From: Patescibacteria group bacterium | Lineage (GTDB): Bacteria > Patescibacteriota > Patescibacteriia > Patescibacteriales > JAQVLT01 | Direction of reading: 5' to 3' | NCBI GenBank assembly: GCA_028704015.1 | Contig: JAQVLT010000001.1 | Coordinates: 39,484 to 103,483, forward strand | Length of the DNA stretch: 64,000 bases | Part shown: positions 1-64,000 of the stretch, piece after piece | How positions within the stretch are numbered: the stretch's first letter is position 1 | Layout of the letters: every line of letters begins with the position of its first letter | Notes under the pieces: generated by a model | Seen by the model: the letters and a program-made list of their open reading frames with translations, nothing else | Database searches by the model: none | What the model was told of the DNA's origin: nothing | Position numbers and translations under genes: made by a program

Positions 1-625
1 AATGTTCGGGTGAAAAATTAATAATCACTGCAATGTGCGGACTAACGTTAAAATCTTCCAGTTGAAAACTGGATAATTCCAAAACCACCCAATCATTTTT
101 TTTGATTTTATTTAAAAATGCAAACGGCGCCACGCCAATATTCCCACCAAGATAAGCACGTTTGCCGGCAGTTTTTAAAATTTTAAAAATCAAAGATGAA
201 ATTGTACCCTTACCTTTTGTGCCGGTGACGCCGATAATATTTTTGGTCGGGCATAAATCAAAAAATAATTTCATCGGGCTGGATAAAACAGTTTTATGCC
301 CGCGTAGAGACGAGGCATCGCCTCGTCTGGTATTTTGAGACGAGGCGTGCCTCGTCTCTACGATGCCCGGACAAAAAATCGGCCAGCCGGGAGAACGAAA
401 TAGAATATCAAATTTGTATAAATTCTTGTTGAAATTTTTTCCCAATTGATAATTAATTTGTAGAGACGCATAATTATGCGCCTCTACGGAAATATTTTCC
501 CGCGCGTCACAAATCGTAATCTCGCATCTCACCTTTTTCTTGATTAAAAAATCAACCAACGCCTGATTTTCAATACCCCAACCCAAAATTCCGATTTTTT
601 TATTTTGAAGATCTTTTAAATTCAT
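1..625 (-). CDS. murD: UDP-N-acetylmuramoylalanine--D-glutamate ligase (MurD-like Mur ligase), N-terminal part; gene continues beyond the window start
   Basis: My translation from ATG at 625-623 gives GILGWGIENQ, FRSPGWP, P-loop GVTGTKGKGT and LELSSFQLE, the MurD-type order. Not in the ORF track (partial). Confidence 0.7.
   Translation of the reverse strand, partial: MNLKDLQNKKIGILGWGIENQALVDFLIKKKVRCEITICDARENISVEAHNYASLQINYQLGKNFNKNLYKFDILFRSPGWPIFCPGIVETRHASSQNTRRGDASSLRGHKTVLSSPMKLFFDLCPTKNIIGVTGTKGKGTISSLIFKILKTAGKRAYLGGNIGVAPFAFLNKIKKNDWVVLELSSFQLEDFNVSPHIAVIINFSPEH
304..361. repeat. 58-nt GC-rich double-hairpin palindrome read through in frame inside murD
   Basis: gtagagacgaggc...gcctcgtctctac outer arms enclose two agacgagg(N4-5)cctcgtct hairpins. 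Translates as IVETRHASSQNTRRGDASSLRG. Confidence 0.85.
460..487. repeat. 28-nt palindrome of the same gtagag...ctctac type inside murD
   Basis: gtagagacgcataattatgcgcctctac; arms are complementary with one mismatch. Confidence 0.8.
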
Positions 626-630
626 AAATA

Positions 631-1272
631 TTAATTCTTAGCTATTTTAAACAATCTTATACTACCATAGCCTACTAATAAACATCCAACAATTATATTT
701 AAAATTTGAATTGCTAATAAAGGAATTACTTGTTTAAAAATTGAAAATATCATAACTGCGCCACCCATAAATATAAAAGTGGCTAAGCCAACCGCCAGAC
801 CAAAAACCCACAGTTCTTTCTTGGCGTAATTATATTCCACTGCCTTAGCAGTAAAAAAACTGGTATTAAAAATAATAGTCATAGGGTTAGAAATTGTCAA
901 AATAAAAGCTGCAATGAAACTTGATAAAATACTACTTATGTTTATTATTAAATAAGCGGCATTCCCTTTTGTTATACTTTGAAAAATTAATATTCCAAAA
1001 ACAATTAACGCCAAAGAACTAATCAAACCAAAAACCTTTTTTAATTTTTTATTTTCTAATAATTTACCAACGCCCAAAATAGCTAAAACAATATAAAAAT
1101 AATCAACAATGGTCACTGCTAAAACCGCCGCTAAACCATCCGTCATCGATTTTTGCAAAGCTAAATTAACAATAAAAAAGAAAACCGGACCAATAGCAGT
1201 TTGTAAAATTAAACCGGTAATTAAGCCGTCTAGAAATATTTTTATATTATCCCTGTTTCTTCCACCAATCAT
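631..1272 (-). CDS. LysE/ArgO-family amino-acid exporter (membrane protein)
   Basis: 213-aa multi-TM ORF with an N-terminal GLILQTAIGPVFFFIV type motif; ATG start at 1272. Confidence 0.55.
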   Translation of the reverse strand: MIGGRNRDNIKIFLDGLITGLILQTAIGPVFFFIVNLALQKSMTDGLAAVLAVTIVDYFYIVLAILGVGKLLENKKLKKVFGLISSLALIVFGILIFQSITKGNAAYLIINISSILSSFIAAFILTISNPMTIIFNTSFFTAKAVEYNYAKKELWVFGLAVGLATFIFMGGAVMIFSIFKQVIPLLAIQILNIIVGCLLVGYGSIRLFKIAKN

Positions 1273-1648
1273 AATAAGGTAATAACTCTTTTAATTTCAC
1301 TGATTTATCTTTATCCAAAACCACTTCGGTATTTTCCAAATTTGTTTCATCTATTTCTCGCATGAATTGGCGGCAATTACCGCAGGGCGGTGGAACAAAA
1401 ACATCACCATTTTCGTTTTTCCAAACTCCTACAATTTTCTTAATTTTATATTCGCCGTTTGTAATCATCGCACCGATAGCTACCCGTTCAGCGCAAATTA
1501 CGTTTGAACCGGTAGCAGCACAAACTCCTAAATATAGTTTTCCCTTCTCGGAAATTAGAGCACAACCCACGTCAGCGCATAAACCATCTTTCATTTTTTT
1601 CGGCTTTATTAAAGCAGCGGCTTTTTTAATTAATTCTTTATTTGTCAT
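1247..1648 (-). CDS. cdd: cytidine/deoxycytidine deaminase family protein
   Basis: Zinc motifs CAERVAI and PPCGNCRQFM in a 133-aa protein. Confidence 0.75.
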   Translation of the reverse strand: MTNKELIKKAAALIKPKKMKDGLCADVGCALISEKGKLYLGVCAATGSNVICAERVAIGAMITNGEYKIKKIVGVWKNENGDVFVPPPCGNCRQFMREIDETNLENTEVVLDKDKSVKLKELLPYYDWWKKQG

Positions 1649-1653
1649 AAAAT

Positions 1654-2199
1654 TTAAATTGCCTTCTTAACTATTTTTATAATTTTTTCTATCTCTTTGG
1701 CAATATTTTCACTTTTCAATTCACCGGCCTTCAAAGCCTGAAAACTGCAAACGCCGATTAATTTTAATTTCAAATATTTTACAAAACCAAAAAATGCTAA
1801 ATTCAAATATTTCGTCGTGCCTTGTTTTTCCCCGCCGCCAACATAAACCAAAAACACTTTTTTTCCGCGAAGCAACTCTTCTCGGTAAAACGGATGGCAA
1901 CGGTCAATGAAATTTTTCATTAATCCGCTGACATTGTCAAAATAATTCGGCGTCCCCAAAATTAAAATATCTGCTTCGGCCATTTTATCAAGCACTTGAT
2001 TCATATCGTCTTTGATCGCGCAAACCGGACGATGATGGCAGGCGAGACAACCGCGGCAAATTCCGATTTTTTTGTCGCGCAAAAAAATAATTTCCTTTTC
2101 GGCGCCATCAATTTTTTTAAAAATTTCTTTTAAAACAAACTCCGTATTGCCAGAACGCGGACTGCCGGAAATAATCAAAATTTTCTTTTGTTGTTTCAT
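1654..2199 (-). CDS. flavodoxin-like NAD(P)H-dependent FMN reductase / iron-sulfur flavoprotein
   Basis: ILIISGSPRSGNT N-terminus, CRGCLAC cysteine cluster, ILILGTPNYFDNVSG. Confidence 0.6.
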   Translation of the reverse strand: MKQQKKILIISGSPRSGNTEFVLKEIFKKIDGAEKEIIFLRDKKIGICRGCLACHHRPVCAIKDDMNQVLDKMAEADILILGTPNYFDNVSGLMKNFIDRCHPFYREELLRGKKVFLVYVGGGEKQGTTKYLNLAFFGFVKYLKLKLIGVCSFQALKAGELKSENIAKEIEKIIKIVKKAI

Positions 2200-2645
2200 A
2201 ATTTTTCTTGCTTGAACAAATCAATTGATGATGGCCCTTGTTGAATTTTCATTATTATTTCTTCGCCTTGATAATTAAAAAAATCTTTGATTCTTTCAAC
2301 TTGTTTTGGCGAGGTATTCTTGGGTATTTCATCAAGCGAAAAATAAGTTATCTCATCCGCTTCATCATTAATTGTAATAACGCCGCCCATTACCTCACAG
2401 GCAAAAGAAAAAACAATATCAGTTTCATTTCTCTTGCTGTAAACGCCCAATAACCGGGTCACTTTCACGTCAAATCCTGTTTCTTCTTTTACTTCGCGCA
2501 CCACCGCCTCCCAAGGCGCTTCATTATACTCAACTCTACCTCCGGGCAAATTCCAAAAATCATGATCACGCCGATGACATAACAGAATGCGCTTCTGATT
2601 ATCTAGAATAATGGCAAATGCTCCGATAGTAAATTTATTTTCCAT
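2196..2645 (-). CDS. NUDIX hydrolase
   Basis: Nudix box GGRVEYNEAPWEAVVREVKEETG. Confidence 0.8.
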   Translation of the reverse strand: MENKFTIGAFAIILDNQKRILLCHRRDHDFWNLPGGRVEYNEAPWEAVVREVKEETGFDVKVTRLLGVYSKRNETDIVFSFACEVMGGVITINDEADEITYFSLDEIPKNTSPKQVERIKDFFNYQGEEIIMKIQQGPSSIDLFKQEKL

Positions 2646-2824
2646 ACAAACTTAATTTCTGTTTAAAAGATTATTGATAATTTTATCAATAATGCTCCTA
2701 CTGTACGCTCCTGGATTCCGGATATTTTTTATTCCGCTGTCGCTTCATAAAAAATTCCGGAATGACAAAAAAGGAAAAATTCTCAATTCGTCGCCCTAAA
2801 AGCTAACAGCTCAAAGCTCAAAGC

Positions 2825-5683
2825 TTAAAACTCGCGCATCTCCCCCCAATTATCTCCCACCTTGGCGTCAGCAATGATCTGCACTTTTAACTTAATAACA
2901 TTTTCCATTATCTTTTTGATTTTTTTCTCCATTTCCGAAATCATGTCTTCTTTAATTTCAAACAACAACTCATCATGCACCTGAAGTAGCATCTTTATAT
3001 TTTTTCCGTCGTCTTTCAATCCGTTGATCATCTCATCAATCCTAATCATCGCTACCTTAATAATATCAGCGCAAGTTCCTTGAAGCGGCGCGTTGATGGC
3101 CATGCGCTCAGCGGCTTTGCGCAATTGTACAACCGAAGAATTGATTTCCGGTAGATAGCGCTTGCGTCCAAATAACGTTTCCGTATAGCCGCGTTCGCGC
3201 GCCAATTCAATTGACTCGTCAATGTATTTTTTTACGCCTTGATAAATTTTAAAATAATTTTCAATAAACTCCCGCGCGCGTTCCATGGAAATATCCGCCG
3301 CCTGCGACAAGCCGTATGGACCTTGGCCATAAAGAATGCCGAAATTTATCGCCTTGGCTTCGCGGCGCATTTGTTTGGTCACTTCTTCCAGTTTTACGCC
3401 GTTAATTTCCGCAGCGGTTGCCGTGTGAATATCCAAACCCTGATCAAAAACCGCAATCATTTTTTTGTCGCCGGACAAATGCGCGGCCAGCCGCAATTCA
3501 ATCTGCGAATAATCCAGGCTCAAAAGTTTAAAACCTTTCTCCGTCACAAAAGCGTTTCTGATTTCTCGGCCCAACTCCGTGCGCACGGGGATATTTTGCA
3601 GATTCGGTTCAGTGGAAGAAAGCCGACCGGTTGAAGTAACGGTTTGATTAAAGCTGGTGTGCAGTCGGCCGGTTTTTTTGTTGACCAGCTCCGGCAATGA
3701 ATCAATATAAGTATTGAATAATTTATTCAGCTCGCGATATTCCTGAATTAGAGGAATAATTTCGTGCTCATGTTTTAATTTTTCCAATTCATCGGCCGAG
3801 GTGGAAAAGCCGGTTTTGATTTTGGAAATTCCCAGAGTGGAGATTTCCAATTTTTCAAATAAAATTTCTTTGAGTTGTTGAGTGGAATTAATATTAAATT
3901 TCACGCCCGCCTCATGCCAAATCTTTTTTTCCAATGCCTTAATTTTTTTGTCCACTTTCTCGGCCAAACTCCCCAAAACCTTGGTATTGAGTTTAATACC
4001 ATTGGTTTCCATGTCCGCCAAAACCAGAGCCAAAGGCATTTCAATATCAGCAAATACTTTTTTTAATTTTTCTTTGGTCAATTCTTTTTCCAATTTTATT
4101 TTTAATCTTTGGGTAAAATCCGCGTCTTCGCAAGAATAAAGCGCCAATTTCTCAGTCGGCACTTCACCAAAAGTGATTTTATTTTTTCCCGTGCCTAGAA
4201 GATCATCTTTACTGATTTTTTCAAAACCAAGTTCGCTAAATGTAAGCGCATCCAAATTGTGCTGGCGCGTTCCCGGGTTCAAAAGATAAGAAGCAATCAT
4301 CGTATCAAAATCAACGCCTTGAACCTTAACGCCTTGACTCGCCAAAACTTGCATATCAAATTTAACATTATGTCCGCATTTTTTAATTTTCTCATCTTCA
4401 AAAATTGGTTGTAAACTCTGTAAATAGTAATTAGCAAACAGTAAATAGGGCTTATTTTCTTCTTGTTTATTCTGATAGCTAAACAAATCTAAATTTGTTT
4501 TAATGTTTTCATGTTTTAATGTTTTAATGAAATACGCTTCCCCTTCCTTCCAGCTAAAACTTATTCCCAGTAAATCCGCGGACAATGGATCAAAGCCGGT
4601 AGTCTCCGTGTCAAAAGTAAATTCTTTTTGTTTTTTTAATTCCCGCAAAAATTTTTCAAACTTTTTCTCATCATCAACCAAAATATATTTAAATATCTTT
4701 TTGTTTCGTTCGAACTTGCTGACGTGTGAGTCAGCATCCCGGTCTTCACGCAGTGAAGTACCGGGATTACCCTGAGTCAGCTCCCTCACTCTCGGCAACA
4801 GTGATTTAAACTCCAATTCGCTCAACAACTGCACCAAACGCGCTTGATCAATATTGCCGAACTTCGCTTTTGTTAAATCAAATTCAATCGGCGATTCGCG
4901 GTTAATAGTAGCGAGTTTTTTACTTAGAAAAGCATTTTTCTCATTTAACCTCAACAATTCTAAAATTCGTGGTTTAATTTTACTATTTACTGTTTGCTGT
5001 TTACTATTTACTGCTTTATAAATTTTTTCCAAACTCCCAAACTCTTTTAACAATTCAATCGCTGTTTTCTCGCCAATGCCTTTGACGCCGGGAATATTAT
5101 CGCTCGGATCGCCGCGCAAACCTTTGTAGTCAATCATTTGGTCGGGACCAAGTCCGTTGAATCGCTCCCGCACCATTTTTTCATCATAAATTACACTGTC
5201 CGACAACCCACGGCTCATCGTATAAACCTTGGTATGCTCATCCACTAATTGCAATGTATCCAAATCTCCAGTCACGATAATACTTTCTACTTTCAACTTT
5301 CTACTTTCTACTTTTCGCGAGACTGTTCCAATCAAATCGTCCGCCTCAAACCCTTCTTTTTCAAATACCGGAATCCCGAGCGCCTCTGCGATTTCTCGCA
5401 CCCGCGGAATTTGCGAATATAATTCGTCAGGCGCTTTGACGCGCGTCGCCTTGTAGTCTTTGTATTCCAAATGCCTAAAAGTCGGACCTTTTTTGTCCAA
5501 AGTCAAAACCACGTAATCCGGCTTGAATTCTTTGAGCGCCTTGAACAAAACCATCACAAAACCGTAAACCGCATTAGTCGTTTCTCCTGATTTTGTCCGC
5601 ATAGTTGGCGGCAAAGCGTGAAAACTGCGATGAATTATCGCATTGCCATCAATTATTATAAGTTTTTCTTTGCTATCAGCCAT
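2825..5683 (-). CDS. polA: DNA polymerase I (5'-nuclease, 3'-5' exonuclease-like and polymerase domains)
   Basis: 952 aa: LIIIDGNAIIHRSFHA, GVKGIGEKTA, DYSQIELRLAAHLS, QVHDELLFE. Confidence 0.95.
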   Translation of the reverse strand: MADSKEKLIIIDGNAIIHRSFHALPPTMRTKSGETTNAVYGFVMVLFKALKEFKPDYVVLTLDKKGPTFRHLEYKDYKATRVKAPDELYSQIPRVREIAEALGIPVFEKEGFEADDLIGTVSRKVESRKLKVESIIVTGDLDTLQLVDEHTKVYTMSRGLSDSVIYDEKMVRERFNGLGPDQMIDYKGLRGDPSDNIPGVKGIGEKTAIELLKEFGSLEKIYKAVNSKQQTVNSKIKPRILELLRLNEKNAFLSKKLATINRESPIEFDLTKAKFGNIDQARLVQLLSELEFKSLLPRVRELTQGNPGTSLREDRDADSHVSKFERNKKIFKYILVDDEKKFEKFLRELKKQKEFTFDTETTGFDPLSADLLGISFSWKEGEAYFIKTLKHENIKTNLDLFSYQNKQEENKPYLLFANYYLQSLQPIFEDEKIKKCGHNVKFDMQVLASQGVKVQGVDFDTMIASYLLNPGTRQHNLDALTFSELGFEKISKDDLLGTGKNKITFGEVPTEKLALYSCEDADFTQRLKIKLEKELTKEKLKKVFADIEMPLALVLADMETNGIKLNTKVLGSLAEKVDKKIKALEKKIWHEAGVKFNINSTQQLKEILFEKLEISTLGISKIKTGFSTSADELEKLKHEHEIIPLIQEYRELNKLFNTYIDSLPELVNKKTGRLHTSFNQTVTSTGRLSSTEPNLQNIPVRTELGREIRNAFVTEKGFKLLSLDYSQIELRLAAHLSGDKKMIAVFDQGLDIHTATAAEINGVKLEEVTKQMRREAKAINFGILYGQGPYGLSQAADISMERAREFIENYFKIYQGVKKYIDESIELARERGYTETLFGRKRYLPEINSSVVQLRKAAERMAINAPLQGTCADIIKVAMIRIDEMINGLKDDGKNIKMLLQVHDELLFEIKEDMISEMEKKIKKIMENVIKLKVQIIADAKVGDNWGEMREF

Positions 5684-5723
5684 ACCCTTATTACATCACA
5701 AAAAAAGAGGAAAAACAAGTTGT

Positions 5724-5764
5724 AAAAAAATAAAACCCCCTGCACGAAACATCCGGGCAGGGGG
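5724..5764 (-). terminator. rho-independent terminator after the 5784-6569 ORF
   Basis: Stem ccccctgc/gcaggggg, followed on the minus strand by a T-run. Confidence 0.6.
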
Positions 5765-5783
5765 CAGAAAAAGAGAATTCACG

Positions 5784-6569
5784 TCAGAAAACGACAGTAC
5801 GAGCCCGCAGCCAAGCGTCGACGCTGGAAGTGCTCTTGGGCTTTATCATTACTTCCTTAGTTCCAGAGTCAAAATAGACAATAAATGTATCGTCTCCGCA
5901 ATAACGTGAACCAGCACAAAGCGTCCAGCTCTCACAAACATCCAGATGCTCACCCGGATTAATCAGGCAGGAATAAAGTACCTCGAGAAGAATGCGCTCC
6001 TTTAAGGTAATCACTTCCTGACCAAGGCGATCCAAATCATTAGCTGATTTGTTAGCTAATTCCAGATCAGCCTCAACGGCATTGACAACAGCCTTAATCC
6101 AAAGAGCATAAGGCCTGTAAAGAGCCTTACGTTGTTCCCTTTCGTGATTAATCACATCTCCCAAAATATGATAGTGTTCACGATACTGTATCCGAATGCG
6201 CAATTCCTGGCGAAGCATCCAGATAAGCCTCTGATAATTCAAGTCAGGAGCAACGACAACCAGCCACCAATCGCCTGCTGGTTTTGGAGGAATCGTGAAC
6301 GTTGTAAGGTTAATCCCTATGCCTTTCCCCGCGTAGAAGTCTTGCCACCATCTTAGATAGTCAGGCAATCCTTGAATTGCTTCCAGTGTTGCGCCTGACA
6401 AAGAATAAATGGCATTGCGGATCGCTTTGGCTATGTTCCTGCGGCCAAGCCGTTTGAGCTGGTCAAAATTTAAACCGAGGAGAGTCTCCTTTGCTACGCC
6501 CGTAATCATTGAAGACATTTCCACCACTTTTTCTTCCATTACCGTTTGAATATTATTTTTATCTTTCAT
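5784..6569 (-). CDS. hypothetical protein (GC-rich ORFan cassette)
   Basis: 261-aa ORF with an ATG start. AAAGGA-type SD upstream and its own terminator. Visibly GC-richer than its neighbours; no motif recognised. Confidence 0.5.
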   Translation of the reverse strand: MKDKNNIQTVMEEKVVEMSSMITGVAKETLLGLNFDQLKRLGRRNIAKAIRNAIYSLSGATLEAIQGLPDYLRWWQDFYAGKGIGINLTTFTIPPKPAGDWWLVVVAPDLNYQRLIWMLRQELRIRIQYREHYHILGDVINHEREQRKALYRPYALWIKAVVNAVEADLELANKSANDLDRLGQEVITLKERILLEVLYSCLINPGEHLDVCESWTLCAGSRYCGDDTFIVYFDSGTKEVMIKPKSTSSVDAWLRARTVVF

Positions 6570-6689
6570 GGGCCTTTTTCCTTTTCATTTAAGATTTAAA
6601 GAGCGAACAATTTAAACAACCCGAATAAATAACTATATTCAAAATTACTATTAACGTCAATAATAATTGCCATATAATTAAATTGCTAT

Positions 6690-6718
6690 TGACAAATTGC
6701 TTAAATTAGCTAATAATT
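6690..6718 (+). promoter_or_regulatory. candidate sigma70-type promoter for the TrmB-like gene
   Basis: TTGACA at 6690-6695 with an AT-rich -10-like taataat 16-18 nt downstream, ~35 nt before the ATG at 6753. Confidence 0.4.
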
Positions 6719-6752
6719 TAAATATAAATGTCATAAATTATTGATGATACTA

Positions 6753-7535
6753 TGCAAAATAATCAAATAAATCAAATTTTAAGCGGTCTGGGACTAAACA
6801 AACTTGAAAAAGATTGTTATTTAGAACTTTTAAAAAAAAAGCCCGCAAAAAGCCTCAGAATTAGCGAAAAAACTTAATATTCCAAAAACCACTGTTTTGG
6901 TTGCCCTTTATCGCCTGGCAGATGAACTAGGTATTATCAAAAGAAGCAAACAAAAAAATAGTTTTTTATTTTTAGTAGAAGACGTTTCGGCCTTGCTCCA
7001 ATATATTAGCCGCCAAGAACAAAAAATTTCCGAAAATAAATCAGCTCTTGAACGATTACTCCCTCAATTACGAACTATGATGAGTTTTGATGTTGATAAG
7101 CCAAAAATCTTTTATTACGAAGGCAAAGAGGGACTAAAACGAGCTTTTGAGACTATTCTTGATGAAGCGGATGAAATTATCGGTTATGGCAGCGATGAAG
7201 ATGACGAAAAATTTTTACCAGAACTTTATCCAAAATATTATGAACGAAGAGTAAAAAATAAAATACCAGTAAAAGCAATAATTCCTGCTACTCCGTTTAA
7301 CATTAAAATAGCAAAAGAAAAGTCCACTGAACGATTGCGCAATACTCATTTAATTTCTCCGGAATTAAATTTTCCTATTCAAATAAATATTTATCGCCAC
7401 ACAGTTATCTTTTTTTCCTATGAAGAAAATTTTGCTCTAGTAATAAAAAGCAAACCGATGGCAAAATGTCTAAAAATGATTTTTAATCTTGCCTTTGACC
7501 ACACAGCAAAATTTGATCAAAATTTCAGAAAATAA
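6753..7535 (+). CDS. TrmB-family transcriptional regulator (start revised upstream of the track ORF)
   Basis: In-frame ATG at 6753 adds MQNNQINQILSGLGLNKLEKDCYLELLKKSPQKASELAKKLNIPKTTV, a complete wHTH. I found no in-frame stop between 6753 and 6897. Confidence 0.65.
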
Positions 7536-7543
7536 AAAAAATA

Positions 7544-7581
7544 TAAAAAAATAATCCCAATTGCTCGGGATTATTTTTTTA
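7544..7581. terminator. bidirectional hairpin terminator between convergent genes
   Basis: ataatccc/gggattat stem flanked by an A-run and a T-run. Confidence 0.6.
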
Positions 7582-7599
7582 TTAACCAAATCTTACTAA

Positions 7600-8304
7600 T
7601 CAAAACTTTGGCAATCCAGAAAAAAGAGGTCGATACATATCTTCTTTAATATCAATCTGCAATTCACGACGATTCATTTTATTAGAAAATTTTATCGGCG
7701 CTTTTTCAATAATCGCCAATGGTTGCTGTTCCTTCCCCTCGCCCATTACCAAAACTGCCGCTGTTGCTAAACTATCTGCTATATCGGTGCGGGAAAATTT
7801 AAATTTTCTGCCAAAAATATCTTTCTTACCGCGATAGTCTTTCAATCCGCTGAAACCAGCATAGCCCAAGGCAATGCCAACAACACCGGCGCGAAGCGGA
7901 ATGGTGCGACTATCGGTAATTAACACTCCGAGTTTTTTTACTTGATATTTATCTTGTAATGTTTTGCGCAAAAAATTAGCGGTCTTGAAACTATCTTTTG
8001 GCAAAAATATCAATTTCCCATTTGCATTAGATTCGTCAATTCCGGCCGAAGCCATGTATGTCCCATCTTTAATAGTGAGCCAAACATATTTTGTCTTTAC
8101 GGCGAACTCGCTTTCTGAACGAATGAATTTTTCTTTTGTTTTAATATCCGGTGCAATAGCTGTTCTATTTTCCGACAAAGCTATAATCTTTGAAGTAACT
8201 ACAATTATTGATTGCTCCGAAATATTTTTTAAATAACGCTCAATAAAAGCGACTAGATTTTCACCTTCTTGAAAAATGCGTGTTTTTATCGGTTTAACAA
8301 TCAT
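7600..8304 (-). CDS. F420-0:gamma-glutamyl ligase (CofE)-like family protein
   Basis: AGIDESNA, LITDSRTIPLRAGVVGIALGYAG, ATAAVLVMGEG. Confidence 0.55.
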   Translation of the reverse strand: MIVKPIKTRIFQEGENLVAFIERYLKNISEQSIIVVTSKIIALSENRTAIAPDIKTKEKFIRSESEFAVKTKYVWLTIKDGTYMASAGIDESNANGKLIFLPKDSFKTANFLRKTLQDKYQVKKLGVLITDSRTIPLRAGVVGIALGYAGFSGLKDYRGKKDIFGRKFKFSRTDIADSLATAAVLVMGEGKEQQPLAIIEKAPIKFSNKMNRRELQIDIKEDMYRPLFSGLPKF

Positions 8305-8309
8305 AAATT

Positions 8310-8966
8310 TTATTGTGCTTGCGCTTCCTCATTGCGTTCACGAAGCAAATAAATTCCAAGATAAGAAAGCGGGGTATAGAGAAATCCCATCGCCACCTTG
8401 TATAGCCACCAAGAGATAATTATGCTGATCAAAACTTTTGTTTCATATACTCCGGCAAAAGCAATCACCATGAAAATTATCGAATCTAACAGCTGCGACC
8501 AAACATTGGAAAGGAGCGAACGCAGCCAAAAAAATTTTTCTCCAAATTTGGCGCGAAAGAAAAAGAAGGAAAATACATCCTGATATTCCGCAATCAAAAA
8601 TGCGACGATTGACGCGAAAGCCATGCGCACCGATAGGCCAAAAACTTGATTATACCCGACACGCGCCCATTCGCCATCCGCCGACCATGGCATAGCGAGC
8701 GAAAGAAAAGAATAAGCGATAAAAAGCGCGGTACTGATAAAACCGGCCAAAACAAAAAGTTTAGCAACTTGCTTACCATAAACCTCACCTATCACATCAG
8801 TCATAAGAAATACGATCGGGCAACAAAAAACAGCCACGGAAAGATGCGTACCAAATAAAAATGGCATTATTTTTAGGCCGAGCGTATTAGCCGCAAAAAG
8901 TGAAGTTAAATAAAGAGCTAACGCGATAAAAATTTTTTTATATGATTTTTCAGTGAGTTGAATCAT
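8310..8966 (-). CDS. yhhQ: queuosine-precursor transporter (YhhQ/VUT, DUF165) family membrane protein
   Basis: 218-aa multi-TM protein with the TDVIGEVYGK motif typical of this family. Confidence 0.6.
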   Translation of the reverse strand: MIQLTEKSYKKIFIALALYLTSLFAANTLGLKIMPFLFGTHLSVAVFCCPIVFLMTDVIGEVYGKQVAKLFVLAGFISTALFIAYSFLSLAMPWSADGEWARVGYNQVFGLSVRMAFASIVAFLIAEYQDVFSFFFFRAKFGEKFFWLRSLLSNVWSQLLDSIIFMVIAFAGVYETKVLISIIISWWLYKVAMGFLYTPLSYLGIYLLRERNEEAQAQ

Positions 8967-9067
8967 AAATACAATTAAATAAATTAAAAATAAAAAATTA
9001 GATATACCTCATATTAAAATTGTACTGTTATTTTGGCTAAATCATACCCTCTCCTGCATTTCTAGTC

Positions 9068-9115
9068 AATAAAAATAGCGGCAGATCTCCCTGTCCAACA
9101 GGAGATGCTGCCGCT
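9068..9115 (-). terminator. rho-independent terminator after the 9125-9766 ORF
   Basis: agcggcagatctcc/ggagatgctgccgct stem (one bulge), T-run on the minus strand. Confidence 0.6.
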
Positions 9116-9124
9116 TTATAAATT

Positions 9125-9766
9125 TCACATTGTTTCAACTTCCAAGTACACTACAAAAGCTTTTCTTATCCAAAACTCGGCTGTCTGCAGTGTACTGCAA
9201 AAGCTAAGGACGCGCCATGGCCGATCGCGGATTACACCGGACCATCCGTCAAAGTTAAAGGAGAAAGCGATGTCCTTACCGTTGCGGACAGTGAGGACGA
9301 TCGCATGAAAACGTCCGGATTTACTAGTTTCCAGAATTATCTCTACCGTAAGCCCATAAGACTCAATTTCAGTCCTGAGACTTTTCGGTAATATTCCTGC
9401 TGAAATCTCCTTAAATGCTTCTTCCCTCATTTTTTGCCTTCTTGTCTGCAAGGCATTAAGAGGAGAGCTGGCAGAGATTATTTCAATGTCTTTTATCCCT
9501 CTTTCCGCGGAAAAAAGAAAATTTCCATTACTCCAGGCCGCTCCGGTAGGGAAGGTCATTCCAAGCTTCCCATTTCCCTCCCACCTTCTTGATAAAAGAA
9601 TGGCAGCTACAAGTGCCGAATTGTCGAAACGAACAAGGCCGTTATTTTGCATTAAGTTTAGAAGGTTCAATGTTTCAAGACCATCTTCTCCACCCACAAA
9701 CGTAATTCGCAAGGGTTGGAGAAAATAATGTCTCTTTGCCATCTCTTCCAGTGTTTGTCTGTCCAT
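9125..9766 (-). CDS. hypothetical protein (GC-rich ORFan cassette)
   Basis: ORF with ATG at 9766 preceded by GAGAGGTG 6 nt upstream. GC-rich; no motif recognised. The track start (GTG at 9775) is less likely. Confidence 0.5.
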   Translation of the reverse strand: MDRQTLEEMAKRHYFLQPLRITFVGGEDGLETLNLLNLMQNNGLVRFDNSALVAAILLSRRWEGNGKLGMTFPTGAAWSNGNFLFSAERGIKDIEIISASSPLNALQTRRQKMREEAFKEISAGILPKSLRTEIESYGLTVEIILETSKSGRFHAIVLTVRNGKDIAFSFNFDGWSGVIRDRPWRVLSFCSTLQTAEFWIRKAFVVYLEVETM

Positions 9767-9916
9767 TTTATTCACCTCTCATTAAAAGGATTAAAATCAA
9801 AGATAAAATATCTTAATCTTGCGACCCAACACATTATCATGTTTTGCGGGGCTTGTCAACGCCAATCAAAAAAGAACCTTTTTAGGCTCTTTTTTATATT
9901 CATAAATTTGTACTTC

Positions 9917-9968
9917 TGTGGACCGGACCCGCCACCTAGCCGGTCGCTACCGGCTCGCTCTGCCAGAG
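9917..9968 (-). pseudogene. decayed tRNA-Ala copy (anticodon arm replaced by a GC hairpin, T-loop deleted)
   Basis: Reverse complement reads TCTGGCAGAGCG-[AGCCGGTAGCGACCGGCT]-AGGTGGCGGG-TCCGGTCCACA and aligns to the adjacent intact tRNA-Ala. Confidence 0.7.
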
Positions 9969-9988
9969 AAAAACTTATTTTTTGAGTG

Positions 9989-10061
9989 TGGACCGGACAG
10001 GACTCGAACCCGCCACCTCCTCGGTGCAAACGAGGCGCTCTACCAGATGAGCTACCGGCCC
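9989..10061 (-). tRNA. tRNA-Ala (anticodon UGC)
   Basis: Hand-folded cloverleaf: acceptor GGGCCGG/CCGGTCC with G3:U70, anticodon loop TTTGCAC, T-loop GGTTCGAGTCC. Confidence 0.9.
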
Positions 10062-10137
10062 ATAAAATTTACGATTTACGAATTATAATTTAGATATTTT
10101 TTATTAACCTATCTTCTAATATTCTTAACTGCTTTCC

Positions 10138-10229
10138 CTGCGCAAACGAGGCACTCGGACCCTGTCCCGATTAATATCGGGAAGATGCTTGTCCGCCGAA
10201 GCTTTAGCGTAGGCGGAAGCTACCGGCCC
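10138..10229 (-). pseudogene. decayed 5' half of tRNA-Ala interrupted by two GC hairpins
   Basis: Reverse complement: GGGCCGGTAGCT-[TCCGCC..GGCGGA]-..-[TCCCGATATTAATCGGGA]-..GTGCCTCGTTTGCGCAGG. Confidence 0.6.
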
Positions 10230-10350
10230 AAAAACAACAACAACTTTTAACACTCAGCAATTAACTGCAAAAAACAAAAGGCAGGTAAAATTATTACCTA
10301 CGCCTTATTAAAATATCTTATTTTTATAAAAAAAGCAAGTGCTAATAGTA

Positions 10351-10602
10351 TTATGGCTGGCTATATCGCAAAAGCGGCGAAAAAACCCAGGTTATGAACC
10401 CACCAATCATACCGGTCATAATCAAGATGCCAATAAAAATCGCAATAATACCGGTTAATTTATAACCCAACCTGGAGCCGCCCTCTGTCCCCAAGTGCGC
10501 TTCAAACCAAGCAATTCGGCCAAAAAAACTAAGTATATCTTCGGTTCTTACCACCATATACGCTCCAACCACCATAATAAAAATTCCTAAAATTATTGTC
10601 AT
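10351..10602 (-). CDS. small membrane protein, hypothetical
   Basis: 83 aa with two to three hydrophobic helices; ATG start. Confidence 0.45.
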   Translation of the reverse strand: MTIILGIFIMVVGAYMVVRTEDILSFFGRIAWFEAHLGTEGGSRLGYKLTGIIAIFIGILIMTGMIGGFITWVFSPLLRYSQP

Positions 10603-10621
10603 AAAAATAAAATTAATTTTA

Positions 10622-11977
10622 TTATCTAATATAGTTTAAAGGATTATACATTACGCCGTTTATAATCACCTCAAAATGCAAATGGGAACCAGTTGACCAA
10701 CCAGTGGAACCCATGGCGCCGATGGTTTGCCCCTTTCTTACTTCATCACCTTTGCCAACATAAAATTTTGACTGGTGGGCATATCTGGTTTTTTTGCCGC
10801 CGCCGTGATCGATCACAATATTATTTCCATAACCAGTACTCCAGCCGGCAAAAATTACCGTACCAGCATCAGCCGCATAAAGCGGCGTGCCAATCTTATT
10901 AGCAATATCAAGGCCATGATGCCGCCAGGAATAATATTGGGTAATGCGATAACCTTGCGTCGGCCAATTCATCTTGTTGCCAGCAGCCGGTGAGGCGCTT
11001 GATGGTTTCACCATATCTTTAATCGCGGAAATTCCTGAATAACGCGCAGTTTGCGAGCTGGCATAACGTGATTTTGAGCCGCCTGGGATAATTAATCTTT
11101 GTCCTATTTTCAAATCATTAATGTTGCTCATGCCATTAGCTTCCATTATTTTCTGCGATTCCACGTTATAAAGAGACGAGATCTTACCCAAATTTTCCCC
11201 ACGCACCACTTTGTGCACTACTCCGGTTACCGGCAAAATTGAAATAATCTGCCCAGGCCTAATCAAGCTAAAAGCGCTTAAATTATTTTCCCACAAAATT
11301 GTATTCACGCTAATTTCAAAATCTTCCGCTATCGTACTAACCGTATCGCCGATTTTAACCGTATATTCTATAACTCCTTGGCGCGGTTGTTTTGTTTTTT
11401 TCGTTGCGGCAAATTCCGTCCCTCTAATTGCTAAACCACCTTCGGTAATAGCGCCAATTTCTTCTGATTCCTCCTGAATTTCAGGTACAACAGTTCCGGT
11501 TTTTGATGCATCTCCCAAAGCTTCATTTTGCTCCAAGTAATTTCCCGAGGTAATAGTCGATGTCGCACCCTCGTTCGGCAATTCTTCAATTAAATAATCA
11601 TCTTCAATATCGCCAAATTCGCTAGGAACCAAACTTGACAAAATAGTGTTATGGGCTTGTTCGGAAATGCTTGCCTGCGTCTTTGAAACAAAACTATTTA
11701 AAATTATTATCAATGTTAATATTAAAACTAAAAATTGAGAAGCTCTTTTACTTAGAATAAAATTCAATAAACTGTCCTTAGCCGTCCAGCCAAAAGTTTT
11801 TAAGAAAGAAAGATATAAACTATACAATTTAATTATAATTTTTTTATAAATAAAAATCCAAATTACTCCCAATGGTCTGCTGACAACAATAAAAAAAGCG
11901 GTCAAGAACCTCTTTGCAAATATAAAAAATTTCGCTAAAAATATGAGTATTTCTACTAATATTCTTTTTATTTTCAA
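10622..11977 (-). CDS. LysM-domain M23 family metallopeptidase
   Basis: Two LysM repeats (YTVKIGDTVSTIAEDF, HKVVRGENLGKISSLY) and M23 motifs HHGLDIA and GSTGWSTGSHLHFEV. Start is TTG in the track. Confidence 0.85.
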   Translation of the reverse strand: MKIKRILVEILIFLAKFFIFAKRFLTAFFIVVSRPLGVIWIFIYKKIIIKLYSLYLSFLKTFGWTAKDSLLNFILSKRASQFLVLILTLIIILNSFVSKTQASISEQAHNTILSSLVPSEFGDIEDDYLIEELPNEGATSTITSGNYLEQNEALGDASKTGTVVPEIQEESEEIGAITEGGLAIRGTEFAATKKTKQPRQGVIEYTVKIGDTVSTIAEDFEISVNTILWENNLSAFSLIRPGQIISILPVTGVVHKVVRGENLGKISSLYNVESQKIMEANGMSNINDLKIGQRLIIPGGSKSRYASSQTARYSGISAIKDMVKPSSASPAAGNKMNWPTQGYRITQYYSWRHHGLDIANKIGTPLYAADAGTVIFAGWSTGYGNNIVIDHGGGKKTRYAHQSKFYVGKGDEVRKGQTIGAMGSTGWSTGSHLHFEVIINGVMYNPLNYIR

Positions 11978-12121
11978 GCTTAAATTTCTGCTTATATATT
12001 TAATTTATTGAATCAACTTATAAAATATATTACCATTTTTCATCTATTTAGTCAAAAAAAATTGACGAATAAACTTTACTTTTATATAATAAAATTTAGA
12101 AGTATTTTTAATATATATTTT

Positions 12122-12343
12122 ATGGAAGAAATAATAAACGAAATTATTGCCTTGACTAAAAAGAAAATGCGTGAACAAGGAGGCTATGACAGAGATGCCT
12201 ACAAACAATTTGTGGAAGAAACAATTGAATATTATCTTGAGAAAGGAAAATTAGACGATGACGAAAACTTAGAACTCCTGGAAACTGAAATTCTAGAACG
12301 CTGGGACAATATCAAAGAAACGTTGGCCAACGAAAATATATAA
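12122..12343 (+). CDS. small acidic hypothetical protein
   Basis: ATG at 12122 (MEEIINEI...). The track start TTG at 12008 lies in AT-rich spacer. Confidence 0.4.
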   Translation: MEEIINEIIALTKKKMREQGGYDRDAYKQFVEETIEYYLEKGKLDDDENLELLETEILERWDNIKETLANENI

Positions 12344-12360
12344 AACCGTCTTCATAAAAT

Positions 12361-12397
12361 AAAAAGAGATGGAAAATTTTTTCCATCTCTTTTTTTA
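12361..12397. terminator. bidirectional hairpin terminator
   Basis: gagatggaaaa/ttttccatctc stem between an A-run and a T-run, between convergent genes. Confidence 0.7.
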
Positions 12398-12438
12398 AAA
12401 TCTTAATAATCTTAAAAGTCTTAATAACCCCAAAAATC

Positions 12439-14268
12439 CTATACTTTAATCGTTACTGGCAGAACCATCGGCCGTCTTTTTGTTTTATTGAATAAAAATT
12501 GTCCAATATCATCGCGGATTTTATTTTTTACCATATCCACGCCTGCTTTATTCATAGTATCGTTATCCTTTACAATCTTTTTTACTTTCATTCTAGTTTC
12601 TTCAATCAAGTCTTTATTCTCTTTCATATAAACAAAACCACGCGAAATAATATCTGGATTGCCAATTGGATCGCCGGTTTTAGAATCAATCGTCGCAATA
12701 ATTACGATCATTCCGTCCTCCGCCATCACCCGCCGATCACGTAAAACGATATTAGAAACATCACCTACGCCCAAACCGTCAACCATAACATAATCAGAAA
12801 TTAATTTTTCTTTTGTCAATTGCCCGACTGTTCCACTTGGTGTTTTTTTAAACTCTACCACCTGCCCATTGTCAGCTACAAAAATTTTTTCTGGAGTAAT
12901 ACCAACTTGCTCCGCTAAATCAGCATGCGCTTGAAGCATATAATGATTAGCTTCAATTGGCATAAAATACTCCGGCTTCAAAAGCCGCATCATTAATTTC
13001 AAATCTTCTTGTTTAGCATGTCCTCCTGCATGAACATCCATCATTTCATAATGAATGATTTTGGCGCCCTGTCTAACTATCATATCTTTTAAATTTTGAA
13101 TAGTGCGCTCATTGCCGGGAATTACCGAGGAGGAAAAAATAACCGTATCTCCTTTTTTTAAACTTAATGAGCGATGTTCTCCGCTTACTACTCTCTTAAG
13201 AAAAGCGTTAGCTTCACCCTGCGCCCCGGTACCAACTATAATCAATTTTTCATCCGGTAATTTTCTCACCTCATTGTCCTCAACTAAAATTTTCGGATTA
13301 AATTTCAAATAGCCGATTTGGTGCGCTATTTCCACATTGTCGTTCATTGAACGGCCTTGCAGGAGCAATCTTCGATTATATTTCGCCGCTAAATCAAAAA
13401 TCTTTTGAACACGTGAAAGTTGAGAAGCAAAAGTTCCAATAATAATACGCCCAGTACTTTTTTCAAAAATCTTTCCCAATTCATCTCCAATAGACGACTC
13501 AGAAATTTGGTATCCAATATGTGTAGCATCGGTGGAATCAGACATTAGAAACAACACGCCTTGTCCTCCGAGCTGCGCAATACGATTCAAATCCGCCGGC
13601 TTATCATTTACCGGTGAATAATCAATTTTAAAATCTCCAGTATGAATAATAGACCCTAATGGCGTACGAATAACCACGGCAAAACAATCGGGAATAGAAT
13701 GATTAACGCGCAAAAATTCTATACGAAAATTTTTACCCAATTGGACTGATGATTTTTCATCAATTTCGGAAATGTTTAATCGCGGGCATTTTCTAAATTC
13801 TTCACAACGTTTTTTAACCAAACCTGCAGTTAATTTACCCATAAACATCGGCGGATTTCCGATTTCTCCCATAATATGAGGGATACCGCCAATATGGTCC
13901 ATATGCCCATGAGTTATAATAACGCCCCTGATTCTATCTTTTTTGTCTTGTAAATAATTTATATTGGGAATGATATAATCAATTCCCGGCATATCTTCTT
14001 CTGGAAATTGCAAGCCCAAGTCAATAATGATAATATCATCGCCAAACTCAATGATAGTCATATTACGGCCTACTTCCTCAAGCCCGCCCATAACCATTAC
14101 TCTTAATGTTTCTTCTCCGCTCGTCCGGCCGACAATCGATGTCGGCGTTGTTGTTCGTCTGGCGAAACCAACTTGCGGTTGACCATGTCTAAAACGCCTC
14201 GGCGCCATTCGACGGTCAGAACCGCTTAAATATCTTTTTCTTGTTTCTGATGTGTATTTTGTAATCAT
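12439..14268 (-). CDS. rnj: ribonuclease J (metallo-beta-lactamase/beta-CASP RNase)
   Basis: HGHMDHIGG motif and overall RNase J layout. Carries a ~50-aa Arg-rich N-terminal extension. Confidence 0.9.
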   Translation of the reverse strand: MITKYTSETRKRYLSGSDRRMAPRRFRHGQPQVGFARRTTTPTSIVGRTSGEETLRVMVMGGLEEVGRNMTIIEFGDDIIIIDLGLQFPEEDMPGIDYIIPNINYLQDKKDRIRGVIITHGHMDHIGGIPHIMGEIGNPPMFMGKLTAGLVKKRCEEFRKCPRLNISEIDEKSSVQLGKNFRIEFLRVNHSIPDCFAVVIRTPLGSIIHTGDFKIDYSPVNDKPADLNRIAQLGGQGVLFLMSDSTDATHIGYQISESSIGDELGKIFEKSTGRIIIGTFASQLSRVQKIFDLAAKYNRRLLLQGRSMNDNVEIAHQIGYLKFNPKILVEDNEVRKLPDEKLIIVGTGAQGEANAFLKRVVSGEHRSLSLKKGDTVIFSSSVIPGNERTIQNLKDMIVRQGAKIIHYEMMDVHAGGHAKQEDLKLMMRLLKPEYFMPIEANHYMLQAHADLAEQVGITPEKIFVADNGQVVEFKKTPSGTVGQLTKEKLISDYVMVDGLGVGDVSNIVLRDRRVMAEDGMIVIIATIDSKTGDPIGNPDIISRGFVYMKENKDLIEETRMKVKKIVKDNDTMNKAGVDMVKNKIRDDIGQFLFNKTKRRPMVLPVTIKV

Positions 14269-14393
14269 ACATTATAAAAGCTAACTAAACTATTATAAAA
14301 AATAAATTGAGTTCGCTTATTTGTTATTATTTTAATTAAAGAGACCAAAATTTTAGTTATAAAACTTTAAATCTTGCATGAATAAACCGAAAT

Positions 14394-14957
14394 TTAATTC
14401 AATAACGGTTCTAATTTTTTTAATAAATCGTCAAATTTTGTATAATTCGTTTTTTTATTAAAGTGTCCGGCATTTGGGACAAACGAAAGTTCAACCCCCA
14501 ACTCCCTGGCGAGCTCTTTGCCATTATCAAACGATACATAAGGATCGTTATCGGATTGAAAAATAACAAAATTTTTTGCCTTACTCTTAATAATTGGCCA
14601 GTCAAAAGAAAAACCGCTAAAACTACTATCGCGATTATAGTTTAAAATCGGCTTAAATCCGATAGGTGTTCCAACTAAGATTGCCGCCCTCACCGAATGC
14701 TTTAATTTCTCCAATATCCGAAGAGTAAAAACTCCTCCCAAGCTATGGCCAATAAGGATAGTATCCTCGTTAATATATTGTTCGTAGTTTTTTAGAACTT
14801 TATACCACTCATCTATCTTCGCTGGCACAACCGGCGGCGATGGAAATTGAGGCACAAAAACTTGGTGTCCCATTGTTTCAAGTTTTTTCTTAAGCCAGGG
14901 AAACCAATTTTCTTCGGGATAACCTTCTGTGCCGTGAAATATAAATATATTATTCAT
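14394..14957 (-). CDS. alpha/beta serine hydrolase (YdeN/RBBP9-like)
   Basis: IFIFHG, nucleophile elbow GHSLGG, C-terminal D and H (NAGHFN). Confidence 0.65.
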   Translation of the reverse strand: MNNIFIFHGTEGYPEENWFPWLKKKLETMGHQVFVPQFPSPPVVPAKIDEWYKVLKNYEQYINEDTILIGHSLGGVFTLRILEKLKHSVRAAILVGTPIGFKPILNYNRDSSFSGFSFDWPIIKSKAKNFVIFQSDNDPYVSFDNGKELARELGVELSFVPNAGHFNKKTNYTKFDDLLKKLEPLLN

Positions 14958-14994
14958 AATATTAAATCAGTAATCGGAAATCTTAAATTCCATG

Positions 14995-15076
14995 TGCCGA
15001 AGAGAGGACTCGAACCTCCAAGGATTGCTCCACATGCTCCTGAAGCATGCGTGTATACCAATTTCACCACTTCGGC
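14995..15076 (-). tRNA. tRNA-Leu (anticodon CAG)
   Basis: Acceptor GCCGAAG/CTTCGGC, anticodon loop TTCAGGA, long variable arm. Confidence 0.9.
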
Positions 15077-15203
15077 GCTCAATCTTAATTTTCAATAAAT
15101 TAAAAATTGTTTGAAAACCTGCCTCGCCGATAAGCGGATTAAAAATTAATAATTGAAAATTGAAAATTTTTGTTACGTGCTATGTGATACGTGCTACGTG
15201 AAG

Positions 15204-17168
15204 TTACCAAACTAATTTTTTGGAAGTTTTTATATACCACTCAAAAATATCATTAAATCGGTCGGAAGGTATTAAAATATTTCTCATATCAAAGCCGTAA
15301 ACGGTTTTTCCTTGTACATAAATATAATTAGAAGAATAGAGAAATATAGCTGGCACTTCTTCCGCTATAATTTCTTGAAATTTTTTGTACTTTTCTATTC
15401 TGTCTTCTTGCTTCAAAGCAACTCGTGCTTCTTCCAGCAATTGATCGGCCTCTTTGTTGGAAAAATTGGAAATATTTAATCCTGATTCGCTAATTTGCGA
15501 AGAATGCCAGAAGGCATAACAATCCGGATCAATCCCAAGCGCTTGTCCATAGAGTAATACTTCAAAATTTCTCGGTTTAATTACTTCTAAAGGCAGTTGA
15601 TTGGCAGAGAGGACGTTAATTTCTGTTTTTACTCCCAGAATTTCCCAATATTTTTTTATCGCTTCCGCCATCTTGATATAATTTTCATTATCAACGGTAG
15701 TCAGAGTAATAACGAAGTAATTTTTTGTTTTGTCGCTGGCTTCTTTATATAGCCAATTCCCTACACCCATTTTTGTTTTTGTTTCAGCTTCTTTTTTCAA
15801 GGCGCTATCCTCTGATTTTAAATCTTCCTGGGCCTTAGCCAAATCCGCTTCAGTTATTTCGGCCTGCAACCATTTAGCATTAGTAAAAACTTTTTTTGCT
15901 TCTTCCTGGTCAAATTTATATTTCTTAATATCATTTTTATAGGCAAAATTTGATGGCAAAATAGGACCGTCAATCACATGCGCGTTGCTACTAAATATTT
16001 GAGAAACCATCTCGCTTTTATTCAAAGCTTCTGCCAAAGCTTGGCGTATTTTTTTGTCCTGCAAATTAGAATTACCTTTCAGATTAAAAAATATAGCCGT
16101 CAAACGAGTAGAATTAAGATTATGAAAATTTAAAGAATCCTGAGAAATAATTTTTTCTTTTAAATTTGAAGGAAGATAGCTTATGCCATCAACATCATTA
16201 TTATTAAGAGCATCGATTGATTCTTCGTTGGATGCATAATATTTAAAAACAATACTCTCAATATTTGGCTTCTGGCCATAATAAACTTCATTTAAAGACA
16301 AACTAAAAGACTTTATATTGCCAGCTCTATCTTTTACATATTTTTCAAATTTGTAAGGTCCGGAACCGACTGGTTTTAAATTTAATTCGGCCAAACGTGC
16401 TGTTTCCGGCTGAATTTGCGACCATAATTCCTGCGGCATAATGCCAAAAGTCAAAAGCCCCAAAAATGGCGCGTAAGGTTCAGACAAATTAAATTTAAGC
16501 GTTTCTTCGTCAACTTTTTCAATATCCACCCCGGAAAATGTAGGCCGCCAAGGTGATTTATACTGGCTGTCTTTAATCGCATTAAAAGTAAACACAATGT
16601 CGTTAACGGTAACATTTCCTAAATTTCCTTGCCATTTGGCATCTGTACGAATTTTAACCGTATAAACCTTATTGTCCTCGCTTATTTCATAAGAACGAGC
16701 CAAGTCATTGGTTATCTCACCATCTTTTCCGCGCTTGAACAAAGAAGAAAAAATCAAAGTTTCCAAATCACTATCAGCATCATTGGCGATAGAATAGAGA
16801 GGATTAACATATTTAGGCGTACCAACCACTCCTTCGGTGTACATTCCCCCTAACGCCGGCACAACAACTAAGTTATTTTTATAAAATTGCCTACCCAATA
16901 ATATCAAACTTAATATAATAACTATAAAAGAAATACGCACCACCCACAATTCAATCGGCGATAAAAATTTTTTTATATACTTTATTTGCCTTAAGCTGGG
17001 TATTTTTGATTTGGACAAAGAATAAATTAATTTTTTGTCTAGTTCTGTATGGCTGGAATAATTAGTGCTTTTAAAATTTAACTTTCTCTTCAGGGAACCA
17101 AAAAAAATAACTAACTGACTTTTAGCCTGATTATACAAAGACAAAATTTTATTTTTTAATGAGTCCAC
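15204..17168 (-). CDS. ABC transporter substrate-binding protein, family 5 (peptide/nickel type), membrane-anchored
   Basis: 654 aa with an N-terminal TM helix and SBP_bac_5-like core (VGSGPYKFEKY). GTG start in the track. Confidence 0.6.
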   Translation of the reverse strand: MDSLKNKILSLYNQAKSQLVIFFGSLKRKLNFKSTNYSSHTELDKKLIYSLSKSKIPSLRQIKYIKKFLSPIELWVVRISFIVIILSLILLGRQFYKNNLVVVPALGGMYTEGVVGTPKYVNPLYSIANDADSDLETLIFSSLFKRGKDGEITNDLARSYEISEDNKVYTVKIRTDAKWQGNLGNVTVNDIVFTFNAIKDSQYKSPWRPTFSGVDIEKVDEETLKFNLSEPYAPFLGLLTFGIMPQELWSQIQPETARLAELNLKPVGSGPYKFEKYVKDRAGNIKSFSLSLNEVYYGQKPNIESIVFKYYASNEESIDALNNNDVDGISYLPSNLKEKIISQDSLNFHNLNSTRLTAIFFNLKGNSNLQDKKIRQALAEALNKSEMVSQIFSSNAHVIDGPILPSNFAYKNDIKKYKFDQEEAKKVFTNAKWLQAEITEADLAKAQEDLKSEDSALKKEAETKTKMGVGNWLYKEASDKTKNYFVITLTTVDNENYIKMAEAIKKYWEILGVKTEINVLSANQLPLEVIKPRNFEVLLYGQALGIDPDCYAFWHSSQISESGLNISNFSNKEADQLLEEARVALKQEDRIEKYKKFQEIIAEEVPAIFLYSSNYIYVQGKTVYGFDMRNILIPSDRFNDIFEWYIKTSKKLVW

Positions 17169-17213
17169 AAAAATATTATAAAATAATATTATGTTTGAGA
17201 GCGAATATTTCTA

Positions 17214-17435
17214 TTATATTAATACTCTAAGCAAGGAGACGGCAAAAAATATAATAGCAATAACTATCGTTGCTTGAAATAATGTTTTATCCAAGCCTCT
17301 CTTGGTGCGAAAAACATTATCGTTACCGCCAAAAATTCCAGAAAGTCCGGCGCCTTTATTTTGCAGAAGTATTGCTAACATTAAACCAACGGCGGAGATT
17401 ATTTGAACAATTTTTAAAATTTTGATCCAATCCAT
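17214..17435 (-). CDS. secG: preprotein translocase subunit SecG
   Basis: 73 aa, two TM helices, LLQNKGAGLSGIFGG motif. Confidence 0.75.
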   Translation of the reverse strand: MDWIKILKIVQIISAVGLMLAILLQNKGAGLSGIFGGNDNVFRTKRGLDKTLFQATIVIAIIFFAVSLLRVLI

Positions 17436-17440
17436 AGTAA

Positions 17441-17788
17441 TTATTTTTTGATTTCATCAACAATCTTTTTTAATATTTCTTTATTGTTTTGAGCTAAATC
17501 AGCCATGACTTTTCGGTCTATTTCTATTTTAGCAGCTTTTAACTTCCCAATAAACTGTGAATATGACATTCCTTGTTCACGCACAAAAGCGCTAATTTTG
17601 ATCTGCCATAATCCACGAGCAAATCTCTTTTTCTTCCGGCGATCTTTAAAAGCATGCGCACCAGCCTTGGTGACGGCTGTTTTAGCTAAACGAATTAATT
17701 TTTTTCTTCCCCATTTATAACCTTTTACTTTCTTTAAAAGATTCTTTCTTCTTTTTACATGGGATGTTCCTCTTTTTACACGTGGCAT
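17441..17788 (-). CDS. rplT: 50S ribosomal protein L20
   Basis: MPRVKRGTSHVKRRKNLLKKVKGY. Confidence 0.95.
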   Translation of the reverse strand: MPRVKRGTSHVKRRKNLLKKVKGYKWGRKKLIRLAKTAVTKAGAHAFKDRRKKKRFARGLWQIKISAFVREQGMSYSQFIGKLKAAKIEIDRKVMADLAQNNKEILKKIVDEIKK

Positions 17789-17898
17789 ATTTTATCTTTG
17801 GGATTTTTAGGATATTTAGGACTTTTATGACTTTTGAGATCTAAATTAATAGCATCTCAATAGCCTCAACAATCCCAACAATCTCAACAATCCTGCGT

Positions 17899-18096
17899 CT
17901 AATTATAAGGGATTAAAGTTTTAATAGTTTTTGTGCTGGTCTTATTTACACCGATATCTCGTCTTTTTAGACGAGTAACCTTGCCCGGTTCCTTAGCATT
18001 AAAATGATCCTGACCAGCCTTTCTTCTTTTTAATTTACCGCTACCGGTAACTGAATATCTTTTAGCTGTAGCTTTGTGAGTTTTGAGTTTTCCCAT
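17899..18096 (-). CDS. rpmI: 50S ribosomal protein L35
   Basis: MGKLKTHKATAKRYSVTGSGKLKRRKAGQDH. Confidence 0.95.
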   Translation of the reverse strand: MGKLKTHKATAKRYSVTGSGKLKRRKAGQDHFNAKEPGKVTRLKRRDIGVNKTSTKTIKTLIPYN

Positions 18097-18207
18097 ATAA
18101 ATAATCTTTAAACTCCACTAATCAATGGATTTTTCTGTACTATGCCCAGGTTGATTTGCGGGTAATAAAATAAAAAAACAGGTTAATATACCTGATTATT
18201 GTATACT

Positions 18208-18765
18208 CTAATTGCTTTTGTTGACTAATAGTATAGTAAACCTTCCGCCCTGTTTTGTCAAGTCCTGCTCTCTAATCAAACTTAAACCTTCGGTCTTTTC
18301 CAATTCTTTAACAAATTGTAAAATTGTCTCGGCGGCTATCTCCGGATGCTGTTTTTCCCTGCCTTTTAGCACTAATTCCACGCGCAACTTGTCGCCTTTT
18401 GCTAAAAATTTTTTGCCTTGTTCTAGACGTACCTGAGAATCATGTTCACTGATACGCACGGACAAACGAATGCCCTTGGTATCCACCTTTTTCTGCTGTA
18501 CTTTTTGCTTATGTATTTTTTTCTCTTGCTCATATTTAAACTGGCCTAAATCCATAATTTTGACAATTGGCGGATTGGCTTTTGGATTAACTTCTACTAA
18601 ATCCAATTCTGCTTCACGCGCTTTTTGCAAAGCCGCAAAAGTAGACATACTGCCCAAAGCTTCACCATTTTCATCAATTACAAAAACTTCAGGAACTCTA
18701 ATTCTTTCATTAGCATTAATAAAAACTTGAATTTTTGGTTTTGCTCTTTGAAATTTACGACGCAT
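18208..18765 (-). CDS. infC: translation initiation factor IF-3
   Basis: INANERIRVPEVFVIDENGE...LDLVEVNPKANPPIVKIMD; sits in the infC-rpmI-rplT order. Confidence 0.95.
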   Translation of the reverse strand: MRRKFQRAKPKIQVFINANERIRVPEVFVIDENGEALGSMSTFAALQKAREAELDLVEVNPKANPPIVKIMDLGQFKYEQEKKIHKQKVQQKKVDTKGIRLSVRISEHDSQVRLEQGKKFLAKGDKLRVELVLKGREKQHPEIAAETILQFVKELEKTEGLSLIREQDLTKQGGRFTILLVNKSN

Positions 18766-18843
18766 CTTTTTAACACTTAACTTTTGACAATTTACAATTA
18801 ACTAAAATTATAAAAATCAAAAATCTTAAATCGAAAATTATAA

Positions 18844-18918
18844 TGGAGCGGGTAACGGGAATCGAACCCGTTTCTTGTCCTTGGCAAGGACACATAATAA
18901 CCATTATACGATACCCGC
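18844..18918 (-). tRNA. tRNA-Gly (anticodon GCC), CCA encoded
   Basis: Acceptor GCGGGTA/TACCCGC, anticodon loop TTGCCAA, GGTTCGATTCC. Confidence 0.9.
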
Positions 18919-19029
18919 ATGATAATTTTTGATTTACGATTTTAGATTTCCGATTTACAGCTATATTATCTTATTGATAGTGCCTGAGATAAAATCTTAA
19001 ATCTAAAATCTTAAATCTAAAATTATTTG
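18919..19029. repeat. spacer copy 1 (homologous to 19115-19222)
   Basis: Shares tgatttacgattttagattt(c/t)cgatttaca..ctatattat and aaatcttaaatc(t/a)aaaatcttaaatctaaaattattt with the next spacer. Confidence 0.8.
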
Positions 19030-19114
19030 TGCCGCGGGAGAGACTCGAACTCTCACGGGTTTTAAATCCAAGGGATTTTAAGTCCCTCGTGTCTACCAGT
19101 TTCACCACCGCGGC
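19030..19114 (-). tRNA. tRNA-Leu (anticodon UAA)
   Basis: Acceptor GCCGCGG/CCGCGGC, anticodon loop CTTAAAA, long variable arm. Confidence 0.9.
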
Positions 19115-19222
19115 AAGCAATTTCTGATTTACGATTTTAGATTTTCGATTTACAACTATATTATATTATTGGCTTCATCCAGAACCAAATCTTAAATCAA
19201 AAATCTTAAATCTAAAATTATT
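19115..19222. repeat. spacer copy 2 (homologous to 18919-19029)
   Basis: See copy 1; roughly 85% identical by eye outside a ~15-nt variable core. Confidence 0.8.
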
Positions 19223-19610
19223 TGGTGGAGATGGCGGGAGTTGAACCCGCGTCTAATAAGTGCCTAAATCTAATTTTACAAGCTTAAACTGGTTTAAAAT
19301 TTAACTAAATTTATCAAAGCCAGGCAAAAGTAAATCTAGCGATCCTTTATTGCTTTCAATTCGCTGTCAAAGGCGGACCGCGAATCTATCCTTATGGTTG
19401 ACACCCGGATCCGGTTATAAGGAGTCTCCGGTCGGATGGTTGCGGCTATTAAGCGGCAACTGGCGCAAAGGCTGGCATGCTAAAAGCAAGCTTTACTTTG
19501 CTAACTAAGTTTTTTGCACTTAGAATTTTGCAAGCTACAGTTTACGTGACAGCTTGCCCGCACGGCCTGAATAAATGTAAGCGATCTTATTATCGATGCC
19601 TAGCATCCCC
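19223..19610 (-). ncRNA. ssrA: tmRNA (ssrA)
   Basis: 5' GGGGATGCTAGGCATCGA and 3' GCGGGTTCAACTCCCGCCATCTCCACCA. Internal reading frame ends ..PVAA-TAA-TAG. smpB is adjacent. Confidence 0.9.
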
Positions 19611-19711
19611 AATTTTAGGATTGTTAAGATCCTTGGGATTATTAGGATATTTAGGAAAAATAAAAAGATCATAAAAAATCTTAATTATCTTAAAAATCCT
19701 AAAAATCTTAA

Positions 19712-20176
19712 TTATCTTATTCTCTTTGTCAAAGTTCTCATTTGCCTTTCTGTATCCCTTTTTTTAATTACTTCGCGCTTGTCATATTTTTTTCTGCCTT
19801 TGGCAATCGCGAATTCCAACTTCACTAAACTACGCTTAGTATATAATTTTAACGGCACTAATGTCAACCCCTGTTCCTGCTTTTTTCCGACCAAATATTC
19901 CAATTCTTTTTTCTTTAATAATAATTTCCTCGCCCGATAAGGATCATAATTTTTCAGATTACTGGCAAATTTATATGGCGGAATATGCGCGTTAATCAAA
20001 TATAACTCAGGCAATTTATTTTTTCCGGCTTTTGCCACTACAAAACTGCCTTTCAAGCTCACATGCCCGGTTTTAACCGACTTGACTTCCTGACCTAATA
20101 AAACTATTCCGGCTTCATAATTCGCCAGAACTTCATAATCAAAATTTGCTCGTTTGTTCACTGCTAAAATTGGCAT
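19712..20176 (-). CDS. smpB: SsrA-binding protein SmpB
   Basis: NKRANFDYEV...GIVLLGQEVKS...LLLKKKE. Confidence 0.95.
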   Translation of the reverse strand: MPILAVNKRANFDYEVLANYEAGIVLLGQEVKSVKTGHVSLKGSFVVAKAGKNKLPELYLINAHIPPYKFASNLKNYDPYRARKLLLKKKELEYLVGKKQEQGLTLVPLKLYTKRSLVKLEFAIAKGRKKYDKREVIKKRDTERQMRTLTKRIR

Positions 20177-20206
20177 TATCTAAAAACATTTACTAAAATT
20201 TTAAAT

Positions 20207-21493
20207 CTACTTTGTAATATTAAATTCCCTCAATTTCTCCACCACTTTCCGATTCGCCATAATATTTTGTAAGTGACGACGATAGTCTAACTCTTTAACT
20301 CGTTCGGCGACTTTTTCGTAACCTTGATATTGTTTGAGAATTTCTTCAATTTTTTCATATACTTCTTTTTCACTTACTTCTATTTTTTCTACATGTGCAA
20401 TTTCACGAATCATAAGAGCGCTCTTAACACGTTTGAGGGCATCGGGAAGCAAATCTAACGTTAACTGATCGTAGGTTTTTTTGACGCTCATTAAATAATC
20501 TTCAAACTTTCCTCCCTGGCTCTCTATCGTGCGCTTCAATTCTTCAATCATTCCTTCTGTCTCGCTTTGCACCAGTAATTCTGGTATATCGCCGAATTTA
20601 GTTTTTTCCAAGATCATATCAAGCATTTTAATTTCGGCTTTTTCTTCGGTTTGATGTTTCTTTTCGTGCTCAAGTTCTTTTTTGATGTCGCCGCGCATGC
20701 CGGCTAAACTTTTGGCGCCAAAACTTTTGGCGAAATCGTCATTTAACTCCGGCAATTCGCGAGCGTATATTTCATTAATTTTTACAACAAATTCCACCAT
20801 TTTTCCGGCTAAATTCTTTTGGTAATGCTCTTTGGGATAGGGCAGGCCAAATTCAACTTTTTCTCCCTTTTTCGCGCCTATCAATTTTTTATCAAACCCC
20901 GGCACGAAATAATCTTTACCGATAATTACTGCCACGCCCTTGCCTTGTCCGCCTTCCACCGGCACTTTGTCCAAAAACATCTCAATATCAACCAAAACTT
21001 TATCGCTATCTTTTATCTCCCGATCAACTAACGCCTCTTTGACCCGCGATTCGCGCAAATTGGTAAACATTTTTTCTATTTCCTTATCCTTGATTTCTAC
21101 TGCATCTTCTTTCACTTTGGCATCTTTATAATCACCAAGTTTTACTTCAGGCAAAATTGAAATAGTAATTTTGTAGGCTACCGGATTGCCCGGCGCAAGT
21201 TTCAAAATATCAATTTGCGGCTGACCGATTGGAGATGCGCCTAAATTTTTGTCAATCGCTTCCCAAATTGTACCATTAATTGCCAAGCGCGCCGCCTCTT
21301 CTAGAATAGTCATCTCGCCGACTTTTTGTTTAACCAACTCAAAAGGCGCTTTGCCCGGACGAAAACCTTCAATTTTGATTTCCTCAGAAAGCTTTTTTGC
21401 GCTCTTTTCAATATATGGATTAAATTCTTCCAAACTTAATTCCACGTTCAATTCAACCACTGATTTCCCTAATTCTTTTTTTGTAACATTCAT
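20207..21493 (-). CDS. tig: trigger factor
   Basis: 428 aa; GFRPGKAP motif and PPIase-like middle region. Confidence 0.9.
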   Translation of the reverse strand: MNVTKKELGKSVVELNVELSLEEFNPYIEKSAKKLSEEIKIEGFRPGKAPFELVKQKVGEMTILEEAARLAINGTIWEAIDKNLGASPIGQPQIDILKLAPGNPVAYKITISILPEVKLGDYKDAKVKEDAVEIKDKEIEKMFTNLRESRVKEALVDREIKDSDKVLVDIEMFLDKVPVEGGQGKGVAVIIGKDYFVPGFDKKLIGAKKGEKVEFGLPYPKEHYQKNLAGKMVEFVVKINEIYARELPELNDDFAKSFGAKSLAGMRGDIKKELEHEKKHQTEEKAEIKMLDMILEKTKFGDIPELLVQSETEGMIEELKRTIESQGGKFEDYLMSVKKTYDQLTLDLLPDALKRVKSALMIREIAHVEKIEVSEKEVYEKIEEILKQYQGYEKVAERVKELDYRRHLQNIMANRKVVEKLREFNITK

Positions 21494-21510
21494 AAAAGAT
21501 AGCAGACGGC

Positions 21511-21554
21511 AGATAACAGATAGCAGAAGTTATATTTTCTGCTATCTGTTATCT
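21511..21554. repeat. perfect 18-bp-stem hairpin built from spacer-specific words
   Basis: agataacagatagcagaa-gttatatt-ttctgctatctgttatct. Confidence 0.85.
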
Positions 21555-21640
21555 ATTATCTTGTAATATTTAATCAAATAATTAGTAAAAATTGGCGCGA
21601 AGAATTCGGCATGAATTACTGCCGCGCCATAACCAAGCGG

Positions 21641-21841
21641 TTATTCGGTGATACAACCGCGTGGCACAGAAAAATCTCCCCCTTCGGGAGTACGTATTCG
21701 AAGATTGCCGCTGGCCTCCCAACGGACAATTTCCCCGCAACGATCTACTCCGTCAGGCAGACGGAATGAGATTTCTGCGCCAGTCTTAATAACGATGCCC
21801 GCATGGCCAGTTGCTTGCGCTACTCCTCCTAATGTTTTCAT
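21641..21841 (-). CDS. small hypothetical protein (GC-rich ORFan cassette)
   Basis: ATG at 21841 preceded by GGAAGGGGG. 66 aa; hairpin ggcgcg..cgcgcc downstream. Confidence 0.4.
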   Translation of the reverse strand: MKTLGGVAQATGHAGIVIKTGAEISFRLPDGVDRCGEIVRWEASGNLRIRTPEGGDFSVPRGCITE

Positions 21842-22038
21842 TTTGCCCCCTTCCTCGCTCAAGTGATCATGGCGGTCGATCCCTTGTTCCCCCTAAAAAC
21901 TTAATGAATCTCCTTTTGCCAACCGTACACTAGCAAGTCAGCCGCGCTTGGCAAATATAGTACAAACATGACTAACTTTCCAATTTTTGGTGTCATTTGA
22001 CCAATTTTTTTTTAAATGTTGACGCGAAATTATTTTTA

Positions 22039-22971
22039 TTATTTATCAAAAACTTCACTAAATTTTGGCAATACTTGCTTCTTGCGGGAAATTATTCCCG
22101 GAATATAAACCTTGCCATTTTCCAATTTTGCGCCCAGCGCTTCCTCCATTTTTTCCAAGTCATCAATGGCGACAAAAAATTTTGAACCTTCCTGAATGAT
22201 ATCGGTTATAAAAAGTATTACGCCTTGATAGCCTTCTTTATTTTTTAAATCAACGAGAGCTTTCATTAATTCATCTTCGCGCGCGCCAAAATCATTAAGA
22301 TCAACGGTTTCCACTTGGCCGATGCCGACTTTTCCGGATTTATAATTGAAATCCTTAAAATCAGATTTAATGATTTGCTCGGCGGTAAGTTCACTGACGC
22401 TGGCGCGGACTTTAAAAATTTCCATGCCAAAGTTTTTCCAATCATCAATTTCGGCAATTCGCGACAACTCCTCAATTATTGTTTTGTCAATTTCTGTGCA
22501 AGTGGGAGATTTGGTAATTACCGTGTCAACTAAAACTGCAGATAGCATCAGGCCGGCTAAATTTTTATCAAACGCGATATTATTTTTTTTAAATTCATTA
22601 AAAATAATTGAACAGCTGGCACCCCATGGTTCAATCAAAACTTTAATCGGTTCGGCGTATTTGAAATCAACTTTATGATGATCAATGATTTCTAAAATTT
22701 TTGCCTCCGCAATGCCATCGGACGATTGGATTGCTTCATTGTGGTCAACTAAAATTAAGTTTTCGCTCGCGGCGTTGGCTAAAATTTCCGGCGCATTAAA
22801 TCCGAATTTTTCCAAAGCATATTTGGTTTCACGATTAATTTCACCAGCCACGCGCGGCGCGTATTTGCTAGTATTTTCTAATTTATTTTTTAAATCAGCA
22901 TAAGCGATCGCCGCCGCCACGCTATCCAAGTCCGGAGACTTGTGACCGATGATAAAAATACTTTGGCTCAT
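22039..22971 (-). CDS. ppaC: manganese-dependent inorganic pyrophosphatase (family II, DHH/DHHA2)
   Basis: GHKSPDLDSVAAAIAYA, LVDHNE, IIDHHK. Confidence 0.85.
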   Translation of the reverse strand: MSQSIFIIGHKSPDLDSVAAAIAYADLKNKLENTSKYAPRVAGEINRETKYALEKFGFNAPEILANAASENLILVDHNEAIQSSDGIAEAKILEIIDHHKVDFKYAEPIKVLIEPWGASCSIIFNEFKKNNIAFDKNLAGLMLSAVLVDTVITKSPTCTEIDKTIIEELSRIAEIDDWKNFGMEIFKVRASVSELTAEQIIKSDFKDFNYKSGKVGIGQVETVDLNDFGAREDELMKALVDLKNKEGYQGVILFITDIIQEGSKFFVAIDDLEKMEEALGAKLENGKVYIPGIISRKKQVLPKFSEVFDK

Positions 22972-23123
22972 ATTATTTAGCTTTAATCCACCTGCTCCGC
23001 CTACCGGACAGGCAGGCGGCAGGTAGGAATTTATGATTTAACTAATTTTACTAACTTAACCAATTCTGATTACCAATTACTAGTATCCTAAACATCTTAA
23101 AGATCCTAAAAATCATCAAAATC

Positions 23124-24470
23124 CTATTCTTCAGCTTCTTCCTTCTTGCTCTTCGCCTTTTTTGTCTTCTTTTCCTTCTTAACTTTAACGTCTTTTTCTT
23201 TTGTTTCGCCTTCTTCCTTAGCTTCTTTAACAGTTTCTGTCTCAGTAATTTCTTCTTCTGAACCTTCTGCCTTCTTCACGGAACCGCCTTCAATAATATC
23301 AATCTTCCAGCCGGTCAAACGAGCGGCCAGGCGAGCATTTTGACCGCCCTTGCCGATTGCCAAAGATAATTGATCAACAACCACTTTTACCGTCGCTCTT
23401 CTTTCTTCTTCATTAGCATCAATACCAACTACTTTGGCAGGCGCCAGGGCGTTGGTTATAAATTTTGCCGGATCTTCATCATATAAAATAATATCAACTT
23501 TTTCTCCGCCTAACTCGCTAATAATAGTTTGGATGCGCGCTCCGCGTTGGCCGACACAAGAACCTATCGGATCCACGTTTTCCGAGTCAGTCCAAACAGC
23601 TACTTTGGATCGTGAACCGGCTTCACGCGCGACAGCCTTAAGTTCTACCAAGCCGTTGGCGATTTCCGGAATTTCCAAATAAAAAATCTTTTTTAATATT
23701 TCATCCGACGTTCGGGATAAAATAATTTCCGGGCCCTTTGAACCAAAACGCACTTCTTTAATATAAACTTTTATACGATCGCCTTGATTATATTTTTCTC
23801 CATAAATTTGCTCTTCCGGAGGCAAGATACCGGCTGTTTTACCCAAGTCAATCAATATTACCCGACCTTCACGTCTTTGTATCACGCCGCTTACCACTTC
23901 ACCTTCTTTGTCTTTAAAATCGCTAAAAATATTTTCACGTTCCGCTTCGCGCAGACGCTGAATAATAACCTGCTTGGCAGTTTGCGCCGCCATACGGCCA
24001 TATTCTGCCGGTATAGGTAATTCTGTTTTTATTTCGTCGCCTACCTTATATTTTCCAATCAAAACCGCATCTTTTATCTGAATTTCAGTTCTCGGATTAA
24101 ATCGACGCACCTCTTCTTCGGACGCTTCATCGCCGGCAATATAAGCCACGATTGGCTCTTCTTGATTTTTACCTTTTTCATTTTTACTTTCTACTTTTTT
24201 TCCCAAATCTTTTTTAGCTTTATTTTTTTCTTCGGGAACAATCTCGTCCTCCATAATCTCCTCCGGCATATCCTCTGTCACCGTTTTAATATCAAAAACG
24301 TGAGACGTTCCTGTGTCGGGATTGAATTCTACTTTTATATTTTGATTTCTTTCGCCAAAATCTTTGCGATAAGCCGCCGCCAAAGCCGATTCAATAGTGG
24401 CAATAACGGCTTCATAGCTCAAACTTTTTTCCTCACAAATTTGTTTTATAGCGTTTGTTAATTCAGACAT
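23124..24470 (-). CDS. nusA: transcription termination/antitermination factor NusA
   Basis: S1 and two KH regions (GSCVGQRGARIQ, AIGKGGQNARLAARLTGWKIDI). Has an acidic insert and a Lys/Glu-rich tail. Confidence 0.9.
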   Translation of the reverse strand: MSELTNAIKQICEEKSLSYEAVIATIESALAAAYRKDFGERNQNIKVEFNPDTGTSHVFDIKTVTEDMPEEIMEDEIVPEEKNKAKKDLGKKVESKNEKGKNQEEPIVAYIAGDEASEEEVRRFNPRTEIQIKDAVLIGKYKVGDEIKTELPIPAEYGRMAAQTAKQVIIQRLREAERENIFSDFKDKEGEVVSGVIQRREGRVILIDLGKTAGILPPEEQIYGEKYNQGDRIKVYIKEVRFGSKGPEIILSRTSDEILKKIFYLEIPEIANGLVELKAVAREAGSRSKVAVWTDSENVDPIGSCVGQRGARIQTIISELGGEKVDIILYDEDPAKFITNALAPAKVVGIDANEEERRATVKVVVDQLSLAIGKGGQNARLAARLTGWKIDIIEGGSVKKAEGSEEEITETETVKEAKEEGETKEKDVKVKKEKKTKKAKSKKEEAEE

Positions 24471-24649
24471 AAATTTAAAAAATAAATAATTTAAAAATCT
24501 AAAAATTAATTAATTTATATTTTATTAGATTCGTAGATTTAAAAAAGGCTAATTGTATTAAACAACTAGCCTTATATCTATATAATAGCATAAAAGAAAA
24601 ACCGTGTCAAACAACCATAAAAAGAGGGAAAACCACCGAACTAACTAAA

Positions 24650-25336
24650 TTATTTTTTCACCACTATCATTACTTTTTTCTCGCCTTTTATTGGCGCATG
24701 ATCGCCGGTAGAATAATCGCGAATGGCTTTGAATAATACTTTCTCTTTGTACCTATATTTTTCTCCCCTTCTCGTGCCAGCATCATTTGTAATAAATTCC
24801 TTAGTTTTGTAATCATAGCCGCGAATCAAAACATTATGCCGATCAGGGCCAGGCGCGGTAAAATTCGAATTGCCGAGCTTGCGGCCATTAGCCGGAATAA
24901 TGACCACATTGCCAGCTTCTAATTCTTTGATAATATCTTCCAGCTTAATATCATAAACCACTTCTACATTTTCAAATTTAAAGTAATCATTAAAAATCCG
25001 CTCCACGGTAGTTGAGGCAGAAGTATCCACATAACTACCATATTTTTTCTTTTCATAATCGGCAATGGCAAGAATTTCTTTCTTGGCAATTTCTTTGGTC
25101 AGCTTCTTGCCACGCGCCCAATACACTGCCATTAACGCCGACGCTTCTTCGCACCCATCCTGCTGGCGCTTGTCTTTCCATTCCCCGTACGGCGCCTGGC
25201 TCGTGAACGGAACATTTAATAAAATTGTCTTTTTTACGCTTACAGTTTTTTCCGCCGCCAAAACAAACACGCCAAAGATGAATTGCATGGAAATTAAAAA
25301 TATTACGATAAATATTTTTTGATATTTGTTAAACAT
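24650..25336 (-). CDS. C39-like cysteine peptidase domain protein, secreted
   Basis: Signal/TM segment then LNVPFTSQAPYGEW...DGCEEASALM. ATG at 25336 preferred over the TTG at 25351. Confidence 0.5.
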   Translation of the reverse strand: MFNKYQKIFIVIFLISMQFIFGVFVLAAEKTVSVKKTILLNVPFTSQAPYGEWKDKRQQDGCEEASALMAVYWARGKKLTKEIAKKEILAIADYEKKKYGSYVDTSASTTVERIFNDYFKFENVEVVYDIKLEDIIKELEAGNVVIIPANGRKLGNSNFTAPGPDRHNVLIRGYDYKTKEFITNDAGTRRGEKYRYKEKVLFKAIRDYSTGDHAPIKGEKKVMIVVKK

Positions 25337-25411
25337 TATTATAATTTTCAATTATTAATTTTTAATTTTCAAACAATTTTCAATTTTAAAATATTTAAAA
25401 TTACTATAAAT

Positions 25412-25632
25412 CACCTGGGGTCTGGGGCAAGCCGCCCGCCTTCGTTTCACTACGGACGGGTAAACTGAGCTTGATAGCGCTTGCCCACCGAAGCCGAAGG
25501 CGCAGGCGGGAATCGGCTGCCCCAGGACTTTTGCTTCTGGCGCCTGCCCGCCTCTGGCGAGGTCATAAAAGAAGGCTCCCGGCAGGGAAATCTTTAAAAG
25601 AAGCGCGAACCATCTTCGCGCTTCTTTTTTTG
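25412..25632. repeat. GC-rich noncoding element, copy A (homologous to 51861-52054); candidate structured RNA
   Basis: Shared blocks cacc.ggggt.tgggg, gtgatagcgc, gcttctggcgcctg.ccgcct.tggcg and aagaaggctcccggcaggg. Ends in hairpin gaagcgcgaa/ttcgcgcttc plus a T7 run. Confidence 0.6.
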
Positions 25633-25640
25633 TTTTTCCT

Positions 25641-25847
25641 CTATCTCCTTGCCAATCTCATTGACACTACGGCTAAATAAATGCCCGAGATGCCAACCAA
25701 AGTGTAAATGATGCGCGCTAGAACCGTCATATTGCCGAAAATTGCGGCCACGAGGTCAAAACTAAATATTCCAACCAGAGCCCAATTTAGAGCTCCAATT
25801 ATTACCAAAATTAGAGCTACCCAATCTAATTTAGTTAAATTGTTCAT
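25641..25847 (-). CDS. DUF378-family small membrane protein
   Basis: LDWVALILVIIGALNWALVG. Confidence 0.65.
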   Translation of the reverse strand: MNNLTKLDWVALILVIIGALNWALVGIFSFDLVAAIFGNMTVLARIIYTLVGISGIYLAVVSMRLARR

Positions 25848-26057
25848 AAAATTTTTGTTTAAATTTTATTAAAAACTTTTAATCTGTTTTTATTATACCA
25901 CAAATTCAACTTTTTATTAATTTTACTGGTTTTTTTATTTTCAATAATCTGTTATAATAAAACTAATTATAATTAATGCACTCTACTCTACAAACATGAA
26001 CAAATCTACAAATCATTTGTAGATTTGGATAACATTCGTAGTTTTGAGTGATTGCAT

Positions 26058-26993
26058 ATGAAAATCAACATCCCCCTAACAGTTCCAAAAAATAAAGAAA
26101 AAGAGTACACAAAAAATATGGAAACCGCTACTCGCGGTACTGGCAGATTAATGATGTTCGCCGGCGACCAGAAAGTGGAGCACCTGAATAATGACTTCGT
26201 TGGCAAAGGCATACCGGCCGAAGCTGCTGACCCAGAGCATTATTTTCGCATTGCAAACCAAACGCATATTGGCGTCTTCGCCACCCAACTCGGACTGCTG
26301 GCCAAATACGGCCGCGATTACCAAAATATTCCATATTTAATAAAGATGAATTCCAAGACCAACCTCATGAAAGAAAAATACAAAGATCCGTATTCCAACC
26401 GCTGGACTGCCATGGAAGATATTATTAATTTCAAAAAAGAAACCGGCCTGAATATTATCGGCGTTGGCTATACCATCTACATCGGCAGTTGGTATGAATC
26501 GGAAATGTTTGGCCAAGCGGCGCGTATAATTTACAAAGCGCACCAACATGGTTTAATCGCTGTTATCTGGATTTATTCGCGCGGAAAAGCTGTGGCCGAT
26601 AAATATGAAAACGATATTCACATGATTGCCGGCGGCGCCGGTGTTACACTTTGTCTGGGCGCTGATTTTGCCAAAGTTAATTATCCTTACAACACCAAAA
26701 ACTGCAAAAAAACTGCTGAGGATTATAGAGAAGTAGTAAATGCCGCGGGGCGCACGGGAATAATTTGTATTGGCGGCTCGAAAAAAAATGAAAAAGAATT
26801 TCTAAAATGCCTTCACGATCAAATCCATATTTCCGGTACGCGCGGCAACGCCGTTGGTCGTAATATTTACCAGCGCCCATTAGACGAAGCTGTTCGCATG
26901 GCCAATGCCATTTCTGCCATTTCACTTTATGACTATTCCCCCGAAGATGCTTATGATATTTTTCTGGGAAAAAAAGTTTTAAGCGTTAAATAA
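26058..26993 (+). CDS. class I fructose-bisphosphate aldolase, DhnA/FbaB (archaeal-type) family
   Basis: GTGRLMMFAGDQKVEH and GADFAKVNYP (Schiff-base Lys context). ATG at 26058. Confidence 0.6.
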   Translation: MKINIPLTVPKNKEKEYTKNMETATRGTGRLMMFAGDQKVEHLNNDFVGKGIPAEAADPEHYFRIANQTHIGVFATQLGLLAKYGRDYQNIPYLIKMNSKTNLMKEKYKDPYSNRWTAMEDIINFKKETGLNIIGVGYTIYIGSWYESEMFGQAARIIYKAHQHGLIAVIWIYSRGKAVADKYENDIHMIAGGAGVTLCLGADFAKVNYPYNTKNCKKTAEDYREVVNAAGRTGIICIGGSKKNEKEFLKCLHDQIHISGTRGNAVGRNIYQRPLDEAVRMANAISAISLYDYSPEDAYDIFLGKKVLSVK

Positions 26994-27001
26994 ACTAAAA
27001 T

Positions 27002-27116
27002 TCTACGAATTACGAATTCTCTACGAATTTACGAATTATATCTACGAAGTATCTTCCCCTAAATAAACTTTATTTTCTATATTCGTAAATTCGTAACGTA
27101 TTCGTAATTCGTAGAG
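27002..27116. repeat. long imperfect inverted repeat of acgaatt words
   Basis: ctacgaattacgaattctctacgaatttacgaatt ... attcgtaaattcgtaacgtattcgtaattcgtagag. Confidence 0.8.
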
Positions 27117-27124
27117 ATAAATAT

Positions 27125-27301
27125 ATGATCAAAGTAGACCAAAAAAAATGCGTGGGGTGCGGCCGCTGTACGGAAATCTGCCCGGGAACTTTCAAGTTAA
27201 ACGCTAGCGGCAAGTCAGAAGTAGTTGAGCAAAAAAACACGGATTGCGCCATGAAGGCAGCGGACAATTGCCCGGTTGAGGCAATCCATGTTGACGAATA
27301 A
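27125..27301 (+). CDS. small 4Fe-4S ferredoxin (58 aa; absent from the ORF track)
   Basis: MIKVDQKKCVGCGRCTEICPGTFKL...DCAMKAADNCPVEAIHVDE with CxxCxxC...CP clusters. It replaces the antisense track ORF 27070-27357. Confidence 0.75.
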   Translation: MIKVDQKKCVGCGRCTEICPGTFKLNASGKSEVVEQKNTDCAMKAADNCPVEAIHVDE

Positions 27302-27387
27302 ATTATTAAATTAATAAAAAATAGCCGGCCATTTATGACCGAGCTATATTTGCGCAAGCCCCAATATTGGGGCTTTATTATTAAAAA

Positions 27388-28971
27388 TTATTCTTTTTTC
27401 TTAAACATCTCCAAAAGACTTCTGCCTATCATTTCTTTTGGCTGTTTTAAACCAAGAAGTTCTAACACGGTTGGCGCGATATCAATAATCATGCCGCTGA
27501 TTTCCGGACAAATATTCCCCTCAATTGGCTTTTCTTTGATACTGCCATGGCTTACAAACCAACAAGGTACCGGGTTAGTAGAATGCTCTGTGTCTTTTTC
27601 AAATGTCGCGGTATTAATCATTTCTTCAACATTACCATGGTCGGACGTAATAATTAAACAGCCATTTTTCTCTAAAACTTTGTTAATCAATTTATCCAAG
27701 CACTCATCAACGCATTCTACGGCCTTGGCTCCGGCTTCTAAATCGCCAGTATGACCAACCATGTCGGGGTTGGCAAAATTTACTAAAATAAAATCATAAT
27801 TTTGTCTGTTAATTTCTTCTATTAATTTATCGGTAATTTCATAAGCGCTCATTTCCGGCTTCTTAGCGTAGCTAGGCGCGTTCTTGGAAGGAATTAAAAT
27901 CCTTTCTTCTCCCTTGAATTGTTTTTCTTCGCCGCCATTAAAAAAATAGGTGACATGCGCGTACTTTTCAGTTTCGGCAATTCGCAATTGTTTTTTATTA
28001 GCGCGCGACAGAAGCTCCCCAAGACGAGTAGTAATCTTTTGCTCGGGAAATATTACATCAGCTTTTAATTCATGTTCATATTCTACGAAGCCGGCGAATT
28101 TAACGCGCGGTACTTTAACTTTTTTAAATTCATTAAAATCATTTTGTGTAAACGCTTTTGCCATTTGACGCGAACGATCTGAGCGAAAATTAAAACAAAT
28201 TACCGAATCATTTTCTTCAATTAGCCCAACCGGTTTTTCATTTTCGTCTACCATAATCACTGGTTCAAAATATTCATCAATAACTTTATTTTTATACTGA
28301 TTATCAACTGCCTTAAAAACATCTTTTTCTTTTATGCCTTCGCCGCCAGTCCATGCGGCGAAAGCCTTTTCAACCCTATCCCAATTTCCATTTCTATCCA
28401 TAGCAAAATAACGTCCGGAAATACTGGCAATCTGGCCGATTTTAAATTCTTCTAATAAATTAAGAATCGCTTCTAAATATTTCTTGGCACTCTCGGGCGG
28501 CGTGTCGCGGCCGTCAGTAATTGCATGGATAAAAATATTTTTTACGCCCCGAGTTTTTGCCAAACCAATTAACGCCGCCAAATGATCAATATGCGAATGC
28601 ACACTGCCATCGCTTAATAAGCCAACTAAATGCAAACTAGATTTTTTCTCTTTCGCCCAGTCAATTGATTTAAGAAGTACTTTGTTCTTGGCAAATGAGC
28701 TATTCTGGATTGCCATGGTAATCGCTGGCAAATATTGAAAGATAATTTGCCCCGCGCCGATTGCCTGATGACCAACTTCGGAATTTCCCCGCACCCCCCA
28801 AGGTAAACCCACAGCCAAACCCGATGCTTGCAGAAGCACTTTGGGGTAATAAGCATTTAACTTATTTATTGTTGGCAGTTTGGCTTTGAGAATCGCATTC
28901 CCGATTTCCACGTCCCATTCTCCCCAGCCATCCAATACTACCAGAACTACAGGGTTATTTGTTTTCTTCAT
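27388..28971 (-). CDS. gpmI: 2,3-bisphosphoglycerate-independent phosphoglycerate mutase
   Basis: VVLVVLDGWG, NSEVGH, ITDGRD, ANPDMVGHTG, TSDHGN. Confidence 0.95.
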   Translation of the reverse strand: MKKTNNPVVLVVLDGWGEWDVEIGNAILKAKLPTINKLNAYYPKVLLQASGLAVGLPWGVRGNSEVGHQAIGAGQIIFQYLPAITMAIQNSSFAKNKVLLKSIDWAKEKKSSLHLVGLLSDGSVHSHIDHLAALIGLAKTRGVKNIFIHAITDGRDTPPESAKKYLEAILNLLEEFKIGQIASISGRYFAMDRNGNWDRVEKAFAAWTGGEGIKEKDVFKAVDNQYKNKVIDEYFEPVIMVDENEKPVGLIEENDSVICFNFRSDRSRQMAKAFTQNDFNEFKKVKVPRVKFAGFVEYEHELKADVIFPEQKITTRLGELLSRANKKQLRIAETEKYAHVTYFFNGGEEKQFKGEERILIPSKNAPSYAKKPEMSAYEITDKLIEEINRQNYDFILVNFANPDMVGHTGDLEAGAKAVECVDECLDKLINKVLEKNGCLIITSDHGNVEEMINTATFEKDTEHSTNPVPCWFVSHGSIKEKPIEGNICPEISGMIIDIAPTVLELLGLKQPKEMIGRSLLEMFKKKE

Positions 28972-29142
28972 AAAATTACAAATTTACAAGCTTCTCTATA
29001 AATATACAAATAAATTTTGACATACTATTATTATAGCAAATTTATAAAAAATTTATAGGGTTGAAATGCTTTTAATTTTTTAATAAATAAGGTAATATAA
29101 ATACAGAAAATAATACTTTTAATAACTAACTTACAAAAATTT

Positions 29143-29928
29143 ATGGAAGAAAAAAACTGTTGCGCCGCTGGCTGGCGTAGTCCGAAAACAATATTAATCT
29201 TTCTCGGAGTAGTATTGCTTGCGGCAATAATTATTTTTTCTATTCTCAGAGAAAAAATAGTCCAAAATGATAACTGGACAATCAATGTTGTTGGCCAAGG
29301 TAAAGTTGCTTATCAACCAGAAGTAGCCAAAGTAAGCCTTGGCGTACAAATTGATAAAGTGCAAAAAGCTGATGACGCCCTAAATCAACTAAATACAAAA
29401 ATGAATAGTATCGTCAAAGCTTTGAAAGAAGCGGGCATCAGCGAAGAGGATGTACAGACACAAAATTATACTTTATCGCCGCAATACGATACAATACAGG
29501 GCGAATTAAAAGTAGGAGGCTACAGCACTAACCAAACCGTAGTGGTAAAAGTCAAAGACATAGTAAATAACCAAGACAAAGTTTCTAAAATTATCGCTAT
29601 TGCCACGAAGGCAGGCGCCAATCAATTGGGAGGCGTGGCTTTTGAACCGGAAAATGTTAATGACCTAAAACAAGAGGCCAGAGTAAAAGCAATTACTGAC
29701 GCGCGCAACAAAGCAACCGGCATCGCCGGTGCCTTGGGCGTTAAACTGGGAAAAGTAGTCGGTTGGTGGGAAAATACTATTTCTTCACCTGATTATTCTG
29801 GATATTCCTACTACGGGGGAGGAATCGGCGGAGGAGGCGGCGGAATGGCGGGCGGAAGCGTTCCGTCAGTACCGACCGGTTTAAGAGAAATAATTATTGA
29901 AGTAAATTTGAACTATAAAATAAAATAA
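29143..29928 (+). CDS. SIMPL/DUF541 domain protein with a Gly-rich C-terminal segment
   Basis: TM anchor, AKVSLGVQ...QTQNYTLSPQY, LREIIIEVNLNYKI. Confidence 0.6.
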   Translation: MEEKNCCAAGWRSPKTILIFLGVVLLAAIIIFSILREKIVQNDNWTINVVGQGKVAYQPEVAKVSLGVQIDKVQKADDALNQLNTKMNSIVKALKEAGISEEDVQTQNYTLSPQYDTIQGELKVGGYSTNQTVVVKVKDIVNNQDKVSKIIAIATKAGANQLGGVAFEPENVNDLKQEARVKAITDARNKATGIAGALGVKLGKVVGWWENTISSPDYSGYSYYGGGIGGGGGGMAGGSVPSVPTGLREIIIEVNLNYKIK

Positions 29929-29939
29929 TATTGAAATCA

Positions 29940-29982
29940 AAAAATTAAAAAAATACTCCGGGGAAAACGGAGTATTTTTTTA
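29940..29982. terminator. bidirectional hairpin terminator
   Basis: atactccg/cggagtat stem between an A-run and a T-run. Confidence 0.7.
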
Positions 29983-29994
29983 TAATCATCAAAT

Positions 29995-30222
29995 TTATTT
30001 TTTACTTTTAACTAAAATGACCGCGCCTAAAGCAAATGCGATCGTAAAAAATATCGCACCAAAAAAACAAGGAGTGGCAAAAGGATTGGTTGAATTAAGC
30101 GCGCAACCCAAAGTGCAAGTTTGGGCATTAGCCCAGCTTAAATATTCGCGAACAAAATTGTACCAAGCAAAAATTGTCCCGGCCAGGAGAACTATAAATT
30201 GAATAATAATAATTTTTTTCAT
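29995..30222 (-). CDS. small Cys-containing membrane protein, hypothetical
   Basis: 75 aa, two TM helices, CTLGC. Confidence 0.4.
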   Translation of the reverse strand: MKKIIIIQFIVLLAGTIFAWYNFVREYLSWANAQTCTLGCALNSTNPFATPCFFGAIFFTIAFALGAVILVKSKK

Positions 30223-30308
30223 AAAATTTATTTTGCGTATTCATTTAGAGCGCGACGCTACGCCCATGAACCAAAAATATTATTTCACCAAGCTATTATA
30301 TTAAAATT

Positions 30309-31034
30309 TTACTTTACATTGAGAATGCATTTTAAAACCGTATTATCGCCAAACTGTTTTTTGAGAATTTTAGCGTTAGAAACCACGCAATGCCCCCCGA
30401 TTTTTCCCTGTGGCGGAAATAATACCGGCCGAATTACATTTTTTTTGCCCAATTTTTTATATCCTTCGTTGTAAGTAGTGTTAAAATCTTTCATTACTAT
30501 ATCAAAATCCAGATTTAATTTTTGGCAAAGTTTAAAAGCATAATGATGGAAGGAAATGCAAGACCCATAATAAGTGGTGTCCAAAAGTTTCCCCAATTCC
30601 GTGGCGCGGGAATCTTTGCAGGCGAGAACCTTCATTCCCAAATTTCTGAAGTGTTTACTCACAACTTGTGCGGTTTTATTATCGTCGCTACCAACATATT
30701 TAACAAAAGTTTTAATGCCTTTATGTAAATTTGGATGCACTCCCCTTATGGGGCTATGAGCAATATTTTTAAATTCTTTCCCAATTTTTCTGGTTGTGCC
30801 AACCGCGACAGTTGAATGAATGACAACATATTTAGGATGAAATTTTCTGATTATTTTTAATACTTCTCCAACAAATTCCTTGGAATATGGGATGCAGACA
30901 TGAAGAAAATCCATGCCAACTATAAATTCATTTTTCCCCTTATCCCCAATTAAAGGATTTTTGTAAAATTGAGCGACCGCCTTGCCAACCTCTCCAAATC
31001 CTAAGACGCCCACTTTAATCTTATTTTTTTTCAT
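30309..31034 (-). CDS. NAD-binding dehydrogenase, short UDP-glucose/GDP-mannose dehydrogenase-like
   Basis: Rossmann VGVLGFGEVG and a GGHC cysteine motif near the C-terminus. ATG at 31034. Confidence 0.45.
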   Translation of the reverse strand: MKKNKIKVGVLGFGEVGKAVAQFYKNPLIGDKGKNEFIVGMDFLHVCIPYSKEFVGEVLKIIRKFHPKYVVIHSTVAVGTTRKIGKEFKNIAHSPIRGVHPNLHKGIKTFVKYVGSDDNKTAQVVSKHFRNLGMKVLACKDSRATELGKLLDTTYYGSCISFHHYAFKLCQKLNLDFDIVMKDFNTTYNEGYKKLGKKNVIRPVLFPPQGKIGGHCVVSNAKILKKQFGDNTVLKCILNVK

Positions 31035-31157
31035 AATTTTATAATCAAACAAAATAATTTATAATTAAAAAAATACCTCTAACTTTAGTATATAGTTAAA
31101 AGTATTTTTATTCAATCCTAATTTGAAATTGGTGCCCGAAAAAGTTAAAAAAAATTT

Positions 31158-32777
31158 TTATTGAAATGATTGATTATAAAAAAAAGAGCCATGAAGCTCA
31201 TTTTTCCATTTAGGGGTGGCTACTGGGCAATGACCCAACACTTTCATTGACGAAAGCATAATTTTGAATTCGTCGTGCGGTTCAATGCCCACCACTTTTT
31301 TATCTTTAACCCAAACTCTTTTAATTATTAGTCTTACCCAATCCCTTCTTTCATCGTCGCCTATATCCGCTTTCCATAAGGTTTTGAAGTCTCTTAAAAA
31401 ATTATCAACTTTTTTCATCGCCCGTTCTTTATTCGCTTTAAAACTACCAGCCATTAAAACTCCAATGCTTTTATATTTTCTCAATTCCTCCTCAATCTCG
31501 CCGAGTTGCAACAAATAATCATCATTGCTAATCTCATCGGTATTGTCGTATTTGAAATTTAGTTTTCTCTTTTTAGCCAAAAGATTTTTAACTATTTGCA
31601 TTTCCACTGAATCGTCTTGAAAGCTATCAAATATTTCAGACGCCTTTTTTAGCGTATCTCTTATTATATCCTCTGAAACCTTAACGCAACCCATATAATT
31701 TAAAACTTGCTTGTCTATTATATCGCAGGGAACATTGGGCTGATTGCACGCTTTGGCTTCTCGCTTAAACTTACAAGTATAATAATATACTTCTTTATTT
31801 TTCCTGTCTATTTGCGTGTGGCAATACATTTTAGGGATAAAATTATTGGTTTTTTGTTCTTCTCTACCTTTCATATGCTTAACGCAATGGAAGCAATAGA
31901 CTAAACCTTGCAGCAAATAGAATCTATGTTTTGCCGTTGGCCGTCCGCAGGTATGCGATTTTTCGCTAATGATTTCTTGGACTTTCTCAAATATCTCCGT
32001 ATTTATAATCGCTTTATGCCCGCCTTTAACATTGGGGCAATCACGTCTGGGAGAAACAACTAATCCTAAATAAACTTTATTTTTCAAAATATCTTTTATT
32101 GAGCTAACCGTGAAAGGATTTTTATGTTTCGTTTTTAACCCTTTATCGTTTAAATATTTAGCCAAACTGGAAAAGGAATATTTGTTAGAGGCATAGAGTT
32201 TAAAAATCTCTTTTACTACTTTTACTTCAACTTCATCAATAAACAAATCTTTGGTGTTGCCTTTCTTTTTACAATAACCTAGGGGTGGATTGCCAAGACA
32301 AAATCCTTGTCGTCTCTTTTCTGAAAAAGCTTTCCTCATCCAAAAGCTTAATTGGCGACTGTAGTGTTCATCGAAAACCTCGTGGATTGTTTCGTTTAAA
32401 AAAACGTGCGGACTACTTGAATCGCCGAAATCTTGGCTGACAAATAACACTTCTATTCCCAGTTTATTACGAAGTAATTTCTTGTAATGTTGAGCTTCTT
32501 CAATGTTACGCGCGAAGCGGGAAGTATGAAATACTAAAATTACTTGAAATTTTCCTTCCATGGCGTCGCTTATCATTTGGTTAAAGGAATCTCGCTTTTC
32601 CGCTGAAGTTCCTGAAACCAAATCTTTGTAAAAACCAATCAGCTCAATATTATGTTTCTTAGCATAGGCGCGAATATCATTCTCTTGTTTTTGAGGCGAG
32701 AAGCCCTTGTCTTGGCTTTCGGTAGATTCTCTGATATAAAAGACTCCTAAACGCTTTTTTTCTTTAATTTCTTCCAT
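31158..32777 (-). CDS. large serine recombinase (resolvase/invertase N-domain, recombinase domain, zinc ribbon)
   Basis: GVFYIRESTESQ (catalytic Ser), VLVFHTSRFARN, Cys clusters CFHC...CKFK..C. ATG at 32777. The 3' end runs across the 14-nt tRNA-His-derived repeat. Confidence 0.85.
   Translation of the reverse strand: MEEIKEKKRLGVFYIRESTESQDKGFSPQKQENDIRAYAKKHNIELIGFYKDLVSGTSAEKRDSFNQMISDAMEGKFQVILVFHTSRFARNIEEAQHYKKLLRNKLGIEVLFVSQDFGDSSSPHVFLNETIHEVFDEHYSRQLSFWMRKAFSEKRRQGFCLGNPPLGYCKKKGNTKDLFIDEVEVKVVKEIFKLYASNKYSFSSLAKYLNDKGLKTKHKNPFTVSSIKDILKNKVYLGLVVSPRRDCPNVKGGHKAIINTEIFEKVQEIISEKSHTCGRPTAKHRFYLLQGLVYCFHCVKHMKGREEQKTNNFIPKMYCHTQIDRKNKEVYYYTCKFKREAKACNQPNVPCDIIDKQVLNYMGCVKVSEDIIRDTLKKASEIFDSFQDDSVEMQIVKNLLAKKRKLNFKYDNTDEISNDDYLLQLGEIEEELRKYKSIGVLMAGSFKANKERAMKKVDNFLRDFKTLWKADIGDDERRDWVRLIIKRVWVKDKKVVGIEPHDEFKIMLSSMKVLGHCPVATPKWKNELHGSFFYNQSFQ
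31214..31227. repeat. direct repeat gggtggctactggg, left copy (displaced tRNA-His 3' end)
   Basis: Identical 14-mer at 42306-42319. The next ~11 nt still resemble a T-arm. Confidence 0.85.
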
Positions 32778-32863
32778 AAATTTTAAGTTAATTATATATA
32801 AATATATTATAAAATGTTTTGGGATATTCCACAAGCAAAATTATGCTAACATTAGGTAAAAAT

Positions 32864-32892
32864 TTGACATTATGTTAACACGAAATTATAAT
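32864..32892 (+). promoter_or_regulatory. consensus sigma70-type promoter, divergent from the recombinase gene
   Basis: TTGACA (32864-32869), 17-nt spacer, TATAAT (32887-32892). Confidence 0.65.
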
Positions 32893-32911
32893 AAAAATAA
32901 GCCTGATATTT

Positions 32912-33058
32912 ATGAAAATAAACATCAAATTATTTTTAGAAGCACTAAATATTAATCGTAAAGAAGTAAGCGAAGTGATTCAACTTTCGCCAAATTTAGT
33001 TAAAGTAGTTTGGGCGGACGGGATGAGCCAAAAGTTTAAAGTAAGCAAAATTATTTAG
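32912..33058 (+). CDS. 48-aa ORF downstream of the consensus promoter (possible Xis/RDF-like or regulator)
   Basis: MKINIKLFLEALNINRKEVSEVIQLSPNLVKVVWADGMSQKFKVSKII; a helix-turn-helix-like middle. Below the track length cut-off. Confidence 0.35.
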   Translation: MKINIKLFLEALNINRKEVSEVIQLSPNLVKVVWADGMSQKFKVSKII

Positions 33059-33061
33059 CAA

Positions 33062-33562
33062 TTAAATTCCCAGCAGTTGCTTTTTCTTTGTTTGAAATTC
33101 CTCCTCGGTAATAATTCCCCGGTTTTTCATATCAGCCAATTTTTCTATTTCGTCATAATTACTACCTGATTTATTGTCTTTGCCTAATCTTGCGTCTTCT
33201 ATAATCTTCTCCCATGACCTAAAAAACGGCTCGGCTATTTTATCTAAATGTCCTAGAACGAGTCCATTTACATAAGAACGGCGTTCTATTGTTTTAGTTC
33301 TATTTTTGCCTTCTTCGTTGTACGAAATATCTAAAAAATCATAACCAGCCATAACTCCCTTTTTTGCTCTCACGTTTGTTATATTTTTAAGAGGGATATT
33401 AAATATTTTTTTACTAAGGCAAAGAAAGTAAATTTCATTTTGCGTTAAAACTAAACTGCCTTTCTTTTTTCCAAACAATTTTCCATTGTCATAAATTAGA
33501 TTAGATTCTTTTTTGATTATTTTTTCATCCTGCATATGTTTAATTATTTTATAACTTACCAC
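33062..33562 (-). CDS. PH-like (bPH/GRAM-type) plus SHOCT domain protein
   Basis: C-terminal LADMKNRGIITEEEFQTKKKQLLGI is a SHOCT signature. Start ambiguous: GTG at 33562 or ATG at 33535. Confidence 0.5.
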   Translation of the reverse strand: MVSYKIIKHMQDEKIIKKESNLIYDNGKLFGKKKGSLVLTQNEIYFLCLSKKIFNIPLKNITNVRAKKGVMAGYDFLDISYNEEGKNRTKTIERRSYVNGLVLGHLDKIAEPFFRSWEKIIEDARLGKDNKSGSNYDEIEKLADMKNRGIITEEEFQTKKKQLLGI

Positions 33563-34586
33563 CCATCGCTTGATAAGCGTTTAAAACATTTTCTAATGAC
33601 GTCTTTTCTGCTTCTGTAATTACACGGTCTTTATAGTAATCTTTGCCCTGATATCTTATCTTTGACTCTTTTGATTCTATTATTAATTTTGCAATTGCTA
33701 TCGCCATTGAATCCGCCTTTTCATCAGACCACTCCCAAACGGTATTTGAATTATCTCGTTTTATTTCGCTTGGAACATAATCAGTAGTTACATCGAAAAT
33801 TTTAAATATATAACGATTTATAAATAACCAATCTCCCCCGGCATAGCTCACTCTAAAACGAAGTGTCGGCACGTTCTCTTTGTTTACGCCAAAATACATA
33901 CTGACATTATTTGTATTGCGAGTCTGTGGTGTGTTTTGGTCATAATACCAAATAATGCCTTGCATATCATCAACCTCTTTTACCATTTTGCTTAAAGCAA
34001 TTTGTCTTTCTTTTTCTTCCGCCTCGGCCTTAGCTTTATTTTCCGCTTCTTGAGCTTCTTTCTTTTTTTGAGCGATTGCTTTTTCTTCTTCCGTTAATTC
34101 TCTTGAGATAATTATATTATCACTTTTATTTTTATTCCGGTAGCTGGCGAATAGACTGATTTTGTTTTCTCCTTGGTTTAAAGAAATTTGGCGAGAAAAA
34201 TGACCACCTTCAATTGCCACTTGCTCTCCGTTAATTTTCAAAGTAGCGTCCACTGGATTTATTGTGCCACTAATTGTAATTTGGTCGCTAAAGACATTCT
34301 TTTCGTGATTTTCTATGGTGATAATAGGGGTTGGAGAGCTAACATCTTTTATTATCGATATCGTAGGTGATATCATCATCAATCCTATAATTGAGATAAT
34401 AATTATTTTTATCTTTTTATTTATTTTTTCGCTTCTCCAAACATAAAAACCAATAACAATAAATATCGCCATTGCGAATAGCTTCGCCATTACATTATTT
34501 AACGATGGGAAAATAGTTCCTATTAAACCCAGCAAGAAGAAACCGATAAAGAAAATACCGACTCCTTTTAAGATTTTTTTGGTCAT
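33549..34586 (-). CDS. membrane-anchored protein with Ig-like and coiled-coil segments, hypothetical
   Basis: Three N-terminal TM helices, a beta-rich ITISGTINPVDATLKING segment and a KKKEAQEAENKAKAEAEEKE coil. Confidence 0.4.
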   Translation of the reverse strand: MTKKILKGVGIFFIGFFLLGLIGTIFPSLNNVMAKLFAMAIFIVIGFYVWRSEKINKKIKIIIISIIGLMMISPTISIIKDVSSPTPIITIENHEKNVFSDQITISGTINPVDATLKINGEQVAIEGGHFSRQISLNQGENKISLFASYRNKNKSDNIIISRELTEEEKAIAQKKKEAQEAENKAKAEAEEKERQIALSKMVKEVDDMQGIIWYYDQNTPQTRNTNNVSMYFGVNKENVPTLRFRVSYAGGDWLFINRYIFKIFDVTTDYVPSEIKRDNSNTVWEWSDEKADSMAIAIAKLIIESKESKIRYQGKDYYKDRVITEAEKTSLENVLNAYQAMGGKL

Positions 34587-34944
34587 ACTTTTTATAATTA
34601 AATAAATAAAATTAATTTTTTCCCACGCAAAAGGCCTCCCAACATAGTTTCATTACCCTTTCGGGCAATGGCATAGACAGCAAAAACTAGTCAGGAGACC
34701 ATCTCCGCTGTCTATGTCTTTTTAACCATGCCCAACGCACGTTGGGTTTAGGTCTAAATTTTCTCAAATTAATTATATTATAAAGCTACTGAAAAATAAA
34801 GACCTAATCCAACTTCGCCCCTAAATTAGCCAATTTTTAAAGTTTTCAATGAGCATATAATTTATTACCCGTTTTCCCTGAAAATCTGTCTAAGGGGAGA
34901 TTTTGCGGTTTTAGGGTATTTCTAGACAACGGACTTATAATGCA

Positions 34945-36087
34945 TTATAAGTCGGCGTTGAAAATCCAATTTTCTTCAATAATTTTATTTAACTTGGCAT
35001 TGTAGAATAACAGCTTGCTTTCAGAATTACTATATTCTGGCTTCAAATAATTCGTAATAATTTGATCGCTTTTTAAAAATATGACTTCCGGCCTATACGC
35101 TTTTTTTGCCATATCAATACATTTTTCTAAATTTTCTCGCGAGACTAATTCTGAAGGAATGCGAATTACTGCAAAACCTTCTGTGGTTAGGCATAAATTA
35201 GCTATCCTGTCCCTTTCAATGTTTTCTTCTATTTTTCCATGAAAATATTCGCTGTCTATTTGGAGTATTATTGGATATTTTGCGTCTTTCAAACGTAAAC
35301 AAAAATCAACGATGTACCCAATAAAATATTTTTTGTCTCTAAATATTTTTATTCCGAGCTGTTCCTGAATCATGTCTAGCCCCATTTCTTTAAGCAACTG
35401 CCTAGTTAATATTTCGGCCCGTGTTCTTTTAGGATTTTTTACGCCTGCTTCAATTCTTTTTTCACTTATCTTTAATTTTGTACTTTCCTGGCAAGGGGTG
35501 CCTTTTCTATTTTTTTGTCGATTTGCTTCTCTGAAACAATTCTTTATGTTTTGCCTAGATTTATTTCTTGCGCTTCTTAAAATCGTAAAATTTCTTCTTC
35601 TGATATAGCGAAGCTCTTTGTTTATAGGTATGCCCCTCCTTTTAAATAAACTAGTAACAGCTCCCGCGGTCACGCCAAATCGTTCAGCTATCTGAATAAT
35701 ACTTAACCCCTCTTTTTTATACATTTTTTCTAGCGCTTCTTTTGTTTTTAATTCGGCATTTCCTTTTTTAAATTTTAATTCAGCTGGTTTTTTTATACCA
35801 AATTTTTTTAGTGCTTTATTAATTTTGCTTGCCGATAAATTAAATTCTTTCATAATATCGGGGGCTGTTTTTTTTAGGATAATATAATTTTTTTCTAAAA
35901 ATTCTTTTGTTAAAGGTTTCTGAAATTCAGACTCTCGGCTAAATTCTAGATTTTTAATCTTTTTAATCCCATATTTTTTAAGCTCCTTTTCTATTTCTTT
36001 ACCAGACGCCCCCGTTTCTTCCGATATTTGTTTAATGGTTTTATTTTTATTCAGATAATTCTCTGATAAATACTCTTTGGTAATCAT
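34945..36087 (-). CDS. multi-HTH protein with C-terminal DUF559/Vsr-like PD-(D/E)XK endonuclease domain
   Basis: Three repeats of the I(S/A)E..G.S...I.K.LKK(Y/F)GIKK type, then VDFCL...ILQIDSEYFHG...RDR...GFAVIRIP. Confidence 0.5.
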   Translation of the reverse strand: MITKEYLSENYLNKNKTIKQISEETGASGKEIEKELKKYGIKKIKNLEFSRESEFQKPLTKEFLEKNYIILKKTAPDIMKEFNLSASKINKALKKFGIKKPAELKFKKGNAELKTKEALEKMYKKEGLSIIQIAERFGVTAGAVTSLFKRRGIPINKELRYIRRRNFTILRSARNKSRQNIKNCFREANRQKNRKGTPCQESTKLKISEKRIEAGVKNPKRTRAEILTRQLLKEMGLDMIQEQLGIKIFRDKKYFIGYIVDFCLRLKDAKYPIILQIDSEYFHGKIEENIERDRIANLCLTTEGFAVIRIPSELVSRENLEKCIDMAKKAYRPEVIFLKSDQIITNYLKPEYSNSESKLLFYNAKLNKIIEENWIFNADL

Positions 36088-36136
36088 AGATTTATTTTTG
36101 TTCTTTTCTGAAAAAGCGTGGCATTTTAAGTTATTT

Positions 36137-36820
36137 TTACCGCGTTTTTTCAGAAAAGAACATTGCGTTTAAAATTGTTAAATAGATGACATCTTGGCCA
36201 GCCTTTTGTTCGGTTACGATATAGATGTCAGACACAGTATTACCAGCATAAGTGGTAGTGTCATCGGCGATAGCAAAGGTCGGGATAATTGGCAATTTAC
36301 CTACCATTGATTGATAGAAGTTTACATCAATACCAGTAGATACAGAGTTAGTTTGGTCTAGGTTAACTCTTACATCACCAGCTAAAGACTGATTAATAGC
36401 TCTCTTCATTCCATAGGAACAATAGATAGCAGTCGGTTTAGCATTGTAAGTTTTAACGATATTGGCAATCTCTTTTTCTATTAAATCAGTTCTAAAACCA
36501 AGAGCATTGTTATTATCATCAGTGACGTTAGTGGTGATAAGAGTTTTCAAGCCGTCAAACTGTAATGCAGATACACCAGAGTTACCAGTGATGATGAATT
36601 GCTCTTCGTCTTGGATGGTTTCTCTAATAGCGATTTCAGTTTGCTCTGCTTCTTGGTCCATAAAGGACTTGCCAGCGGCTAACATTCTATCAGTGATAGA
36701 TTTGGTTTTACCCAATTCTTTATACACCGCAGAACGCCTTACATAGGTAGAAGCGCCTTCAGTCGGAGTGCCGCCTTCTGCGAAAGGAGCATTACCTACT
36801 CCGATAGCAGTTAGATTCAA
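36137..36820 (-). pseudogene. fragment of an HK97-fold phage major capsid protein gene
   Basis: No ATG; the track M is a TTG inside a longer frame. FAEGGTPTEG...SITDRML...EQFIITGNS..FDGLKTLIT resembles the middle of a capsid protein. The C-terminus ends in unrelated hairpin sequence. Confidence 0.45.
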
Positions 36821-37036
36821 GGCGGTTCTTTTGGTTTATCGTCTAAAAGGTGAGGATTCTTGCGTATTAATTCGCAAAAGAATTCTGCTAGTTTGTTGAC
36901 TGTCTGCTCGCTATAATTTTCATTTGTTTTTAGATTGTTTAAATTGTTCATTTCCCAAAAATAAAAAATAGTCATTGCAAGACTATTTTAAATTAATGGG
37001 CATTCATAAAATTCATATGATATTCATATGAATCTT

Positions 37037-37732
37037 TTAATGGATATACTTAGGATTTATTCTTACTTTTTTCATATCATATTTAAGAAAATCATTTATA
37101 GCTGTTTCTCTGGCTATGCTTTGATTTATGTTATTTGCTTTACCATTGAAGCGCTTAAGTAGTGATTCCTTTTCTCTTTTTTCGGGTAAGCTAGCATAAT
37201 ACTCAGGTTCCCATTTATTTTGGATGTCTGCGTAAAAGCATTCTTGTTGGGGGTCTTTAAATAGTTCCGCAAGCAAATCATATTGTTTAGATTTTTTTGA
37301 GAAATCAATTTTTTTTCCAGCAAAATATAAAATGTGATTTTTTTCATCAAATCGAGGACTGTGCTTAGTTATAACTGAAGTAGGGTCGTTTTTTTTAATA
37401 AGAACATCATAATTTTTATAAAAATCCTTCGTCAGAATTATATTATAATTTGAATACTCTTTTAAATTTTCAAACGGCATTACAATATCCATCGTGGAAA
37501 AATTTTCTAGCCATTCATCTGAAACCCTAATTTCTTCCTTTATAATATTTTCCTTCTTTAAGTTTCGAATTATATCTTTTAGATACCTTCTCTCTATGTT
37601 TAAATTTTGTAGTAACTCCGGGGTGATTGGAATTATTTTTTTCTCTATTGATGTGCCGATGGTAAATAAGTCAACTTCTTTTTTGAGAAACTTGAGGAAA
37701 ACGCATAAATCTATTTTAATTTCATCTTTCAT
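37037..37732 (-). CDS. hypothetical protein, possible C-terminal OmpR-type winged helix (4th gene of the RT operon)
   Basis: KKIDFSKKSKQYDLLAELFKDPQQECFYADIQNKW resembles trans_reg_C. Its start lies 2 nt after the HNH stop. Confidence 0.4.
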   Translation of the reverse strand: MKDEIKIDLCVFLKFLKKEVDLFTIGTSIEKKIIPITPELLQNLNIERRYLKDIIRNLKKENIIKEEIRVSDEWLENFSTMDIVMPFENLKEYSNYNIILTKDFYKNYDVLIKKNDPTSVITKHSPRFDEKNHILYFAGKKIDFSKKSKQYDLLAELFKDPQQECFYADIQNKWEPEYYASLPEKREKESLLKRFNGKANNINQSIARETAINDFLKYDMKKVRINPKYIH

Positions 37733-37734
37733 AC

Positions 37735-38469
37735 TTATTGAATAGAATTAATTTCACTAAATTTTAATATATAAAAATTGGCAATCATTGAGCCATTTTC
37801 TAAGATACTTCTCCTTCTTTCCATGTCGAACATTATTTTTACAAAAAGATAATTAAACTCAAAAAAAGCAAATTCCTTGTCGTCTTCGCAAGTTCTTATA
37901 AAACGATAACTCATACCAGCTTCTATTGACTTTGAGTTTGATCCTAGTAAAAGATAACCACCAAAATCTTTTTTTCCTAAAATAATATCTCTGATTTCAT
38001 CAAATCTTGGTGATAATGCTAATACGGCGCCATAATCTAAATATATAAGTTCCAAGGCAATTTTATACAACGATCGTGATATTAATTTTAAATTTTTACT
38101 ATCCATTTTTTTCTTTCCGAAAAAATTTAGTTTGCAACCATTTATAGTTTGTGCGAAATCACCTTTATTCTTTCTTTTTAATTTTACTTCTATATCAGCC
38201 CCTGAGGAATTTTTAAAATCAATGGTGCTAAAATTTGCTGTAGGAATCTTGCCAGACTTTGATTTTATGCCATAAATTGTTCTCTGAAACAATATAGGGT
38301 CAAAATTTACTAAAATACTATCTAATAATGATAAAGTTTCATTATTACATTTGTCGCATACTACTCCTTTAGGTAAAATTTTTTCTTTATTTCCTAAGGA
38401 TTCTGGAAAAATATGCTCTACGCTTGAGAATAAATTTTTTGTGTTTTTGCAAAATAAACAAATCCCCAT
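37735..38469 (-). CDS. HNH endonuclease domain protein (3rd gene of the RT operon)
   Basis: CLFCKN...SVEHIFPESLGN...VVCDKCNN at the N-terminus. Confidence 0.7.
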   Translation of the reverse strand: MGICLFCKNTKNLFSSVEHIFPESLGNKEKILPKGVVCDKCNNETLSLLDSILVNFDPILFQRTIYGIKSKSGKIPTANFSTIDFKNSSGADIEVKLKRKNKGDFAQTINGCKLNFFGKKKMDSKNLKLISRSLYKIALELIYLDYGAVLALSPRFDEIRDIILGKKDFGGYLLLGSNSKSIEAGMSYRFIRTCEDDKEFAFFEFNYLFVKIMFDMERRRSILENGSMIANFYILKFSEINSIQ

Positions 38470-38493
38470 AGATTTATAGTATATTTTTGTTAT

Positions 38494-39579
38494 TTATTTT
38501 CCCCTAACTAGGTCTATTTCTGCCTGAATTTGTTTGTCCAAATCTCTAGCTGCTTCCTCAAAAACGTCAGAAATCATCTTTAGTTCTGTCATGATTGTGA
38601 TATATTTTTCTAAGGCTTTACTTTCAGAAAGATTTGTGATCAGGTTCGCCTGATTATTTATTTCCGATATTCTACTCTTATTAATTTTTTTCCAATTATT
38701 TTTATATTTCAAAAATAATTCTTTATATTTTTTTTCTCCACTGAGCTTGTCTTCTTCAAAAACCCTTATCTCTTTCTTGTTTATTATGTGGAATGAATAG
38801 TAAAGGCAGTATTCATTAAATTTCCAATTTTTGGCATACGGGAAAAAGATGGAAAAGTCTTTTTTTATAAAGGATATATTCTTTCTGGTTCTTTTTAGAT
38901 TTCTTTTTATATTTTCTTTTAATAATGCTTGAATATTTTTTTCTCTTTTATCAATAAAATTAAAGAATCTTTTAAAAAAATATTGCCATTCTTCTTTAGT
39001 ATTGCTATTAAACCAAGCAGAATCTCTCTGCCTTTTCCGCACAAAGGGGTCAAAATTTTTTCCTTTTAAGGAAGTTATGCCTAACCCATTGCCCCACAAT
39101 ACTTTATTTTTTGTGATTATGTTATGTAATAAGATTAAACTTATTTTAACTAATAGTTTATCTTCGTCTATCGTATGGTAAAGGTTATTTCTGACGTTGT
39201 GACAAAAGGCAATTTTTTGTTTTTCTTCCTGCGTAATAATTAATTCTTTAACGCAAGTTTTTAATAACTCTCCATGATAACATATAATTTTTTCTCTATC
39301 CTTCTGTTTATATTTTTTGTGCAAAATATAACTTAATCCGTCTCTGAAAAGTATAGCATCCATTAATGTCCTTAATTGAATTTCAATAAAATTATCCAGC
39401 AAGATAACTGCCAATCTTTGATATGCGAAATCTTTTATTCTGCCAAACCTTGAGGCTTCATTTAATTGTATTTTTAACAAAACAGTTCGCTCCATAATAA
39501 AATAAATAATTATTTTTGAAAAAGTTCTATATAGCGCTGGTGTAGTGAAGAAATATTCATTTTTGTAATTGGCAAACAA
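38494..39579 (-). CDS. HEPN-type (Rx4H; AbiD/AbiF-like) predicted RNase (2nd gene of the RT operon)
   Basis: Codons 39192-39175 read R-N-N-L-Y-H (CHNVRNNLYHT) in an alpha-helical protein. Start is TTG at 39579 or ATG at 39495. Confidence 0.55.
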   Translation of the reverse strand: MFANYKNEYFFTTPALYRTFSKIIIYFIMERTVLLKIQLNEASRFGRIKDFAYQRLAVILLDNFIEIQLRTLMDAILFRDGLSYILHKKYKQKDREKIICYHGELLKTCVKELIITQEEKQKIAFCHNVRNNLYHTIDEDKLLVKISLILLHNIITKNKVLWGNGLGITSLKGKNFDPFVRKRQRDSAWFNSNTKEEWQYFFKRFFNFIDKREKNIQALLKENIKRNLKRTRKNISFIKKDFSIFFPYAKNWKFNEYCLYYSFHIINKKEIRVFEEDKLSGEKKYKELFLKYKNNWKKINKSRISEINNQANLITNLSESKALEKYITIMTELKMISDVFEEAARDLDKQIQAEIDLVRGK

Positions 39580-39618
39580 ATAGTACGGTTCATTTAATTA
39601 AGCTCTGAAAATCACTAT

Positions 39619-41031
39619 TTATCTTATATATTGTTTAGGATAAAAGTTCGTTTTTAGATAAACCAATCTTTTTTCTATATGAGTACAATTTAAATTTAAT
39701 TTTTTATAAAATTTTAATAGGGTGTAATGATAATTGTTATGAATCAATTCGTCTGATAATTTATTAAGAAAATTAATAAATTTTATTCTCTCTCGGTTGT
39801 TAAGGTTGTTGTATATTTTTTCTAAATGCCAAGCTTTAATTTTTTGCGATTGTATAAACTTGGGTTTTAGAAATTCGTAGAATAACTTTTTAACTTTTTC
39901 GTGCTGATTTTTAGAGGTAATTAAATTTAATAACCTTATCATTAGTGAGGAGCCATCATTTTTAAGCCCCTCCTTATTTTCTAAAAGAAAATCTATGGCG
40001 TCGTCTACTATTAAATGGTTTCTCTCAGACAGAAGTAAGTGCCATTGGAATGCCATATATTGCTCAAAGTCTTTTTTGTCTTTTATATCAACTTTTTTTT
40101 GATTAATGCATAGCCCATATTGCGTTAGTGACAAAGAAGCTAAATATGCTATCTCAGCCAAATCATTTTTTGATTTTGCAAAGATTATCTGGTCGTCAGC
40201 AAATCTTAGATATTTAGCTTGGTATCTTTCACATATTGCCAACATTTGATGATCATAGTCTTGCAAATAAAAATTCGCTAATATTCTAGAGCAATCTGCT
40301 ATTTCATCTTGGGGAATGCCAACGCTTTGTTGACTGTAAAAATTATAATCCCTATTCCAAAATTTTAAAAAGTGAAAAAGTAAACTAATCACATCGTTTT
40401 GCTCTGAAGGGCAAATGCCTCTTATTTTATCTTCTAACACATCAAGTCTAATTGAATCATAAAAATTGGCAATGTCCATCTCTAAAACGTAATTATGTTT
40501 ATTTGCCTTACACGAATGAACGTATACATTATTTGTAAATTCTCCCCATGCCGCCCTCCATGCGTTTGGGTTGAATGATGTTTCCATAGGGTATTCTTCT
40601 GACATGTCTAAAGTGACAATGTCGCCGTTCGGCATTTCGTATGACTTAAACGTTTGATTGTAATATTCTATTTCTTCTCGTTCTTGAGTGCGAATTTGTC
40701 CCCCAAGCTTCCATCCACCGTAGGTGCCAGGAGCCCTATTTCCTGATATATAATTCTCTAGCTTCTTAATACAATAAAAGTAAACACAAGTATCTCGGGG
40801 TGTAAATACTGGCACTATTCTAGAAATTGAATTCCCCTTATTAAATATAATATAACTTCTTGGTTTCTCGGGATAATAAGTTTTTTCAACTATTGAGGAA
40901 TGTAAATCACGCAAGAGTTCACGTTTATTATAGTCTTGCTCTATCGGGCAGAGGGTTTCTTTATTAATTTTTTTCCAAAACTGGCTAGTATTAACTGAAA
41001 AAATTTTATAAAAATTTTCAAAACTTTCCAT
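39619..41031 (-). CDS. reverse transcriptase, non-intron Abi/UG-like, with helical C-terminal domain (1st gene of the operon)
   Basis: RT motifs RIVPVFTPRDTCVY, MDIANFYDSI, GIPQDEIADCSRILANFYL, YLRFADDQIIF (FADD codons 40192-40203), GLCINQKK. ATG at 41031 (GTG at 41052 possible). Confidence 0.85.
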   Translation of the reverse strand: MESFENFYKIFSVNTSQFWKKINKETLCPIEQDYNKRELLRDLHSSIVEKTYYPEKPRSYIIFNKGNSISRIVPVFTPRDTCVYFYCIKKLENYISGNRAPGTYGGWKLGGQIRTQEREEIEYYNQTFKSYEMPNGDIVTLDMSEEYPMETSFNPNAWRAAWGEFTNNVYVHSCKANKHNYVLEMDIANFYDSIRLDVLEDKIRGICPSEQNDVISLLFHFLKFWNRDYNFYSQQSVGIPQDEIADCSRILANFYLQDYDHQMLAICERYQAKYLRFADDQIIFAKSKNDLAEIAYLASLSLTQYGLCINQKKVDIKDKKDFEQYMAFQWHLLLSERNHLIVDDAIDFLLENKEGLKNDGSSLMIRLLNLITSKNQHEKVKKLFYEFLKPKFIQSQKIKAWHLEKIYNNLNNRERIKFINFLNKLSDELIHNNYHYTLLKFYKKLNLNCTHIEKRLVYLKTNFYPKQYIR

Positions 41032-41153
41032 CGTGTTGGCGAAAATTAGCACGCGGTAGTGGTTGCCACGTCTAAATTATAATTAGTCAATTCTGCTTTT
41101 AATTTTGCACCTTTTATTATTAAAGTCAACTGTAAATTAGATTTTTACATATT

Positions 41154-41178
41154 GCAAAAACACCCCCGAAAAGGTGTT
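41154..41178 (-). terminator. rho-independent terminator separating ORF 41215-42150 from the RT operon
   Basis: aacacc/ggtgtt stem followed by a T-run on the minus strand. Confidence 0.6.
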
Positions 41179-41214
41179 CTTAATGTCGGTAGATTACAGA
41201 TAGAGCGAGTTCAA

Positions 41215-42150
41215 CTAGAACTCCATTTGTTTTGGTTTTTCAAACGGCATGTATTCTGTAACCAACTTAATAGAATAAGAAGATGCGATTTTATTGTTGG
41301 AGTCCTTTTTTTGCTTTATTTCTAAATCAACTTTTAAAACATCCTCCGCGTAAAGTCTGATTTCTCCGCTGTGTAATTTTTTTAAAAATACTTCATCATC
41401 AATAGTTACTGGCCATAAGACATTATTATCTCCCATAATAAAAGAATATGCTTTTTCTTCGCCAGAATAAGAACCTCGTTTTGGTTTTAAATAAATATTT
41501 TTCAAAATTGAAATATTATCTTCAGTTTCTTCTGATAATTCCGTGTGTGCATATTTTTCAATAAACTCAATATCTTCTTTTTTAATAATTTGCTCAGTGC
41601 TATCTTTCGCAGTTATTTTAAAGCTTACCTCGGTAGTTGCTGGAAATTTGCTAAACGGTGCAACCGTGCAATTGTAATAATTGTTTTGCACCAAAGGAGA
41701 TTGGACTAGCTTGTGTTCAGCCATGCTAACTTCCAACTTTTCACCAGTTGGAGAGATATAAGTTATTGTCTCACCATTATCTTTTCTTTCAAAATTTGAA
41801 ACTATACCCCTGGTGAATTGTATGATTTTAATTAAGCCCGTAACTCCTTCTTTTGCATTCAATCCCAAAAACGATAGAAGAAGCATTAAGCTTTGCCCAT
41901 CATCATCTTTGAGATAGTTTAATAAATGAGGTACCTGTGAATGCTGAATAACAAAATCAGTTATCCAAGAACCTTCTCTGAATGGCTTAACTTTAACATC
42001 TATTTTTTGTTCGAACCCAAGAATGTTGTTTGCAGAACGAATAAGTTCGCCAAAATGCATTAAAACGGGTGCTATTTCAAAAACATCAACGCCGTCATCG
42101 GCATTAATTCCATTCAGTTTATATATTATTTGAGTTTTTGAAATTTTCAT
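41215..42150 (-). CDS. hypothetical protein (island gene, own transcription unit)
   Basis: 311-aa ORF from ATG at 42150 (MKISKTQ...); no motif recognised. Confidence 0.45.
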   Translation of the reverse strand: MKISKTQIIYKLNGINADDGVDVFEIAPVLMHFGELIRSANNILGFEQKIDVKVKPFREGSWITDFVIQHSQVPHLLNYLKDDDGQSLMLLLSFLGLNAKEGVTGLIKIIQFTRGIVSNFERKDNGETITYISPTGEKLEVSMAEHKLVQSPLVQNNYYNCTVAPFSKFPATTEVSFKITAKDSTEQIIKKEDIEFIEKYAHTELSEETEDNISILKNIYLKPKRGSYSGEEKAYSFIMGDNNVLWPVTIDDEVFLKKLHSGEIRLYAEDVLKVDLEIKQKKDSNNKIASSYSIKLVTEYMPFEKPKQMEF

Positions 42151-42270
42151 ATTCAAATATATTATAACATATAACTAAATGAATAGCACTGGCGAAAACA
42201 AAATTTTTTAAGAGAAACACAATTTTTTATTTAATTAATAATTTTAAAGTAAACCAGTTTGTATAATACT

Positions 42271-42298
42271 AAAAACACCCCAATTAAGGGGTGTTTTT
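42271..42298. terminator. perfect bidirectional hairpin downstream of tRNA-His
   Basis: aaaaacacccc-aattaa-ggggtgttttt. Confidence 0.75.
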
Positions 42299-42305
42299 AC
42301 TTCAA

Positions 42306-42319
42306 GGGTGGCTACTGGG
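42306..42319. repeat. direct repeat gggtggctactggg, right copy (3' end of the intact tRNA-His)
   Basis: Identical to 31214-31227. Confidence 0.85.
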
Positions 42320-42379
42320 AGTTGAACCCAGGTTACTTGCGCCACAAGCAAGTGTTCTAGCCGTTGAACCATAGCCACC
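42307..42379 (-). tRNA. tRNA-His (anticodon GUG) with G-1
   Basis: G-1 plus acceptor GTGGCTA/TAGCCAC, discriminator C, anticodon loop TTGTGGC. Unusual T-loop TTCAACT. Confidence 0.85.
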
Positions 42380-42478
42380 ATGATATAATATATTTTACTT
42401 TAACTTATTAAGATACATTTCACAACCGAACAATTTAATTTCAACAATGGGGTTGTGTCGTGGAAAGTCTTTTGTCGT

Positions 42479-42542
42479 TGGGAATCGAACCCAGATCATC
42501 GGGACCACAACCCGATGTACTAACCGCTGTACTATAGCCACC
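42479..42542 (-). pseudogene. tRNA-His copy lacking the last 3'-side T-stem base and the whole 3' acceptor strand
   Basis: GGTGGCTATAGTACAGCGGTTAGTACATCGGGTTGTGGTCCCGATGATCTGGGTTCGATTCCCA, then unrelated ACGACAAAAG. No sequence pairs with the 5' acceptor. Confidence 0.8.
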
Positions 42543-42583
42543 ATGTTACACGATCTTCAATTATCAATTTTCAATTACGAATT

Positions 42584-43123
42584 CTAAATCTTATACAAAT
42601 ATATTTTGCTATTTTCTCCCAGCTCTAATATTTTTTCTGTTTTCATATTTGGTAAAATAAACTGATAGCTTACCACTAGCGTTCCCGGTTTGCACTCTTT
42701 TTTGAATTTCTCTTCCAGCTTCGCCATCATATTGGGAAATAGATAACAATAAATCACATCCGCATCTTCTAAATTTATCTTGAACATATTTTTCTTCCTG
42801 ATTTTTATTTTGCTTTTTGCCAAACTCAATTGAATTTTGGAAAAAAAATAAGGAAACGAGGAATATTCTATGCCGATACATTTTGCTCCTGGGTATCGCT
42901 CTTCAAATGCGCGCAGAAATCCGGCCTTGCCTGATCCTAATTCATAAACCGTACCGCTAAAATTCTCACCAAAATTAATATTCTCAAAAATTTTATTAAT
43001 CACATCATATTTAGTGGAAATAAATGGAGCATAGCCGCGGAAAAGCATATTAAAAAACTGAATAGCCACAAAAACAGCCAAAACTATTAATATTAAATTC
43101 AAAATTGTTAAAAAATAAAACAT
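42584..43123 (-). CDS. class I SAM-dependent methyltransferase with N-terminal TM helix
   Basis: Motif I YELGSGKAGF, then IGIEYS. Confidence 0.55.
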   Translation of the reverse strand: MFYFLTILNLILIVLAVFVAIQFFNMLFRGYAPFISTKYDVINKIFENINFGENFSGTVYELGSGKAGFLRAFEERYPGAKCIGIEYSSFPYFFSKIQLSLAKSKIKIRKKNMFKINLEDADVIYCYLFPNMMAKLEEKFKKECKPGTLVVSYQFILPNMKTEKILELGENSKIYLYKI

Positions 43124-43161
43124 AAATTTTAATTTTTTAAATTTCTAAATTTTTATACTTG

Positions 43162-43233
43162 TACGCCCGGGGGGAATCGAACCCTCATAACCAGCTTAGA
43201 AGGCTGGTGTTCTATCCATTGAACTACGGGCGC
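43162..43233 (-). tRNA. tRNA-Arg (anticodon UCU)
   Basis: Acceptor GCGCCCG/CGGGCGT, anticodon loop CTTCTAA, GGTTCGATTCC. Confidence 0.85.
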
Positions 43234-43257
43234 AAAAAATATTATCAACTAAAGACA

Positions 43258-43334
43258 AACCCTCATAATCCCGCCGAGGCGGGACTGGTGTTCCCTGCCT
43301 GCCGGCAGGCAGGTATCCATTGAACTACGGGCGC
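43258..43334 (-). pseudogene. decayed tRNA-Arg copy carrying two GC palindromes
   Basis: GCGCCCGTAGTTCAATGGATA-[cctgcctgccggcaggcagg]-GAACACCAG-[tcccgcctcggcggga]-TTATGAGGGTT. Confidence 0.75.
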
Positions 43335-43554
43335 AATAAATAATAGTCCCGATTATTCGGGACGATTATAATTTAACAGAAATAATGAAGAAAGTCAACC
43401 AAAACGTTAAAAATTTTTAATTTCCAATTTTTAATTTTTAAATAATATCTTAATTTTTAATTATAAAATATTAGAAATTATTATATTTATAAATTATTTA
43501 AAAATTAAAAATTACAAAATTTAAAAATTCTATACTGTTTTTTGATATTATAAG

Positions 43555-44394
43555 TTAATTATCCCTGATTCGTTGCCTCGCTACCTCGTACATTATAATC
43601 GCTCCGCTAACTGACACGTTAAGCGAATCAATCTTTCCGTGCATAGGAATTATAATAAGCTCATTGGCATTGTCCAACCAATATTTACTCAAGCCCTTGT
43701 CTTCCGCGCCGAGAATTATGGCGGAAGGTTTTTTGTAATTAATTTCTAAATAATTTTTCTTGGCTGGCAAGGCGGCGGCGTAAGATTTAATTTTATTTTT
43801 TTTAAGCCAAGCTACGGTTTCGGCCGGCGTAGAAGCAACTGTTCGCATAGAAAAAATCGCGCCGCGGCTCGCATGAATAACGTTTGGATTATAAATATCA
43901 ATTTGTTCTTCATTAAAAATCACGGCATCCGCCTGCGTGGCATCAGCCGTTCGCAAAATCGCTCCCAGATTCCCAGGCTTTTCTACCGCTTCCAAAACTA
44001 CAATCAAGGCAGGCCTCGCTTCTCCCCCTCGTTTTGAGGGGGAGTTAGAGGGGGTCATGATATCTTCTAATTTTAAATCGTCCGGCCGACGGGCTAAAAC
44101 TAAACATCCATCCGGATTTTCGCGATAAGAAATTTTTTTAAAAACAGCTTCCGTAACTTCAATAACTTTTTCTTCTACTGCCGAAAATAAACTTACATTT
44201 GTTTGTCTTTGGGAATTTTCTTTGGCCAATTCCGGACAATAATAAACTTCCATAATTTCCAATTTGCACTCTATTGCCATTTCTATTTCCTTCTTTCCCT
44301 CAACCACAATCAAGCCGGTTTTTCTTCTTTCGCGCGGCTTGTATAATTTGATAATCTCTTTAATTTTTTCATTTTGTGGGCTGGTAATAATCAT
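43555..44394 (-). CDS. TrmH/SpoU-family RNA 2'-O-methyltransferase
   Basis: VLEAVEKPGNLGAILRTADA, IIPMHGKIDSLNVSVSGAIIMYE. Contains a GC-palindrome-encoded insert, TPSNSPSKRGGEAR. Confidence 0.8.
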   Translation of the reverse strand: MIITSPQNEKIKEIIKLYKPRERRKTGLIVVEGKKEIEMAIECKLEIMEVYYCPELAKENSQRQTNVSLFSAVEEKVIEVTEAVFKKISYRENPDGCLVLARRPDDLKLEDIMTPSNSPSKRGGEARPALIVVLEAVEKPGNLGAILRTADATQADAVIFNEEQIDIYNPNVIHASRGAIFSMRTVASTPAETVAWLKKNKIKSYAAALPAKKNYLEINYKKPSAIILGAEDKGLSKYWLDNANELIIIPMHGKIDSLNVSVSGAIIMYEVARQRIRDN

Positions 44395-44440
44395 ATATAA
44401 AAAATAAATAATTTTAAAATCTAAAAAATGTTAAGTTTAA

Positions 44441-45115
44441 TCAATTTTTATTTTCTTGATTTTTTAAATTTTTAGATTCTTGCCGATAAACCCAATAAGA
44501 ATATCCAATCGTGCCAAATATGATCACAATCATGGCCAAAATAAAACTAATGGTTTTGTAAAATGCCGGCGCGAAAGCGGTAATAATAATGAGCAAACCG
44601 CTAAGAACAAAAGCCTTGGAGCCGAAGCGATGCGTTTTATTCCACACAGTTTCCGACGACATCGTCCATGGCGTGCGAATTCCCAAAAACCAATTCATTT
44701 TTACTTTTGACAAATAATTTCCCAATAAAACGAATAATAAACCGACCAAAACCGGCACCCATTTCTCAATAGCAATATTATAACCAAGCGCGTTAAAGCT
44801 GGCAAGGAAATAAATCACCGCCAAAAATAATAAAATCAGAGTCCGCACAACATTGTAGGGTTTCTCAAATTGCTCATACCTTTCTTTTTTCGGATCAAAT
44901 TTTGGCAGAACCAAAAAAAGCAGATACATGCCAACCAGCATAGCCGGAATCGCAAAAGCGCCGGTAGCGCGCGACCCCCAGCCGTCAACGTCTCCGGCGA
45001 AATTCCAATGCGTTGGCACGCGCTCCGGAAAAACGGAATAAAAATAAAACGAGGCGGCAATAGCAAGCGCGATAACAAAAATGGACAAAACTTCAGATTT
45101 GATTGAAATTTTCAT
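44441..45115 (-). CDS. SdpI/YhfL-family membrane protein (DUF1648 plus SdpI)
   Basis: PERVPTHWNFAGDVDGWGSR followed by multi-TM SdpI-like helices. Confidence 0.6.
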   Translation of the reverse strand: MKISIKSEVLSIFVIALAIAASFYFYSVFPERVPTHWNFAGDVDGWGSRATGAFAIPAMLVGMYLLFLVLPKFDPKKERYEQFEKPYNVVRTLILLFLAVIYFLASFNALGYNIAIEKWVPVLVGLLFVLLGNYLSKVKMNWFLGIRTPWTMSSETVWNKTHRFGSKAFVLSGLLIIITAFAPAFYKTISFILAMIVIIFGTIGYSYWVYRQESKNLKNQENKN

Positions 45116-45157
45116 TGGTTTAAAAATTCAAGAATTTAAAAAATTAAAATTCTTGAA

Positions 45158-45436
45158 TTATTTATTTTTTAAATTTTTATAACTAAAAAATTTTATCAAT
45201 AGCTTTGACACTTCTTCAAATACGCTTAAATTTAGCGAATAAATAATTTCCTGCCCATGCCGCTCAGCTGTGACCAGCTCCGCCTGCTTTAAAACATTCA
45301 AATGATGCGAAAGCGTCGGCAAAGTAAAATCAAAACTTTTAGCAATCTCAGAAACTGCCATATCTTTCTTTTTTAATAATTCTAATATTTTTTGCCGGCT
45401 AGGGTCACTTAGCGCTTGGAAAGTTTTACTTAACAT
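45158..45436 (-). CDS. ArsR/SdpR-family transcriptional regulator
   Basis: ALSDPSRQKILELLKKKDMAVSEIAKSF...LSHHLNVLKQAELV. ATG at 45436; the longer track start runs through a GC hairpin. Confidence 0.8.
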   Translation of the reverse strand: MLSKTFQALSDPSRQKILELLKKKDMAVSEIAKSFDFTLPTLSHHLNVLKQAELVTAERHGQEIIYSLNLSVFEEVSKLLIKFFSYKNLKNK

Positions 45437-45642
45437 ATTTATAATCGCCCCCTCGCCTTTTAAAGGAGAGGGATAGGGTGAGGTAAAACTATTAGACATT
45501 TAGACAACTATCTAAATTATACCAAAGCCACGCTTTTTGTCAATATTAAATCGGCTCTCAACTTGACACCGGGCGTAACGCATAGTAATTTAATATCCAG
45601 AATGCTCTTTAACATCGCCTATTTAGGAAAGGAATAAGGACA

Positions 45643-46668
45643 ATGGAAAACGAACTGACAGAATATGAAAAAATTTTTCACGATGGCGCGGATTTTTTTG
45701 AACAAATCAAGATGTTATTTTCCAATCCCAAAAACTTTATTAGCAAAATGCAACAGCGAAGCAATTTCACGATCAATAATTTGCTTGCCTTCTCGCTTTT
45801 GATAGACCGAGATACTGAACGGGTAAAAAACGTAAAAGAAGCCGCCATGTTGCTTTTTAAAAAAATCATAATGGAAAATTTCTTAATATCTAACAACGCT
45901 GATGCCGACAAAGAAGAAGAGGTGAGGGATAGGTTTATTTCCTTCTTGAAAGAAATAGAGCCGGAGGAGCAGCAAAAGGAAAGTCTGGATGAGCTCCTTA
46001 AATTTGTCACTCCGCTTTCCCCACTTTCCCGAAAGCACAAGATGGACCTGTTAAGTATTTTGTCACTCTGGCAATCGAACTATCAACCGAAAGACTGCAA
46101 ACCAGCAGAGTGGTGGCTTGAAATTGGCAAATGGCTATTCCACTACAAAGCATGGTCAGACGGCAGAAAAATTATCTGGCTCGGAATAAGGCAGAATTCT
46201 TTCGAAAAAGCGCTTGACTATCTGCCTGAATTTGCAAACGATGAAAGAGCCGCTTCGGAAATCTGTATAGACATTGTTAGCGATTGCCGCCACGGTTGCT
46301 ACAATGATCGTCCGAGCGTCGATCTGGAAATAATGTTGAAAGAAATCGGCTGGCTCGATCCGGATGACGCCAACTATGAAAACCTGGCGGATACGCTTCA
46401 AGAAATTAAAGAATATCCTCAGTTGGTCATAAACTGCCTTAACCGCGCGGCGGAAAAAACATCTGGCGACGAGAAAGACTGCCTGCTCAGGTATTTGAAT
46501 AATGAAAAAAAATATCTGGAGAATCTCGCGCTACTAAAAAGGCAACTCGTCAAAATTGAAGCGAAATTGCCGAGTGACATCAAAACAATCTTTAACGAAA
46601 CCGCCTTTTGGGTATCAAAAAAACGTCTGGTGATTTGGCCGGACGAACTTAATATCGAACCTTTTTAA
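45643..46668 (+). CDS. hypothetical protein (GC-rich ORFan cassette)
   Basis: 341-aa ORF with a purine-rich AAGGA-type sequence upstream; no motif recognised. Confidence 0.45.
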   Translation: MENELTEYEKIFHDGADFFEQIKMLFSNPKNFISKMQQRSNFTINNLLAFSLLIDRDTERVKNVKEAAMLLFKKIIMENFLISNNADADKEEEVRDRFISFLKEIEPEEQQKESLDELLKFVTPLSPLSRKHKMDLLSILSLWQSNYQPKDCKPAEWWLEIGKWLFHYKAWSDGRKIIWLGIRQNSFEKALDYLPEFANDERAASEICIDIVSDCRHGCYNDRPSVDLEIMLKEIGWLDPDDANYENLADTLQEIKEYPQLVINCLNRAAEKTSGDEKDCLLRYLNNEKKYLENLALLKRQLVKIEAKLPSDIKTIFNETAFWVSKKRLVIWPDELNIEPF

Positions 46669-46674
46669 ATAATA

Positions 46675-46712
46675 ACAAAACCGCCCCGTTTACCGAGGCG
46701 GTTTATTTTTTT
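46675..46712. terminator. bidirectional hairpin terminator
   Basis: aaaccgcc/ggcggttt stem followed by a T-run. Confidence 0.7.
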
Positions 46713-46718
46713 CTTTTC

Positions 46719-47690
46719 TTATTTGATATTTTTTGGAGCAAATAACTTCAGATAAATCCACCTCAAAATTTTCCAGCCCAGCCAAATAATCAGCGCGATA
46801 GTAGCCAGCCAAACTATTATAACCGGCAAAACGATTATGAAGCTGATTATGGCGTTAGCATAATTAGCCAGCCCTGAAAGCATATTTTTAACCGCTTGTT
46901 TGGCTACAACTAACGGCCTCCAGCGTATTCCCCAGACTTCAAAATCCGCATCGCTGGAAAGATTAACTGTAATCGTTGACATATCAACTTGCCGGTCCAA
47001 GTACTTTATCTGGCCCTCAATTGCTTCAATCTGCCCGCGGACGTTACTTAAATAATTAGTCACTTTAAGAATATCTACAACTGTGGCGGCTTTACTTAAA
47101 ATCTTAATGTACTGCTCCTCTTCCGCCTTCAAATTCTTAAGCCGGGCTTCCAAGTCAACATACTGTTCAGTTACGTCGGTAGCATTAGAACTTTCATTTT
47201 CAACCTCAGTGGCTAACTTTTTAATTTCTCCCATAGCCTGTTCAAAGCTGGCAACTGGAACTTTAATGGTAATATAACCGTATTTTTCTCCTGATACATT
47301 CTTGCTGACATTAGAGCTTATAACTTCACCCTTTAAATTGCCGGCCGCTTCTTTGATTCCGGTTATAGATTCTTCAATATTTTTAACATAAAGGCTTAGT
47401 TGGCCGTTTTTTTCTATTTTCTTGTCTGCCAAATTACCTTGATTATTCGTAGCCACGCTTTCTTCCATGACTGAATCTCTGGCAATGCTCGGTGCAGTCG
47501 CTTTTTGCGAGACGACTCCGCCAAAAGATTCACCAAAGCCGAGGCTGTCTATCATTGCTCCTCCTTCATAATTTGCGGTCATTGGGATGGGAGTATTTTT
47601 GGATAAAATTTGCGCTACAATTACCAAAACAATTACAGCGCCGGCAATAATCAAAATAATCTTGCCGATTTTTTTTGTTTGTTCGTTCAT
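46719..47690 (-). CDS. DUF4349-like protein (N- and C-terminal TM anchors, coiled middle)
   Basis: YGYITIKVPVASFEQAM...DVTEQYVDLEARLKNLKAEEEQY. Confidence 0.55.
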   Translation of the reverse strand: MNEQTKKIGKIILIIAGAVIVLVIVAQILSKNTPIPMTANYEGGAMIDSLGFGESFGGVVSQKATAPSIARDSVMEESVATNNQGNLADKKIEKNGQLSLYVKNIEESITGIKEAAGNLKGEVISSNVSKNVSGEKYGYITIKVPVASFEQAMGEIKKLATEVENESSNATDVTEQYVDLEARLKNLKAEEEQYIKILSKAATVVDILKVTNYLSNVRGQIEAIEGQIKYLDRQVDMSTITVNLSSDADFEVWGIRWRPLVVAKQAVKNMLSGLANYANAIISFIIVLPVIIVWLATIALIIWLGWKILRWIYLKLFAPKNIK

Positions 47691-47793
47691 AGGTTTAAAA
47701 ACTTAAAAATAAATAATTAAATAATTTAAAAACTTAAAAAACTAAAAATAGATTATTTTATTCTTGTGTTTTTATATTCCTGTATTTTTAAAC

Positions 47794-49056
47794 CTAACCA
47801 AACATTATCCATTCCGGTTTGAATATAAGAAGAATGCCGATGATTAAAATAATTATACCGCCAACGACATTGGAATAGCGCCCATATTTAGAACTTATTG
47901 CTTTCATCCGCAGGGTAGACATCGCCAGAATAAAAATTATTATATCATCAAGCATATAGAAGAAGATATAAGCCAAAAGATAACCATAATATTGCCACCA
48001 CGGCAGATGCGCCATTGATAATACCTGCGTATAAACTGCCGGAAATCCTGCCGAGCAAACCAGTTCAACCAGATTAACCACAAAACCAAGGATTATTATG
48101 CCGCCAAGCGCCAACCAAAAACTCTCTTTTTTGACAATATTTTTAATTTTATAGAATACTTCCCGTCTCTTTTCATCCTCAGTCACCGGACAAGTGCCTT
48201 TACGGTTTTTAGCAAATTCTTTCAGATGATAAATACCACTTCCGACCGCTACTAAACCAATTATCATCCTGATCCAAAAAGTAAACCCAATAAAAAGAAA
48301 AAAATTCAACCAAGCAGAGAGAAACAGAAAATAAACAAACCCCGAGGAAATAATAAAAGCCGCGCCTAAAGTCCACATTCTCTTTCGGCTTTCCATTCCC
48401 AAAAGCAAGCTGATCAGAAATAATAATGTCCACATGGCGCAGGGATTAAAACCGTCTAAAGTGCCAATGATGGCGGTAAGCGCGGGGAGAGAAACCGTTT
48501 TTAAATCTATTTCGCCAATTATTGGCACACTGATTGTTTCCGGCGTGGTAGAACTATTTTTCGTTGTATCCGCTTCACAGCCGCAATCATGCAAACATTC
48601 AATATTATTTTTATCACATCCGTGCGTGCATTGTGATTCCTTTTCGTCTAAATTAATTATCGGTTTTACAATATCGGTACAACCTTTCTGCGTATACTCA
48701 TCTATAATTGATCTGATTTTTGCGCCCGTGGTCTCGTCGCTTAAATAACCATTGATAGTTTGGTCGCCAACAATCAAAACTGGCACGCCGGTAACATTAA
48801 GCTTCAATTCCTTTGCCAAGCTAGAAAGAACTCCGGCGTTTTCCCGACTATGCCAAATTTCATAGCGATTAATAATAATATTCTGATTCTCTTTTTCCAG
48901 CCGGGCTAAAAATTTTTCCTCCTTGGCGCAATGCGGACAGCCGTCGCCATAGAAAAAATAAAGATTGATTTTGTCTTGCGCCAATACGGGAACAATATTA
49001 AAAAACATTATAAAACAAAATACAACAACAAATATTTTTGAAATTAATTTTTTCAT
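47794..49056 (-). CDS. thioredoxin-fold (CPHC) domain fused to a CcdA/DsbD-like membrane domain
   Basis: FFYGDGCPHCAKEE at the N-terminus; GFNPCAMWTLLFLISLL in the membrane part. Confidence 0.5.
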   Translation of the reverse strand: MKKLISKIFVVVFCFIMFFNIVPVLAQDKINLYFFYGDGCPHCAKEEKFLARLEKENQNIIINRYEIWHSRENAGVLSSLAKELKLNVTGVPVLIVGDQTINGYLSDETTGAKIRSIIDEYTQKGCTDIVKPIINLDEKESQCTHGCDKNNIECLHDCGCEADTTKNSSTTPETISVPIIGEIDLKTVSLPALTAIIGTLDGFNPCAMWTLLFLISLLLGMESRKRMWTLGAAFIISSGFVYFLFLSAWLNFFLFIGFTFWIRMIIGLVAVGSGIYHLKEFAKNRKGTCPVTEDEKRREVFYKIKNIVKKESFWLALGGIIILGFVVNLVELVCSAGFPAVYTQVLSMAHLPWWQYYGYLLAYIFFYMLDDIIIFILAMSTLRMKAISSKYGRYSNVVGGIIILIIGILLIFKPEWIMFG

Positions 49057-49059
49057 ATT

Positions 49060-50256
49060 TTAAGATAATCTTTCTTTGAAATCTTTGTAGCCAAATTTTT
49101 TAATTAAACGCAATTTGCCGGACAAATCTTTTTTTATTATTGAAGGCAATTCAATTCCGTTGAAAGTATTATTTTTTACCATGGTATAAATCGCCATATT
49201 GAGAAAAACCAATTTCTGGCCGATGGCCAAGGGTTTGGCAAAAGAATAATCGCCAATCACATCGCCTGCCAGACAGCTTGGCCCGCCCAAACGATAATTA
49301 TATTTTCCTTTCTCCGGCAAACCGGCGCCAAGAATCGTCGGATGATATGGCATTTCCAAAACATCCGGCATATGCGTAGCCGCAGAAACATCAAGAATAA
49401 CAACGTCTTTCCCGTTATTAAAAATATCAACAACCGTTGCCACGAGCACTCCGGCATTAAGCGCGATCGCTTCACCCGGTTCAAGATAAACTTCCAAATG
49501 CGGATAACGGCGTTTAAAATCTTTGATGATTTGGATTAATAATTTCAAATCATAATCTCGGCGCGTGATGTGGTGGCCGCCGCCGAAATTTACCCATTTT
49601 AATTGCGGTAAAAATTCACCGAATTTTTTTTCAAATACTTTTAAAGTTCTCGCCAAGGCATCAGCATTGAGTTCGCAGAGATTATGGAAATGCAGGCCGT
49701 CAATGTCGGCCAAACTTTCACCGGAAAAATTTTTCTTCACAATTCCCAGCCGGGAATATTTGCCGCACGGATCATACATCGGCGTTTCAGTTTCCGAATG
49801 TTCGGGATTGACGCGCAAGCCGCAAGATATTTTTTTCTTGGACTTTTCAATCACTGGCTTGAATTTCCGCCATTGAGAAAAAGAATTAAAAATCAGATGA
49901 TCGGAATATTTGATAAACTCATTTATATTTTCCGCGGTGTAAGCGGGAGAAAAAGTATGCACCACGCGACCGAATTTTTCAAATCCGAGGCGCGCTTCGT
50001 TAACTGAACTGGCCTCGGTGCCGCGCAAATATTTTTTTACCAAGGGAAAAACGCTAAACATGGAAAAGCCTTTGAGCGCCATGAGAATTTTGCAGCCAGA
50101 TTCTGCCTGCACCCGATCAAGAATCTCCAAATTACTTTCTAATTTTTTCTCATCAACAACATAGGCAGGAGTTTTTAGATTAACAAAATCCTTGACACTC
50201 CAGCCGACTGTGTCGATCCAAGGCTCAAAAAAAATTTTTTGGTTATGCTTAGACAT
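49060..50256 (-). CDS. nspC: carboxynorspermidine/carboxyspermidine decarboxylase
   Basis: 398 aa; TPAYVVDEKKLESN, LMALKGF, NFGGGHH, GGPSCLAGD. Confidence 0.8.
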   Translation of the reverse strand: MSKHNQKIFFEPWIDTVGWSVKDFVNLKTPAYVVDEKKLESNLEILDRVQAESGCKILMALKGFSMFSVFPLVKKYLRGTEASSVNEARLGFEKFGRVVHTFSPAYTAENINEFIKYSDHLIFNSFSQWRKFKPVIEKSKKKISCGLRVNPEHSETETPMYDPCGKYSRLGIVKKNFSGESLADIDGLHFHNLCELNADALARTLKVFEKKFGEFLPQLKWVNFGGGHHITRRDYDLKLLIQIIKDFKRRYPHLEVYLEPGEAIALNAGVLVATVVDIFNNGKDVVILDVSAATHMPDVLEMPYHPTILGAGLPEKGKYNYRLGGPSCLAGDVIGDYSFAKPLAIGQKLVFLNMAIYTMVKNNTFNGIELPSIIKKDLSGKLRLIKKFGYKDFKERLS

Positions 50257-50343
50257 TAAAGTTAATTAAAAATGTAAAATTTAAAAATCAAAATGACAAT
50301 TTAAAATTAAAAAAATTTGCATTTTGCATTGTCATTTTACATT

Positions 50344-50363
50344 CCTGCCTGCCGGCAGGCAGG
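50344..50363. repeat. perfect 20-nt palindrome cctgcctgccggcaggcagg
   Basis: Identical 20-mer at 43294-43313 and 52009-52028. Confidence 0.95.
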
Positions 50364-50410
50364 TTGATATTTGCATTTTGATTTATCAACTCCACGCAAA
50401 ATATTATATA

Positions 50411-51661
50411 CTAATAATCCTTTTTTAGTTCTTTTGGCAAATCTTTTAATTCTTTTATTTTCCACGGCAGTCCGACTTTGGTCAATTCTTCCAGAAATAT
50501 TTTTGAATCCAAAGATTTGTCTTCGGTATTTTTTACTCCCGCGCCTGACCACTTGCCTTGCAACACCAATTTAGCAGCGGTTACTGTCGGAATAGCGGTG
50601 GTGTAGCCGATTGCATTGCCGCCGGTTTCCAAAAAAGCTTTGCGGTGATCGCAAACATTGTAAATATAAATAACTTTTTTCTTGCCGTTCTTTGTACCGG
50701 AAATGATATTACCAATATTGGTTTTGCCTTTGTAAGTTTTGTTAAAATCTACGCCCTTGGGCAAAATAGTTTTCAAAAATTTAATCGGCACAACACTCGA
50801 GCCTTCGTATGCCACCGGATCAATTCGCGTTAAGCCGACATTAAAAAGCACGCGCAAATAAGTCAAATAAGCCGGAGAAAAAGTCATCCAAAAACGAATG
50901 CGTTTGAGCCCCGGAATATTTCTGACCAAACTTTCCATTTCTTCGTGATACATTAGATAAGGAGTAAATTTGCCGGCTTCCGGAAAATCAAACTCAAAGA
51001 AAGCTGCCTCATCATCAATCAGCCGGCCGCGCGTTTGCCATTTGCCGTTCTTCCAGAATTTAATCGGTAAAATCAATTCACGCAAATTTATTTCCGGATC
51101 AAAGTTCGGCGCGAATTTTATTTTCTTGTCTTTGGAGCCGCCATTGCAGTCCAGGATATCAATAGTTTCAATTTTATCAAAAAGATAATCGCGGGCATAG
51201 GCGGAAAAAATATTGGAAACTCCCGGATCGAAACCGCTGCCAAGAATCGCGAGGAGTCCTTTCTTTTTGAATTCTTTGTCTTTGGCCCACTGCAAACGAT
51301 GCGAAAAACCGTATTCTTTTGGATCTTCATAACAAGCAGTATCAATATATTTGACGCCGGTTTCCAGACAAACATCCATAACAGTCAAATTGTCATACGG
51401 CAAACCCCAATGGACCAAAAGTTCCGGTTGAATTTCTTTTATCAAACTGACTAGAAATTTTTTGTCCGACACATTGCCTTCGTGGATATGCAGTTTTACT
51501 TTGCCTTTTGTCCTTTTGACAATTGAATCATTTACGGCCTCGCATTTTTTCTTTGTCCGCGACACAACATGAATTTCGGAAAAAATTTGCGGCATCTGAG
51601 CCATTTTGTGCAGACCAACACTGCCAACATTGCCGCAACCAATTACCAAAATTTTTGACAT
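50411..51661 (-). CDS. carboxynorspermidine synthase (saccharopine dehydrogenase family)
   Basis: MSKILVIGCGNVGS Rossmann N-terminus and ~415 aa length, adjacent to nspC. ATG at 51661. Confidence 0.7.
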   Translation of the reverse strand: MSKILVIGCGNVGSVGLHKMAQMPQIFSEIHVVSRTKKKCEAVNDSIVKRTKGKVKLHIHEGNVSDKKFLVSLIKEIQPELLVHWGLPYDNLTVMDVCLETGVKYIDTACYEDPKEYGFSHRLQWAKDKEFKKKGLLAILGSGFDPGVSNIFSAYARDYLFDKIETIDILDCNGGSKDKKIKFAPNFDPEINLRELILPIKFWKNGKWQTRGRLIDDEAAFFEFDFPEAGKFTPYLMYHEEMESLVRNIPGLKRIRFWMTFSPAYLTYLRVLFNVGLTRIDPVAYEGSSVVPIKFLKTILPKGVDFNKTYKGKTNIGNIISGTKNGKKKVIYIYNVCDHRKAFLETGGNAIGYTTAIPTVTAAKLVLQGKWSGAGVKNTEDKSLDSKIFLEELTKVGLPWKIKELKDLPKELKKDY

Positions 51662-51860
51662 ACAAAAATAATGCAAATCTACAAATTAAATTCAAATTCC
51701 GCGAATAACGCAAAAGTGAATAAAAATCATTTATAGATTTGTAAATTAATTTTGAGTTAAAAAAAAATCTAATGAATTTCATTATAATTTTACTATTCGC
51801 TTGCCCAGGTGTCAATCTTGAAAAATACAAGAATTTAAAAATATAAAAATATTTAAAAAT

Positions 51861-52054
51861 CACCATGGGGTTTGGGGGCCGAACTAAGCGCCAAGGAAAA
51901 TGTTACCCAAAAGATTAATCAACGTGATAGCGCATTGAGGCCCCCAAAACTTTCCCGCCAAAGGCGGGCAAGTGCTTCTGGCGCCTGTCCGCCTTTGGCG
52001 GAGTTACACCTGCCTGCCGGCAGGCAGGAAAGAAGGCTCCCGGCAGGGGAAATT
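51861..52054. repeat. GC-rich noncoding element, copy B (homologous to 25412-25632), containing the 20-nt palindrome
   Basis: Same conserved blocks as copy A, with helix gtttgggggcc/ggcccccaaac. Lies between divergent polyamine genes. Confidence 0.6.
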
Positions 52055-52204
52055 TTATTGCATTATTTTATTATAAGATTTAAACAAACTTAATACTTAA
52101 AATAGTCTAATATTAAATAAAATTATTTAACTAGCATTAAAATGCTAAAAATATTGTCATTTTCGGTAAAGGTGTTAGAATAAAATTAATATTAATCAAA
52201 CATT

Positions 52205-53065
52205 ATGAAACAACCAACTAAAAATTTCGGCTTTTTGCCAAAAGAATATTCAACGCTTGATAAAGCAAAAGTGGTATTGTTGCCGATTCCTTATGACGGC
52301 ACTTCCAGCTGGCTCAAAGGCGCGGACAAAGGTCCGAACGCGATAATTGAATCTTCAATCAACTTTGAGTGGTATGATATTGAAACTAATTTTGAAGTTT
52401 ACAAAGAAGGAATCCACACCGCCGCTCCAGTCAAGGTGCCAGCCAAACCCGAGGCCATGACCCAAAAATCCGAGCAAGCGGTAAAAAATTATTTGGATAA
52501 AGACAAAATGGTCGTAGTCCTCGGGGGAGAACATTCGGTAAGCGTGGGAGCGATCAAGGCGTATCAAGAAAAATATAAAAATTTATCCGTATTACAATTG
52601 GACGCGCACGCGGATTTACGGAATTCTTACCAAGGTTCAAAATATAATCATGCTTGCGTCATGGCGCGCGTCAAAGAAATTTGCCCGATTGTCCAAGTCG
52701 GAATCAGAAGCATGGATATTAGTGAAAAAGATAATTTGGCGGAAGACAGAATTTTTTATGCTCATGAAATTTACAATCAAAATGACTGGCAAGATAAAGC
52801 GATCCAAAAATTATCCGACCAAGTTTACATTACCATTGATCTTGATGTCTTTGATCTGTCAATTCTACCGGCAACCGGCACGCCCGAACCCGGCGGTTTG
52901 GAATGGTATCCGGTGATTAATTTTTTGAAAAAAGTTTGCGCTGAAAAAAACGTAGTCGGTTTTGATGTCGTGGAACTCTGCCCGAATAAATTTGATAAAA
53001 CCTCTGACTATCTCGCGGCGAAATTGATTTATAAATTACTCAGCTACATCTTTATCGCTAAATAA
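52205..53065 (+). CDS. speB: agmatinase (ureohydrolase family)
   Basis: LGGEHSV, LQLDAHADL, ITIDLDVFD, TPEPGG. Confidence 0.85.
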   Translation: MKQPTKNFGFLPKEYSTLDKAKVVLLPIPYDGTSSWLKGADKGPNAIIESSINFEWYDIETNFEVYKEGIHTAAPVKVPAKPEAMTQKSEQAVKNYLDKDKMVVVLGGEHSVSVGAIKAYQEKYKNLSVLQLDAHADLRNSYQGSKYNHACVMARVKEICPIVQVGIRSMDISEKDNLAEDRIFYAHEIYNQNDWQDKAIQKLSDQVYITIDLDVFDLSILPATGTPEPGGLEWYPVINFLKKVCAEKNVVGFDVVELCPNKFDKTSDYLAAKLIYKLLSYIFIAK

Positions 53066-53104
53066 TTGCGAAAAATTGATATTTAAATTACAATGGAATT
53101 ACGA

Positions 53105-53181
53105 GACATAAGTGATAAGACATAAGTCATCAGAGAATTAATTTTATAGTCCTTATGTCTTTTGACTATTGTCTTATGTCT
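53105..53181. repeat. nested inverted repeat of agacataag words ending 9 nt before the trpS ATG
   Basis: agacataag at 53105 and 53118 pairs with cttatgtct at 53173 and 53152. Confidence 0.8.
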
Positions 53182-53189
53182 AATATTTT

Positions 53190-54344
53190 ATGAAACCAAC
53201 AATTTTTTCCGGCGTACAACCAAGCGGCAATCTGCATATCGGCAATTATCTGGGCGCGATCTCCCAGTGGGTGGTAATGCAGGAAAAAAACAACTGCATC
53301 TTCTGCGTGGTTGATTATCATGCCATCACGGTCAAACAAAATCCCGAGGAGTTGAAAAAACGAATTTTAGAAATTGCCAAAATTTATATCGCCTCCGGCA
53401 TTGATCCAAAAAAATCCGTCATCTTCAAACAATCCGACATCACCGCGCACACTGAATTAGCGTGGATTTTGAATTGCGCAGCCGCGCGAATGAGCGATTT
53501 GGAAAAAATGACTCAATATAAAGACAAATCTGGAATATTGAAAAAAAACGAAAAACTAATAAACCATATAACTGCCGAGTTGCTTAAAAAAATAAATATT
53601 TCTTGCAAACAGCACGAAAATAAAAGATATCTACCAACAGAAACTTTTATATCTGAAAAACAGCTAAACGAAGCCGCACATGACGTTATTAATAAAGTCA
53701 ATGAAGATGCTTTAAAAAATATCAGCGTTGGTTTATTTGATTATCCAGTTTTGATGGCGGCGGATATTTTACTTTATAATACCGATGCCGTGCCGGTCGG
53801 CGACGATCAATCACAACACGTGGAACTTTGCCGCACTTTGGCGGAAAGATTCAACCACCAATTCGGTGAGACTTTCAAAATCCCCGCGCTGGTAGTCAGG
53901 AAAGAAGGCGCGCGCATCATGGGACTTAATGACCCGACAAAAAAAATGAGTAAAAGCGCCACGAGCGTAGCAAATTATATTGCCCTAAACGATGACCCGA
54001 AAGTCGCAGCCAAAAAAATTATGCGCGCCACCACTGATTCTGAATCAGTGATAAAATTTGATAAAGAAAATAAGCCGGGCATTTCCAATCTTCTGACAAT
54101 TTATTCTCTGCTTACCGCCAAGAGCGTTAAAGAATTAGAAAAACATTACGAAGGCAAGGGCTACGGTAATTTCAAAAAAGACTTGGCGGAAATTGTCGCG
54201 GAATTTTTGAAAAAATTTCAGGCTAACTACAATGAAATTTCTGACGCGGAAGTAAAAAAGATTATGGAAAAAGGCGCGGACAAAATCCGACCGATCGCCG
54301 AAGAAACAATTAAAAAAGTTAAAGAGAGAATTGGAGTGATTTAA
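53190..54344 (+). CDS. trpS: tryptophan--tRNA ligase with a ~60-aa internal insertion
   Basis: SGVQPSGNLHIGNY, YPVLMAADILLY, KMSKS. Confidence 0.9.
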   Translation: MKPTIFSGVQPSGNLHIGNYLGAISQWVVMQEKNNCIFCVVDYHAITVKQNPEELKKRILEIAKIYIASGIDPKKSVIFKQSDITAHTELAWILNCAAARMSDLEKMTQYKDKSGILKKNEKLINHITAELLKKINISCKQHENKRYLPTETFISEKQLNEAAHDVINKVNEDALKNISVGLFDYPVLMAADILLYNTDAVPVGDDQSQHVELCRTLAERFNHQFGETFKIPALVVRKEGARIMGLNDPTKKMSKSATSVANYIALNDDPKVAAKKIMRATTDSESVIKFDKENKPGISNLLTIYSLLTAKSVKELEKHYEGKGYGNFKKDLAEIVAEFLKKFQANYNEISDAEVKKIMEKGADKIRPIAEETIKKVKERIGVI

Positions 54345-54380
54345 TTACACATCACATAACTCATACCACATAACAATTTT

Positions 54381-54414
54381 AAAGGCGGCATTCGCAGATG
54401 CCGCCTTTGTTTTG
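54381..54414. terminator. hairpin terminator between convergent genes
   Basis: aaaggcggcat/atgccgccttt stem, then gtttt. Confidence 0.7.
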
Positions 54415-54437
54415 GCGCGCCGGTGATAGCGCACTTT

Positions 54438-55208
54438 TCAAGTCAATATCATGGCTGGCGGCCACGCAATCACGTGACCGTCGGATTGGATGGCATAGTT
54501 ATTTTCGGCCAAAACCTGTCTTGAAATATCTTCGAGATTACGCCCGAATTTATTCCAAAAAAACTTTCTCGTTTCCTGGCCAAAACATCCGTCCGCCTCC
54601 AAACCATTGGCTCGCTGAAAAGCAGAAATGGTTGCGGCCAATCCTTCATCAAAAACAGTATTCAGAAGATACCCTTTGCAATATTCTGTGCCAATAAAAA
54701 GGCATTTGAGTAAGAAGGTCGACGGCCCGGTCGTGAATCCTGCCGGGCTGGTGTGAGATCCTTGCCAGTCCATGTAGGTTGGCAGAAGCCGATAAAGTCC
54801 GCCCGGAGTTCGGCTATTTTCATGCTGGGGCAAGATTATTCCGGAATGGGGCGGCCACAAAATAATTTCCCCATTCGGTTGCAATGCCACATCAGGCATA
54901 TGCAATACCGTATATGGAACGGCATCGAGGTTAATACCAAAGTGGACATAAAATTTTTGCCTTGTTGCTTGGCCAAAATTTCCGTCCGCCTCGATGTAAA
55001 CCGCGCTTTGAAAACTGGAAATTGCCTTTTCCAGCAACTTGCAATATTCAGTGTTAAGTTTATGGCCGAAATCAAACTTCGTTCCTAAAAAAATGCACTT
55101 CAAAACAAAAACACTCACCCCAGTCGTCTTTAAAATAATCTCGGGATGATTCCCGGGTGAGTCCATAAAAGGGGGCAACACTGAATAAAAACTGTTTTGT
55201 CTTTGCAT
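54438..55208 (-). CDS. hypothetical protein with two tandem ~120-aa repeats, each with a peptidoglycan-binding-like motif (GC-rich cassette)
   Basis: ISSFQSAVYIEADGNFGQATRQKF and ISAFQRANGLEADGCFGQETRKFF. AAGGAG lies 7 nt before the ATG. Confidence 0.5.
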   Translation of the reverse strand: MQRQNSFYSVLPPFMDSPGNHPEIILKTTGVSVFVLKCIFLGTKFDFGHKLNTEYCKLLEKAISSFQSAVYIEADGNFGQATRQKFYVHFGINLDAVPYTVLHMPDVALQPNGEIILWPPHSGIILPQHENSRTPGGLYRLLPTYMDWQGSHTSPAGFTTGPSTFLLKCLFIGTEYCKGYLLNTVFDEGLAATISAFQRANGLEADGCFGQETRKFFWNKFGRNLEDISRQVLAENNYAIQSDGHVIAWPPAMILT

Positions 55209-55369
55209 GGCTTTTCTCCTTGTGTTTTAGGGTTTTATTATTAAAGGTGCATTTTTCTCTTTACATCCTAAAAACATTATATTAAACTATAAATGAGTGG
55301 CCAATATCACCCTGTGGCGATAGATAACACCAAAGATACTAATAAAAATTTTATTTAATATTAGCTAAT

Positions 55370-56122
55370 ATGTACGAAAAAACTCTTGAATCATTAGGAC
55401 TTTCCCCTAATGAAGCAAAAATTTATGAATCTTTAATTGACTTAGGCAAAGCGCCAGTGTCAAAAATTGCGGTGAAAAGTAATACTCACCGACGCAATGT
55501 CTATGACGCTTTAGCCCGCCTCTTGGAAAAAGGTCTGGTTTTTCAGATCTTTCAAAAAGGCGAACATATTTATGAAGCCGTAAATCCCGACAAACTTTCT
55601 GAACTGCTGCAAGAAAAACGAAAGCAATTAGATTTGATTATGCCGGGACTTAAAAATCTTTATCAAAAACAATTCACCGAGGAAACAGCTTTTATTTATA
55701 AAGGCGTAGAAGGATTTAAAAATTATATGCGCGATATGGCGCGGGTCGGCAAGACAGTTTATTTCATCGGCGCCAAGGCGCTTTGGTTTACGCCAAATGT
55801 TCCGGAGCATTTTTTAACCAATTTCCAAAAATCAATGGCAAAAAATAAAGTTAAGTACTATACCATCTTTGATCCGCGCGTAAAAAAACAAATGCCGGAC
55901 GCGCTCGCCAAAGTAGGCGGTGAATATCGTATCTTCCCGGAAAAATATGCTTCACCCGGAGTTTGTGATATTTTTGGCGATTATGTCGTCACCTTTAATA
56001 GCGTTGATGTTGGCAACTTCGGCGATAGCGGCACAATTTTTGTAATGAAGAATAAAAAATTGGCCGAAAATTTTCGCCTCTGGTTTCAGTTCATGTGGGA
56101 CCATCTGCCGGAGGAGAAGTAA
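55370..56122 (+). CDS. TrmB-family transcriptional regulator (paralogue of 6753-7535)
   Basis: LESLGLSPNEAKIYESLIDLGKAPVSKIAVKSNTHRRNVYDALARLLEKGLV. Confidence 0.75.
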   Translation: MYEKTLESLGLSPNEAKIYESLIDLGKAPVSKIAVKSNTHRRNVYDALARLLEKGLVFQIFQKGEHIYEAVNPDKLSELLQEKRKQLDLIMPGLKNLYQKQFTEETAFIYKGVEGFKNYMRDMARVGKTVYFIGAKALWFTPNVPEHFLTNFQKSMAKNKVKYYTIFDPRVKKQMPDALAKVGGEYRIFPEKYASPGVCDIFGDYVVTFNSVDVGNFGDSGTIFVMKNKKLAENFRLWFQFMWDHLPEEK

Positions 56123-56125
56123 ACT

Positions 56126-56920
56126 ATGAGTAATATCGAAAAAATCAAACAAGCTAGTATCGCTTAATTTAGTTCTGATTATACTCGAAAAAAATACAAA
56201 GAAATTGGTGAGCGCGGCTTGTGGCAAAGCGAGGAAATTTTAATTAATAAATATTTTAAAACTCCGGCGAAAATTCTTGACATCGGTTGCGGCTCCGGTC
56301 GAGCGGCTTTTAATTTGTACAAAAAGGCTTCGCTGTAATTGGTATTGATATTACTCCGGCGATGATTGAAACAGCCAAAAAAATTTCCAGAGAAAAAAAC
56401 TTAACGATTGATTTTCAAATTGGCGATGCAACCAAACTTAATTTTTCTAAAAATTATTTTTGACAATGCAATTTTTGCGAATAACGGCTGGGTGCAAATC
56501 CCCGGTAAAACCAATCGCCAAAAAGCCTTGAATGAAATTTATCGTGTGCTTAAACCCGGCGGGATTTTTATCTTAACCGCGCATCAAAGATATTATTCAC
56601 TCTTAACGATATTCTTCTGGCTTAAACAATGGCTGAAATTTTATTTATTAAAACCACTTGGTTTTACGATTAAAGAAATAGATTTTGGTGATATGTTTTT
56701 CGTCCGGCCCTACAAAAAAGAAAATAAAAAAGTTCTACAATTTATTCATCTAACTAGCCAAAAAGAAGTGGAAGTACAAATCAAAAATTCCGGCTTTAAA
56801 TTACTTGAAAGAATAAAAATATCCGAACTTTCCCGGCAAGATGCAATCGAACGGCAATCTTCATTATCCAAACACTTCAACTCTTTTAAATCTCCAATTT
56901 TTTATATTTGCCAGAAATAA
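56126..56920 (+). pseudogene. class I SAM-dependent methyltransferase, disrupted
   Basis: In-frame TAA at 56165-56167. Frame change in the A5 run 56321-56325 and back in the T5 run ~56456-56460. The spliced reading gives [33 protein letters not shown]...LKPGGIFILTAH. Confidence 0.75.
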
Positions 56921-57392
56921 AAAAACACCATTTTCAGGTGCTACTAATAAAAGTGGGGAAGGGTGAGGCTCCTCAGGAAAGACGGAGCCCCACCACGCGC
57001 TAGATCTCTTTTTGGACTCAGACGTCCACAAGGTCCAGCGGTTGGTTGACGATCTCCCGGCTCTTTACTTAATTTTAAAAGTCATCAAACAAAAATACTT
57101 TTGTCGTATTTCATTTATTATTTTAAATTATCAGAAATATTTTTTGTATTTAATTTGGCTAAAAATAAATAAAACATTACCTCAAATAGTTGACAAATAT
57201 AAAATCTTATGCTAATTTATTTTATTCCCAAAAATTCAAACGAAAGGAGGGATAGTGTCATGACGTGGACCTGACAAGTACCTAAAAGTCTATCACCCCA
57301 CGCTTTTTAAAAAATTTTTCGGGCGCGAGAAATTTCCTTGAGAGAAAGGCGTGGTTCACAAAACCGCGCCAAATCTTGAAAGGAGAAATCTC

Positions 57393-58067
57393 ATGTCCAG
57401 ATTGGTCATGAAAAACAGGCAGAAGAATCTCGTCAGCAGTATCAGATTTGACAGGGGCGCCCTGTCAGTCAGCGGCGACTGGAAGGAGCTGGCGAAGAAA
57501 TTCTGCGCCTGGGAAGAAAATAGGCACTACGGTGACGGTCTTTTTCCCTTTCCTGGTGTGAACAGGCGGGGTTGCCGTCTGGTACGGTGCGGGCTGGCCT
57601 TCGGAATCAAGAACTTTTCCAGGGAAGACCTGGAGAAGCTTGAGCGGCCTGAAAAGAAGGACTACCTCCGGTACCAGCGGATAGTGGAAGCCGCCCGGGA
57701 GCTCGGGAGCCTGAGCCAGGCTTTGCGGTGGCTTAAAGATCTGGAAAGAAAAATCCAGAACGGAGCCAAACCCGCCGGCATCGCCAGCGATTTGGTGATG
57801 CTTATTTCCTCTCCGGAGGAAGCCAAGGACGAACAAGACAACCAGTGGTACAACCAGCACTGGCGCCTTTTCAACAAGGCAGTCTGGGAAACCGTCATGG
57901 CTCATCCCAAACTGATGGCTCGCTGCCGCAAAGCGCTCAAGGATAGCGACCGGCGCCATCACGAAGTCATCGGAGAGGAAGCCTTTGGGAGCATTCTCCG
58001 GAAGAACGATATTCCGGAATACTTGGCGGAATTTTTCAGCGCCAAACCCAAAGGCAACTGGTTTTAA
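57393..58067 (+). CDS. hypothetical protein (GC-rich ORFan cassette)
   Basis: ATG at 57393 with GAAAGGAG 7 nt upstream and its own terminator. No motif recognised. Confidence 0.45.
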   Translation: MSRLVMKNRQKNLVSSIRFDRGALSVSGDWKELAKKFCAWEENRHYGDGLFPFPGVNRRGCRLVRCGLAFGIKNFSREDLEKLERPEKKDYLRYQRIVEAARELGSLSQALRWLKDLERKIQNGAKPAGIASDLVMLISSPEEAKDEQDNQWYNQHWRLFNKAVWETVMAHPKLMARCRKALKDSDRRHHEVIGEEAFGSILRKNDIPEYLAEFFSAKPKGNWF

Positions 58068-58083
58068 ACGGTCGTAAAATTCA

Positions 58084-58111
58084 AGAGAGCCTGACCAGCT
58101 CTCTTTTTTTA
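58084..58111 (+). terminator. rho-independent terminator
   Basis: aagagagc/gctctctt stem plus a T7 run. Confidence 0.7.
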
Positions 58112-58195
58112 TACAAAAAACAACCTACTAAATCAGCAAGTTGTTTTTTTATTTGAGAACTTTCTACTTTATAACTTTATACTTTCAACTTCGTT

Positions 58196-58222
58196 ATATT
58201 TTAGTATTAATAGGCACCAAAC
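58196..58222. promoter_or_regulatory. 3'-flank half of the 16S processing stem
   Basis: atattttagtattaataggcaccaaac is complementary, with a few mismatches, to 59933-59959. Confidence 0.6.
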
Positions 58223-58342
58223 AGCTTCTGTCCCGAAAGACAAAAACTTCGACTGCCGAAGTTATAAAGTAAAAAGTAGAAAGTATAAAGTAAACTTTAA
58301 ACTTTCTAACTTTAAAACTTTTAACTCCAGCGTGTCTCCCTA

Positions 58343-59826
<1,484 letters not shown>

Positions 59827-59932
59827 GTATTGAAAGTTTTTATACTTTCAATTTTTGAGTTTTATAGCTCTTAGCAAATTTTTTAAAAAAACTTGCAAAA
59901 AATATTTGAAGAAATAAATCTTCTATAATTAG

Positions 59933-59959
59933 GTTTGGCGCCTATTAGCACTAAAATAT
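59933..59959. promoter_or_regulatory. 5'-flank half of the 16S processing stem
   Basis: gtttggcgcctattagcactaaaatat pairs with 58196-58222. Confidence 0.6.
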
Positions 59960-60254
59960 CTAATAGGTTGCATAGTATTAAATTGTTAAAGTTCCTAAAC
60001 CTTCGTACAAATTGACGAAAGAAAAACAGGGATATTAAATCTTAATATCACTGTCTTTCTCTTGAATTTGCTATATTGTAGCCAATTTTAGCTATTCAAA
60101 ATTTGTTGCGGTTTTAAATTTATTCAATTAATCGTAAATCTATATTAAACAATTTTTAAAATACTGTCAAGGGCGACTATTAACAAGCTATCAACAGGGA
60201 AAATTTATAAAAAATGAGGGTTGATTTTACCCTCAGGAAGAAAACAGACGAAGC

Positions 60255-60611
60255 TTACATCTTCACCCATTTTGTAATAAATCCCGCCATTCCCTTTTTG
60301 TGGGAATAGTATCCGTATCTGGTACTCTTGGGAGAAAGACCACAACAAATTACATATCCCATCCCACGCATTGTACTGGCGGCTGAGATATAGGCCATTT
60401 CCCTAGACTCGGCGTAGGCCTTCCAAGCGTTGTACCATGTCCAAAAATCATTATCACTAGCTGGCGCTTTATCAGCTGGTATATCGGTTTTTTTACAAGC
60501 AATATACAGCTGGCCAAATTTTCCGTCAGGCTCAATTATGGCCCAGACTTGGAACATCGCACTTCCGGATTCAAACATAATTGTTTCGGGTTGTTCTTTT
60601 TTTTGACGCAT
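60255..60611 (-). CDS. hypothetical protein (GC-rich ORFan cassette)
   Basis: 118-aa ORF with AAGGAGGAG 6 nt before the ATG. Confidence 0.45.
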   Translation of the reverse strand: MRQKKEQPETIMFESGSAMFQVWAIIEPDGKFGQLYIACKKTDIPADKAPASDNDFWTWYNAWKAYAESREMAYISAASTMRGMGYVICCGLSPKSTRYGYYSHKKGMAGFITKWVKM

Positions 60612-60795
60612 GGTCTCTCCTCCTTGGCATTAAAAGATCAATACAAAAAAATCATATTAATAAAACTATAACAGTTTATGTTAATTCGCGCAATTGAAAA
60701 AAAATTAAAAATACGATACTCTGTATTATAGAAGTCAAATTTAAGAAATCGCTGAAAATTTCTTAAATTCTAAATCCTAAATCTAAAATAATTAT

Positions 60796-61827
60796 ATGAC
60801 CAACGAAGACAAAAAGGAGACAAACGACAAGGAGGCAAAATTTGATGCGGCTATGGCGGCCATGGATCAAATCAAACAGCGATTTGGCGAGGGCGCGATT
60901 ATGAAATTCGGCGATGCCAGAAAATCTGACGTGGACGCAGTCCCGACTGGCTGTCTTTCACTGGATATCGCTCTGGGAATTGGTGGCGTACCGCGTGGAA
61001 GAATTATTGAAGTTTTTGGACCAGAAGCATCGGGCAAAACTACATTAGCGCAACACATTGTTTCTGAGGTGCAGAAACTCGGAGGCATTGCGGCCTTTGT
61101 TGATGCCGAGCATGCGCTTGATCCTGACTATGCTGCAAAAATCGGGGTAGATGTAAAAAATTTATTAATCTCCCAGCCCGATACCGGAGAACAAGCGCTG
61201 GATATCGTTGAAACTCTTGTGCGTTCCAACGCGGTTGACGTAATCGTTGTTGACAGCGTTGCCGCGCTTGTGCCGCAAAAAGAAATTGAAGGCGATATGG
61301 GGGACCAACACATGGGGCTCCAGGCAAGATTAATGAGCCAAGCACTTAGAAAATTAACCGGCGCCGTTGCCAAATCAAAAACTGTAGTAATTTTTATTAA
61401 CCAAATCCGCATGAAAATCGGCGTTTTCTTTGGCAACCCGGAAACCACTACCGGAGGAAATGCGTTAAAATTTTATTCCTCAGTAAGAATTGAGGTCAGG
61501 CGCGCCGCGCAAATCAAACAAGGCGAAAAAATAATCGGCAACCGTGTCAAAGTTAAAGTAGTAAAAAACAAAGTTGCCGCACCATTTCGCACTTGCGAAT
61601 TTGATATTATGTATAACGAGGGAATTTCAGTGTCGGGTGATCTGATTGACTCTGGCGTAGCATATGGCGCGATAAACAAATCGGGAAATAGTTATACCTT
61701 TGGTGATATTAAATTAGGTGTTGGGCGAGAAAATGCCAAGCGTTTTCTGCGCGCCGACAAAAAATTAATGAAAGAAATTCGCAAACGGATTTGGGCGGAA
61801 GTAAAAGCGAAGGAATTGGAAGAGTAA
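60796..61827 (+). CDS. recA: recombinase RecA
   Basis: [33 protein letters not shown]. Confidence 0.97.
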
Positions 61828-61839
61828 AAATATTATCAT

Positions 61840-61870
61840 AAAAAAATCTGGCAAGAGCCAGATTTTTTTA
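61840..61870. terminator. bidirectional hairpin terminator
   Basis: atctggc-aaga-gccagat between an A-run and a T-run. Confidence 0.75.
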
Positions 61871-61896
61871 TACTTTAATTTTACATTTTGATTTCT

Positions 61897-62454
61897 CTAC
61901 GCTCTCCCTGTATATTCACCATCTTCGGTATTGATAATTATTTCGTCACCTTCATTAATAAACATCGGTACAGCAATTTTTGCTCCGGTTTCCAACTCTA
62001 CGATTTTATTAACATTGCCAGCGGAATTACCTTTTACGCCCGGAGGAGCACTTAATACTTTTAATTTCATTTTAATAGGTAAAGATACAGCTACCGGACG
62101 ATCCTCAAAATATAATACATCAGCATCGGTTCCTTCTTTCAAATAAATAATCTGCTCGCCAACCTGATCCAAGGGAAAACTGAACTGCTCAAAACTTACA
62201 TTATCCATAAAATACACTTCGTTATCATCTTTGTATAAATAATTTCCTTTCTTGGTTTCAGTTTCCGCTTCTTCAGCCTTATCACTGCCCTGGAAAGTTT
62301 TTTCCAAAAGATTGCCGGTAATTAAATTTTTTAATTTGGTTTTCAAAACCGCTCCCCCGCGTCCCATTTTATGATGATCGGTTTTTATTAATACATATGG
62401 CTCATTATTAATTCTAATAACTTTGCCAACTTTTATTTCGTTTAAAGCTAACAT
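61897..62454 (-). CDS. efp: elongation factor P
   Basis: HHKMGRGGAVLKTKLKNLITG. Confidence 0.9.
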   Translation of the reverse strand: MLALNEIKVGKVIRINNEPYVLIKTDHHKMGRGGAVLKTKLKNLITGNLLEKTFQGSDKAEEAETETKKGNYLYKDDNEVYFMDNVSFEQFSFPLDQVGEQIIYLKEGTDADVLYFEDRPVAVSLPIKMKLKVLSAPPGVKGNSAGNVNKIVELETGAKIAVPMFINEGDEIIINTEDGEYTGRA

Positions 62455-62537
62455 TTAATTGATTGGTTGCTTAGTTAATCGGTTAAATAGTTAATTAACA
62501 AAAAACTAGTTAACTAATCAACCATGCAACTATTAAA

Positions 62538-62765
62538 CTACTTATGAGTAAAGCCAATTAACGCCATAATGCGAGCGCGCTTCACAGCAGATGATAATTT
62601 TCTCTGATGCCATGAGCAGACGCCGGTTCTTTTGCGCGGCAAAATCTGACGGTGAAAATTTATAAAACGGTTGAGTAATCCAACATTTTTATAATCCACC
62701 TCGCGCAAATTATTTTCGCAAAAATGACAAGTCTTTACTTTTTTTATTGCTGGTGTGTTTTCCAT
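62538..62765 (-). CDS. rpsR: 30S ribosomal protein S18
   Basis: CHFCENNLREVDYKNVGLLNRFI...RKRTGVCSWHQRKLSSAVKRAR. ATG at 62765. Confidence 0.9.
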   Translation of the reverse strand: MENTPAIKKVKTCHFCENNLREVDYKNVGLLNRFINFHRQILPRKRTGVCSWHQRKLSSAVKRARIMALIGFTHK

Positions 62766-62838
62766 AATACAAATAGTAAACAATAATTGCGCTTCGCGCA
62801 CAAATTAAATAATTTTACTGTTTACTTTTTACTGTTTA

Positions 62839-63369
62839 TTAAAAAGGAATATTTTCTACTTTTATTTCCTCCTCGCTGACGCCAAAATCATCAGAGGACA
62901 TTCCGTTAGCCGGTTCGTTAATATCAATTATCGGTTCGGGGCTAACAAATGGCTGTTCGATTGGCGCGGCATAAGAAGAGTTGCTTCTAGGAGCTTGGGA
63001 TAAAGGTGAATTTGATCCTCCCGCGCGATCAAGCATTATCATATTTTCTGTAACAATTTCTGTGCGATATCTTTTGACGCCGTCTTGGCCAACCCAATCT
63101 CGCGTCTGTAATCTGCCTTCAATAAAAACCTTGGAGCCTTTTTTCAGATATTGACCGCAAATTTCCGCCAACCTTCTCCATGCGACTATATTATGAAATT
63201 CAACCTTCTCCTGTTTCTGACCGCTTTGATCAGTCCAGATAAAATTAGTGGCAACAGCGAAAGAAGCAACTGTCTGCCCATTAGGCGTATTTCTTACTTC
63301 TGGATCACGGGTCAAGTTCCCGATGATCATTGCTTTGTTGAGGTTCATAGTTTTTAGCTTGTTTGCCAT
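62839..63369 (-). CDS. ssb: single-stranded DNA-binding protein
   Basis: NKAMIIGNLTRDPEVR...FHNIVAWRRLAE and C-terminal acidic tip EEEIKVENIPF. ATG at 63369. Confidence 0.9.
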   Translation of the reverse strand: MANKLKTMNLNKAMIIGNLTRDPEVRNTPNGQTVASFAVATNFIWTDQSGQKQEKVEFHNIVAWRRLAEICGQYLKKGSKVFIEGRLQTRDWVGQDGVKRYRTEIVTENMIMLDRAGGSNSPLSQAPRSNSSYAAPIEQPFVSPEPIIDINEPANGMSSDDFGVSEEEIKVENIPF

Positions 63370-63433
63370 GGGAATAACTCCCAAGCTAAACAATAATTTT
63401 ATTATTTAATTTTAAATTCTTGATTTTTTACTT

Positions 63434-63925
63434 TTAAATTAAATCGTCAGTGTCTAAGATTTTATCCAGCTTTTCATCTAGATCTTTCAAATCCATCTTC
63501 TTCTTTTTCTTATCTTCTATTTTTTTCTCTTCAATTTTTTCATCTAATTCTTTTTTCTCCATACTTTTCGCGGCGATTTTTTCCGCGATTTTTTTATCTC
63601 TTGCCAATTCTTCTTCAGTCTTTATTTCTTTTTTGATAATCTGATGGCGAAGTACGTCGCTAGCCATACGAAGCACTTTATTTATTTTTGCCAAATTCAT
63701 CGGCGCCACATCAAATTCTACTAATTGATAATAACCATGATTAAACTTTTTAATCTGATAAGCAAGCTTTTTTTTGCCCCAATTGGCAAATAAAGTTATA
63801 ACCCCGCCATTGTCGGTGATAATTGTTTTTACTTTATCACCAACCTTGATTGCCTCCTCATCAGTAAATTTGTTTGGGATAATATAAAGCATCTCATAAT
63901 GCTCTAATTTTTTTTCTTCTGTCAT
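63434..63925 (-). CDS. rpsF: 30S ribosomal protein S6 with a Lys/Glu-rich C-terminal extension
   Basis: YEMLYIIPNKF...WGKKKLAYQIKKFNHGYY. Confidence 0.85.
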   Translation of the reverse strand: MTEEKKLEHYEMLYIIPNKFTDEEAIKVGDKVKTIITDNGGVITLFANWGKKKLAYQIKKFNHGYYQLVEFDVAPMNLAKINKVLRMASDVLRHQIIKKEIKTEEELARDKKIAEKIAAKSMEKKELDEKIEEKKIEDKKKKKMDLKDLDEKLDKILDTDDLI

Positions 63926-64000
63926 AAATATTATTACAAATTCACAAATAAATCACAAATAACACAAATATTTTTTATTTTAATTAGAAACTTATACTTG

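Follow-up and report, generated by a model that had tools for sequence, protein, structure and literature searches.

Probable ORF-less remnants of a GIY-YIG element family flank a tRNA-Ala gene in a Falkowbacteria-like Patescibacteria genome

An intact tRNA-Ala(UGC) gene in a 64-kb stretch of DNA (the window), which belongs to a Patescibacteria MAG of Falkowbacteria-like affiliation, has a partial copy of itself on either side. These copies are probably ORF-less remnants of a family of selfish GIY-YIG elements that reside at tRNA genes, the putative link between the window and this family being one of architecture, locus and shared hairpins only. A GIY-YIG element at the tRNA genes of several phyla is apparently undescribed. 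Neither GIY-YIG ORFs accompanied by partial tRNA copies nor the palindrome found with them proved to be described in the literature covered, which left most subscription journals outside, and no Rfam family was found for the arrangement of tRNA, GIY-YIG ORF and crippled copy.

Results

The intact tRNA-Ala(UGC) gene was identified by ARAGORN at positions 9988 to 10061 on the minus strand and matched Rfam RF00005 with 60.9 bits (model 1-71). It carries the G3:U70 pair and does not encode CCA. This gene was the sole tRNA match at the locus by ARAGORN and the Rfam tRNA model (E<=10), and the latter scored neither flanking copy even at E<=10. Furthermore, Rfam found no group I intron or other family at the locus, and, at gathering and E-value thresholds, detected only canonical tRNAs in this part of the window, in 15 related loci and in 20 GIY-YIG loci. 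An 80-nt AT-rich spacer (10062-10141, minus strand; GC 0.18) separates the upstream copy from the tRNA. Within it, at 10087-10082, is a TATAAT hexamer. The promoter scan called no full sigma-70 site in the spacer, which holds no ORF or GIY-YIG remnant; three-frame reading by eye revealed nothing resembling the C terminus of the GIY-YIG family. On the other side, an A/T-flanked, terminator-like hairpin, AAAAAGAGCC-TAAAA-GGTTCTTTTTT (9868-9897, both strands), ends the tRNA unit ahead of a 213-aa gene; this hairpin gave weak sub-threshold Rfam matches to sRNA families with similar hairpins at the model end. The 213-aa ORF (9125-9766, minus strand), which is present in the GenBank record, is the first gene past the synteny break at tRNA-Ala. 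It had been described as a GC-rich ORFan, of which only the composition stood, and moderately so (GC 0.44 vs 0.37 for the window), as 46 remote homologue clusters were found in addition to its own cluster. The protein had no match in Pfam, PHROG, NCBIfam or PADLOC, defence-system libraries gave no meaningful match, an indexed neighbour search returned only the protein itself, and the ORF was missing from all 80 related loci.

Block-wise alignment to tRNA positions bore out the original prediction of an upstream 5′ half with two hairpins (10142-10229, minus strand). The first block, GGGCCGGTAGCT (10218-10229), is identical to tRNA positions 1-12 (10-mer matches) and lies 122 nt past an 83-aa gene, the usual place of the tRNA itself in relatives. 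Between tRNA positions 12 and 13 stands a hairpin designated hpB, GCTTCCGCC-TACGCTAAAGCTTC-GGCGGACAAGC (10187-10220), whose TCCGCC..GGCGGA stem spans 10217-10192. It is followed by CATCT (10187-10183), equivalent to tRNA positions 13-17, and, just ahead of position 22, by the palindromic hairpin TCCCGATATTAATCGGGA (TCCCGAT-ATTA-ATCGGGA; 10165-10182), which shares its CCCGA..TCGGG core with the palindrome of the GIY-YIG element family. Local alignment then placed the unassigned stretch CAGGGTCC and, after it, GAGtGCCTCGTTTGC at 10142-10164, the latter (10156-10142) matching tRNA positions 22-36 at 14 of 15 nucleotides. The upstream copy has therefore kept positions 1-17 and 22-36, diverges after position 36 and lacks the 3′ half (positions 37-76). 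A recognisable anticodon stem had also been proposed here; in fact the anticodon arm is reduced to its 5′ strand and loop, which makes stem formation impossible.

The downstream copy (9917-9987, minus strand) directly abuts the 3′ end of tRNA-Ala. Its 5′ part (9956-9987) starts at 9987 with ACTCA (tRNA positions 10-14), continues with a 15-nt AT-rich insert (9982-9968) and ends in TCTGGcAGAGCG (9967-9956), which corresponds to positions 15-26 at 11 of 12 nucleotides. The anticodon arm (positions 27-43) is replaced by the hairpin AGCCGGTAGCGACCGGCT (AGCCGGT-AGCG-ACCGGCT; 9938-9955), the 5′ arm of which, GCCGGTAGC, is identical to tRNA positions 3-11. This hairpin differs from the GIY-YIG family palindrome, and no second instance was found among all loci searched. 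In the 3′ part (9917-9937), AGGTGGCGGGT (9937-9927; positions 44-54) is joined directly to CCGGTCCACA (9926-9917; positions 66-74 plus one base), the T-loop and the 3′ strand of the T-stem (positions 55-65) being deleted. Positions 10-26, 44-54 and 66-74 are thus kept, and positions 1-9, 27-43 and 55-65 are missing. This agrees with the predicted copy retaining the D-arm, the start of the variable region and T-stem and the 3′ acceptor, with a hairpin for the anticodon arm and loss of the T-loop. It is worth noting that the crippled copy behind the ORF in a related locus, L088, opens with the same ACTCA.

The formal alignment proposed as a check placed both copies far above shuffled controls. 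Smith-Waterman scores against tRNA-Ala were 25 for the upstream and 38 for the downstream copy, compared with a mean of about 14 (sd 2.2) for 1000 dinucleotide shuffles, none of which reached the score of either copy. Independent Logan assemblies of two sequencing runs reproduced both flanks base for base. The partial copies are statistically real and not assembly artefacts. Folding of the whole copies was not significant against shuffles (z = -1.39 and +0.33), and the only stable structures in both were local hairpins. A group I or archaeal-type intron and a split or permuted tRNA were rejected, because removal of the hairpins leaves the missing strands missing and restores no tRNA. Such copies occurred at three of the six tRNA genes of the window.

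Comparison with relatives placed the locus in a recurrent context. The 83-aa gene followed by tRNA-Ala(UGC) was found in the same order in 76 of 80 relatives, and the genes upstream were conserved, whereas downstream synteny was lost in 80 of 80. Most of the 76 loci were empty, partial copies occurring in only about 10 relatives; their distribution is therefore patchy. In L012, L036, L037 and L088, the intact tRNA and a hairpin-bearing partial copy enclose an ORF for a GIY-YIG protein of about 80 aa (UPF0213/SLX1-like). In L012, L036 and L088 the order is intact tRNA, GIY-YIG ORF starting 0-1 nt past the tRNA 3′ end, and a copy with TCCCGAG..CTCGGGA in place of positions 23-31, while L037 runs from positions 1-21 through a GC hairpin and positions 22-27 to the GIY-YIG ORF and the intact tRNA. 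L012 and L088 have an additional, ORF-less upstream crippled copy, as in the window, and that of L012 carries the hairpin and flanks of the window copy (GGTAGCT-TCCGCC..GGCGGA-CAAGCATCT). The crippled copies of L036 and L117 have sequence from another tRNA lineage than that of the host's intact gene, indicating horizontal arrival. The window locus likewise has a same-strand crippled copy, truncated and with internal replacements, that adjoins an intact tRNA, a family palindrome in or beside a crippled copy (upstream copy only), and complete elements, patchily present, at the orthologous tRNA-Ala of relatives. Nevertheless, tblastn of the window with three GIY-YIG queries gave no match at E<=10, and with an 80-nt spacer upstream and none downstream there is no room for an ORF at this tRNA-Ala. 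Lacking the GIY-YIG ORF, the locus is a remnant at most and not a complete element.

The family was surveyed in 39 GIY-YIG ORF loci, one Bacteroidota genome included, with tRNAs for Ala, Val, Asp, Arg, Met and Pro as targets. An intact same-strand tRNA lay within 200 nt of the ORF in 27 of the 39, and in 24 of these 27 a crippled copy stood across the ORF from it; the palindrome YCCCGA-N4-TCGGGR was present in 31 of 39. The same arrangement was seen at the tRNA-Val of a Falkowbacteria genome and in the genome of a Sediminicola, a member of the Bacteroidota, and tandem arrays of crippled copy plus ORF exist. In full elements the crippled copy forms a UTR of the nuclease mRNA, with the stop codon often in tRNA positions 8-10, and public GIY-YIG protein records carry translated tRNA and palindrome sequence at their ends. 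The proteins (PF01541; about 80 aa) consist of the catalytic domain without a DNA-binding domain; the closest solved structures are those of UPF0213 (1ywl and 1zg2), followed by SLX1, a structure-specific nuclease. Genes of the tRNA-associated clade occur patchily, are in some cases repeated in tandem and have been transferred horizontally; tRNA target and palindrome position covary with nuclease clade. Carriage of the element by phages was not supported by IMG/VR contigs: a search with the Asp-type junction pattern gave no match, and the bare palindrome gave 58 matches, roughly our chance estimate, none adjoining a tRNA or GIY-YIG ORF. One array in IMG/VR proved to be another type of GC-rich repeat. 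Nuclease relatives annotated in phages and plasmids were also set aside, being only about 40% identical, and the two inspected lay in ordinary contexts.

The window hairpins are recurrent modules common to other loci and genomes. Scanned as YCCCGA-N(2-6)-TCGGGR, the CCCGA..TCGGG core was found at two sites of the window, where 0.10 were expected and none of 100 shuffles reached 2, and both sites adjoin crippled tRNA copies. The outermost pair of the palindrome was T..A or C..G in 63 of 63 instances, and 80 GIY-YIG-poor loci yielded only 6 matches in 4 loci. hpB is known in four genomes: the window; L012, as the same module with the same flanks in the upstream crippled copy; L041, after a tRNA-Lys 5′ fragment; and L186, where it lies inverted about 115 nt downstream of the GIY-YIG ORF with a compensatory TCCACC/GGTGGA stem. 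In two of the four instances it is at most about 160 nt from a GIY-YIG ORF. At least two modules, the palindrome with the CCCGA..TCGGG core and the hairpin with the TCCGCC..GGCGGA stem, accompany GIY-YIG elements and are not independent colonists. Dispersal of the REP/MITE kind at unrelated sites was observed for hpB and for the 20-nt palindrome CCTGCCTGCCGGCAGGCAGG, which occurs three times in the window, once in plain intergenic spacer, and exactly in L016 and L020. Other GC palindromes of this genome, CCTGCCTGCCGGCAGGCAGG among them, are dispersed away from tRNAs, and some hairpins may therefore be independent colonists. An anti-recombination role of the hairpins was weakened by the 31-41 nt of uninterrupted identity between copies that we counted in L012 and L107.

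Discussion

A complete element, as seen in the other loci, has a stand-alone GIY-YIG ORF of about 80 aa that is embedded in the transcription unit of the target tRNA and has a copy of this tRNA on either side. Of the two copies one is intact, and the other is truncated, with segments swapped for GC-rich palindromic hairpins, typically YCCCGA-N4-TCGGGR. We infer both the homing mechanism and the role of the palindromes. The nuclease, a putative tRNA-gene cleaving enzyme, would break a naive tRNA gene, and repair with the donor's two tRNA copies as left and right homology arms would copy the ORF in and thereby duplicate the tRNA. An intact tRNA would be regenerated every time, so that the host survives, while the hairpins may mark or cripple the spare copy, leaving it unable to fold or act as tRNA. 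Elements would later decay, the ORF being lost and the crippled copies staying behind; the window would then hold one upstream-type and one downstream-type remnant beside a working tRNA-Ala, with no nuclease gene in 64 kb. Homing is suggested by indirect signs in the sequences, namely the foreign sequence in crippled copies, the tandem arrays and the correlation of clade with target. Against the remnant reading speak the absence of a GIY-YIG ORF or recognisable remnant from the window, the unique hairpin of the downstream copy, the nucleases' lack of a DNA-binding domain and their likeness to UPF0213 proteins and SLX1, and the GC palindromes dispersed away from tRNAs. In addition, the regenerated intact tRNA would stay a target, which a simple homing model leaves unexplained, and loss of the ORF with both tRNA copies retained is a difficulty.

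Local duplication and decay of tRNA-Ala, followed by colonisation by REP/MITE-like GC palindromes, with GIY-YIG ORFs as incidental neighbours or secondary invaders, appears unlikely. It would fit the scattered occurrence of CCTGCCTGCCGGCAGGCAGG, the presence of hpB at different tRNAs and in either orientation, the excess of ORF-less over ORF-bearing crippled copies among Falkowbacteria loci, and the junction of tRNA and copy in the window falling at the very point where L088 has its ORF. However, the CCCGA..TCGGG palindrome is nearly absent from the 80 GIY-YIG-poor loci, whereas 31 of the 39 GIY-YIG loci carry it, in different phyla and at different tRNA species, and hpB keeps close to a GIY-YIG ORF in half of its instances. 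The covariation of nuclease clade with tRNA target and palindrome position also argues against it, and spontaneous tandem duplication of single tRNAs at three tRNAs in 64 kb of a streamlined genome is improbable. The original prediction of tRNA-derived repeats colonised by palindromes was partly right: the hairpins are recurrent modules, but at least two of them are tied to GIY-YIG elements instead of being independent colonists.

Very improbable, in our judgement, is that the flanking copies are functional RNAs, whether tRNA-like decoys, antitoxin-like partners of the nuclease, or elements for processing or stability of the tRNA transcript. hpB and its flanks have indeed been conserved in the window and in L012 despite only 60% identity of the adjacent protein, the stems vary in a compensatory manner (TCCGCC/GGCGGA vs TCCACC/GGTGGA; outer palindrome pair T-A vs C-G), and a UTR position in the nuclease mRNA of full elements would suit such a role. 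Nevertheless, the copies are missing from most relatives and vary in extent between loci, their acceptor and anticodon stems cannot form, they fold as a whole no better than shuffles and match no Rfam family, and the window has no partner nuclease. The suggestion of functional decoys was not supported, the copies being patchy among relatives, unable to fold as tRNA and without significant overall folding. Least probable of all is that the copies are scars left by integrase-type islands or prophages that repeatedly integrated and excised with tRNA-Ala as their attachment site. The tRNA-Ala gene is a synteny breakpoint, with conserved genes upstream and different ones downstream in 80 of 80 relatives; in L045, L069, L061 and L076 the last 19-21 nt of the tRNA are repeated, att-like, 60-160 nt downstream; integrating elements are known to give rise to fragments of tRNA genes (PMC9897764); and the window itself has a tRNA-His island with a large serine recombinase, whose gene contains, within its 3′ end, 14 nt repeated from the 3′ end of the tRNA. 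At tRNA-Ala, though, no recombinase adjoins the gene and the neighbouring ORFs have no Pfam match, a 5′ half stands upstream, internal arms are swapped for hairpins, no island separates the tRNA from the downstream copy, which abuts it, and the gene enclosed in the homologous arrangements of relatives encodes a GIY-YIG protein and no integrase. A contiguous terminal repeat separated by island DNA, as expected of an att scar, was not found there. Of the predicted integration and excision scars, a mobile-element origin thus survives in spirit and the integrase type does not, there being no recombinase near tRNA-Ala, and a 5′ half and internal replacements being unlike att sites.

A bolder extension of the GIY-YIG remnant reading, which we regard as doubtful, is that the palindromes are working parts, a minimal SLX1/UPF0213-type nuclease recognising CCCGA-N4-TCGGG hairpins or cruciforms and moving via tRNA-gene homology. 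If true, this would be a new class of hairpin-dependent mobile element that rewrites the arms of tRNA copies in Patescibacteria and Bacteroidota, and ORF-less copies could be mobilised in trans like MITEs or serve as landing pads for reinvasion. The locus is a relic, yet it exposes a recurrent way in which a selfish gene may occupy an essential single-copy tRNA gene, sparing the host by duplicating the tRNA so that one copy stays intact and the other is crippled by a conserved palindrome. At about 80 aa the nuclease is among the smallest conceivable, which poses the question of target specificity. Crippled copies can mislead tRNA annotation, and tRNA genes break metagenome assemblies. The occurrence of copies at three of six tRNA genes suggests a sizeable load of selfish DNA at tRNA loci in streamlined CPR genomes.

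Among known systems, the GIY-YIG homing endonuclease SegB of phage T4 is encoded in a tRNA cluster, has tRNA T-arm DNA as its recognition site and spreads by double-strand-break repair along with flanking tRNA sequence (PMC2330249). As here, its gene is embedded among tRNA genes, and its site holds the conserved TpsiC arm motif. SegB, however, is a full-size phage enzyme whose gene lies between distinct tRNA genes, whereas the elements described here, not found in IMG/VR contigs, encode catalytic-domain-only proteins of about 80 aa of the UPF0213/SLX1 branch in cellular genomes, place their ORF between two copies of a single tRNA, one intact and one crippled, and replace arms of the spare copy with a conserved palindrome. 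Integrating elements also leave tRNA gene fragments, via att-site duplications (van der Gulik et al. 2023, PMC9897764), and these too are partial, non-functional tRNA copies made by mobile DNA beside an intact gene; the tRNA-His of the window provides a true example. Each such fragment is an uninterrupted 3′ (rarely 5′) segment at the distal end of an integrase-bearing island, whereas tRNA-Ala has fragments to either side that touch the gene or come close to it, are internally rewritten by hairpins and are associated with a nuclease ORF in place of a recombinase. The tRNA-associated GIY-YIG proteins share size and domain content with UPF0213 (YhbQ/YazA-like) proteins, but housekeeping UPF0213/SLX1 members sit in conserved operons without tRNA copies or palindromes, a Listeria UPF0213-type gene, for instance, lying between a tRNA methyltransferase gene and rsmI. 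Finally, GC-rich palindromic mobile repeats are familiar from AT-rich genomes, as yeast mitochondrial GC clusters, Rickettsia palindromic elements and bacterial REPs. The likeness lies in short GC-rich hairpin modules that recur at many places of an AT-rich genome, including in sequence derived from RNA genes. No RAYT-like transposase was seen in the 64 kb, and the main palindrome differs in that it goes together with GIY-YIG ORFs and with tRNA copies in more than one phylum, where it replaces tRNA segments rather than simply inserting.

Two truncated copies flank the tRNA-Ala gene

The window carries a single canonical tRNA-Ala(UGC), which ARAGORN and Rfam placed at 9988-10061 on the minus strand. 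When this strand was read around the gene, both of the partial copies described in the original prediction were seen. The upstream copy begins with GGGCCGGTAGCT (10229-10218; tRNA positions 1-12) and is interrupted by an inserted TCCGCC-TACGCTAAAGCTTC-GGCGGA hairpin followed by CAAG (10217-10192). CATCT (10187-10183) then covers positions 13-17, a second inserted hairpin, TCCCGAT-ATTA-ATCGGGA, occupies 10182-10165, CAGGGTCC (10164-10157) corresponds to no tRNA position, and GAGtGCCTCGTTTGC (10156-10142) covers positions 22-36. Beyond position 36 no tRNA likeness was found, and an 80-nt spacer of about 18% GC leads up to the gene. The downstream copy, likewise on the minus strand, directly adjoins the tRNA-Ala 3' end without a gap. 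It consists of aCTCA (9987-9983; positions 10-14), an inserted 15-nt AT-rich stretch (9982-9968), TCTGGcAGAGCG (9967-9956; positions 15-26), an AGCCGGT-AGCG-ACCGGCT hairpin (9955-9938) in place of positions 27-43, AGGTGGCGGGT (9937-9927; positions 44-54), and CCGGTCCACA (9926-9917; positions 66-74 plus one base), with positions 55-65 deleted. This hairpin is unique, and its 5' arm matches tRNA positions 3-11 exactly.

The predicted likeness held against shuffled controls: local alignment scores were 25 for the upstream and 38 for the downstream copy, and none of 1000 dinucleotide shuffles (mean near 14, sd 2.2) scored as high. The Rfam tRNA model scored neither copy at E ≤ 10. Both flanks were reproduced exactly in independent Logan assemblies from two runs; therefore, the partial copies are real and not an assembly artefact. 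Four Logan contigs (L002, L003, L005, and L006) end inside tRNA-Ala (against window 10000-10045) with k-1 overlaps of 28-30 nt, the pattern that k-mers shared among community members would give. The tRNA core is likely one such shared sequence, and these breaks illustrate how tRNA genes fragment metagenome assemblies.

Partial copies are patchily distributed among relatives

The gene upstream of tRNA-Ala encodes an 83-aa membrane protein conserved across Falkowbacteria-like genomes. Scanning for it with one genome per species gave 80 loci, in 76 of which it was followed by a same-strand tRNA-Ala(UGC), typically after 0-100 nt, compared with 289 nt in the window. The syntenic upstream side comprises RNase J, a LysM-M23 peptidase, and the 83-aa gene, whereas the downstream genes of the window (the 213-aa ORF, Vut_1, and an F420-ligase-like gene) occurred in 0 of the 80 related loci, and thus tRNA-Ala is a synteny breakpoint. 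Aligning each related tRNA against its own flanks detected significant partial copies in about ten loci (scores 37-82); other flanks scored 11-24, with the single exception of the upstream flank of L012 (30.5). The predicted copies therefore have counterparts among relatives, but as a patchy rather than a conserved feature.

Other ORF-less tRNA-Ala fragments were seen in the compared loci: 21-nt 3'-end repeats about 160 nt downstream (L045, L069), 5'-end fragments with duplicated promoter sequence upstream (L035, L045), and GC hairpin stacks (CGCCCCGC..GCGGGGCG, CCCGGC..GCCGGG) followed by the tRNA-Ala 3' end (L013 2350-2411, L041 4608-4733). In two genomes, a repeat of the 3'-terminal 19 nt of tRNA-Ala is separated from the gene by a conserved stretch of about 110 nt that is rich in GC and in hairpins (GGAC.AGAAAGCC.GA...GAGGCC.GGC.AGGG.GCTT...), present twice in L061 (4450-4575 and 4620-4760) and at 4450-4570 in L076; Rfam gave no match for it.

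GIY-YIG ORFs often lie between intact and crippled tRNA copies

In the related loci L012 and L036, an ATG directly after the intact tRNA-Ala opens a GIY-YIG ORF of about 80 aa (PF01541, E = 1e-15 and 3e-14, respectively). Behind the ORF lies a copy of tRNA-Ala without the 5' end and with positions 23-31 exchanged for a TCCCGAG-NN-CTCGGGA hairpin; such truncated copies, with segments deleted or replaced by GC hairpins, are here called crippled. The order is reversed in L037, where a partial copy (tRNA positions 1-27, with a GC hairpin between 21 and 22) comes first, then the GIY-YIG ORF, and the intact tRNA last. In the locus most like the window, L088, the intact tRNA is preceded by a crippled copy (positions 1-22, palindrome, positions 32-52) and followed by the ORF and then by further crippled copies, which start with ACTCA as does the downstream copy of the window. 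An upstream copy without an ORF is present in L012 as well; its hairpin and flanks are those of the window (GGTAGCT-TCCGCC..GGCGGA-CAAGCATCT), and a TCCCGAG..CTCGGGA palindrome comes next. The TCCGCC/GGCGGA hairpin recurs behind a tRNA-Lys 5' fragment in L041, and inverted in L186, where it follows a GIY-YIG ORF after about 115 nt and its stem shows compensatory changes (TCCACC/GGTGGA). No GIY-YIG ORF was found in the 64-kb window.

Among homologues of the L012 protein, gene callers have often extended the reading frame into tRNA sequence: N-terminal extensions of the GGSRFES..VH type translate the T-arm, and C-terminal extensions of the GSSVGYPENSGLPV type translate the D-arm plus the TCCCGAAAACTCGGGA palindrome. 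Mis-extended public records in our alignment of these homologues (A4) are P0084, P0085, P0095, P0103, P0105, P0110, P0111, P0113, and P0121.

A metagenome scan with the protein alignment added 37 loci, and the following counts refer to 39 GIY-YIG loci. An intact same-strand tRNA (Val, Ala, Asp, Pro, Arg, or Met) lay within 200 nt in 27 of the 39, a partial copy of that tRNA lay at the opposite end of the ORF in 24 of these 27, and the palindrome YCCCGA-N2-6-TCGGGR lay within 260 nt in 31 of the 39. Three layouts were seen: crippled 5' copy, ORF, and intact tRNA, the stop codon often coming from tRNA positions 8-10; intact tRNA, ORF, and crippled 3' copy; and crippled copy, intact tRNA, and ORF. 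Tandem arrays of crippled copy plus ORF also exist. The arrangement was likewise found at tRNA-Asp in a Sediminicola (Bacteroidota) MAG and at tRNA-Val(GAC) in a Falkowbacteria MAG. The tRNA segment replaced by the palindrome differs by lineage (D-loop, positions 22-31, positions 38-50, or T-loop), and in a rough NJ tree the nuclease clades tracked both tRNA target and palindrome position. In L036 and L117, the crippled copy belongs to another tRNA lineage than the intact gene of the host, and this foreign sequence indicates horizontal arrival.

The palindrome is tied to the crippled copies

The 63 palindrome instances comprise 23 distinct sequences with variable central four bases; the six-base arms are constant because the search pattern requires them. 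The outermost pair was T..A or C..G in all 63, which would suit a symmetric protein site as well as a base-paired hairpin. The window contains two instances of the core, CCCGA..TCGGG, where 0.10 are expected (0 of 100 shuffles reached two), and both adjoin crippled tRNA copies; among 80 GIY-YIG-poor loci there were only six instances, in four loci. About ten GGTCCCGAG-NN-CTCGGGACC palindromes lie at 9960-10560 of a very GC-rich viral contig (L130, IMGVR_UViG_638276542_000001); the core is present there, yet neither a tRNA nor a GIY-YIG ORF accompanies it, and so this array appears to be an unrelated repeat.

Other tRNA loci and repeats in the window

Upstream of the intact tRNA-Arg(UCU) (43161-43233), a crippled copy at 43258-43363 on the minus strand consists of GCGCCCGTAGTTCAATGGATA, CCTGCCTGCCGGCAGGCAGG, GAACACCAG, TCCCGCCTCGGCGGGA, and TTATGAGGGTT, its first hairpin sitting exactly between tRNA positions 21 and 22. 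Its fold has z = -4.3, and 12 nt further upstream there is a GTCCCGAATAATCGGGAC palindrome. L117 has a complete GIY-YIG element at tRNA-Arg(UCU), followed by tRNA-His as in the window. The intact tRNA-His (42306-42378) is preceded, at a distance of about 100 nt, by a divergent tRNA-His(GUG)-like copy (42477-42542, minus strand; Rfam tRNA, 39.7 bits, model 8-63). This copy retains all three arms (D, anticodon, and T), but of the acceptor stem only the 5' strand.

An integrated island of about 11 kb and low GC (0.27-0.34) occupies 31158-42305 (minus strand) at tRNA-His, the last 14 nt of which (CCCAGTAGCCACCC) are repeated at 31227-31214, within the 3'-terminal part of a gene for a large serine recombinase (31158-32834). 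Further products of the island are a SHOCT protein, a reverse transcriptase, an HNH endonuclease, and an SU10-type capsid fragment, and a LOOT RNA (RF03000, 62.1 bits) lies inside it at 34641-34754 (minus strand).

The perfect 20-nt palindrome CCTGCCTGCCGGCAGGCAGG is a dispersed repeat that shows no visible association with GIY-YIG ORFs. It occurs in the crippled tRNA-Arg (43294-43313), a plain intergenic spacer (50344-50363), and a GC-rich structured region (52009-52028), and exactly in two other Falkowbacteria-like genomes (L016 2180-2199, L020 3799-3818). The GC-rich region is an unannotated intergenic segment at 51850-52065 (minus strand) that folds at -86.5 kcal/mol (z = -4.0). Besides a long GGGGGCC/GGCCCCC helix, it contains the 20-nt palindrome and two other hairpins, TCCGCCaaaGGCGGA and CCCGCCtttGGCGGG; it had no Rfam match at E ≤ 1 and may be a structured RNA not yet recognised.

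Origin of the partial copies

The two copies at tRNA-Ala are best read as ORF-less remnants of the GIY-YIG element family, because they share with it the tRNA locus, the architecture, the insertion positions (after tRNA position 12 and just before position 22), and two hairpin modules. Integrase att scars are a disfavoured explanation: a true integrase-type island exists in the same window, but at tRNA-His, whereas tRNA-Ala lacks a recombinase, one of its copies is a 5' half, and segments inside the copies are replaced. Independent colonisation by palindromes is partly true for other palindromes, as the three window copies of CCTGCCTGCCGGCAGGCAGG and its exact counterparts in two other genomes show, but it leaves the tight tie of the main palindrome to GIY-YIG ORFs unexplained. 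That the copies act as functional decoys or regulatory RNAs is likewise disfavoured by their patchy distribution, variable extents, and non-significant folding. Rfam returned no family for the crippled copies in the window, in 15 related loci, or in 20 GIY-YIG loci.

For the GIY-YIG elements, the anatomy and the precedent of T4 SegB suggest a mechanism in which the nuclease would cut a naive tRNA gene and the two tRNA copies of the donor would act as homology arms; repair would then copy in the ORF, create the duplication, and restore an intact tRNA, and later decay would remove the ORF. The hairpins plausibly deny the spare copy the fold and function of a tRNA but retain DNA homology, and they may also stabilise or insulate the ORF transcript; alternatively, they could be the substrate of the nuclease itself. 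Tandem arrays may be the trace of an intact gene that was re-cut.

Comparison with known nucleases

The best profile matches of the nuclease family were UPF0213 proteins (1ywl, 1zg2), followed by SLX1, a structure-specific endonuclease; PHROG and NCBIfam gave weak similarity to homing and group I intron endonucleases. The family members consist of the catalytic domain alone, without a DNA-binding domain. The distant homologues inspected from phage and plasmid collections had ordinary contexts without tRNA copies. In the part of the literature covered, neither the palindrome nor GIY-YIG ORFs accompanied by partial tRNA copies were described. We rate the window locus as a decayed representative of free-standing GIY-YIG selfish elements, a known kind, among which T4 SegB is a GIY-YIG homing endonuclease encoded within a cluster of tRNA genes and recognising DNA of the T-arm.

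Follow-up and report, generated by a model that had tools for sequence, protein, structure and literature searches.

A small family of GC-rich, hairpin-built noncoding elements in a Patescibacteria genome that may represent structured-RNA genes

Introduction

A GC-rich, hairpin-built, noncoding element of roughly 160-200 bases is present in three diverged copies (A, B, and C) in the genome of a member of the Patescibacteria. These elements are a new small family of structured noncoding elements that lies outside every curated family. We estimate a probability of about one half that each copy is a small, independently transcribed structured-RNA gene of ~150-220 nt. This reading is favored because the promoter box stands at a fixed position in the copies, because the strands of the second helix (P2) are complementary across unrelated inserts, and because copy B and a homolog in a related organism (L153) are nearly identical in part.

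The DNA that was analyzed is a 64 kb stretch (the window) of a Patescibacteria MAG with a GC content of 37%, and it also carries a 16S gene, a tmRNA, tRNAs, and a LOOT RNA. The genes of the window are also present on contig JAQWAV010000004.1 of assembly GCA_028707515.1, and Falkowbacteria are among the nearest NusA relatives of the window genome. Patescibacteria have tiny genomes in which very few regulatory RNAs are known. Orphan noncoding RNA motifs have been described as GC-rich islands in AT-rich intergenic regions, and these include the GC-IGR/DIMPL candidates of the Breaker laboratory such as raiA and LOOT (PMC8632094, PMC11109978, PMC8723152).

Copies of the element and their homologs

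Copies A (25408-25592, followed by a hairpin and a T-run) and B (51857-52054) are GC islands of 57-64% GC located inside AT-rich gene gaps. They have the following blocks in the same order: AAATCACC-N(1-2)-GGGGTYTGGGG, TGATAGCGC, the 27-nt block GCTTCTGGCGCCTGYCCGCCTYTGGCG, and AAAGAAGGCTCCCGGCAGGG. With up to three mismatches allowed, the 27-nt GCTTCTGGCGCCTGYCCGCCTYTGGCG and the 19-nt AAGAAGGCTCCCGGCAGGG each have exactly two sites in the 64 kb, and no occurrence of either is expected in shuffled sequence. A BLASTN search of the window with copy A recovered copy B as collinear blocks with E values of 1e-6 and 6e-5, and the column identity between the two copies is 74%. The open reading frames that run through the two elements were compared and no common frame was found, in agreement with the original prediction; the spacing between blocks 3 and 4 is 9 nt in A but 29 nt in B, a difference of 20 nt. 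Searches with translated frames of the elements returned nothing relevant. The original prediction had described A and B as two homologous elements with ordered blocks, and this is confirmed by the block counts, the BLASTN E values, and the shuffles, because within the window the blocks are unique to A and B, the BLASTN matches are collinear, and there is no frame in common.

A covariance model (R1) was built from A, B, and L153, and it matched a third copy with a score of 77 bits (E 2e-22). Copy C is located ~2.8 kb upstream of the window start (L290:14023-14181) between the terminator of rnhB and the convergent holA gene. The three copies are 65-85% alike and lie within the ~74 kb surveyed, all on the + strand of the window and opposite to most genes. 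When R1 was run over ~345 kb in all (319 kb of it from the window, CPR relatives, and other loci) nothing convincing was found beyond C, and the best remaining match (E 0.048) is a partial tRNA duplicate.

The homolog L153 (L153:13200-13418, minus strand) is located on a JGI metagenome contig from a related CPR organism whose NusA protein is 71% identical to that of the window genome. It sits between the DHH and trigger-factor genes and was found by walking the NusA neighborhoods of ten relatives for GC islands, which gave this one homolog and no others. The window has no copy at the equivalent place. A third window copy between tig and DHH was considered and rejected, as a small ORF occupies the gap. 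A further candidate, L161, is found on an AT-rich, phage-like IMG/VR contig and was identified by an exact-pattern scan with the 5' block, which also returned five chance matches. L161 reads ATCACC-TA-GGGGTTTGGGGC...GCCCCAA followed by UUACCUUUUGU...ACAAAAGGUAA and has the size and layout of the CPR copies; it is regarded only as a candidate relative because R1 does not score it. BLAST searches of phage and plasmid collections and the four other IMG/VR pattern scans returned nothing relevant. The family thus extends beyond the two copies of the original prediction to C, which was found with the covariance model, to L153, which was found by the NusA-neighborhood walk, and perhaps to L161. The features of copies A and B are listed in Table 1.

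Table 1. Features of copies A and B and of the adjacent promoters and terminator (window positions).
Feature	Position	Strand	Remark
Copy A -10-like box TATAAAT abutting the conserved CACC	25405..25416	+	Promoter/discriminator or 5' leader; AAATCACC conserved in A, B, C, and L153
Copy A core (predicted RNA body, GGGG... to P3 and AAAUC)	25417..25592	+	R1 score 161 bits
Copy A P1 5' arm CUGGGGCAAGCCG	25422..25434	+	Pairs with 25514-25525
Copy A apical module CCCGCC-UUCGUUUCACUAC-GGACGGG-UAAACU (hairpin-X)	25435..25466	+	Twice in Tangfeifania L049
Copy A conserved block UGAUAGCGC within the P1 rod	25472..25480	+	
Copy A P1 3' arm CGGCUGCCCCAG	25514..25525	+	
Copy A block 3: P2 5' arm GCUUCU (25533-25538), then GGCGCCUGCCCGCCUCUGGCG	25533..25559	+	
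Copy A 3' module: P2 3' arm AGAAGGC (25570-25576), P3 UCCC-GGCA-GGGA (25577-25588)	25568..25588	+	
Bidirectional intrinsic terminator, copy A (+) and DUF378 gene (-)	25596..25632	.	14 pairs, T-run
Promoter of the carboxynorspermidine dehydrogenase-like operon	51787..51815	-	TTGACA-17-TAAAAT, 11/12; between copy B and the gene
Copy B AAATCACC leader, after A/T-rich -10-like TAAAAAT	51857..51866	+	
Copy B core element	51867..52054	+	R1 score 175 bits
Copy B P1 5' arm GUUUGGGGGCC	51870..51880	+	Pairs with 51939-51950
Copy B P1 3' arm GGCCCCCAAAAC	51939..51950	+	
Copy B extra arm CCCGCCAAAGGCGGGCA	51954..51970	+	Long hairpin with block 3; common to L153, not A
Copy B block 3	51974..52000	+	
20-nt perfect palindrome CCTGCCTGCCGGCAGGCAGG in the copy B P2 interior	52009..52028	.	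Not here in A or L153
Copy B 3' module: P2 3' arm (52031-52037), P3 (52038-52049)	52029..52049	+	U.G closing pair
Promoter of the agmatinase gene	52154..52181	+	Downstream of copy B; conserved in relative L123

Helices, folding, and covariation

All copies have a common layout in which a leader is followed by the P1 rod, a U-rich linker, and the P2 rod. The retention of P1 and P2 through sequence change between the copies is real. In P1, true double changes between A and B are found at two homologous positions (C-G to U-A and C-G to G-C), one further position is U.G in one copy and U-A in the other, and L153 carries one A.C mismatch. The original description of P1 as a covarying long-range helix is right but thin, because there are two double-change positions and the rest of the difference between A and B lies in how the helix is extended. 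P2 is formed by a pyrimidine 5' strand and a purine 3' strand that pair as GCUUCU/AGAAGGC in A and B, as GGUUACUUUUG/CAAAAGUAACC in C, as UUACUUUCUUG/CAAGAAAGUAA in L153, and as UUACCUUUUGU/ACAAAAGGUAA in L161, so that C, L153, and L161 carry a compensated P2 of the UUACUUUUG/CAAAAGUAA type. This helix had been noted earlier as an enclosing stem, CTTCT/AGAAG, and it is indeed present in both window copies, but it is invariant between A and B and its covariation appears only through C, L153, and L161. Across inserts of 25-75 nt there are 3-4 compensated differences in P2. The closing pair of the P3 hairpin varies between U-A, U-G, and C-G. Taken together, the covariation is suggestive, with two positions in P1 and 3-4 positions in P2 among 4-5 sequences, a number too small for a significance value; the MAFFT alignments were too unreliable for a pair-counting tool.

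The folding z-scores are -4.2 for A, -4.5 for B, -3.7 for C, and -6.6 for L153, and in each CPR copy the + strand folds 4-5 kcal/mol more stably than the - strand. Counts of G.U versus A.C pairs in the CPR helices are mixed and do not clearly pick a strand; in L153, two single changes result in A.C on the + strand.

Promoter-like boxes, terminators, and neighboring genes

In all of the copies, CACC is immediately preceded by an A/T hexamer whose last bases are AAT (TATAAAT, TAAAAAT, TAAAAT, and TAAAAT). Copy C is preceded by a predicted promoter, TTAACA-17-TAAAAT, which matches at 10/12 positions and ends exactly at CACC. A promoter scan gave no full + strand sigma-70 match at A or B, and the -35 regions of A and L153, read by eye, are poor. 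The original prediction had copy A end in a strong hairpin and T-run; this hairpin is 14 bp long, and 9 nt separate it from the stop codon (25641) of DUF378, a convergent gene. It had also been proposed that the hairpin could be the terminator of that gene, which is correct, as it serves both directions. No canonical terminator was found at B, C, or L153. The orientation of the element, which the original prediction had left open, leans toward the + strand, because a -10 box precedes every copy, the promoter of C matches at 10/12 positions, the + strand folds more stably, and P3 varies in the manner described above.

All of the copies are placed outside the neighboring transcription units. Downstream of A, C, and L153 lies a convergent gene, whose 3' end the copy faces, and there is no downstream gene in the same orientation. 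Copy B is flanked by a carboxynorspermidine dehydrogenase/decarboxylase operon on one side and by an agmatinase gene on the other, and it belongs to neither flanking 5' UTR because both promoters stand between B and the genes. The polyamine genes on both sides of copy B would suit a cis-regulatory (riboswitch-like) leader that controls them, and in the candidate L161 base pairing is possible between the AUCACCU leader and the Shine-Dalgarno sequence of the gene that follows, yet such a role is very improbable given that B lies outside either leader and that the remaining CPR copies have no gene to control in their own direction. In addition, the closest relative (L123, 77% agmatinase identity) has the same divergent gene pair with a conserved agmatinase promoter and a gap of 160 nt, and this gap is without the element. 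The element was also not found in ten P0005 loci.

Mosaic structure of the copies and the 20-nt palindrome

The copies are combinatorial mosaics that keep the bases of the helices and differ by the exchange of apical inserts. The P1 interior is of two unrelated types, one found in B and C and the other in A and L153, and the P2 types group A with B and C with L153. The P2 interior contains block 3 in A, B, and L153, the 20-nt palindrome CCTGCCTGCCGGCAGGCAGG in C, and both in B. The extra arm CCCGCCAAAGGCGGGCA is found only in B and L153, and over the extra-arm stretch these two are identical at 35 of 36 positions while the NusA proteins of the two organisms are 71% identical; therefore, selection or recent transfer is required. 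Neutral sites between the two organisms must be saturated, and parts of B and L153 are nonetheless nearly identical. Hairpin-X of copy A is found twice in the Tangfeifania locus L049 and nowhere else in the loci compared, and a stretch related to it is present in L153.

The 20-nt palindrome (family D20) is a free-standing repeat. In the window it occurs at 43294 and 50344 in addition to copy B, and outside the window it is found near the L153 element, in L150, and in copy C. A partial copy of the adjacent tRNA gene at 43258-43340 is split by the palindrome, without target duplication. The P1 of copy B minus its interior is itself a perfect palindrome, GTTTGGGGGCC-GGCCCCCAAAC, which is centred on CCGG like the 20-mer.

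The main alternative, which we consider the less probable one, is that the element is a selfish, nonautonomous, modular GC-rich palindromic repeat whose transcript, if any, is incidental, and that its long-range helices arise as palindromic units insert into the centers of others. The independent repetition of CCTGCCTGCCGGCAGGCAGG (three times in the window), its presence as the insert of B and as the whole P2 interior of C, its insertion into the tRNA duplicate, the palindromic P1 of B, and the mosaicism of the copies all favor this reading. On the other hand, A and B are strongly diverged and yet have the same ordered architecture, the non-palindromic blocks AAATCACC, UGAUAGCGC, and GGUUACA are conserved, the promoter is at a fixed position, and the P2 arms differ between copies yet are complementary across their inserts. 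The distribution of the element can be read in the same two ways. Its positions are non-syntenic, the site is empty in the closest relative, three copies on a single strand lie within ~74 kb, and a Clostridiales MAG has several copies of the 3' module described below, some of them in tandem (227-nt period); against this, with L161 aside as a candidate, the element was not found in phage, plasmid, and IMG/VR collections, and no transposase was found in the 30 window ORFs scanned or beside the module copies of other phyla.

The ends of the element were also compared with those of known repeats. No MITE-type terminal inverted repeats are present, as one end, AAATCACC.GGGG..., is not the inverted repeat of the other, ...GGCAGGGAAAT (or ...AAAGTAACC), and A, B, and C lack convincing target duplications, which speaks against a mobile repeat. 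The 8-bp direct repeat GACGTTAA that flanks the L153 copy points the other way. Near A and B only AT-rich 7-mer direct repeats are found, as chance would give, and in the empty-site comparison with L123 the sequence is too diverged to define a target duplication. The 20-nt palindrome lacks the GTAG and CGTC tags of REP sequences, with GTAG found only inside the L153 interior, and no Y1 transposase (RAYT) was found among the 30 window ORFs scanned. The structured-RNA-gene and palindromic-repeat readings are compatible and not mutually exclusive; a mobile sRNA cassette would satisfy both.

Comparison with known RNA families

Neither A nor B matched any of the 4227 curated families of Rfam 15 at the gathering threshold, and at E<=10 only weak, unrelated matches were obtained, most of them to the terminator. 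The L153 element likewise had no match at the gathering threshold. In the original prediction the element was not recognized as any standard RNA and was taken to be either a structured RNA family or a nonautonomous GC-rich element. The first statement agrees with the Rfam result, in which no family reached the gathering threshold or fitted at E<=10, and the second holds as an either/or, with no Rfam family and with more members found. ARAGORN detected no tRNA or tmRNA cloverleaf in 25300-25700, and a literature search with conserved 14-mer strings found no paper.

Several known RNAs and signals were considered and rejected. For 6S RNA there is no Rfam match, and in the MFE and centroid folds the P1 rod is followed by hairpins of their own on the 3' side. 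Divergent 5S, SRP, RNase P, tmRNA, and glmS RNAs were suggested by short motif resemblances seen by eye that are without model support, and a sigma-54 promoter in block 3 has a spacing that is off by one.

A 3' module in other phyla

Uncurated RNAs from Bacteroidota, Clostridia, and Gammaproteobacteria contain the block UGCUUC-hairpin-GAAGGCUCCCGGCAGGG with which A and B end on the 3' side. The identical module in these organisms is (U)UUUGCUUC, a variable hairpin, and GAAGGCUCCCGGCAGGG(R)AA, following a long rod-like hairpin, and its outline of ~35-60 nt is GCUUC, variable hairpin, GAAG-G-C, and then UCCC-GGCA-GGGR. Carriers include a ~250-nt RNA of Prolixibacteraceae (L049, L100, and L137-L146), a gut Bacteroides MAG with the minimal form UGCUUCGCGAUGAAGGCUCCCGGCAGGGAA (L086), an Oscillospiraceae MAG (L062), and two Granulosicoccaceae MAGs with three copies (L003, L111, and L114). 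In a Clostridiales MAG (SIG370) there are five copies, including two tandem pairs with a period of 227 nt, and in one variant, GAUGGCCCCCGGCAGGGG, P3 is closed by C-G in place of U-A. Four phyla have an identical block of 17-20 nt. Chance would give the nine-base context TTTTGCTTC about once per 3,000 loci, yet four or more independent lineages carry it. The scaffolds upstream of the module are unrelated in sequence between lineages. The module-bearing L049/L100, L139, and L114 had no Rfam match at the gathering threshold or at E<=1.

The module-bearing RNA of Bacteroidota is a bona fide structured RNA with a well-supported fold, judging from its pattern of substitutions: 13 of the 68 predicted pairs have compensatory changes, and many pairs are G.U on this strand. 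Double changes are found in 11 pairs, as compared to 3.6 in shuffled and 1-3 in slid controls, even for a structure string that is mis-registered by one column at helices 8 and 9, for which the first count is the valid one. Within the CPR family the module has been added to the core and does not belong to it, because C and L153 are without it. The 5' block or GCCTGYCCGCCTYTGGCGG is a better scan pattern than the 3' block, which is outside the family core. A scan of genome contigs with the 17-mer GAAGGCTCCCGGCAGGG had no CPR genome among the matches listed; it gave many chance matches in GC-rich genomes, and the phylogenetic breadth obtained is a lower bound. A metagenome scan with a 20-mer of the 3' block gave no CPR copy. 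The noncoding carriers listed above came out of these two scans among numerous chance matches to GC-rich coding DNA. No module-bearing elements were found in phage, plasmid, or IMG/VR collections, and none of the 120 matches to a relaxed module pattern in IMG/VR has a module-like 3' tail.

It is possible, if less likely than not, that the 3' part of A and B represents an RNA module that spans phyla and has so far gone unrecognised, joined to unrelated scaffolds in Patescibacteria, Bacteroidota, Clostridia, and Gammaproteobacteria; it could be a new small ribozyme, a ligand aptamer, or a docking site for a universally conserved protein. A further reading is that the elements are remnants or solo copies of a transposon-end RNA of the IS200/IS605 TnpB omega-RNA or PATE type or the IS110 bridge RNA type, or an RNA used by the nearby reverse transcriptase. 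The conserved 3' block ends abruptly in every lineage with unrelated sequence after it, hairpin-X is found on both sides of the Tangfeifania module RNA in direct orientation, and a UG13b-class reverse transcriptase is encoded at 39619-41049 of the window. We nevertheless consider this origin unlikely. No tnpA, tnpB, iscB, or IS110 was found near ~15 module-bearing loci or in the 30 window ORFs, the Rfam models for HEARO and IS605-orfB gave no match, and C and L153 do not have the 3' block at all. A, B, and C are without matching end hairpins, so that the two hairpin-X copies of L049 are the only hint of such ends, and a distance of 11-14 kb separates the reverse transcriptase from A and B, with no TR/VR-type repeat in 33-43.5 kb.

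A model for the element and its relation to known systems

If each copy is an independently transcribed structured-RNA gene, transcription would be driven from the TAAAAT-like -10 box against CACC and would probably start in the G-run that follows. The RNA is predicted to fold as two long irregular hairpins with the U-rich linker between them, P1 being closed by GGGGUYUGGGG/CCCCARRAC and P2 being the pyrimidine-strand/purine-strand helix. The helix bases, the linker, and GCCUGYCCGCCUYUGGCGGRGUYAYA would be constrained, and the apical parts would be free and exchanged between copies. In A and B the RNA would end in the two-hairpin module GCUUC...GAAGGC and UCCC-GGCA-GGGR, which may be a docking site for a widely conserved, hypothetical partner (a protein or an RNP), with the RNA acting in trans as a scaffold or decoy and not by pairing with mRNA. 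Within the RNA-gene reading, this trans-acting role of the 3' module is more speculative, and we regard it as doubtful.

Several observations run against the RNA-gene reading. Only A has a canonical terminator, which also serves DUF378, A and L153 have poor -35 elements, and the G.U and A.C counts are ambiguous as to strand. Mosaics of this kind are seen more typically among repeats that recombine than among paralogs of an RNA gene. The positions of the element are non-syntenic among relatives, as in the orthologous agmatinase gap that is empty in L123, and three copies in ~74 kb hint at a high copy number.

REP/BIME sequences, the Rickettsia palindromic elements, and the mitochondrial GC clusters are GC-rich palindromic units. 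The elements described here resemble these repeats (REP sequences are reviewed in PMC3733652) in that GC-rich palindromic units are found in an AT-rich reduced genome. They are also alike in nested insertion, in insertion into an RNA gene copy, and in patchy, lineage-specific presence; however, the element is much larger, its non-palindromic blocks have a fixed order, and its promoter is fixed, and no consistent GTAG/CGTC tag, no RAYT gene (among the 30 window ORFs), and no high copy number (in the ~74 kb surveyed) was found, while the copies are far more diverged than is typical of repeats. Pairs of 6S RNA paralogs are known, such as 6S-1 and 6S-2 of B. subtilis. Like these, the element is ~200 nt long and highly structured, has its own predicted promoter, and is present in more than one diverged copy per genome, but its ends are not paired into a central-bubble rod and its 3' 70 nt form separate hairpins. 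The GC-IGR/DIMPL candidates are similar in being noncoding GC islands (57-64% here, in a 37% GC genome) with several helices, their own promoter (predicted here), and no obvious gene association; the present family differs from them in having only 4-5 members and in having swapped apical regions, one of which is a free-standing palindrome. With the elements of Prolixibacteraceae (the ~250-nt RNA), Clostridia, L086, and Granulosicoccaceae, the family has an identical 3' module, whereas the upstream scaffolds are unrelated.

If the cross-phylum module is real, the CPR elements would be the carriers of it in one lineage. If the copies are indeed structured-RNA genes, they would form one of the first lineage-specific sRNA families described in Patescibacteria. 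The modular construction of the elements, with inserts at the apices of constant helices and a free-living palindrome as one of these inserts, may reveal how AT-rich reduced genomes assemble and reshape structured RNAs. The 17-20-nt block found in four phyla, which is absent from Rfam, from the literature searched, and from the phage and plasmid collections, stands at the end of RNAs that are otherwise unrelated and is a concrete lead to a new RNA motif; one of its carriers is a named isolate, the type strain Tangfeifania diversioriginum DSM 27063.

A recurrent palindrome and a partial tRNA copy

The sequence CCTGCCTGCCGGCAGGCAGG, a perfect 20-nt palindrome with CCGG at its center, recurs in AT-rich gaps, both in this genome and in relatives. 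One palindrome is nested inside copy B, one of the two paralogous GC-rich structured elements (A and B) in the window, and the interior of the pyrimidine/purine helix P2 of copy C, the third element ~2.8 kb before the window start, is a variant of it with one mismatch. Another is found at 43258-43340 of the window, in a second, partial copy of the neighboring tRNA gene (43162-43233, minus strand), where it is inserted between gtgttc and tatcc without target duplication and where TCCCGCCGAGGCGGGA takes the place of the anticodon arm. Model R1, the covariance model from copies A and B and the L153 homolog, matches this partial copy weakly (E 0.048). The palindrome may serve as an operator site or a terminator, or may represent a small mobile GC cluster.

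Locations of the features (L-numbers, loci outside the window)
Feature	Location	Strand	Score
CCTGCCTGCCGGCAGGCAGG palindrome, window	43294-43313, 50344-50363, 52009-52028		
CCTGCCTGCCGGCAGGCAGG palindrome, outside window	L153:13509; L150:209; L290:~14073-14092	L290 minus	
~250-nt Prolixibacteraceae RNA	L049:6705-6960, L100:3730-3975; also L137, L139, L140, L142, L144, L146	L049, L100 minus	
~55-nt hairpin copies	L049:7128-7172 and 6515-6560	minus	
~227-nt SIG370 repeat	L061:7400-8000, L065:5400-6080, L016:6300-6530	minus	
Granulosicoccaceae element	L003:~1100-1500, L111:~3600-4000, L114:~620-900	minus, minus, plus	
LOOT RNA (RF03000)	in island 34641-42153	minus	62 bits
HTH protein	in island 34641-42153	minus	
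SU10 major-capsid-like protein	36137-36817	minus	
HNH endonuclease	37735-38466	minus	
UG13b-class reverse transcriptase	39619-41049	minus	PADLOC E 7e-133
PDC-S42-like protein	41215-42153	minus	
16S rRNA gene	58344-59827		

Elements in other lineages

An uncurated structured RNA of ~250 nt is found in the Prolixibacteraceae (Bacteroidota). It consists of a long-range rod and two 3' hairpins, often with an AU-rich terminator, shows compensatory changes at 13 pairs, and has no match in Rfam even at E<=1. The Tangfeifania RNA is flanked by two ~55-nt hairpin copies (TTGGTTNACCCGCC...GGTTCGTTTCACTCACGGGATAAACTTCT) in direct orientation, and the apical hairpin of copy A matches the loop and 3' side of this hairpin.

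The Clostridiales MAG SIG370 carries at least five copies of a GC-rich repeat unit of ~227 nt, including two pairs in tandem; some adjoin tRNA genes and every copy ends with the GAAGGCUCCCGGCAGGG module. The same module also lies in the middle of a conserved noncoding element of the Granulosicoccaceae (Gammaproteobacteria), one MAG of which has two copies differing by a ~95-nt insertion.

A possible distant relative is L161:1691-1895, on a phage-like IMG/VR contig (27% GC), in a 470-nt gene gap that begins with ATCACCTAGGGGTTTGGGGC and has P1/P2-like helices; base pairing is possible between its leader AUCACCU and the Shine-Dalgarno sequence of DUF5659, the next gene.

Other features of the window

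The minus-strand island, which is followed by tRNA genes, resembles a prophage remnant or a defense island, and a search for TR/VR repeats in it found none. Reading by eye only suggests a small ORF of ~65 aa (~21640-21845, minus strand) with a good ribosome-binding site (MKTLGGVAQATGHAG...) in the 545 nt that separate trigger factor from the DHH phosphoesterase. Because 23S and 5S have no match anywhere in the 64 kb that hold the 16S gene, the rRNA genes appear to be unlinked.

Follow-up and report, generated by a model that had tools for sequence, protein, structure and literature searches.

The window analysed here is a 64-kb stretch (64,000 nucleotides) of a contig from a tiny-genome Patescibacteria (CPR) bacterium, and all features described below lie on its minus strand. 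A large serine recombinase gene (31158-32777), a set of cargo genes and an intact tRNA-His(GTG) gene (42306-42378) together occupy an interval of about 11.25 kb, whose GC content is 31.7% versus 37.1% and 39.1% in the two flanks, where every 11.25-kb window has at least 35.4%. The tetranucleotide L1 distance of the interval is 0.24, while flank windows reach a maximum of 0.13. These profiles, with their clear discontinuity, bear out the first-pass annotation, which had described the interval as AT-richer than its surroundings and had placed in it a serine recombinase, a capsid fragment, nuclease-like genes and a reverse transcriptase cluster, all of which are found. The contig is confirmed to carry a compositionally foreign, integrated island. 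As had been proposed, it is associated with tRNA-His, and its defence-like cargo lies on a potentially mobile unit.

Gene content of the island

The recombinase (539 aa, identical to P0001) contains Pfam Resolvase (3.8e-22), Recombinase (5.6e-21) and Zn_ribbon_recom (6.4e-07) domains, the latter two with matches above their gathering scores, and matches the phrog_95 integrase at 3e-91. It has the motif YIRESTESQ, and Arg16 and Ser18 are invariant across 30 homologues. The closest phage integrase in GenBank has at most 27% identity, and the match to solved structures is confined to the catalytic domain. The family includes numerous intact, though diverged, recombinases at this type of site in different CPR lineages. 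Neither a tyrosine integrase (Pfam Phage_integrase), a recombination directionality factor nor transfer machinery was recognised in the island.

The cargo begins with a SHOCT-domain protein (33062-33562) and a membrane protein with a Glucodextran_B-like domain (33549-34586), followed by a structured LOOT RNA (Rfam RF03000, 34641-34754; 62.1 bits, gathering score 46.4) that is present again in related loci and elements. Domain and profile matches identify a homing endonuclease-like protein with repeated HTH modules and DUF559 (34945-36087); in L009 and L039, too, this gene adjoins a capsid fragment. The fragment itself (36137-36820) covers positions 60-236 of 292 in the SU10_MCP major capsid protein profile and had no match among GenBank phages. 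Next come a hypothetical protein of 231 aa (37037-37732), common to elements L008 and L010, an HNH_5 endonuclease-domain protein (37735-38469, domain match), and a hypothetical protein with no family match (38494-39579) between the HNH and reverse transcriptase genes. The reverse transcriptase (39619-41052; Pfam RVT_1) belongs to the UG/Abi group UG13b, with the PADLOC RT_UG13b profile (7.4e-133) covered essentially full length, at positions 3-425 of 430, and is followed by a homologue of the PADLOC defence candidate PDC-S42 (41215-42156; 3.1e-29). The defence role of UG13b is a prediction from genomic association only (PMC9226505), and the cluster formed here with the PDC-S42 and HNH neighbours is likewise predicted to act in defence. 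Apart from the integration module, the cargo is variable. The island contains no terminase, portal, tail or lysis genes. The earlier suggestion of a prophage remnant has weak support, given the lone capsid fragment and the near absence of the recombinase family from IMG/VR viral contigs.

Host and element tRNA-His genes

The 14-mer GGGTGGCTACTGGG occurs exactly twice in the window, at 31214-31227 and 42306-42319, with no third copy at one mismatch and none in 100 shuffles. The right copy forms the 3′ terminus of the intact tRNA-His, called by ARAGORN and Rfam (64.4 bits) with G-1 encoded at 42379. Both observations had been made in the first-pass annotation, which took them to imply integration at the intact gene, with its 3′ end duplicated as an att repeat. 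This would make the locus a classical tRNA-3′-end island or prophage at 42306-42378, where the 14-bp repeat is the att core, the element spans ∼31228-42305 and any truncated tRNA is an unrelated pseudogene. An exact repeat with one copy at an intact tRNA 3′ end fits such an island, and islands of this type are very common (PMC7192596).

A truncated host tRNA-His lies at 42479-42542, running from G-1 to T-arm position 64 and lacking the acceptor 3′ strand. Rfam reports a partial tRNA at 42478-42534 (39.7 bits, model positions 8-63 of 71), while ARAGORN calls no tRNA from the gene in its present form. The truncated gene begins one base past position 42478, where the first-pass annotation ended, and was overlooked there. 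The displaced 3′ end, CCCAGTAGCCACCC, is found at 31214-31227 on the host side of the recombinase-adjacent junction, and consists of the T-stem 3′ strand, the acceptor 3′ strand and C73. The host terminator, detected by a terminator scan as a hairpin GAGCTTCATGGCTC followed by T8 (31178-31199), stays beside it. The last 10-14 nt of the host tRNA-His and its terminator (31178-31227) are now 11.25 kb from the first 64 nt. Joined together, the truncated piece and the left 14-mer give a canonical tRNA-His that is identical at 74/74 positions to the tRNA-His of a Parcubacteria MAG (L004), where a comparable hairpin also lies 3′ of the intact gene. The MAG has the order tRNA-Arg(TCT), a 180-aa ORF with 45% identity to the window ORF, and tRNA-His, as in the right flank of the window, which contains a 179-aa ORF and tRNA-Arg(TCT) (42584-43233), and collinearity stops exactly at 42478/42479. 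This is the sole uninterrupted site found, from a distant relative with synteny to the window on the right flank only.

The classical arrangement accounts neither for the truncated tRNA-His, which together with the 14-mer matches a real tRNA-His in syntenic position at 74/74, nor for the palindromic arms bordering the other two junctions. It is further at odds with the missing tyrosine integrase, with the position of the left 14-mer inside the serine recombinase ORF, and with two related loci that already contradict it (L008 and L030), in which the recombinase-side fragment is no repeat of the intact tRNA 3′ end. We consider it very improbable. Since the split site has the junctions with TGGG and the attP arms, the intact tRNA-His at 42306-42378 is, by its sequence context, island cargo inside the element, and the implied att duplication at its 3′ end gives way to a host tRNA-His split at C61-C62. 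The 14-mer is common to both places only because the two tRNA-His genes do not differ in their T-stem and acceptor 3′ strand.

The element tRNA-His is identical to the host type at 56/74 positions (76%), and lies within the element at 100 nt from the junction, oriented like the broken host gene. A GC-rich hairpin, CACCCC-TTAATT-GGGGTG, with a T-run follows it directly (42271-42299) and, as read from the sequence, is probably its terminator; the terminator scanner made no call for this hairpin, and promoter-like matches for the gene were at chance level only. No tRNA-His besides the intact and split copies is present in the 64-kb window. Within that scope, the element gene would most likely supply the lost host tRNA-His function, a requirement that we infer.

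Five further metagenomic loci (L008, L014, L030, L036 and L094) share the CC core described below and the same layout, with a truncated tRNA-His, an intact tRNA-His within the element, cargo, the recombinase and a tRNA-His 3′ fragment. Pairing between this fragment and the truncated tRNA's 5′ acceptor strand extends over 7/7, 6/7, 7/7, 7/7 and 7/7 positions, respectively. With the intact copy, the fragments of L008 and L030 can pair at just 4/7 positions; their partner is the truncated tRNA. A local duplication or rearrangement of the host tRNA-His beside an unrelated recombinase, for example an invertase or resolvase, could be considered from L014 and L036, in which the internal tRNA-His is almost identical to the truncated host copy over 62 nt, and this near-identity blurs the distinction between foreign replacement and local duplication or gene conversion at those two loci. 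In the window, L008 and L030, however, the copies are only about 76-80% identical, and at six independent loci 8-11 kb separate the truncated copy from its 3′ end, whose position coincides exactly with the stop region of the recombinase. Palindromic arms with a 2-bp core are the signature of serine-integrase recombination, and composition jumps at the junctions. Local duplication is a very improbable explanation. In four related loci with 10 kb of sequence upstream of the recombinase no tRNA-His was seen; the elements there could extend further, or could be without the gene.

Attachment sites and proposed integration

The integrated element comprises 11,255 bp, namely 31228-42478 and one copy of TGGG, the only sequence that the two window junctions have in common. 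The attP arm P, atgaaagtgttgggtcattg (31228-31247), lies within the last recombinase codons (…KVLGHC), and arm P′, caacgacaaaagactttcca (42461-42480), lies at the recombinase-distal junction. The T-arm-like string caatgaccca that had been noted after the left 14-mer is indeed present, and its identity is that of this recombinase-binding arm and of codons for the recombinase C-terminus. Arms P and P′ show 14/20 inverted symmetry, as compared to 16/20, 14/20 and 18/20 in relatives and just 6-7/20 for attB arms, and the motif AAAGTnTTnGGTCA is kept at the 3′ ends of the relatives' recombinase genes. The crossover core CC is found at 31226-31227 and 42481-42482. Across four loci the junctions are identical over 2-5 nt that always include CC, and in L036 the identity common to attL, attR and attB is exactly these 2 nt. 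In a seventh locus (L093) the insertion is inverted and has the core GG, which fits the expectation for a core dinucleotide that determines polarity.

The recombinase reading frame crosses the junction in the integrated form, so that its last 22 codons are host DNA, derived from the tRNA-His 3′ end and terminator, with the tail PVATP… encoded by the tRNA 3′ end. For the excised circle, a tail PTTKDF… is predicted. A tail of the form Q-x-P-x-x-[T/A]-[P/L/Q/H], derived from the tRNA-His 3′ end, is present in 92/113 full-length homologues, and 7 more have an antisense-type tail.

We propose that the recombinase recognises an attP of ∼40 bp, GAAAGTGTTGGGTCATTG-CC-CAACGACAAAAGACTTTC, whose left arm is formed by the last codons of its own gene, and an attB spanning the tRNA-His T-arm and acceptor 3′ strand. 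Strand exchange would take place at the non-palindromic dinucleotide CC, corresponding to tRNA positions C61-C62. The tRNA-His would be split and not rebuilt by attP because a serine integrase requires no long repeat, just a 2-bp core. In the circular form, the recombinase gene, attP and tRNA-His would lie together as a single compact integration module. Catalysis of attP x attB recombination by the recombinase is predicted; the integration steps can be read from the sequence, and we infer the compensation by the element tRNA-His. Overall, we hold with considerable confidence the reading that the element was inserted into the host tRNA-His by the large serine recombinase that it encodes, splitting that gene, and that it carries a complete tRNA-His of its own, most likely as a substitute.

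Present-day mobility of the island is putative. The same insertion may by now be an immobile fossil, a decayed prophage or island fixed in the lineage, with an inactive recombinase and an internal tRNA-His that serves as the host gene. Near-identical assemblies offered no polymorphic empty site, as all of them (three or four) carry the island at the same place, and the capsid gene is reduced to a fragment. The attP pattern of an excised circle is absent from viral contigs, the predicted excised-form recombinase was not found in the protein collection, and the lack of a recognised directionality factor points the same way. Against this, the recombinase has a full-length ORF and retains the catalytic residues, the arms are intact at both att junctions and the composition is still clearly foreign, while the diversity of intact recombinases at the same site type across CPR argues for continuing activity of the family. 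A fossil is the less probable reading, though a real possibility.

Comparison with known integration systems

The island recombinase resembles the phage serine integrases of Bxb1, phiC31, A118 and TP901-1 in its domain architecture, with a catalytic domain and a large C-terminal part, and in its short att sites with imperfect inverted arms and a non-palindromic, polarity-setting 2-bp core, such that attL and attR have only the core in common. To our knowledge, phage serine integrases target protein-coding genes or intergenic DNA. Unlike in these phages, the island attP overlaps the integrase stop region, and the C-terminal tail changes upon integration. Myxophage Mx8 (intP/intX) and the fusellovirus SSV1 have tyrosine recombinases with attP within their own integrase genes, and as in the island, integration alters or splits the integrase frame so that integrated and free forms encode different proteins. 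In Mx8 and SSV1, attP-borne sequence restores the tRNA target, and no replacement tRNA is known to be carried.

Islander-type tyrosine-integrase islands likewise lie between a tRNA gene and a displaced tRNA fragment, with an integrase gene at one end (PMC7192596). Their attP carries the tRNA 3′ part, which restores the gene and leaves a direct repeat of tens of bp (PMC7192596), whereas here nothing is restored, the distal fragment completes the truncated tRNA (and differs from the intact 3′ end in L008 and L030), and the repeat is incidental, due to the homology of the two tRNA-His genes.

Among known systems, tRNA-dependent lysogeny comes closest; it was shown by experiment in mycobacteriophages (Guerrero-Bustamante and Hatfull, 2024; PMC10865867), with actinobacteriophage examples including Fionnbharth and other cluster K4 and L phages. 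There too, the host tRNA target is not rebuilt at the junction, the cognate tRNA is inside the element, and integrase, attP and tRNA form one functional integration module (PMC10865867). The same combination, an attB overlapping a tRNA gene that is not rebuilt and an element tRNA-His, is seen in the window, L008, L014, L030, L036 and L094. The mycobacteriophages are complete temperate Mycobacterium phages with a tyrosine integrase, a common core of ∼10 bp, arm-type sites and a tRNA-Lys target, while the island has a serine recombinase, a CC core in the tRNA-His T-arm and an attP at the recombinase coding end. Elements of the island type are 8-11 kb in length, are found in Patescibacteria without virion modules, and are known from sequence alone; the island itself does not qualify as a temperate phage. 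Lactobacillus johnsonii prophage Lj965, compared here for its tRNA features (cited in PMC10865867), also fails to rebuild the tRNA and encodes a cognate tRNA; it is a complete Firmicute prophage.

From its sequence features, the island is a candidate serine-integrase, CPR-wide variant of the logic of tRNA-dependent lysogeny. If the element tRNA-His does compensate for the broken gene, an essential, highly conserved gene becomes usable as a landing site, and the host could hardly lose the tRNA end of the island.

A split tRNA-His gene at the island ends

The island occupies positions 31228-42478 of the window (~11.25 kb, minus-strand genes) and lies between two ends derived from tRNA-His. The first-pass annotation had bounded it by a 14-mer, and GGGTGGCTACTGGG is indeed present in exactly two copies in the window, at 31214-31227 and 42306-42319, with none in shuffled sequence. 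The right copy forms the 3′ end of a tRNA-His(GTG) gene that is intact and lies on the minus strand at 42306-42378. The interval is also AT-rich as described, with a GC content of 31.7% against 37.1% and 39.1% in the flanks, where windows of the same size never fall below 35.4%, and its tetranucleotide distance from the remaining window is roughly double the maximum seen in the flanks. Since both GC content and tetranucleotide profile differ from the flanks, the island DNA is compositionally foreign. A repeat scan of 30.5-43.3 kb gave no att candidates better than those already known, only AT-rich chance repeats.

The proposal that the element integrated at the 3′ end of the intact tRNA-His did not hold. 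A second tRNA-His, overlooked in the first-pass annotation, starts one base beyond the end assigned to the element, at 42479-42542 (minus strand). It spans G-1 to T-arm position 64 (…GGGTTCGATTCCCA), continues into unrelated sequence, and differs from the intact copy. Rfam identifies it as a partial tRNA (model positions 8-63 of 71, 39.7 bits), and ARAGORN calls no tRNA at this position. Read on the minus strand, the left 14-mer is CCCAGTAGCCACCC. It supplies precisely what the truncated gene lacks, namely the T-stem 3′ strand, acceptor 3′ strand and C73, and is followed by a hairpin and T8 terminator. Joined together, the truncated gene and the left 14-mer form a canonical tRNA-His. The intact tRNA-His is identical to this host type at 56/74 positions, and the 14-mer is common to both copies because both are tRNA-His genes. 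Local duplication of tRNA-His was rejected as the source of the two copies, and a promoter search around both returned matches at chance level.

A 28-mer spanning the reconstructed junction, searched against one genome per species, matched five genomes: four Patescibacteria/CPR MAGs and one bin labelled uncultured Gammaproteobacteria. We compared the reconstruction with L004, a Parcubacteria MAG in which tRNA-His is uninterrupted, and found the two identical at 74/74 positions. The gene order tRNA-Arg(TCT), ~180-aa ORF (45% identical), tRNA-His is common to L004 and the window, and collinearity breaks exactly at 42478/42479. Synteny is confined to the right flank, so L004 serves as an empty site on one side and not on both. 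Elsewhere in the window are a tmRNA gene (19223-19610, minus strand) and a full-length bacterial 16S rRNA gene (58344-59827, minus strand), from which the position of the host in Patescibacteria could be fixed precisely.

Junctions, attP and the proposed tRNA replacement

The true junctions have TGGG alone in common (31224-31227 and 42479-42482), and the element-side sequences at the two junctions are inverted repeats of each other. When joined, these arms read GAAAGTGTTGGGTCATTG-CC-CAACGACAAAAGACTTTC, with 14/20 arm positions symmetric, while symmetry between the attB arms is merely 7/20. Judged from sequence, this arrangement has the anatomy of a serine-integrase attP, and the island ends are attL and attR with a CC core (tRNA C61-C62), which split the host tRNA-His. 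The predicted attP junction of the excised form is GAAAGTGTTGGGTCATTGCCCAACGACAAAAGACTTTCC, and the predicted repaired attB is GATCTGGGTTCGATTCCCAGTAGCCACCCCTAAATGG.

The left arm of attP doubles as the codons for the last conserved recombinase residues (…KVLGHC). In the integrated state, the ORF then reads PVATP… out of the tRNA 3′ end, and the tail predicted for the excised circle is PTTKDFPRHNPIVEIKLFGCEMYLNKLK. The integrated ORF passes the host terminator hairpin and T8 to reach a stop codon at 31158 (31158-31227, minus strand). Transcription termination at the host T8 would yield a non-stop recombinase mRNA, which might reduce recombinase when integrated; the effect is not general, because in several relatives the stop codon immediately follows the tRNA end. 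An attP inside the integrase gene is also found in Mx8 and SSV1, although both of these encode tyrosine recombinases.

The intact tRNA-His carries G-1, C73 and its own terminator hairpin, and lies in the same orientation as the broken gene, 100 nt from the junction. We propose that it takes over the function of the broken gene. Such a replacement would open an essential, universally conserved site to a recombinase with no means of regenerating its target, and in the circular form the recombinase gene, attP and tRNA would make up one module. The host gene would be repaired by precise excision; any other deletion taking away the tRNA end would kill a host that has no other tRNA-His. Overall, the first-pass reading is partly supported: the island is confirmed with another mechanism, in which the intact tRNA-His is cargo.

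Serine integrases are mechanistically unable to restore a target gene and are not known to insert into tRNA genes. The nearest described parallel is tRNA-dependent lysogeny, first reported in 2024 for mycobacteriophages with tyrosine integrases, in which the host tRNA gene is broken and the phage brings its own (PMC10865867). The logic is the same as in the island, but those systems are complete mycobacteriophages with tyrosine integrases, a ~10-bp core and a tRNA-Lys target (PMC10865867). In the titles and abstract openings of the literature on tRNA-dependent lysogeny, no work on serine integrases or CPR bacteria was evident. If the present reading is right, breaking an essential tRNA gene and bringing a replacement would also have arisen with serine integrases.

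A recombinase family at tRNA-His

The recombinase at the left edge of the island (539 aa) is a large serine recombinase with intact catalytic motifs. Its best identity to GenBank phage integrases is ≤27%, and its matches among solved structures are to catalytic-domain fragments only. There are at least 546 homologues at E<1e-10, and all of those with a source taxon name come from Patescibacteria/CPR lineages. We examined metagenomic loci encoding homologues, together with contigs for individual homologues. Every locus with both ends visible (L008, L014, L030, L036 and L094) has an identical layout. A tRNA-His cut off at position 62-64 is followed by an arm that ends in …ACTTTC, and an intact tRNA-His lies 80 bp to 4.6 kb into the element; variable cargo comes next, then the recombinase and finally a 3′ fragment of tRNA-His. 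Arm symmetry of attP in three relatives is 16/20, 14/20 and 18/20. The CC of tRNA C61-C62 is present in every shared core, and in L036 the shared core consists of these two bases and nothing more.

In L008, L014, L030 and L036, the truncated copy has a 5′ acceptor strand with which the 3′ fragment pairs; L094 was left out of this comparison, as the contig edge removes its 5′ acceptor strand. These strands vary in sequence from locus to locus, with 5′/3′ pairs of GTGGCTA/TAGCCAC in the window, GTGAGTG/CACTCAC in L014, GTGACCA/TGGTCAC in L030, GTGGCCA/TGGTCAC in L036 and, with one mismatch, GCGACCT/AGGCCGC in L008. Had the repeats been left by insertion at a tRNA 3′ end, the fragment should fit the intact internal tRNA, but in L008 and L030 the two pair at 4/7 positions only. 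This excludes the 3′-end direct repeat model, and with it insertion by a tyrosine integrase using a 14-bp core.

A C-terminal recombinase tail Q-x-P-x-x-[T/A]-[P/L/Q/H], read from the tRNA-His 3′ end, is present in 92 of 113 full-length homologues, and an antisense-type tail in 7 of the 113. All 17 distinct related-locus recombinase 3′ ends that extend beyond the crossover core have a tRNA-His-like end (…C[A/G]CC…), as does that of the window. In L093 (7370-7490), the recombinase 3′ end adjoins an antisense 5′ part of tRNA-His, with GG in place of CC as the core. By its sequence, L093 holds the same type of element inserted in inverted orientation, the outcome expected if the core dinucleotide alone sets orientation, and inverted insertion explains the homologues with a tail …(E/G)S(D/N)P.

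Several loci bear on how elements accumulate. The recombinase-side tRNA fragment in L009 (5400-6556) is identical to the 3′ end of the L008-type element-borne tRNA-His, and the DNA past it is ~80% identical to the L008 element interior. L008 itself (1816-1965 and 12218-12268) has a second tRNA-His 3′ remnant 60 nt beyond the junction. These arrangements suggest that stacking can occur, with a new element inserting into the tRNA-His that a resident element carries. The internal tRNA of L014 and L036 is almost identical to the host copy, which suggests long association or gene conversion; the copies form direct repeats of 62 nt, through which attL could be lost and the element fixed.

Two further groups of homologues differ in organization. 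In the closest clade (L007-L010), a ~160-aa ORF lies directly upstream of the full-length recombinase (e.g., L008 9953-10444). It contains only a “Recombinase” domain, is 40-44% identical to part of the recombinase, is absent from the island, and may be an accessory or directionality factor. A more distant subfamily (L033-L086, 31-36% identity, GC-rich metagenome contigs) has recombinases ending ~50 nt from an intact convergent tRNA-Asp(GTC) in 34/52 loci (e.g., L043 10001-11526), and is a second serine-integrase clade tied to a tRNA gene, apparently without splitting tRNA-Asp.

Cargo, mobility and significance

The genes named in the first-pass annotation (serine recombinase, capsid fragment, nuclease-like genes and reverse transcriptase) are all present. 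Along with the recombinase, the island encodes a SHOCT protein, a Glucodextran_B-like membrane protein, an SU10-type capsid fragment beside an HTH/DUF559 endonuclease-like protein, an HNH_5 protein, two hypothetical proteins (231 and 361 aa), a UG13b reverse transcriptase (PADLOC 7e-133) and a PDC-S42 homologue. The PDC-S42 homologue, reverse transcriptase, 361-aa protein, HNH_5 protein and 231-aa protein form a co-oriented cluster (37037-42156, minus strand), which is the part of the island with the lowest GC content (27% GC at 37-40 kb). This cluster is a candidate multi-gene RT defence system, with RT partners that have no family assignment. A defence role of UG13b is itself predicted from genomic association only (PMC9226505).

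The description as a prophage remnant or genomic island stands for the island of foreign DNA, and not for a recognizable prophage, since a capsid fragment is all that is present. That fragment has no match among GenBank phages. The recombinase as a single-protein query found no relatives among viral contigs (IMG/VR), and an alignment query found one distant, partial match; this near absence gives no support for a recognized virus. The capsid fragment and adjacent HTH/DUF559 gene travel together in the window (34945-36820, minus strand), L009 (1939-3221) and L039 (4279-5891), at 70-77% and 42-51% amino acid identity between elements, and look like a capsid remnant associated with a homing-endonuclease-like gene.

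Relatives are 8-11 kb with varied cargo: an AAA_15 ATPase and rolling-circle Rep in L008; SNase and ImmA/M78 peptidase in L014 and L036; diversity-generating retroelement genes, Fic and methylase in L093 and L094; and a type I restriction-modification system with Fic in L095. Given this variety, the family behaves like a small integrative vehicle that carries genes for defence and diversification. The island also contains a LOOT RNA (Rfam RF03000; 34641-34754, minus strand), the only one in the 64-kb window. Of 24 related loci, some near-duplicates, 9 have a LOOT RNA no more than a few kb from the recombinase (L009 5496-5628, L014 6948-7062, L024 4654-4772, L025 5-128, L026 464-600, L027 4528-4646, L029 330-446, L036 6407-6537 and L039 5954-6080). 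The genes around it vary among loci. This association suggests that LOOT is a component of CPR elements of this recombinase family.

The element may be active, or it may be fixed. The island sits at one and the same site in all near-identical assemblies, and a search for a polymorphic empty site found none, as two flank proteins and the recombinase lead only to island-bearing contigs; no record was found for the 247-aa left-flank ORF. Viral contigs contained no match to the attP junction pattern TTTTGTCGTTGGGCAATGACCCAA or to the element tRNA-His, and the 545-aa excised-form recombinase was not in a collection of 15 billion proteins. The constant position and the missing attP junction and excised-form protein favor a fixed fossil that is no longer mobile, an explanation we consider rather unlikely.

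The Patescibacteria setting is new, as mobile elements there are poorly charted and tRNA loss is critical in minimal genomes. The family offers precisely predicted, naturally diverse attP/attB pairs with a defined 2-bp core as a practical lead. It also provides a rule for island boundaries, which tools based on tRNA 3′-fragment repeats would misplace, gives LOOT RNA a genomic context, and is evidence that CPR defence-type cargo travels on such elements. Taken jointly, the observations can tentatively be read, at somewhat less than even chance, as a CPR-wide family of small serine-integrase elements. As a rule, the family would break the host tRNA-His, probably the sole copy, at C61-C62 and substitute its own, so the tRNA-His of streamlined genomes would be repeatedly exchanged for element copies over time. 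New elements could stack in the tRNA-His of a resident element, as hinted by L009 and L008. With attP within the last recombinase codons, the C-terminal tail would report the integrated or free state, and LOOT RNA would be a component of the elements. The family would be a main vehicle in Patescibacteria of defence and diversification genes, namely reverse transcriptases, diversity-generating retroelements, type I restriction-modification systems and Fic proteins.

Follow-up and report, generated by a model that had tools for sequence, protein, structure and literature searches.

We identified, within a 64,000-nucleotide stretch of DNA (hereafter, the window), an integrated element flanked by the two separated parts of a tRNA-His gene. 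It is very probable that a large serine recombinase (LSR) inserted this element into the T-arm of the resident tRNA-His gene, splitting it, and that the element carries a second, complete tRNA-His as a replacement. We document directly the anatomy of the element, the domains of its recombinase, its junctions, and the recurrence of the arrangement in five other elements. Integration by a serine recombinase into the T-arm of the resident gene had been put forward in the original prediction, and it is supported here by the LSR domains, the repeated layout, the matching halves of the split gene, and the palindromic form of the attachment site attP. Judged by its sequence, the genome from which the window derives belongs to Patescibacteria and resembles Falkowbacteria.

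The split tRNA-His gene and the element between its halves

Read along the minus strand from high to low coordinates, the window contains a SpoU methyltransferase gene, a degenerate 5' copy of tRNA-Arg, an intact tRNA-Arg(TCT), and a methyltransferase-like gene, followed by a truncated tRNA-His, a 101-nt spacer, an intact tRNA-His, a hairpin with a T-run, approximately 9 kb of cargo, and the LSR gene (Table 1). GC content is 27–34% over most of the element, versus about 35–47% in the flanks. The same island is found in three other assemblies.

Table 1. Features of the element, its junctions, and the adjoining host locus (window coordinates)
Feature	Position	Strand	Basis or remark
SpoU methyltransferase	43555-44394	-	<=53% identity to Falkowbacteria-like MAG proteins
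Intact tRNA-Arg(TCT)	43161-43233	-	
179-aa methyltransferase-like gene	42584-43123	-	
Host tRNA-His 5' part, G-1 to C62 (attL, B-left + central CC)	42481..42542	-	Rfam, nhmmer profile, rejoining
Integrated element, 11,255 bp, central dinucleotide to central dinucleotide	31226..42480	-	junction reconstruction
attP right half-site CAACGACAAAAGACTTTCCACGAC	42457..42480	-	14/18 symmetric to left arm
Element-borne intact tRNA-His(GUG), G-1 + C73	42307..42379 (counting G-1)	-	ARAGORN 42306-42378; Rfam 64.4 bits
Hairpin CACCCC-TTAATT-GGGGTG + TTTTT, directly after element tRNA-His	42271..42293	-	terminator-like by eye
Cargo: 313-aa protein, candidate defence family PDC-S42	41215..42156	-	PADLOC E 3.1e-29
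Cargo: 477-aa reverse transcriptase, defence-associated group UG13b	39619..41052	-	PADLOC RT_UG13b E 7.4e-133; Pfam RVT_1
Cargo: match to Rfam LOOT RNA family (RF03000)	34641..34754	-	62.1 bits vs gathering score 46.4
Large serine recombinase, 539 aa from MEEIKE	31158..32777	-	Pfam PF00239, PF07508, PF13408
attP left half-site ATGAAAGTGTTGGGTCATTG	31228..31247	-	inside LSR codons for MKVLGHC
Host tRNA-His 3' part, displaced 11.3 kb (attR, B-right)	31215..31225	-	11 nt, sequence + rejoining

The truncated tRNA-His begins on the minus strand with G-1 at 42542 and proceeds through a D-arm, a GUG anticodon arm, and the T-loop TTCGATT to ...CCCA at 42479, beyond which it runs on into ACGACAAAAG. 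As predicted for 42479-42542, this copy is missing its 3' end: ARAGORN, run as the proposed check, makes no call there and calls only the intact copy, the match to the Rfam tRNA model (39.7 bits) is confined to positions 8-63 of the model's 71, and that to a tRNA-His nhmmer profile to positions 1-63. The target has not been regenerated as a host/element hybrid, as the attL copy is without a 3' acceptor strand. Bases 42480-42479 (C, A) are the same in both recombination partners and cannot be assigned to either.

The missing portion was expected at the far end of the island, where we located it within the last codons of the LSR open reading frame. From 31225 to 31215 the minus strand reads CAGTAGCCACC, which comprises T-stem positions C63-G65, the acceptor strand TAGCCAC, and the discriminator C73, and a hairpin with a T-run follows at about 31175-31200. 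When 42542..42481 is joined to 31225..31215, ARAGORN accepts the product as tRNA-His, confirming that the far-end repeat completes the truncated gene; the rejoined copy meets the criteria for a bacterial tRNA-His (cloverleaf, GUG anticodon, encoded G-1, and C73). Its junction, ...GGGTTCGATTCCCAGTAGCCACCCCTAAATGG, represents attB as reconstructed, not as observed.

One feature of the window complicates this assignment. The 14-mer GGGTGGCTACTGGG occurs in it exactly twice, at 31214 and 42306 (a repeat of 31214-31227 and 42306-42319), where ~0.13 matches are expected by chance, and at least two copies were obtained in 0 of 100 shuffles. The last 14 nt of the window's two tRNA-His copies are alike, with the same acceptor and T stems, so the far fragment is compatible with both, and the window by itself does not reveal which is its partner. 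Its assignment to the truncated copy rests on relatives and on the symmetry of attP.

The intact tRNA-His lies 101 nt inside attL, oriented as the split host gene, at precisely the coordinates predicted; it too has a GUG cloverleaf, an encoded G-1, and C73. Its T-loop, TTCAACT, had been called odd, a description that does not hold, as the same loop is present in the resident tRNA-His of three relatives (L006, L007, and L009). The two copies in the window are 77% identical (57/74 aligned columns), with 30 of 42 positions alike across the 42-bp attB window. An automatic scan listed no terminator at the hairpin at 42271-42293 and no promoter in the 101-nt spacer, and a weak promoter-like site was returned upstream of the truncated host copy (42588-42560). 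Separately, we noted a motif about 60-70 nt inside attL, GTTGTGAAATGTAT, that is common to the window and the related element L035 and is shared in part (GTTGTGAA) by another, L045.

In addition to the genes in Table 1, the cargo includes open reading frames for an HNH endonuclease, a fragment resembling an SU10-type capsid protein, a helix-turn-helix/DUF559 protein, and a SHOCT protein. In related elements the cargo includes restriction-modification genes, AAA_15/SMC ATPases, a Phage_CRI replication protein, and M78/DUF4411 pairs. All these elements resemble small defence islands more closely than they do complete prophages. Members of this family are nearly missing from viral_contigs, in which a protein-guided scan gave one distant LSR only. 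A small Recombinase-domain open reading frame located beside the LSR in L031, L032, and L035 lacks a homologue in the window, where the 166-aa SHOCT protein is unrelated to it.

Genomes without the island inform the origin of the host copy. A protein-guided scan of species-representative genomes yielded 29 loci. Twelve Patescibacteria-type loci have SpoU, then tRNA-Arg(TCT), then a single tRNA-His, and at four of these loci (L002, L005, L007, and L009) the two tRNAs flank the 179-aa methyltransferase gene, which is the order found in the window. This synteny indicates that a resident tRNA-His at that position is ancestral. Where the LSR is lacking, relatives keep this gene order with a single tRNA-His. 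The rejoined copy is 84% identical to the resident tRNA-His of the closest relative, L005, versus 78% for the element copy, a comparison that is only weakly informative over 73 nt. Exact look-ups of the proteins encoded at 42584-43123 and 29143-29928 recovered no island-free strain, only island-carrying contigs, and the protein encoded at 30309-31052 is not on record. With all three other assemblies carrying the island, attB is reconstructed rather than observed.

The recombinase and its attachment sites

The serine recombinase invoked in the original prediction is encoded at the far end of the island and is a full LSR, with a Resolvase domain (PF00239, E 3.8e-22), a Recombinase domain (PF07508, E 5.6e-21), and a Zn-ribbon (PF13408, E 6.4e-07; 30.1 bits against a cut-off of 25.3). 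Its catalytic-motif residues Y14, R16, S18, Q22, R62, and S86-R87-F88-A89-R90 are invariant in 27 homologues, and its N-terminal domain matches serine-recombinase catalytic domains in the PDB (3guv, 3g13, and 3bvp), of which the TP901-1 integrase (3bvp) is the weakest match. By all sequence criteria testable here the enzyme is a large serine recombinase; its activity, the recombination of attP with attB, is inferred, and no directionality factor was identified.

A protein identical to the window LSR is on record (P0001), and its homologues number >600, almost all of them from Patescibacteria MAGs and metagenomes. We collected LSR contexts through exact-protein look-ups and a metagenome scan and counted junctions for LSRs at least 40% identical. 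At ~25 distinct homologous loci, the LSR gene terminates in AAAGTnnTnGGTCAnnnCC, followed by N3, a 7-nt acceptor strand, and C. The acceptor strand at these loci ends ..CAC-C or ..CGC-C, the signature of tRNA-His, and pairs with a start of G-1/G1/[U or C]2/G3. The corresponding protein tail, P-x-x-[T/A]-x, is present in 88 of 109 homologous proteins. In the window, the last 22 codons of the LSR (31158-31223) are host DNA, the coding sequence crossing the junction into the tRNA 3' fragment. As read from these sequences, the C-terminal peptide KV[LI]GQxP is encoded by one half of the recombination site, and we infer that this double duty, as peptide and as recombination site, explains its conservation.

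Joining the two ends of the element reconstructs attP as an imperfect palindrome of ~40 bp, GAAAGTnTTnGGTCAnnn-CC-nnnnGACnAAAGACTTTC, in which the joined junction reads ...AAAGTGTTGGGTCATTGCCCAACGACAAAAGACTTTCC. With the centre at tRNA positions 61-62, the 18-nt arms of attP are reverse-complementary at 14, 14, 13, 13, 12, and 16 of 18 positions in the six elements. When the centre is displaced by 1-3 nt, only 2-6 matches of 18 remain, with one outlier (L062, 11/18 at shift -2); the value of 0 obtained for all six at shift -3 probably reflects a left arm that runs out of sequence. The junctions of the original prediction are those at which attP becomes a typical LSR palindrome, and only with them does it do so.

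The attP and attB sites of serine integrases are expected to match at their centre. Five elements have CC as their central dinucleotide; L060 has CT, and the T-stem of its target reads CTCAC rather than CCCnn. In the window, the central CC occupies 42482-42481 at attL and 31227-31226 at attR, and identity between attP and attB is confined to four nucleotides, CCCA. From symmetry and covariation we infer that the exchanged dinucleotide is CC at tRNA positions 61-62, where the 3' strand of the T-stem begins. The crossover had been placed at tggg (31224-31227 and 42479-42482); these four bases are indeed shared, and the six-element comparison narrows the crossover itself to CC. The longer match arises because the next two bases (C, A) are also shared by chance beside CC.

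Swapping the roles of attP and attB was considered and rejected, as the flanking genes are syntenic with those of relatives and the LSR lies between the junctions. A search of viral_contigs with a degenerate palindrome pattern for an excised circle or intact attP gave 0 matches, and every junction examined represents the integrated state. In the L048 subclade, of which one locus was checked, the LSR end is joined to the reverse complement of the tRNA-His 5' part at the same position, which suggests that the same site was used in the opposite orientation.

The anatomy of the locus would be accounted for as follows. The LSR would have recombined attP of the element, the left arm of which sits in the last conserved codons of the LSR gene, with the host tRNA-His gene acting as attB, the strands presumably being exchanged at the CC dinucleotide. 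Exchange would leave the 5' 63 nt of the gene at 42481-42542 and its 3' 11 nt at 31215-31225. Because serine recombinases need only a match at the central dinucleotide, the split gene is not regenerated by the element. The element would instead supply a complete tRNA-His with its own hairpin and T-run, by which the cell would keep a histidine tRNA, and precise excision would be expected to rejoin the host gene. That the element copy replaces the broken gene is an inference in two respects, its expression and its substitution for the host tRNA, and was drawn with 64 kb of the genome in view; it rests on the finding that six of six elements carry the same isoacceptor as the gene they split.

Recurrence of the arrangement and competing explanations

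Five independent elements whose upstream sequence reaches the other end share the layout of the window: L035, L045, L060, L062, and L069, with LSRs 59%, 50%, 40%, 42%, and 49% identical to that of the window, respectively. Each consists, in order, of the 5' part of a truncated tRNA-His, a conserved end (..AAAGACTTTC), a co-oriented intact tRNA-His, cargo, the LSR, and a tRNA-His 3' fragment. A tRNA-His profile finds two matches upstream of each LSR, one truncated (at model position 65-69) and one intact and further inside. Element sizes range from 8.4 to 11.3 kb across the six, so that the halves lie 8-11 kb apart, and the rejoined host halves are called tRNA-His by ARAGORN in 6 of 6. The two acceptor halves covary across hosts (Table 2).

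Table 2. Acceptor strands of the rejoined host tRNA-His genes
Element	5' acceptor strand	3' acceptor strand	Remark
Window	GGTGGCTA	TAGCCACC	
L035	GGCGACCT	AGGCCGCC	one mismatch
L045	GGTGAGTG	CACTCACC	
L060	GGTGCCTA	TAGGCACC	
L062	GGTGACCA	TGGTCACC	
L069	GGTGGCCA	TGGTCACC	

Two features of these replicas count against the model. The rejoined host tRNA of L035 has an A4.C69 mismatch. In addition, the host and element copies are identical in L069 and differ at one base in L045, and how the element's own copy is spared in such cases remains unexplained. Apart from this question, several observations hint at turnover of the gene: the identity or near-identity of host and element copies in L069 and L045, extra tRNA-His 3' debris downstream of attR in L032 and L035, and a 3' end in the host of L031 that matches the acceptor end of the tRNA on the element of L035.

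The exact 14-nt direct repeat that flanks the island admits a different reading, under which integration took place at the 3' end of the intact copy at 42307-42379, GGGTGGCTACTGGG is the att core, and the truncated copy is an earlier relic. The sequence CCTAAATGG would then have been joined directly to 42307-42379, with the truncated copy upstream. Within the window the far fragment does fit both tRNA copies equally well, but this identity is explained by the acceptor and T stems that the two tRNAs have in common. The relatives break the tie: in L035, L060, and L062 it is the acceptor strand of the truncated copy, not that of the intact copy, to which the distant 3' fragment is complementary; the fragment pairs poorly with the latter copy's sequence in that it is clearly unlike the intact 3' end, which excludes the 14-nt core there. 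Moreover, the conserved right end AAAGACTTTC abuts the truncated rather than the intact copy in six elements, attP is symmetric only with junctions at 42481 and 31226, and Pfam found no tyrosine recombinase (Phage_integrase domain) in the ten largest open reading frames of the element. We regard this reading as very improbable. Still harder to credit is the idea that the island has nothing to do with the truncated tRNA-His, which would be a local pseudogene, and that the far fragment is a chance match or a relic of some other element. It draws on the tRNA debris that exists at this locus, namely the degenerate tRNA-Arg 5' copy upstream of the intact tRNA-Arg in the window and a degenerate tRNA-His-like copy upstream of tRNA-His in L002. 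Yet six independent elements share one truncation point, at position 62, the conserved end nnnTRACCnAAGACTTTC follows directly after each truncation, and the far fragments covary with the truncated copies, leaving this idea next to no standing. Two successive integrations at the same tRNA, raised as an option in the original prediction, are not needed to explain the structure and find no supporting evidence.

A further possibility accepts the integration and concerns only the role of the second gene. The tRNA-His on the element could be ordinary cargo, contributing to codon supply or to escape from tRNA-targeting defences, with another host tRNA-His elsewhere in the genome. Phages and islands often carry tRNAs, this element has defence-type cargo, and a third tRNA-His outside the 64 kb seen here is not excluded. 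Against this, in each of the six elements the only tRNA between the ends is the very isoacceptor whose gene has been disrupted. It always points the same way as the split gene and mostly sits close behind attL (78-675 nt from it in five elements, 4.6 kb in L062). Relatives have a single tRNA-His at the locus, and the genomes of Patescibacteria are small, with tRNA genes that are usually single-copy. We consider ordinary cargo improbable, and favour integration into the T-arm coupled with gene replacement.

Relation to known systems and consequences for Patescibacteria

The recombinase shares its Resolvase, Recombinase, and Zn-ribbon architecture with phiC31, Bxb1, TP901-1, A118, and SCCmec CcrAB. 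As in known serine integrases, attP is an imperfect palindrome with a non-palindromic dinucleotide, few bases are common to attP and attB, and the target gene is cut without being regenerated. Known serine integrases have protein-coding genes or intergenic sites as targets, whereas this family uses the T-stem of tRNA-His; it further differs in having an attP that overlaps the integrase gene at its 3' end and in supplying a whole replacement gene. The filamentous phage phiRSM, which also ties a serine-family recombinase to a tRNA gene, reportedly targets tRNA-Ser, and we know of no replacement tRNA for it. Its enzyme is small and resolvase-like (Askora et al. 2011, cited in PMC7192596), not an LSR.

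Islands inserted by tyrosine integrases (Williams 2002 classes; Islander) resemble the present elements in their tRNA landing site, the displaced 3' fragment at the far end, and the terminal integrase gene. According to the introduction of PMC7192596, such islands restore the tRNA by means of a piece of it borne within attP. Their attP contains the tRNA 3' segment, the result is a hybrid functional gene, and the direct repeats are long; the window element, by contrast, has no tyrosine integrase among its ten largest open reading frames, shares 4 nt with its target, breaks the host gene, and carries a separate complete gene. Inactivation of a target that is not restored, coupled with carriage of a homologue, is a nuance known as "gene replacement" from the Rhodobacter tmRNA island (Mao et al. 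2009) and from hrpB islands (PMC7192596), and it applies to the window and five other elements. In that source, the known cases, a tmRNA and a protein gene, are presented as isolated; here the phenomenon is systematic in an LSR clade and concerns an essential tRNA. In open-access text, to which our literature search was limited, we found no account of a serine integrase that cuts a tRNA gene in two and brings a spare copy, and a prior report is not excluded. The present case combines an enzyme class and a principle of replacement that are both known, in a new target class and systematically across a clade.

To our knowledge, serine integrases have been thought to avoid tRNA genes, being unable to rebuild a target once cut. 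The LSR clade described here shows another solution, which is to cut an essential tRNA gene and bring a spare. This explains the occurrence of a tRNA-His fragment and a second tRNA-His 11 kb apart, in which annotators would otherwise see a pseudogene and a duplicate. Island-mapping software that expects a regenerated tRNA and a direct repeat would probably miss such elements or misplace their ends. We know of no genetic tools currently available for Patescibacteria, and this family, whose serine integrases have short predicted att sites within a conserved tRNA, could provide integration tools for them.

The finding also suggests how tRNA genes might be replaced horizontally in reduced genomes. 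We raise, tentatively and with more doubt than confidence, the possibility that these elements drive horizontal turnover of the essential tRNA-His gene in Patescibacteria while making their own loss difficult. That the host depends on the element is an inference, without expression data for either tRNA in the window genome. If it holds, and if no other copy exists, the element may hold the only working tRNA-His, so that its imprecise loss would be lethal. Decay of the split host halves, of which the A4.C69 mismatch in L035 may already be an instance, would then lock the element in, making even precise excision lethal. By succession, the tRNA of the element would become the resident gene and, in turn, the landing site for the next element.

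Cargo of the element and an ORF of related elements

Within the island that splits the host tRNA-His gene, an intergenic gap matches the LOOT RNA family of Rfam (RF03000) at 62.1 bits, where the gathering score is 46.4. Three related elements that bear a large serine recombinase (LSR; L031, L032 and L035) showed no equivalent match. The cargo additionally includes a UG13b-type defense-associated reverse transcriptase (E 7.4e-133) adjoining a PDC-S42-like protein (E 3.1e-29), and these two sequence matches suggest that the island encodes an anti-phage system. In the same three related elements, the LSR gene has immediately upstream a 163–170-aa ORF made up of a Recombinase domain (PF07508) alone. 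The window's element lacks this ORF, which may act as a regulator or as a directionality factor.

Positions of features in the window and in other loci
Feature	Locus	Position	Strand
tmRNA	window	19223-19610	-
LOOT RNA match	window	34641-34754	-
Reverse transcriptase and PDC-S42-like protein	window	39619-42156	-
Degenerate tRNA-Arg 5' copy	window	43260-43345	-
16S rRNA gene	window	58344-59827	-
tRNA-His-like sequence	L002	5890-6000
Recombinase-only ORF	L031	6401-6913
Recombinase-only ORF	L032	9381-9872
Recombinase-only ORF	L035	9369-9860
D-arm-like copy	L035	82-186
Second tRNA-His 3'-like fragment	L032	about 11650-11715
Second tRNA-His 3'-like fragment	L035	about 11610-11660
LSR end and tRNA-His 5' part	L048	1989-2058
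Intact tRNA-Asp(GTC)	L077	11451-11526
Intact tRNA-Asp(GTC)	L088	11538-11612

Other LSR groups at tRNA genes

One LSR subclade, whose C-terminal tails include ..AESDPR and ..GSNP, is represented by L048, where the end of the LSR gene directly adjoins a tRNA-His 5' part in reverse complement. This single checked locus implies that the subclade shares the target position but uses it in inverted orientation, a central GG replacing the CC inferred as the crossover dinucleotide. A more distant LSR clade (L065-L117; 32–36% identical) derives from high-GC metagenome contigs, chiefly from soil. At 26 of 34 loci the LSR end is convergent with an intact tRNA-Asp(GTC) encoded on the other strand and overlaps it. 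A conserved GGTGyAAAGnG lies immediately ahead of the tRNA-Asp 3' end. Here, it seems, a second clade of serine integrases lands at a tRNA gene, at its extreme 3' end and leaving the gene unsplit.

tRNA-like fragments and taxonomic markers

The window holds a degenerate 5' copy of tRNA-Arg, roughly 100 nt upstream of its intact tRNA-Arg(TCT) gene. Two GC-rich hairpins (CCTGCCTGCCGGCAGGCAGG and TCCCGCCTCGGCGGGA) interrupt this copy, which breaks off within the T-loop. A similar hairpin-rich, D-arm-like copy lies upstream of the tRNA-Arg of L035, and a hairpin-rich sequence resembling tRNA-His lies upstream of the tRNA-His of L002, a relative without an LSR. In L032 and L035, a second tRNA-His 3'-like fragment, CAACTCCC[AG/TC]TA[G/A]CC[G/A]CCC, follows a conserved GC hairpin (GATCCCGCACC...GGTGCGGGA) ~40–100 nt downstream of attR, the element–host junction at the LSR gene end. 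It lacks an LSR-type break point, and may be debris left by older events or a structured element.

The window's tmRNA, with its unusually long tag peptide (AKNLVSKVKLAFSMPAFAPVAA), and its 16S rRNA gene could serve as markers for the organism's taxonomic placement.
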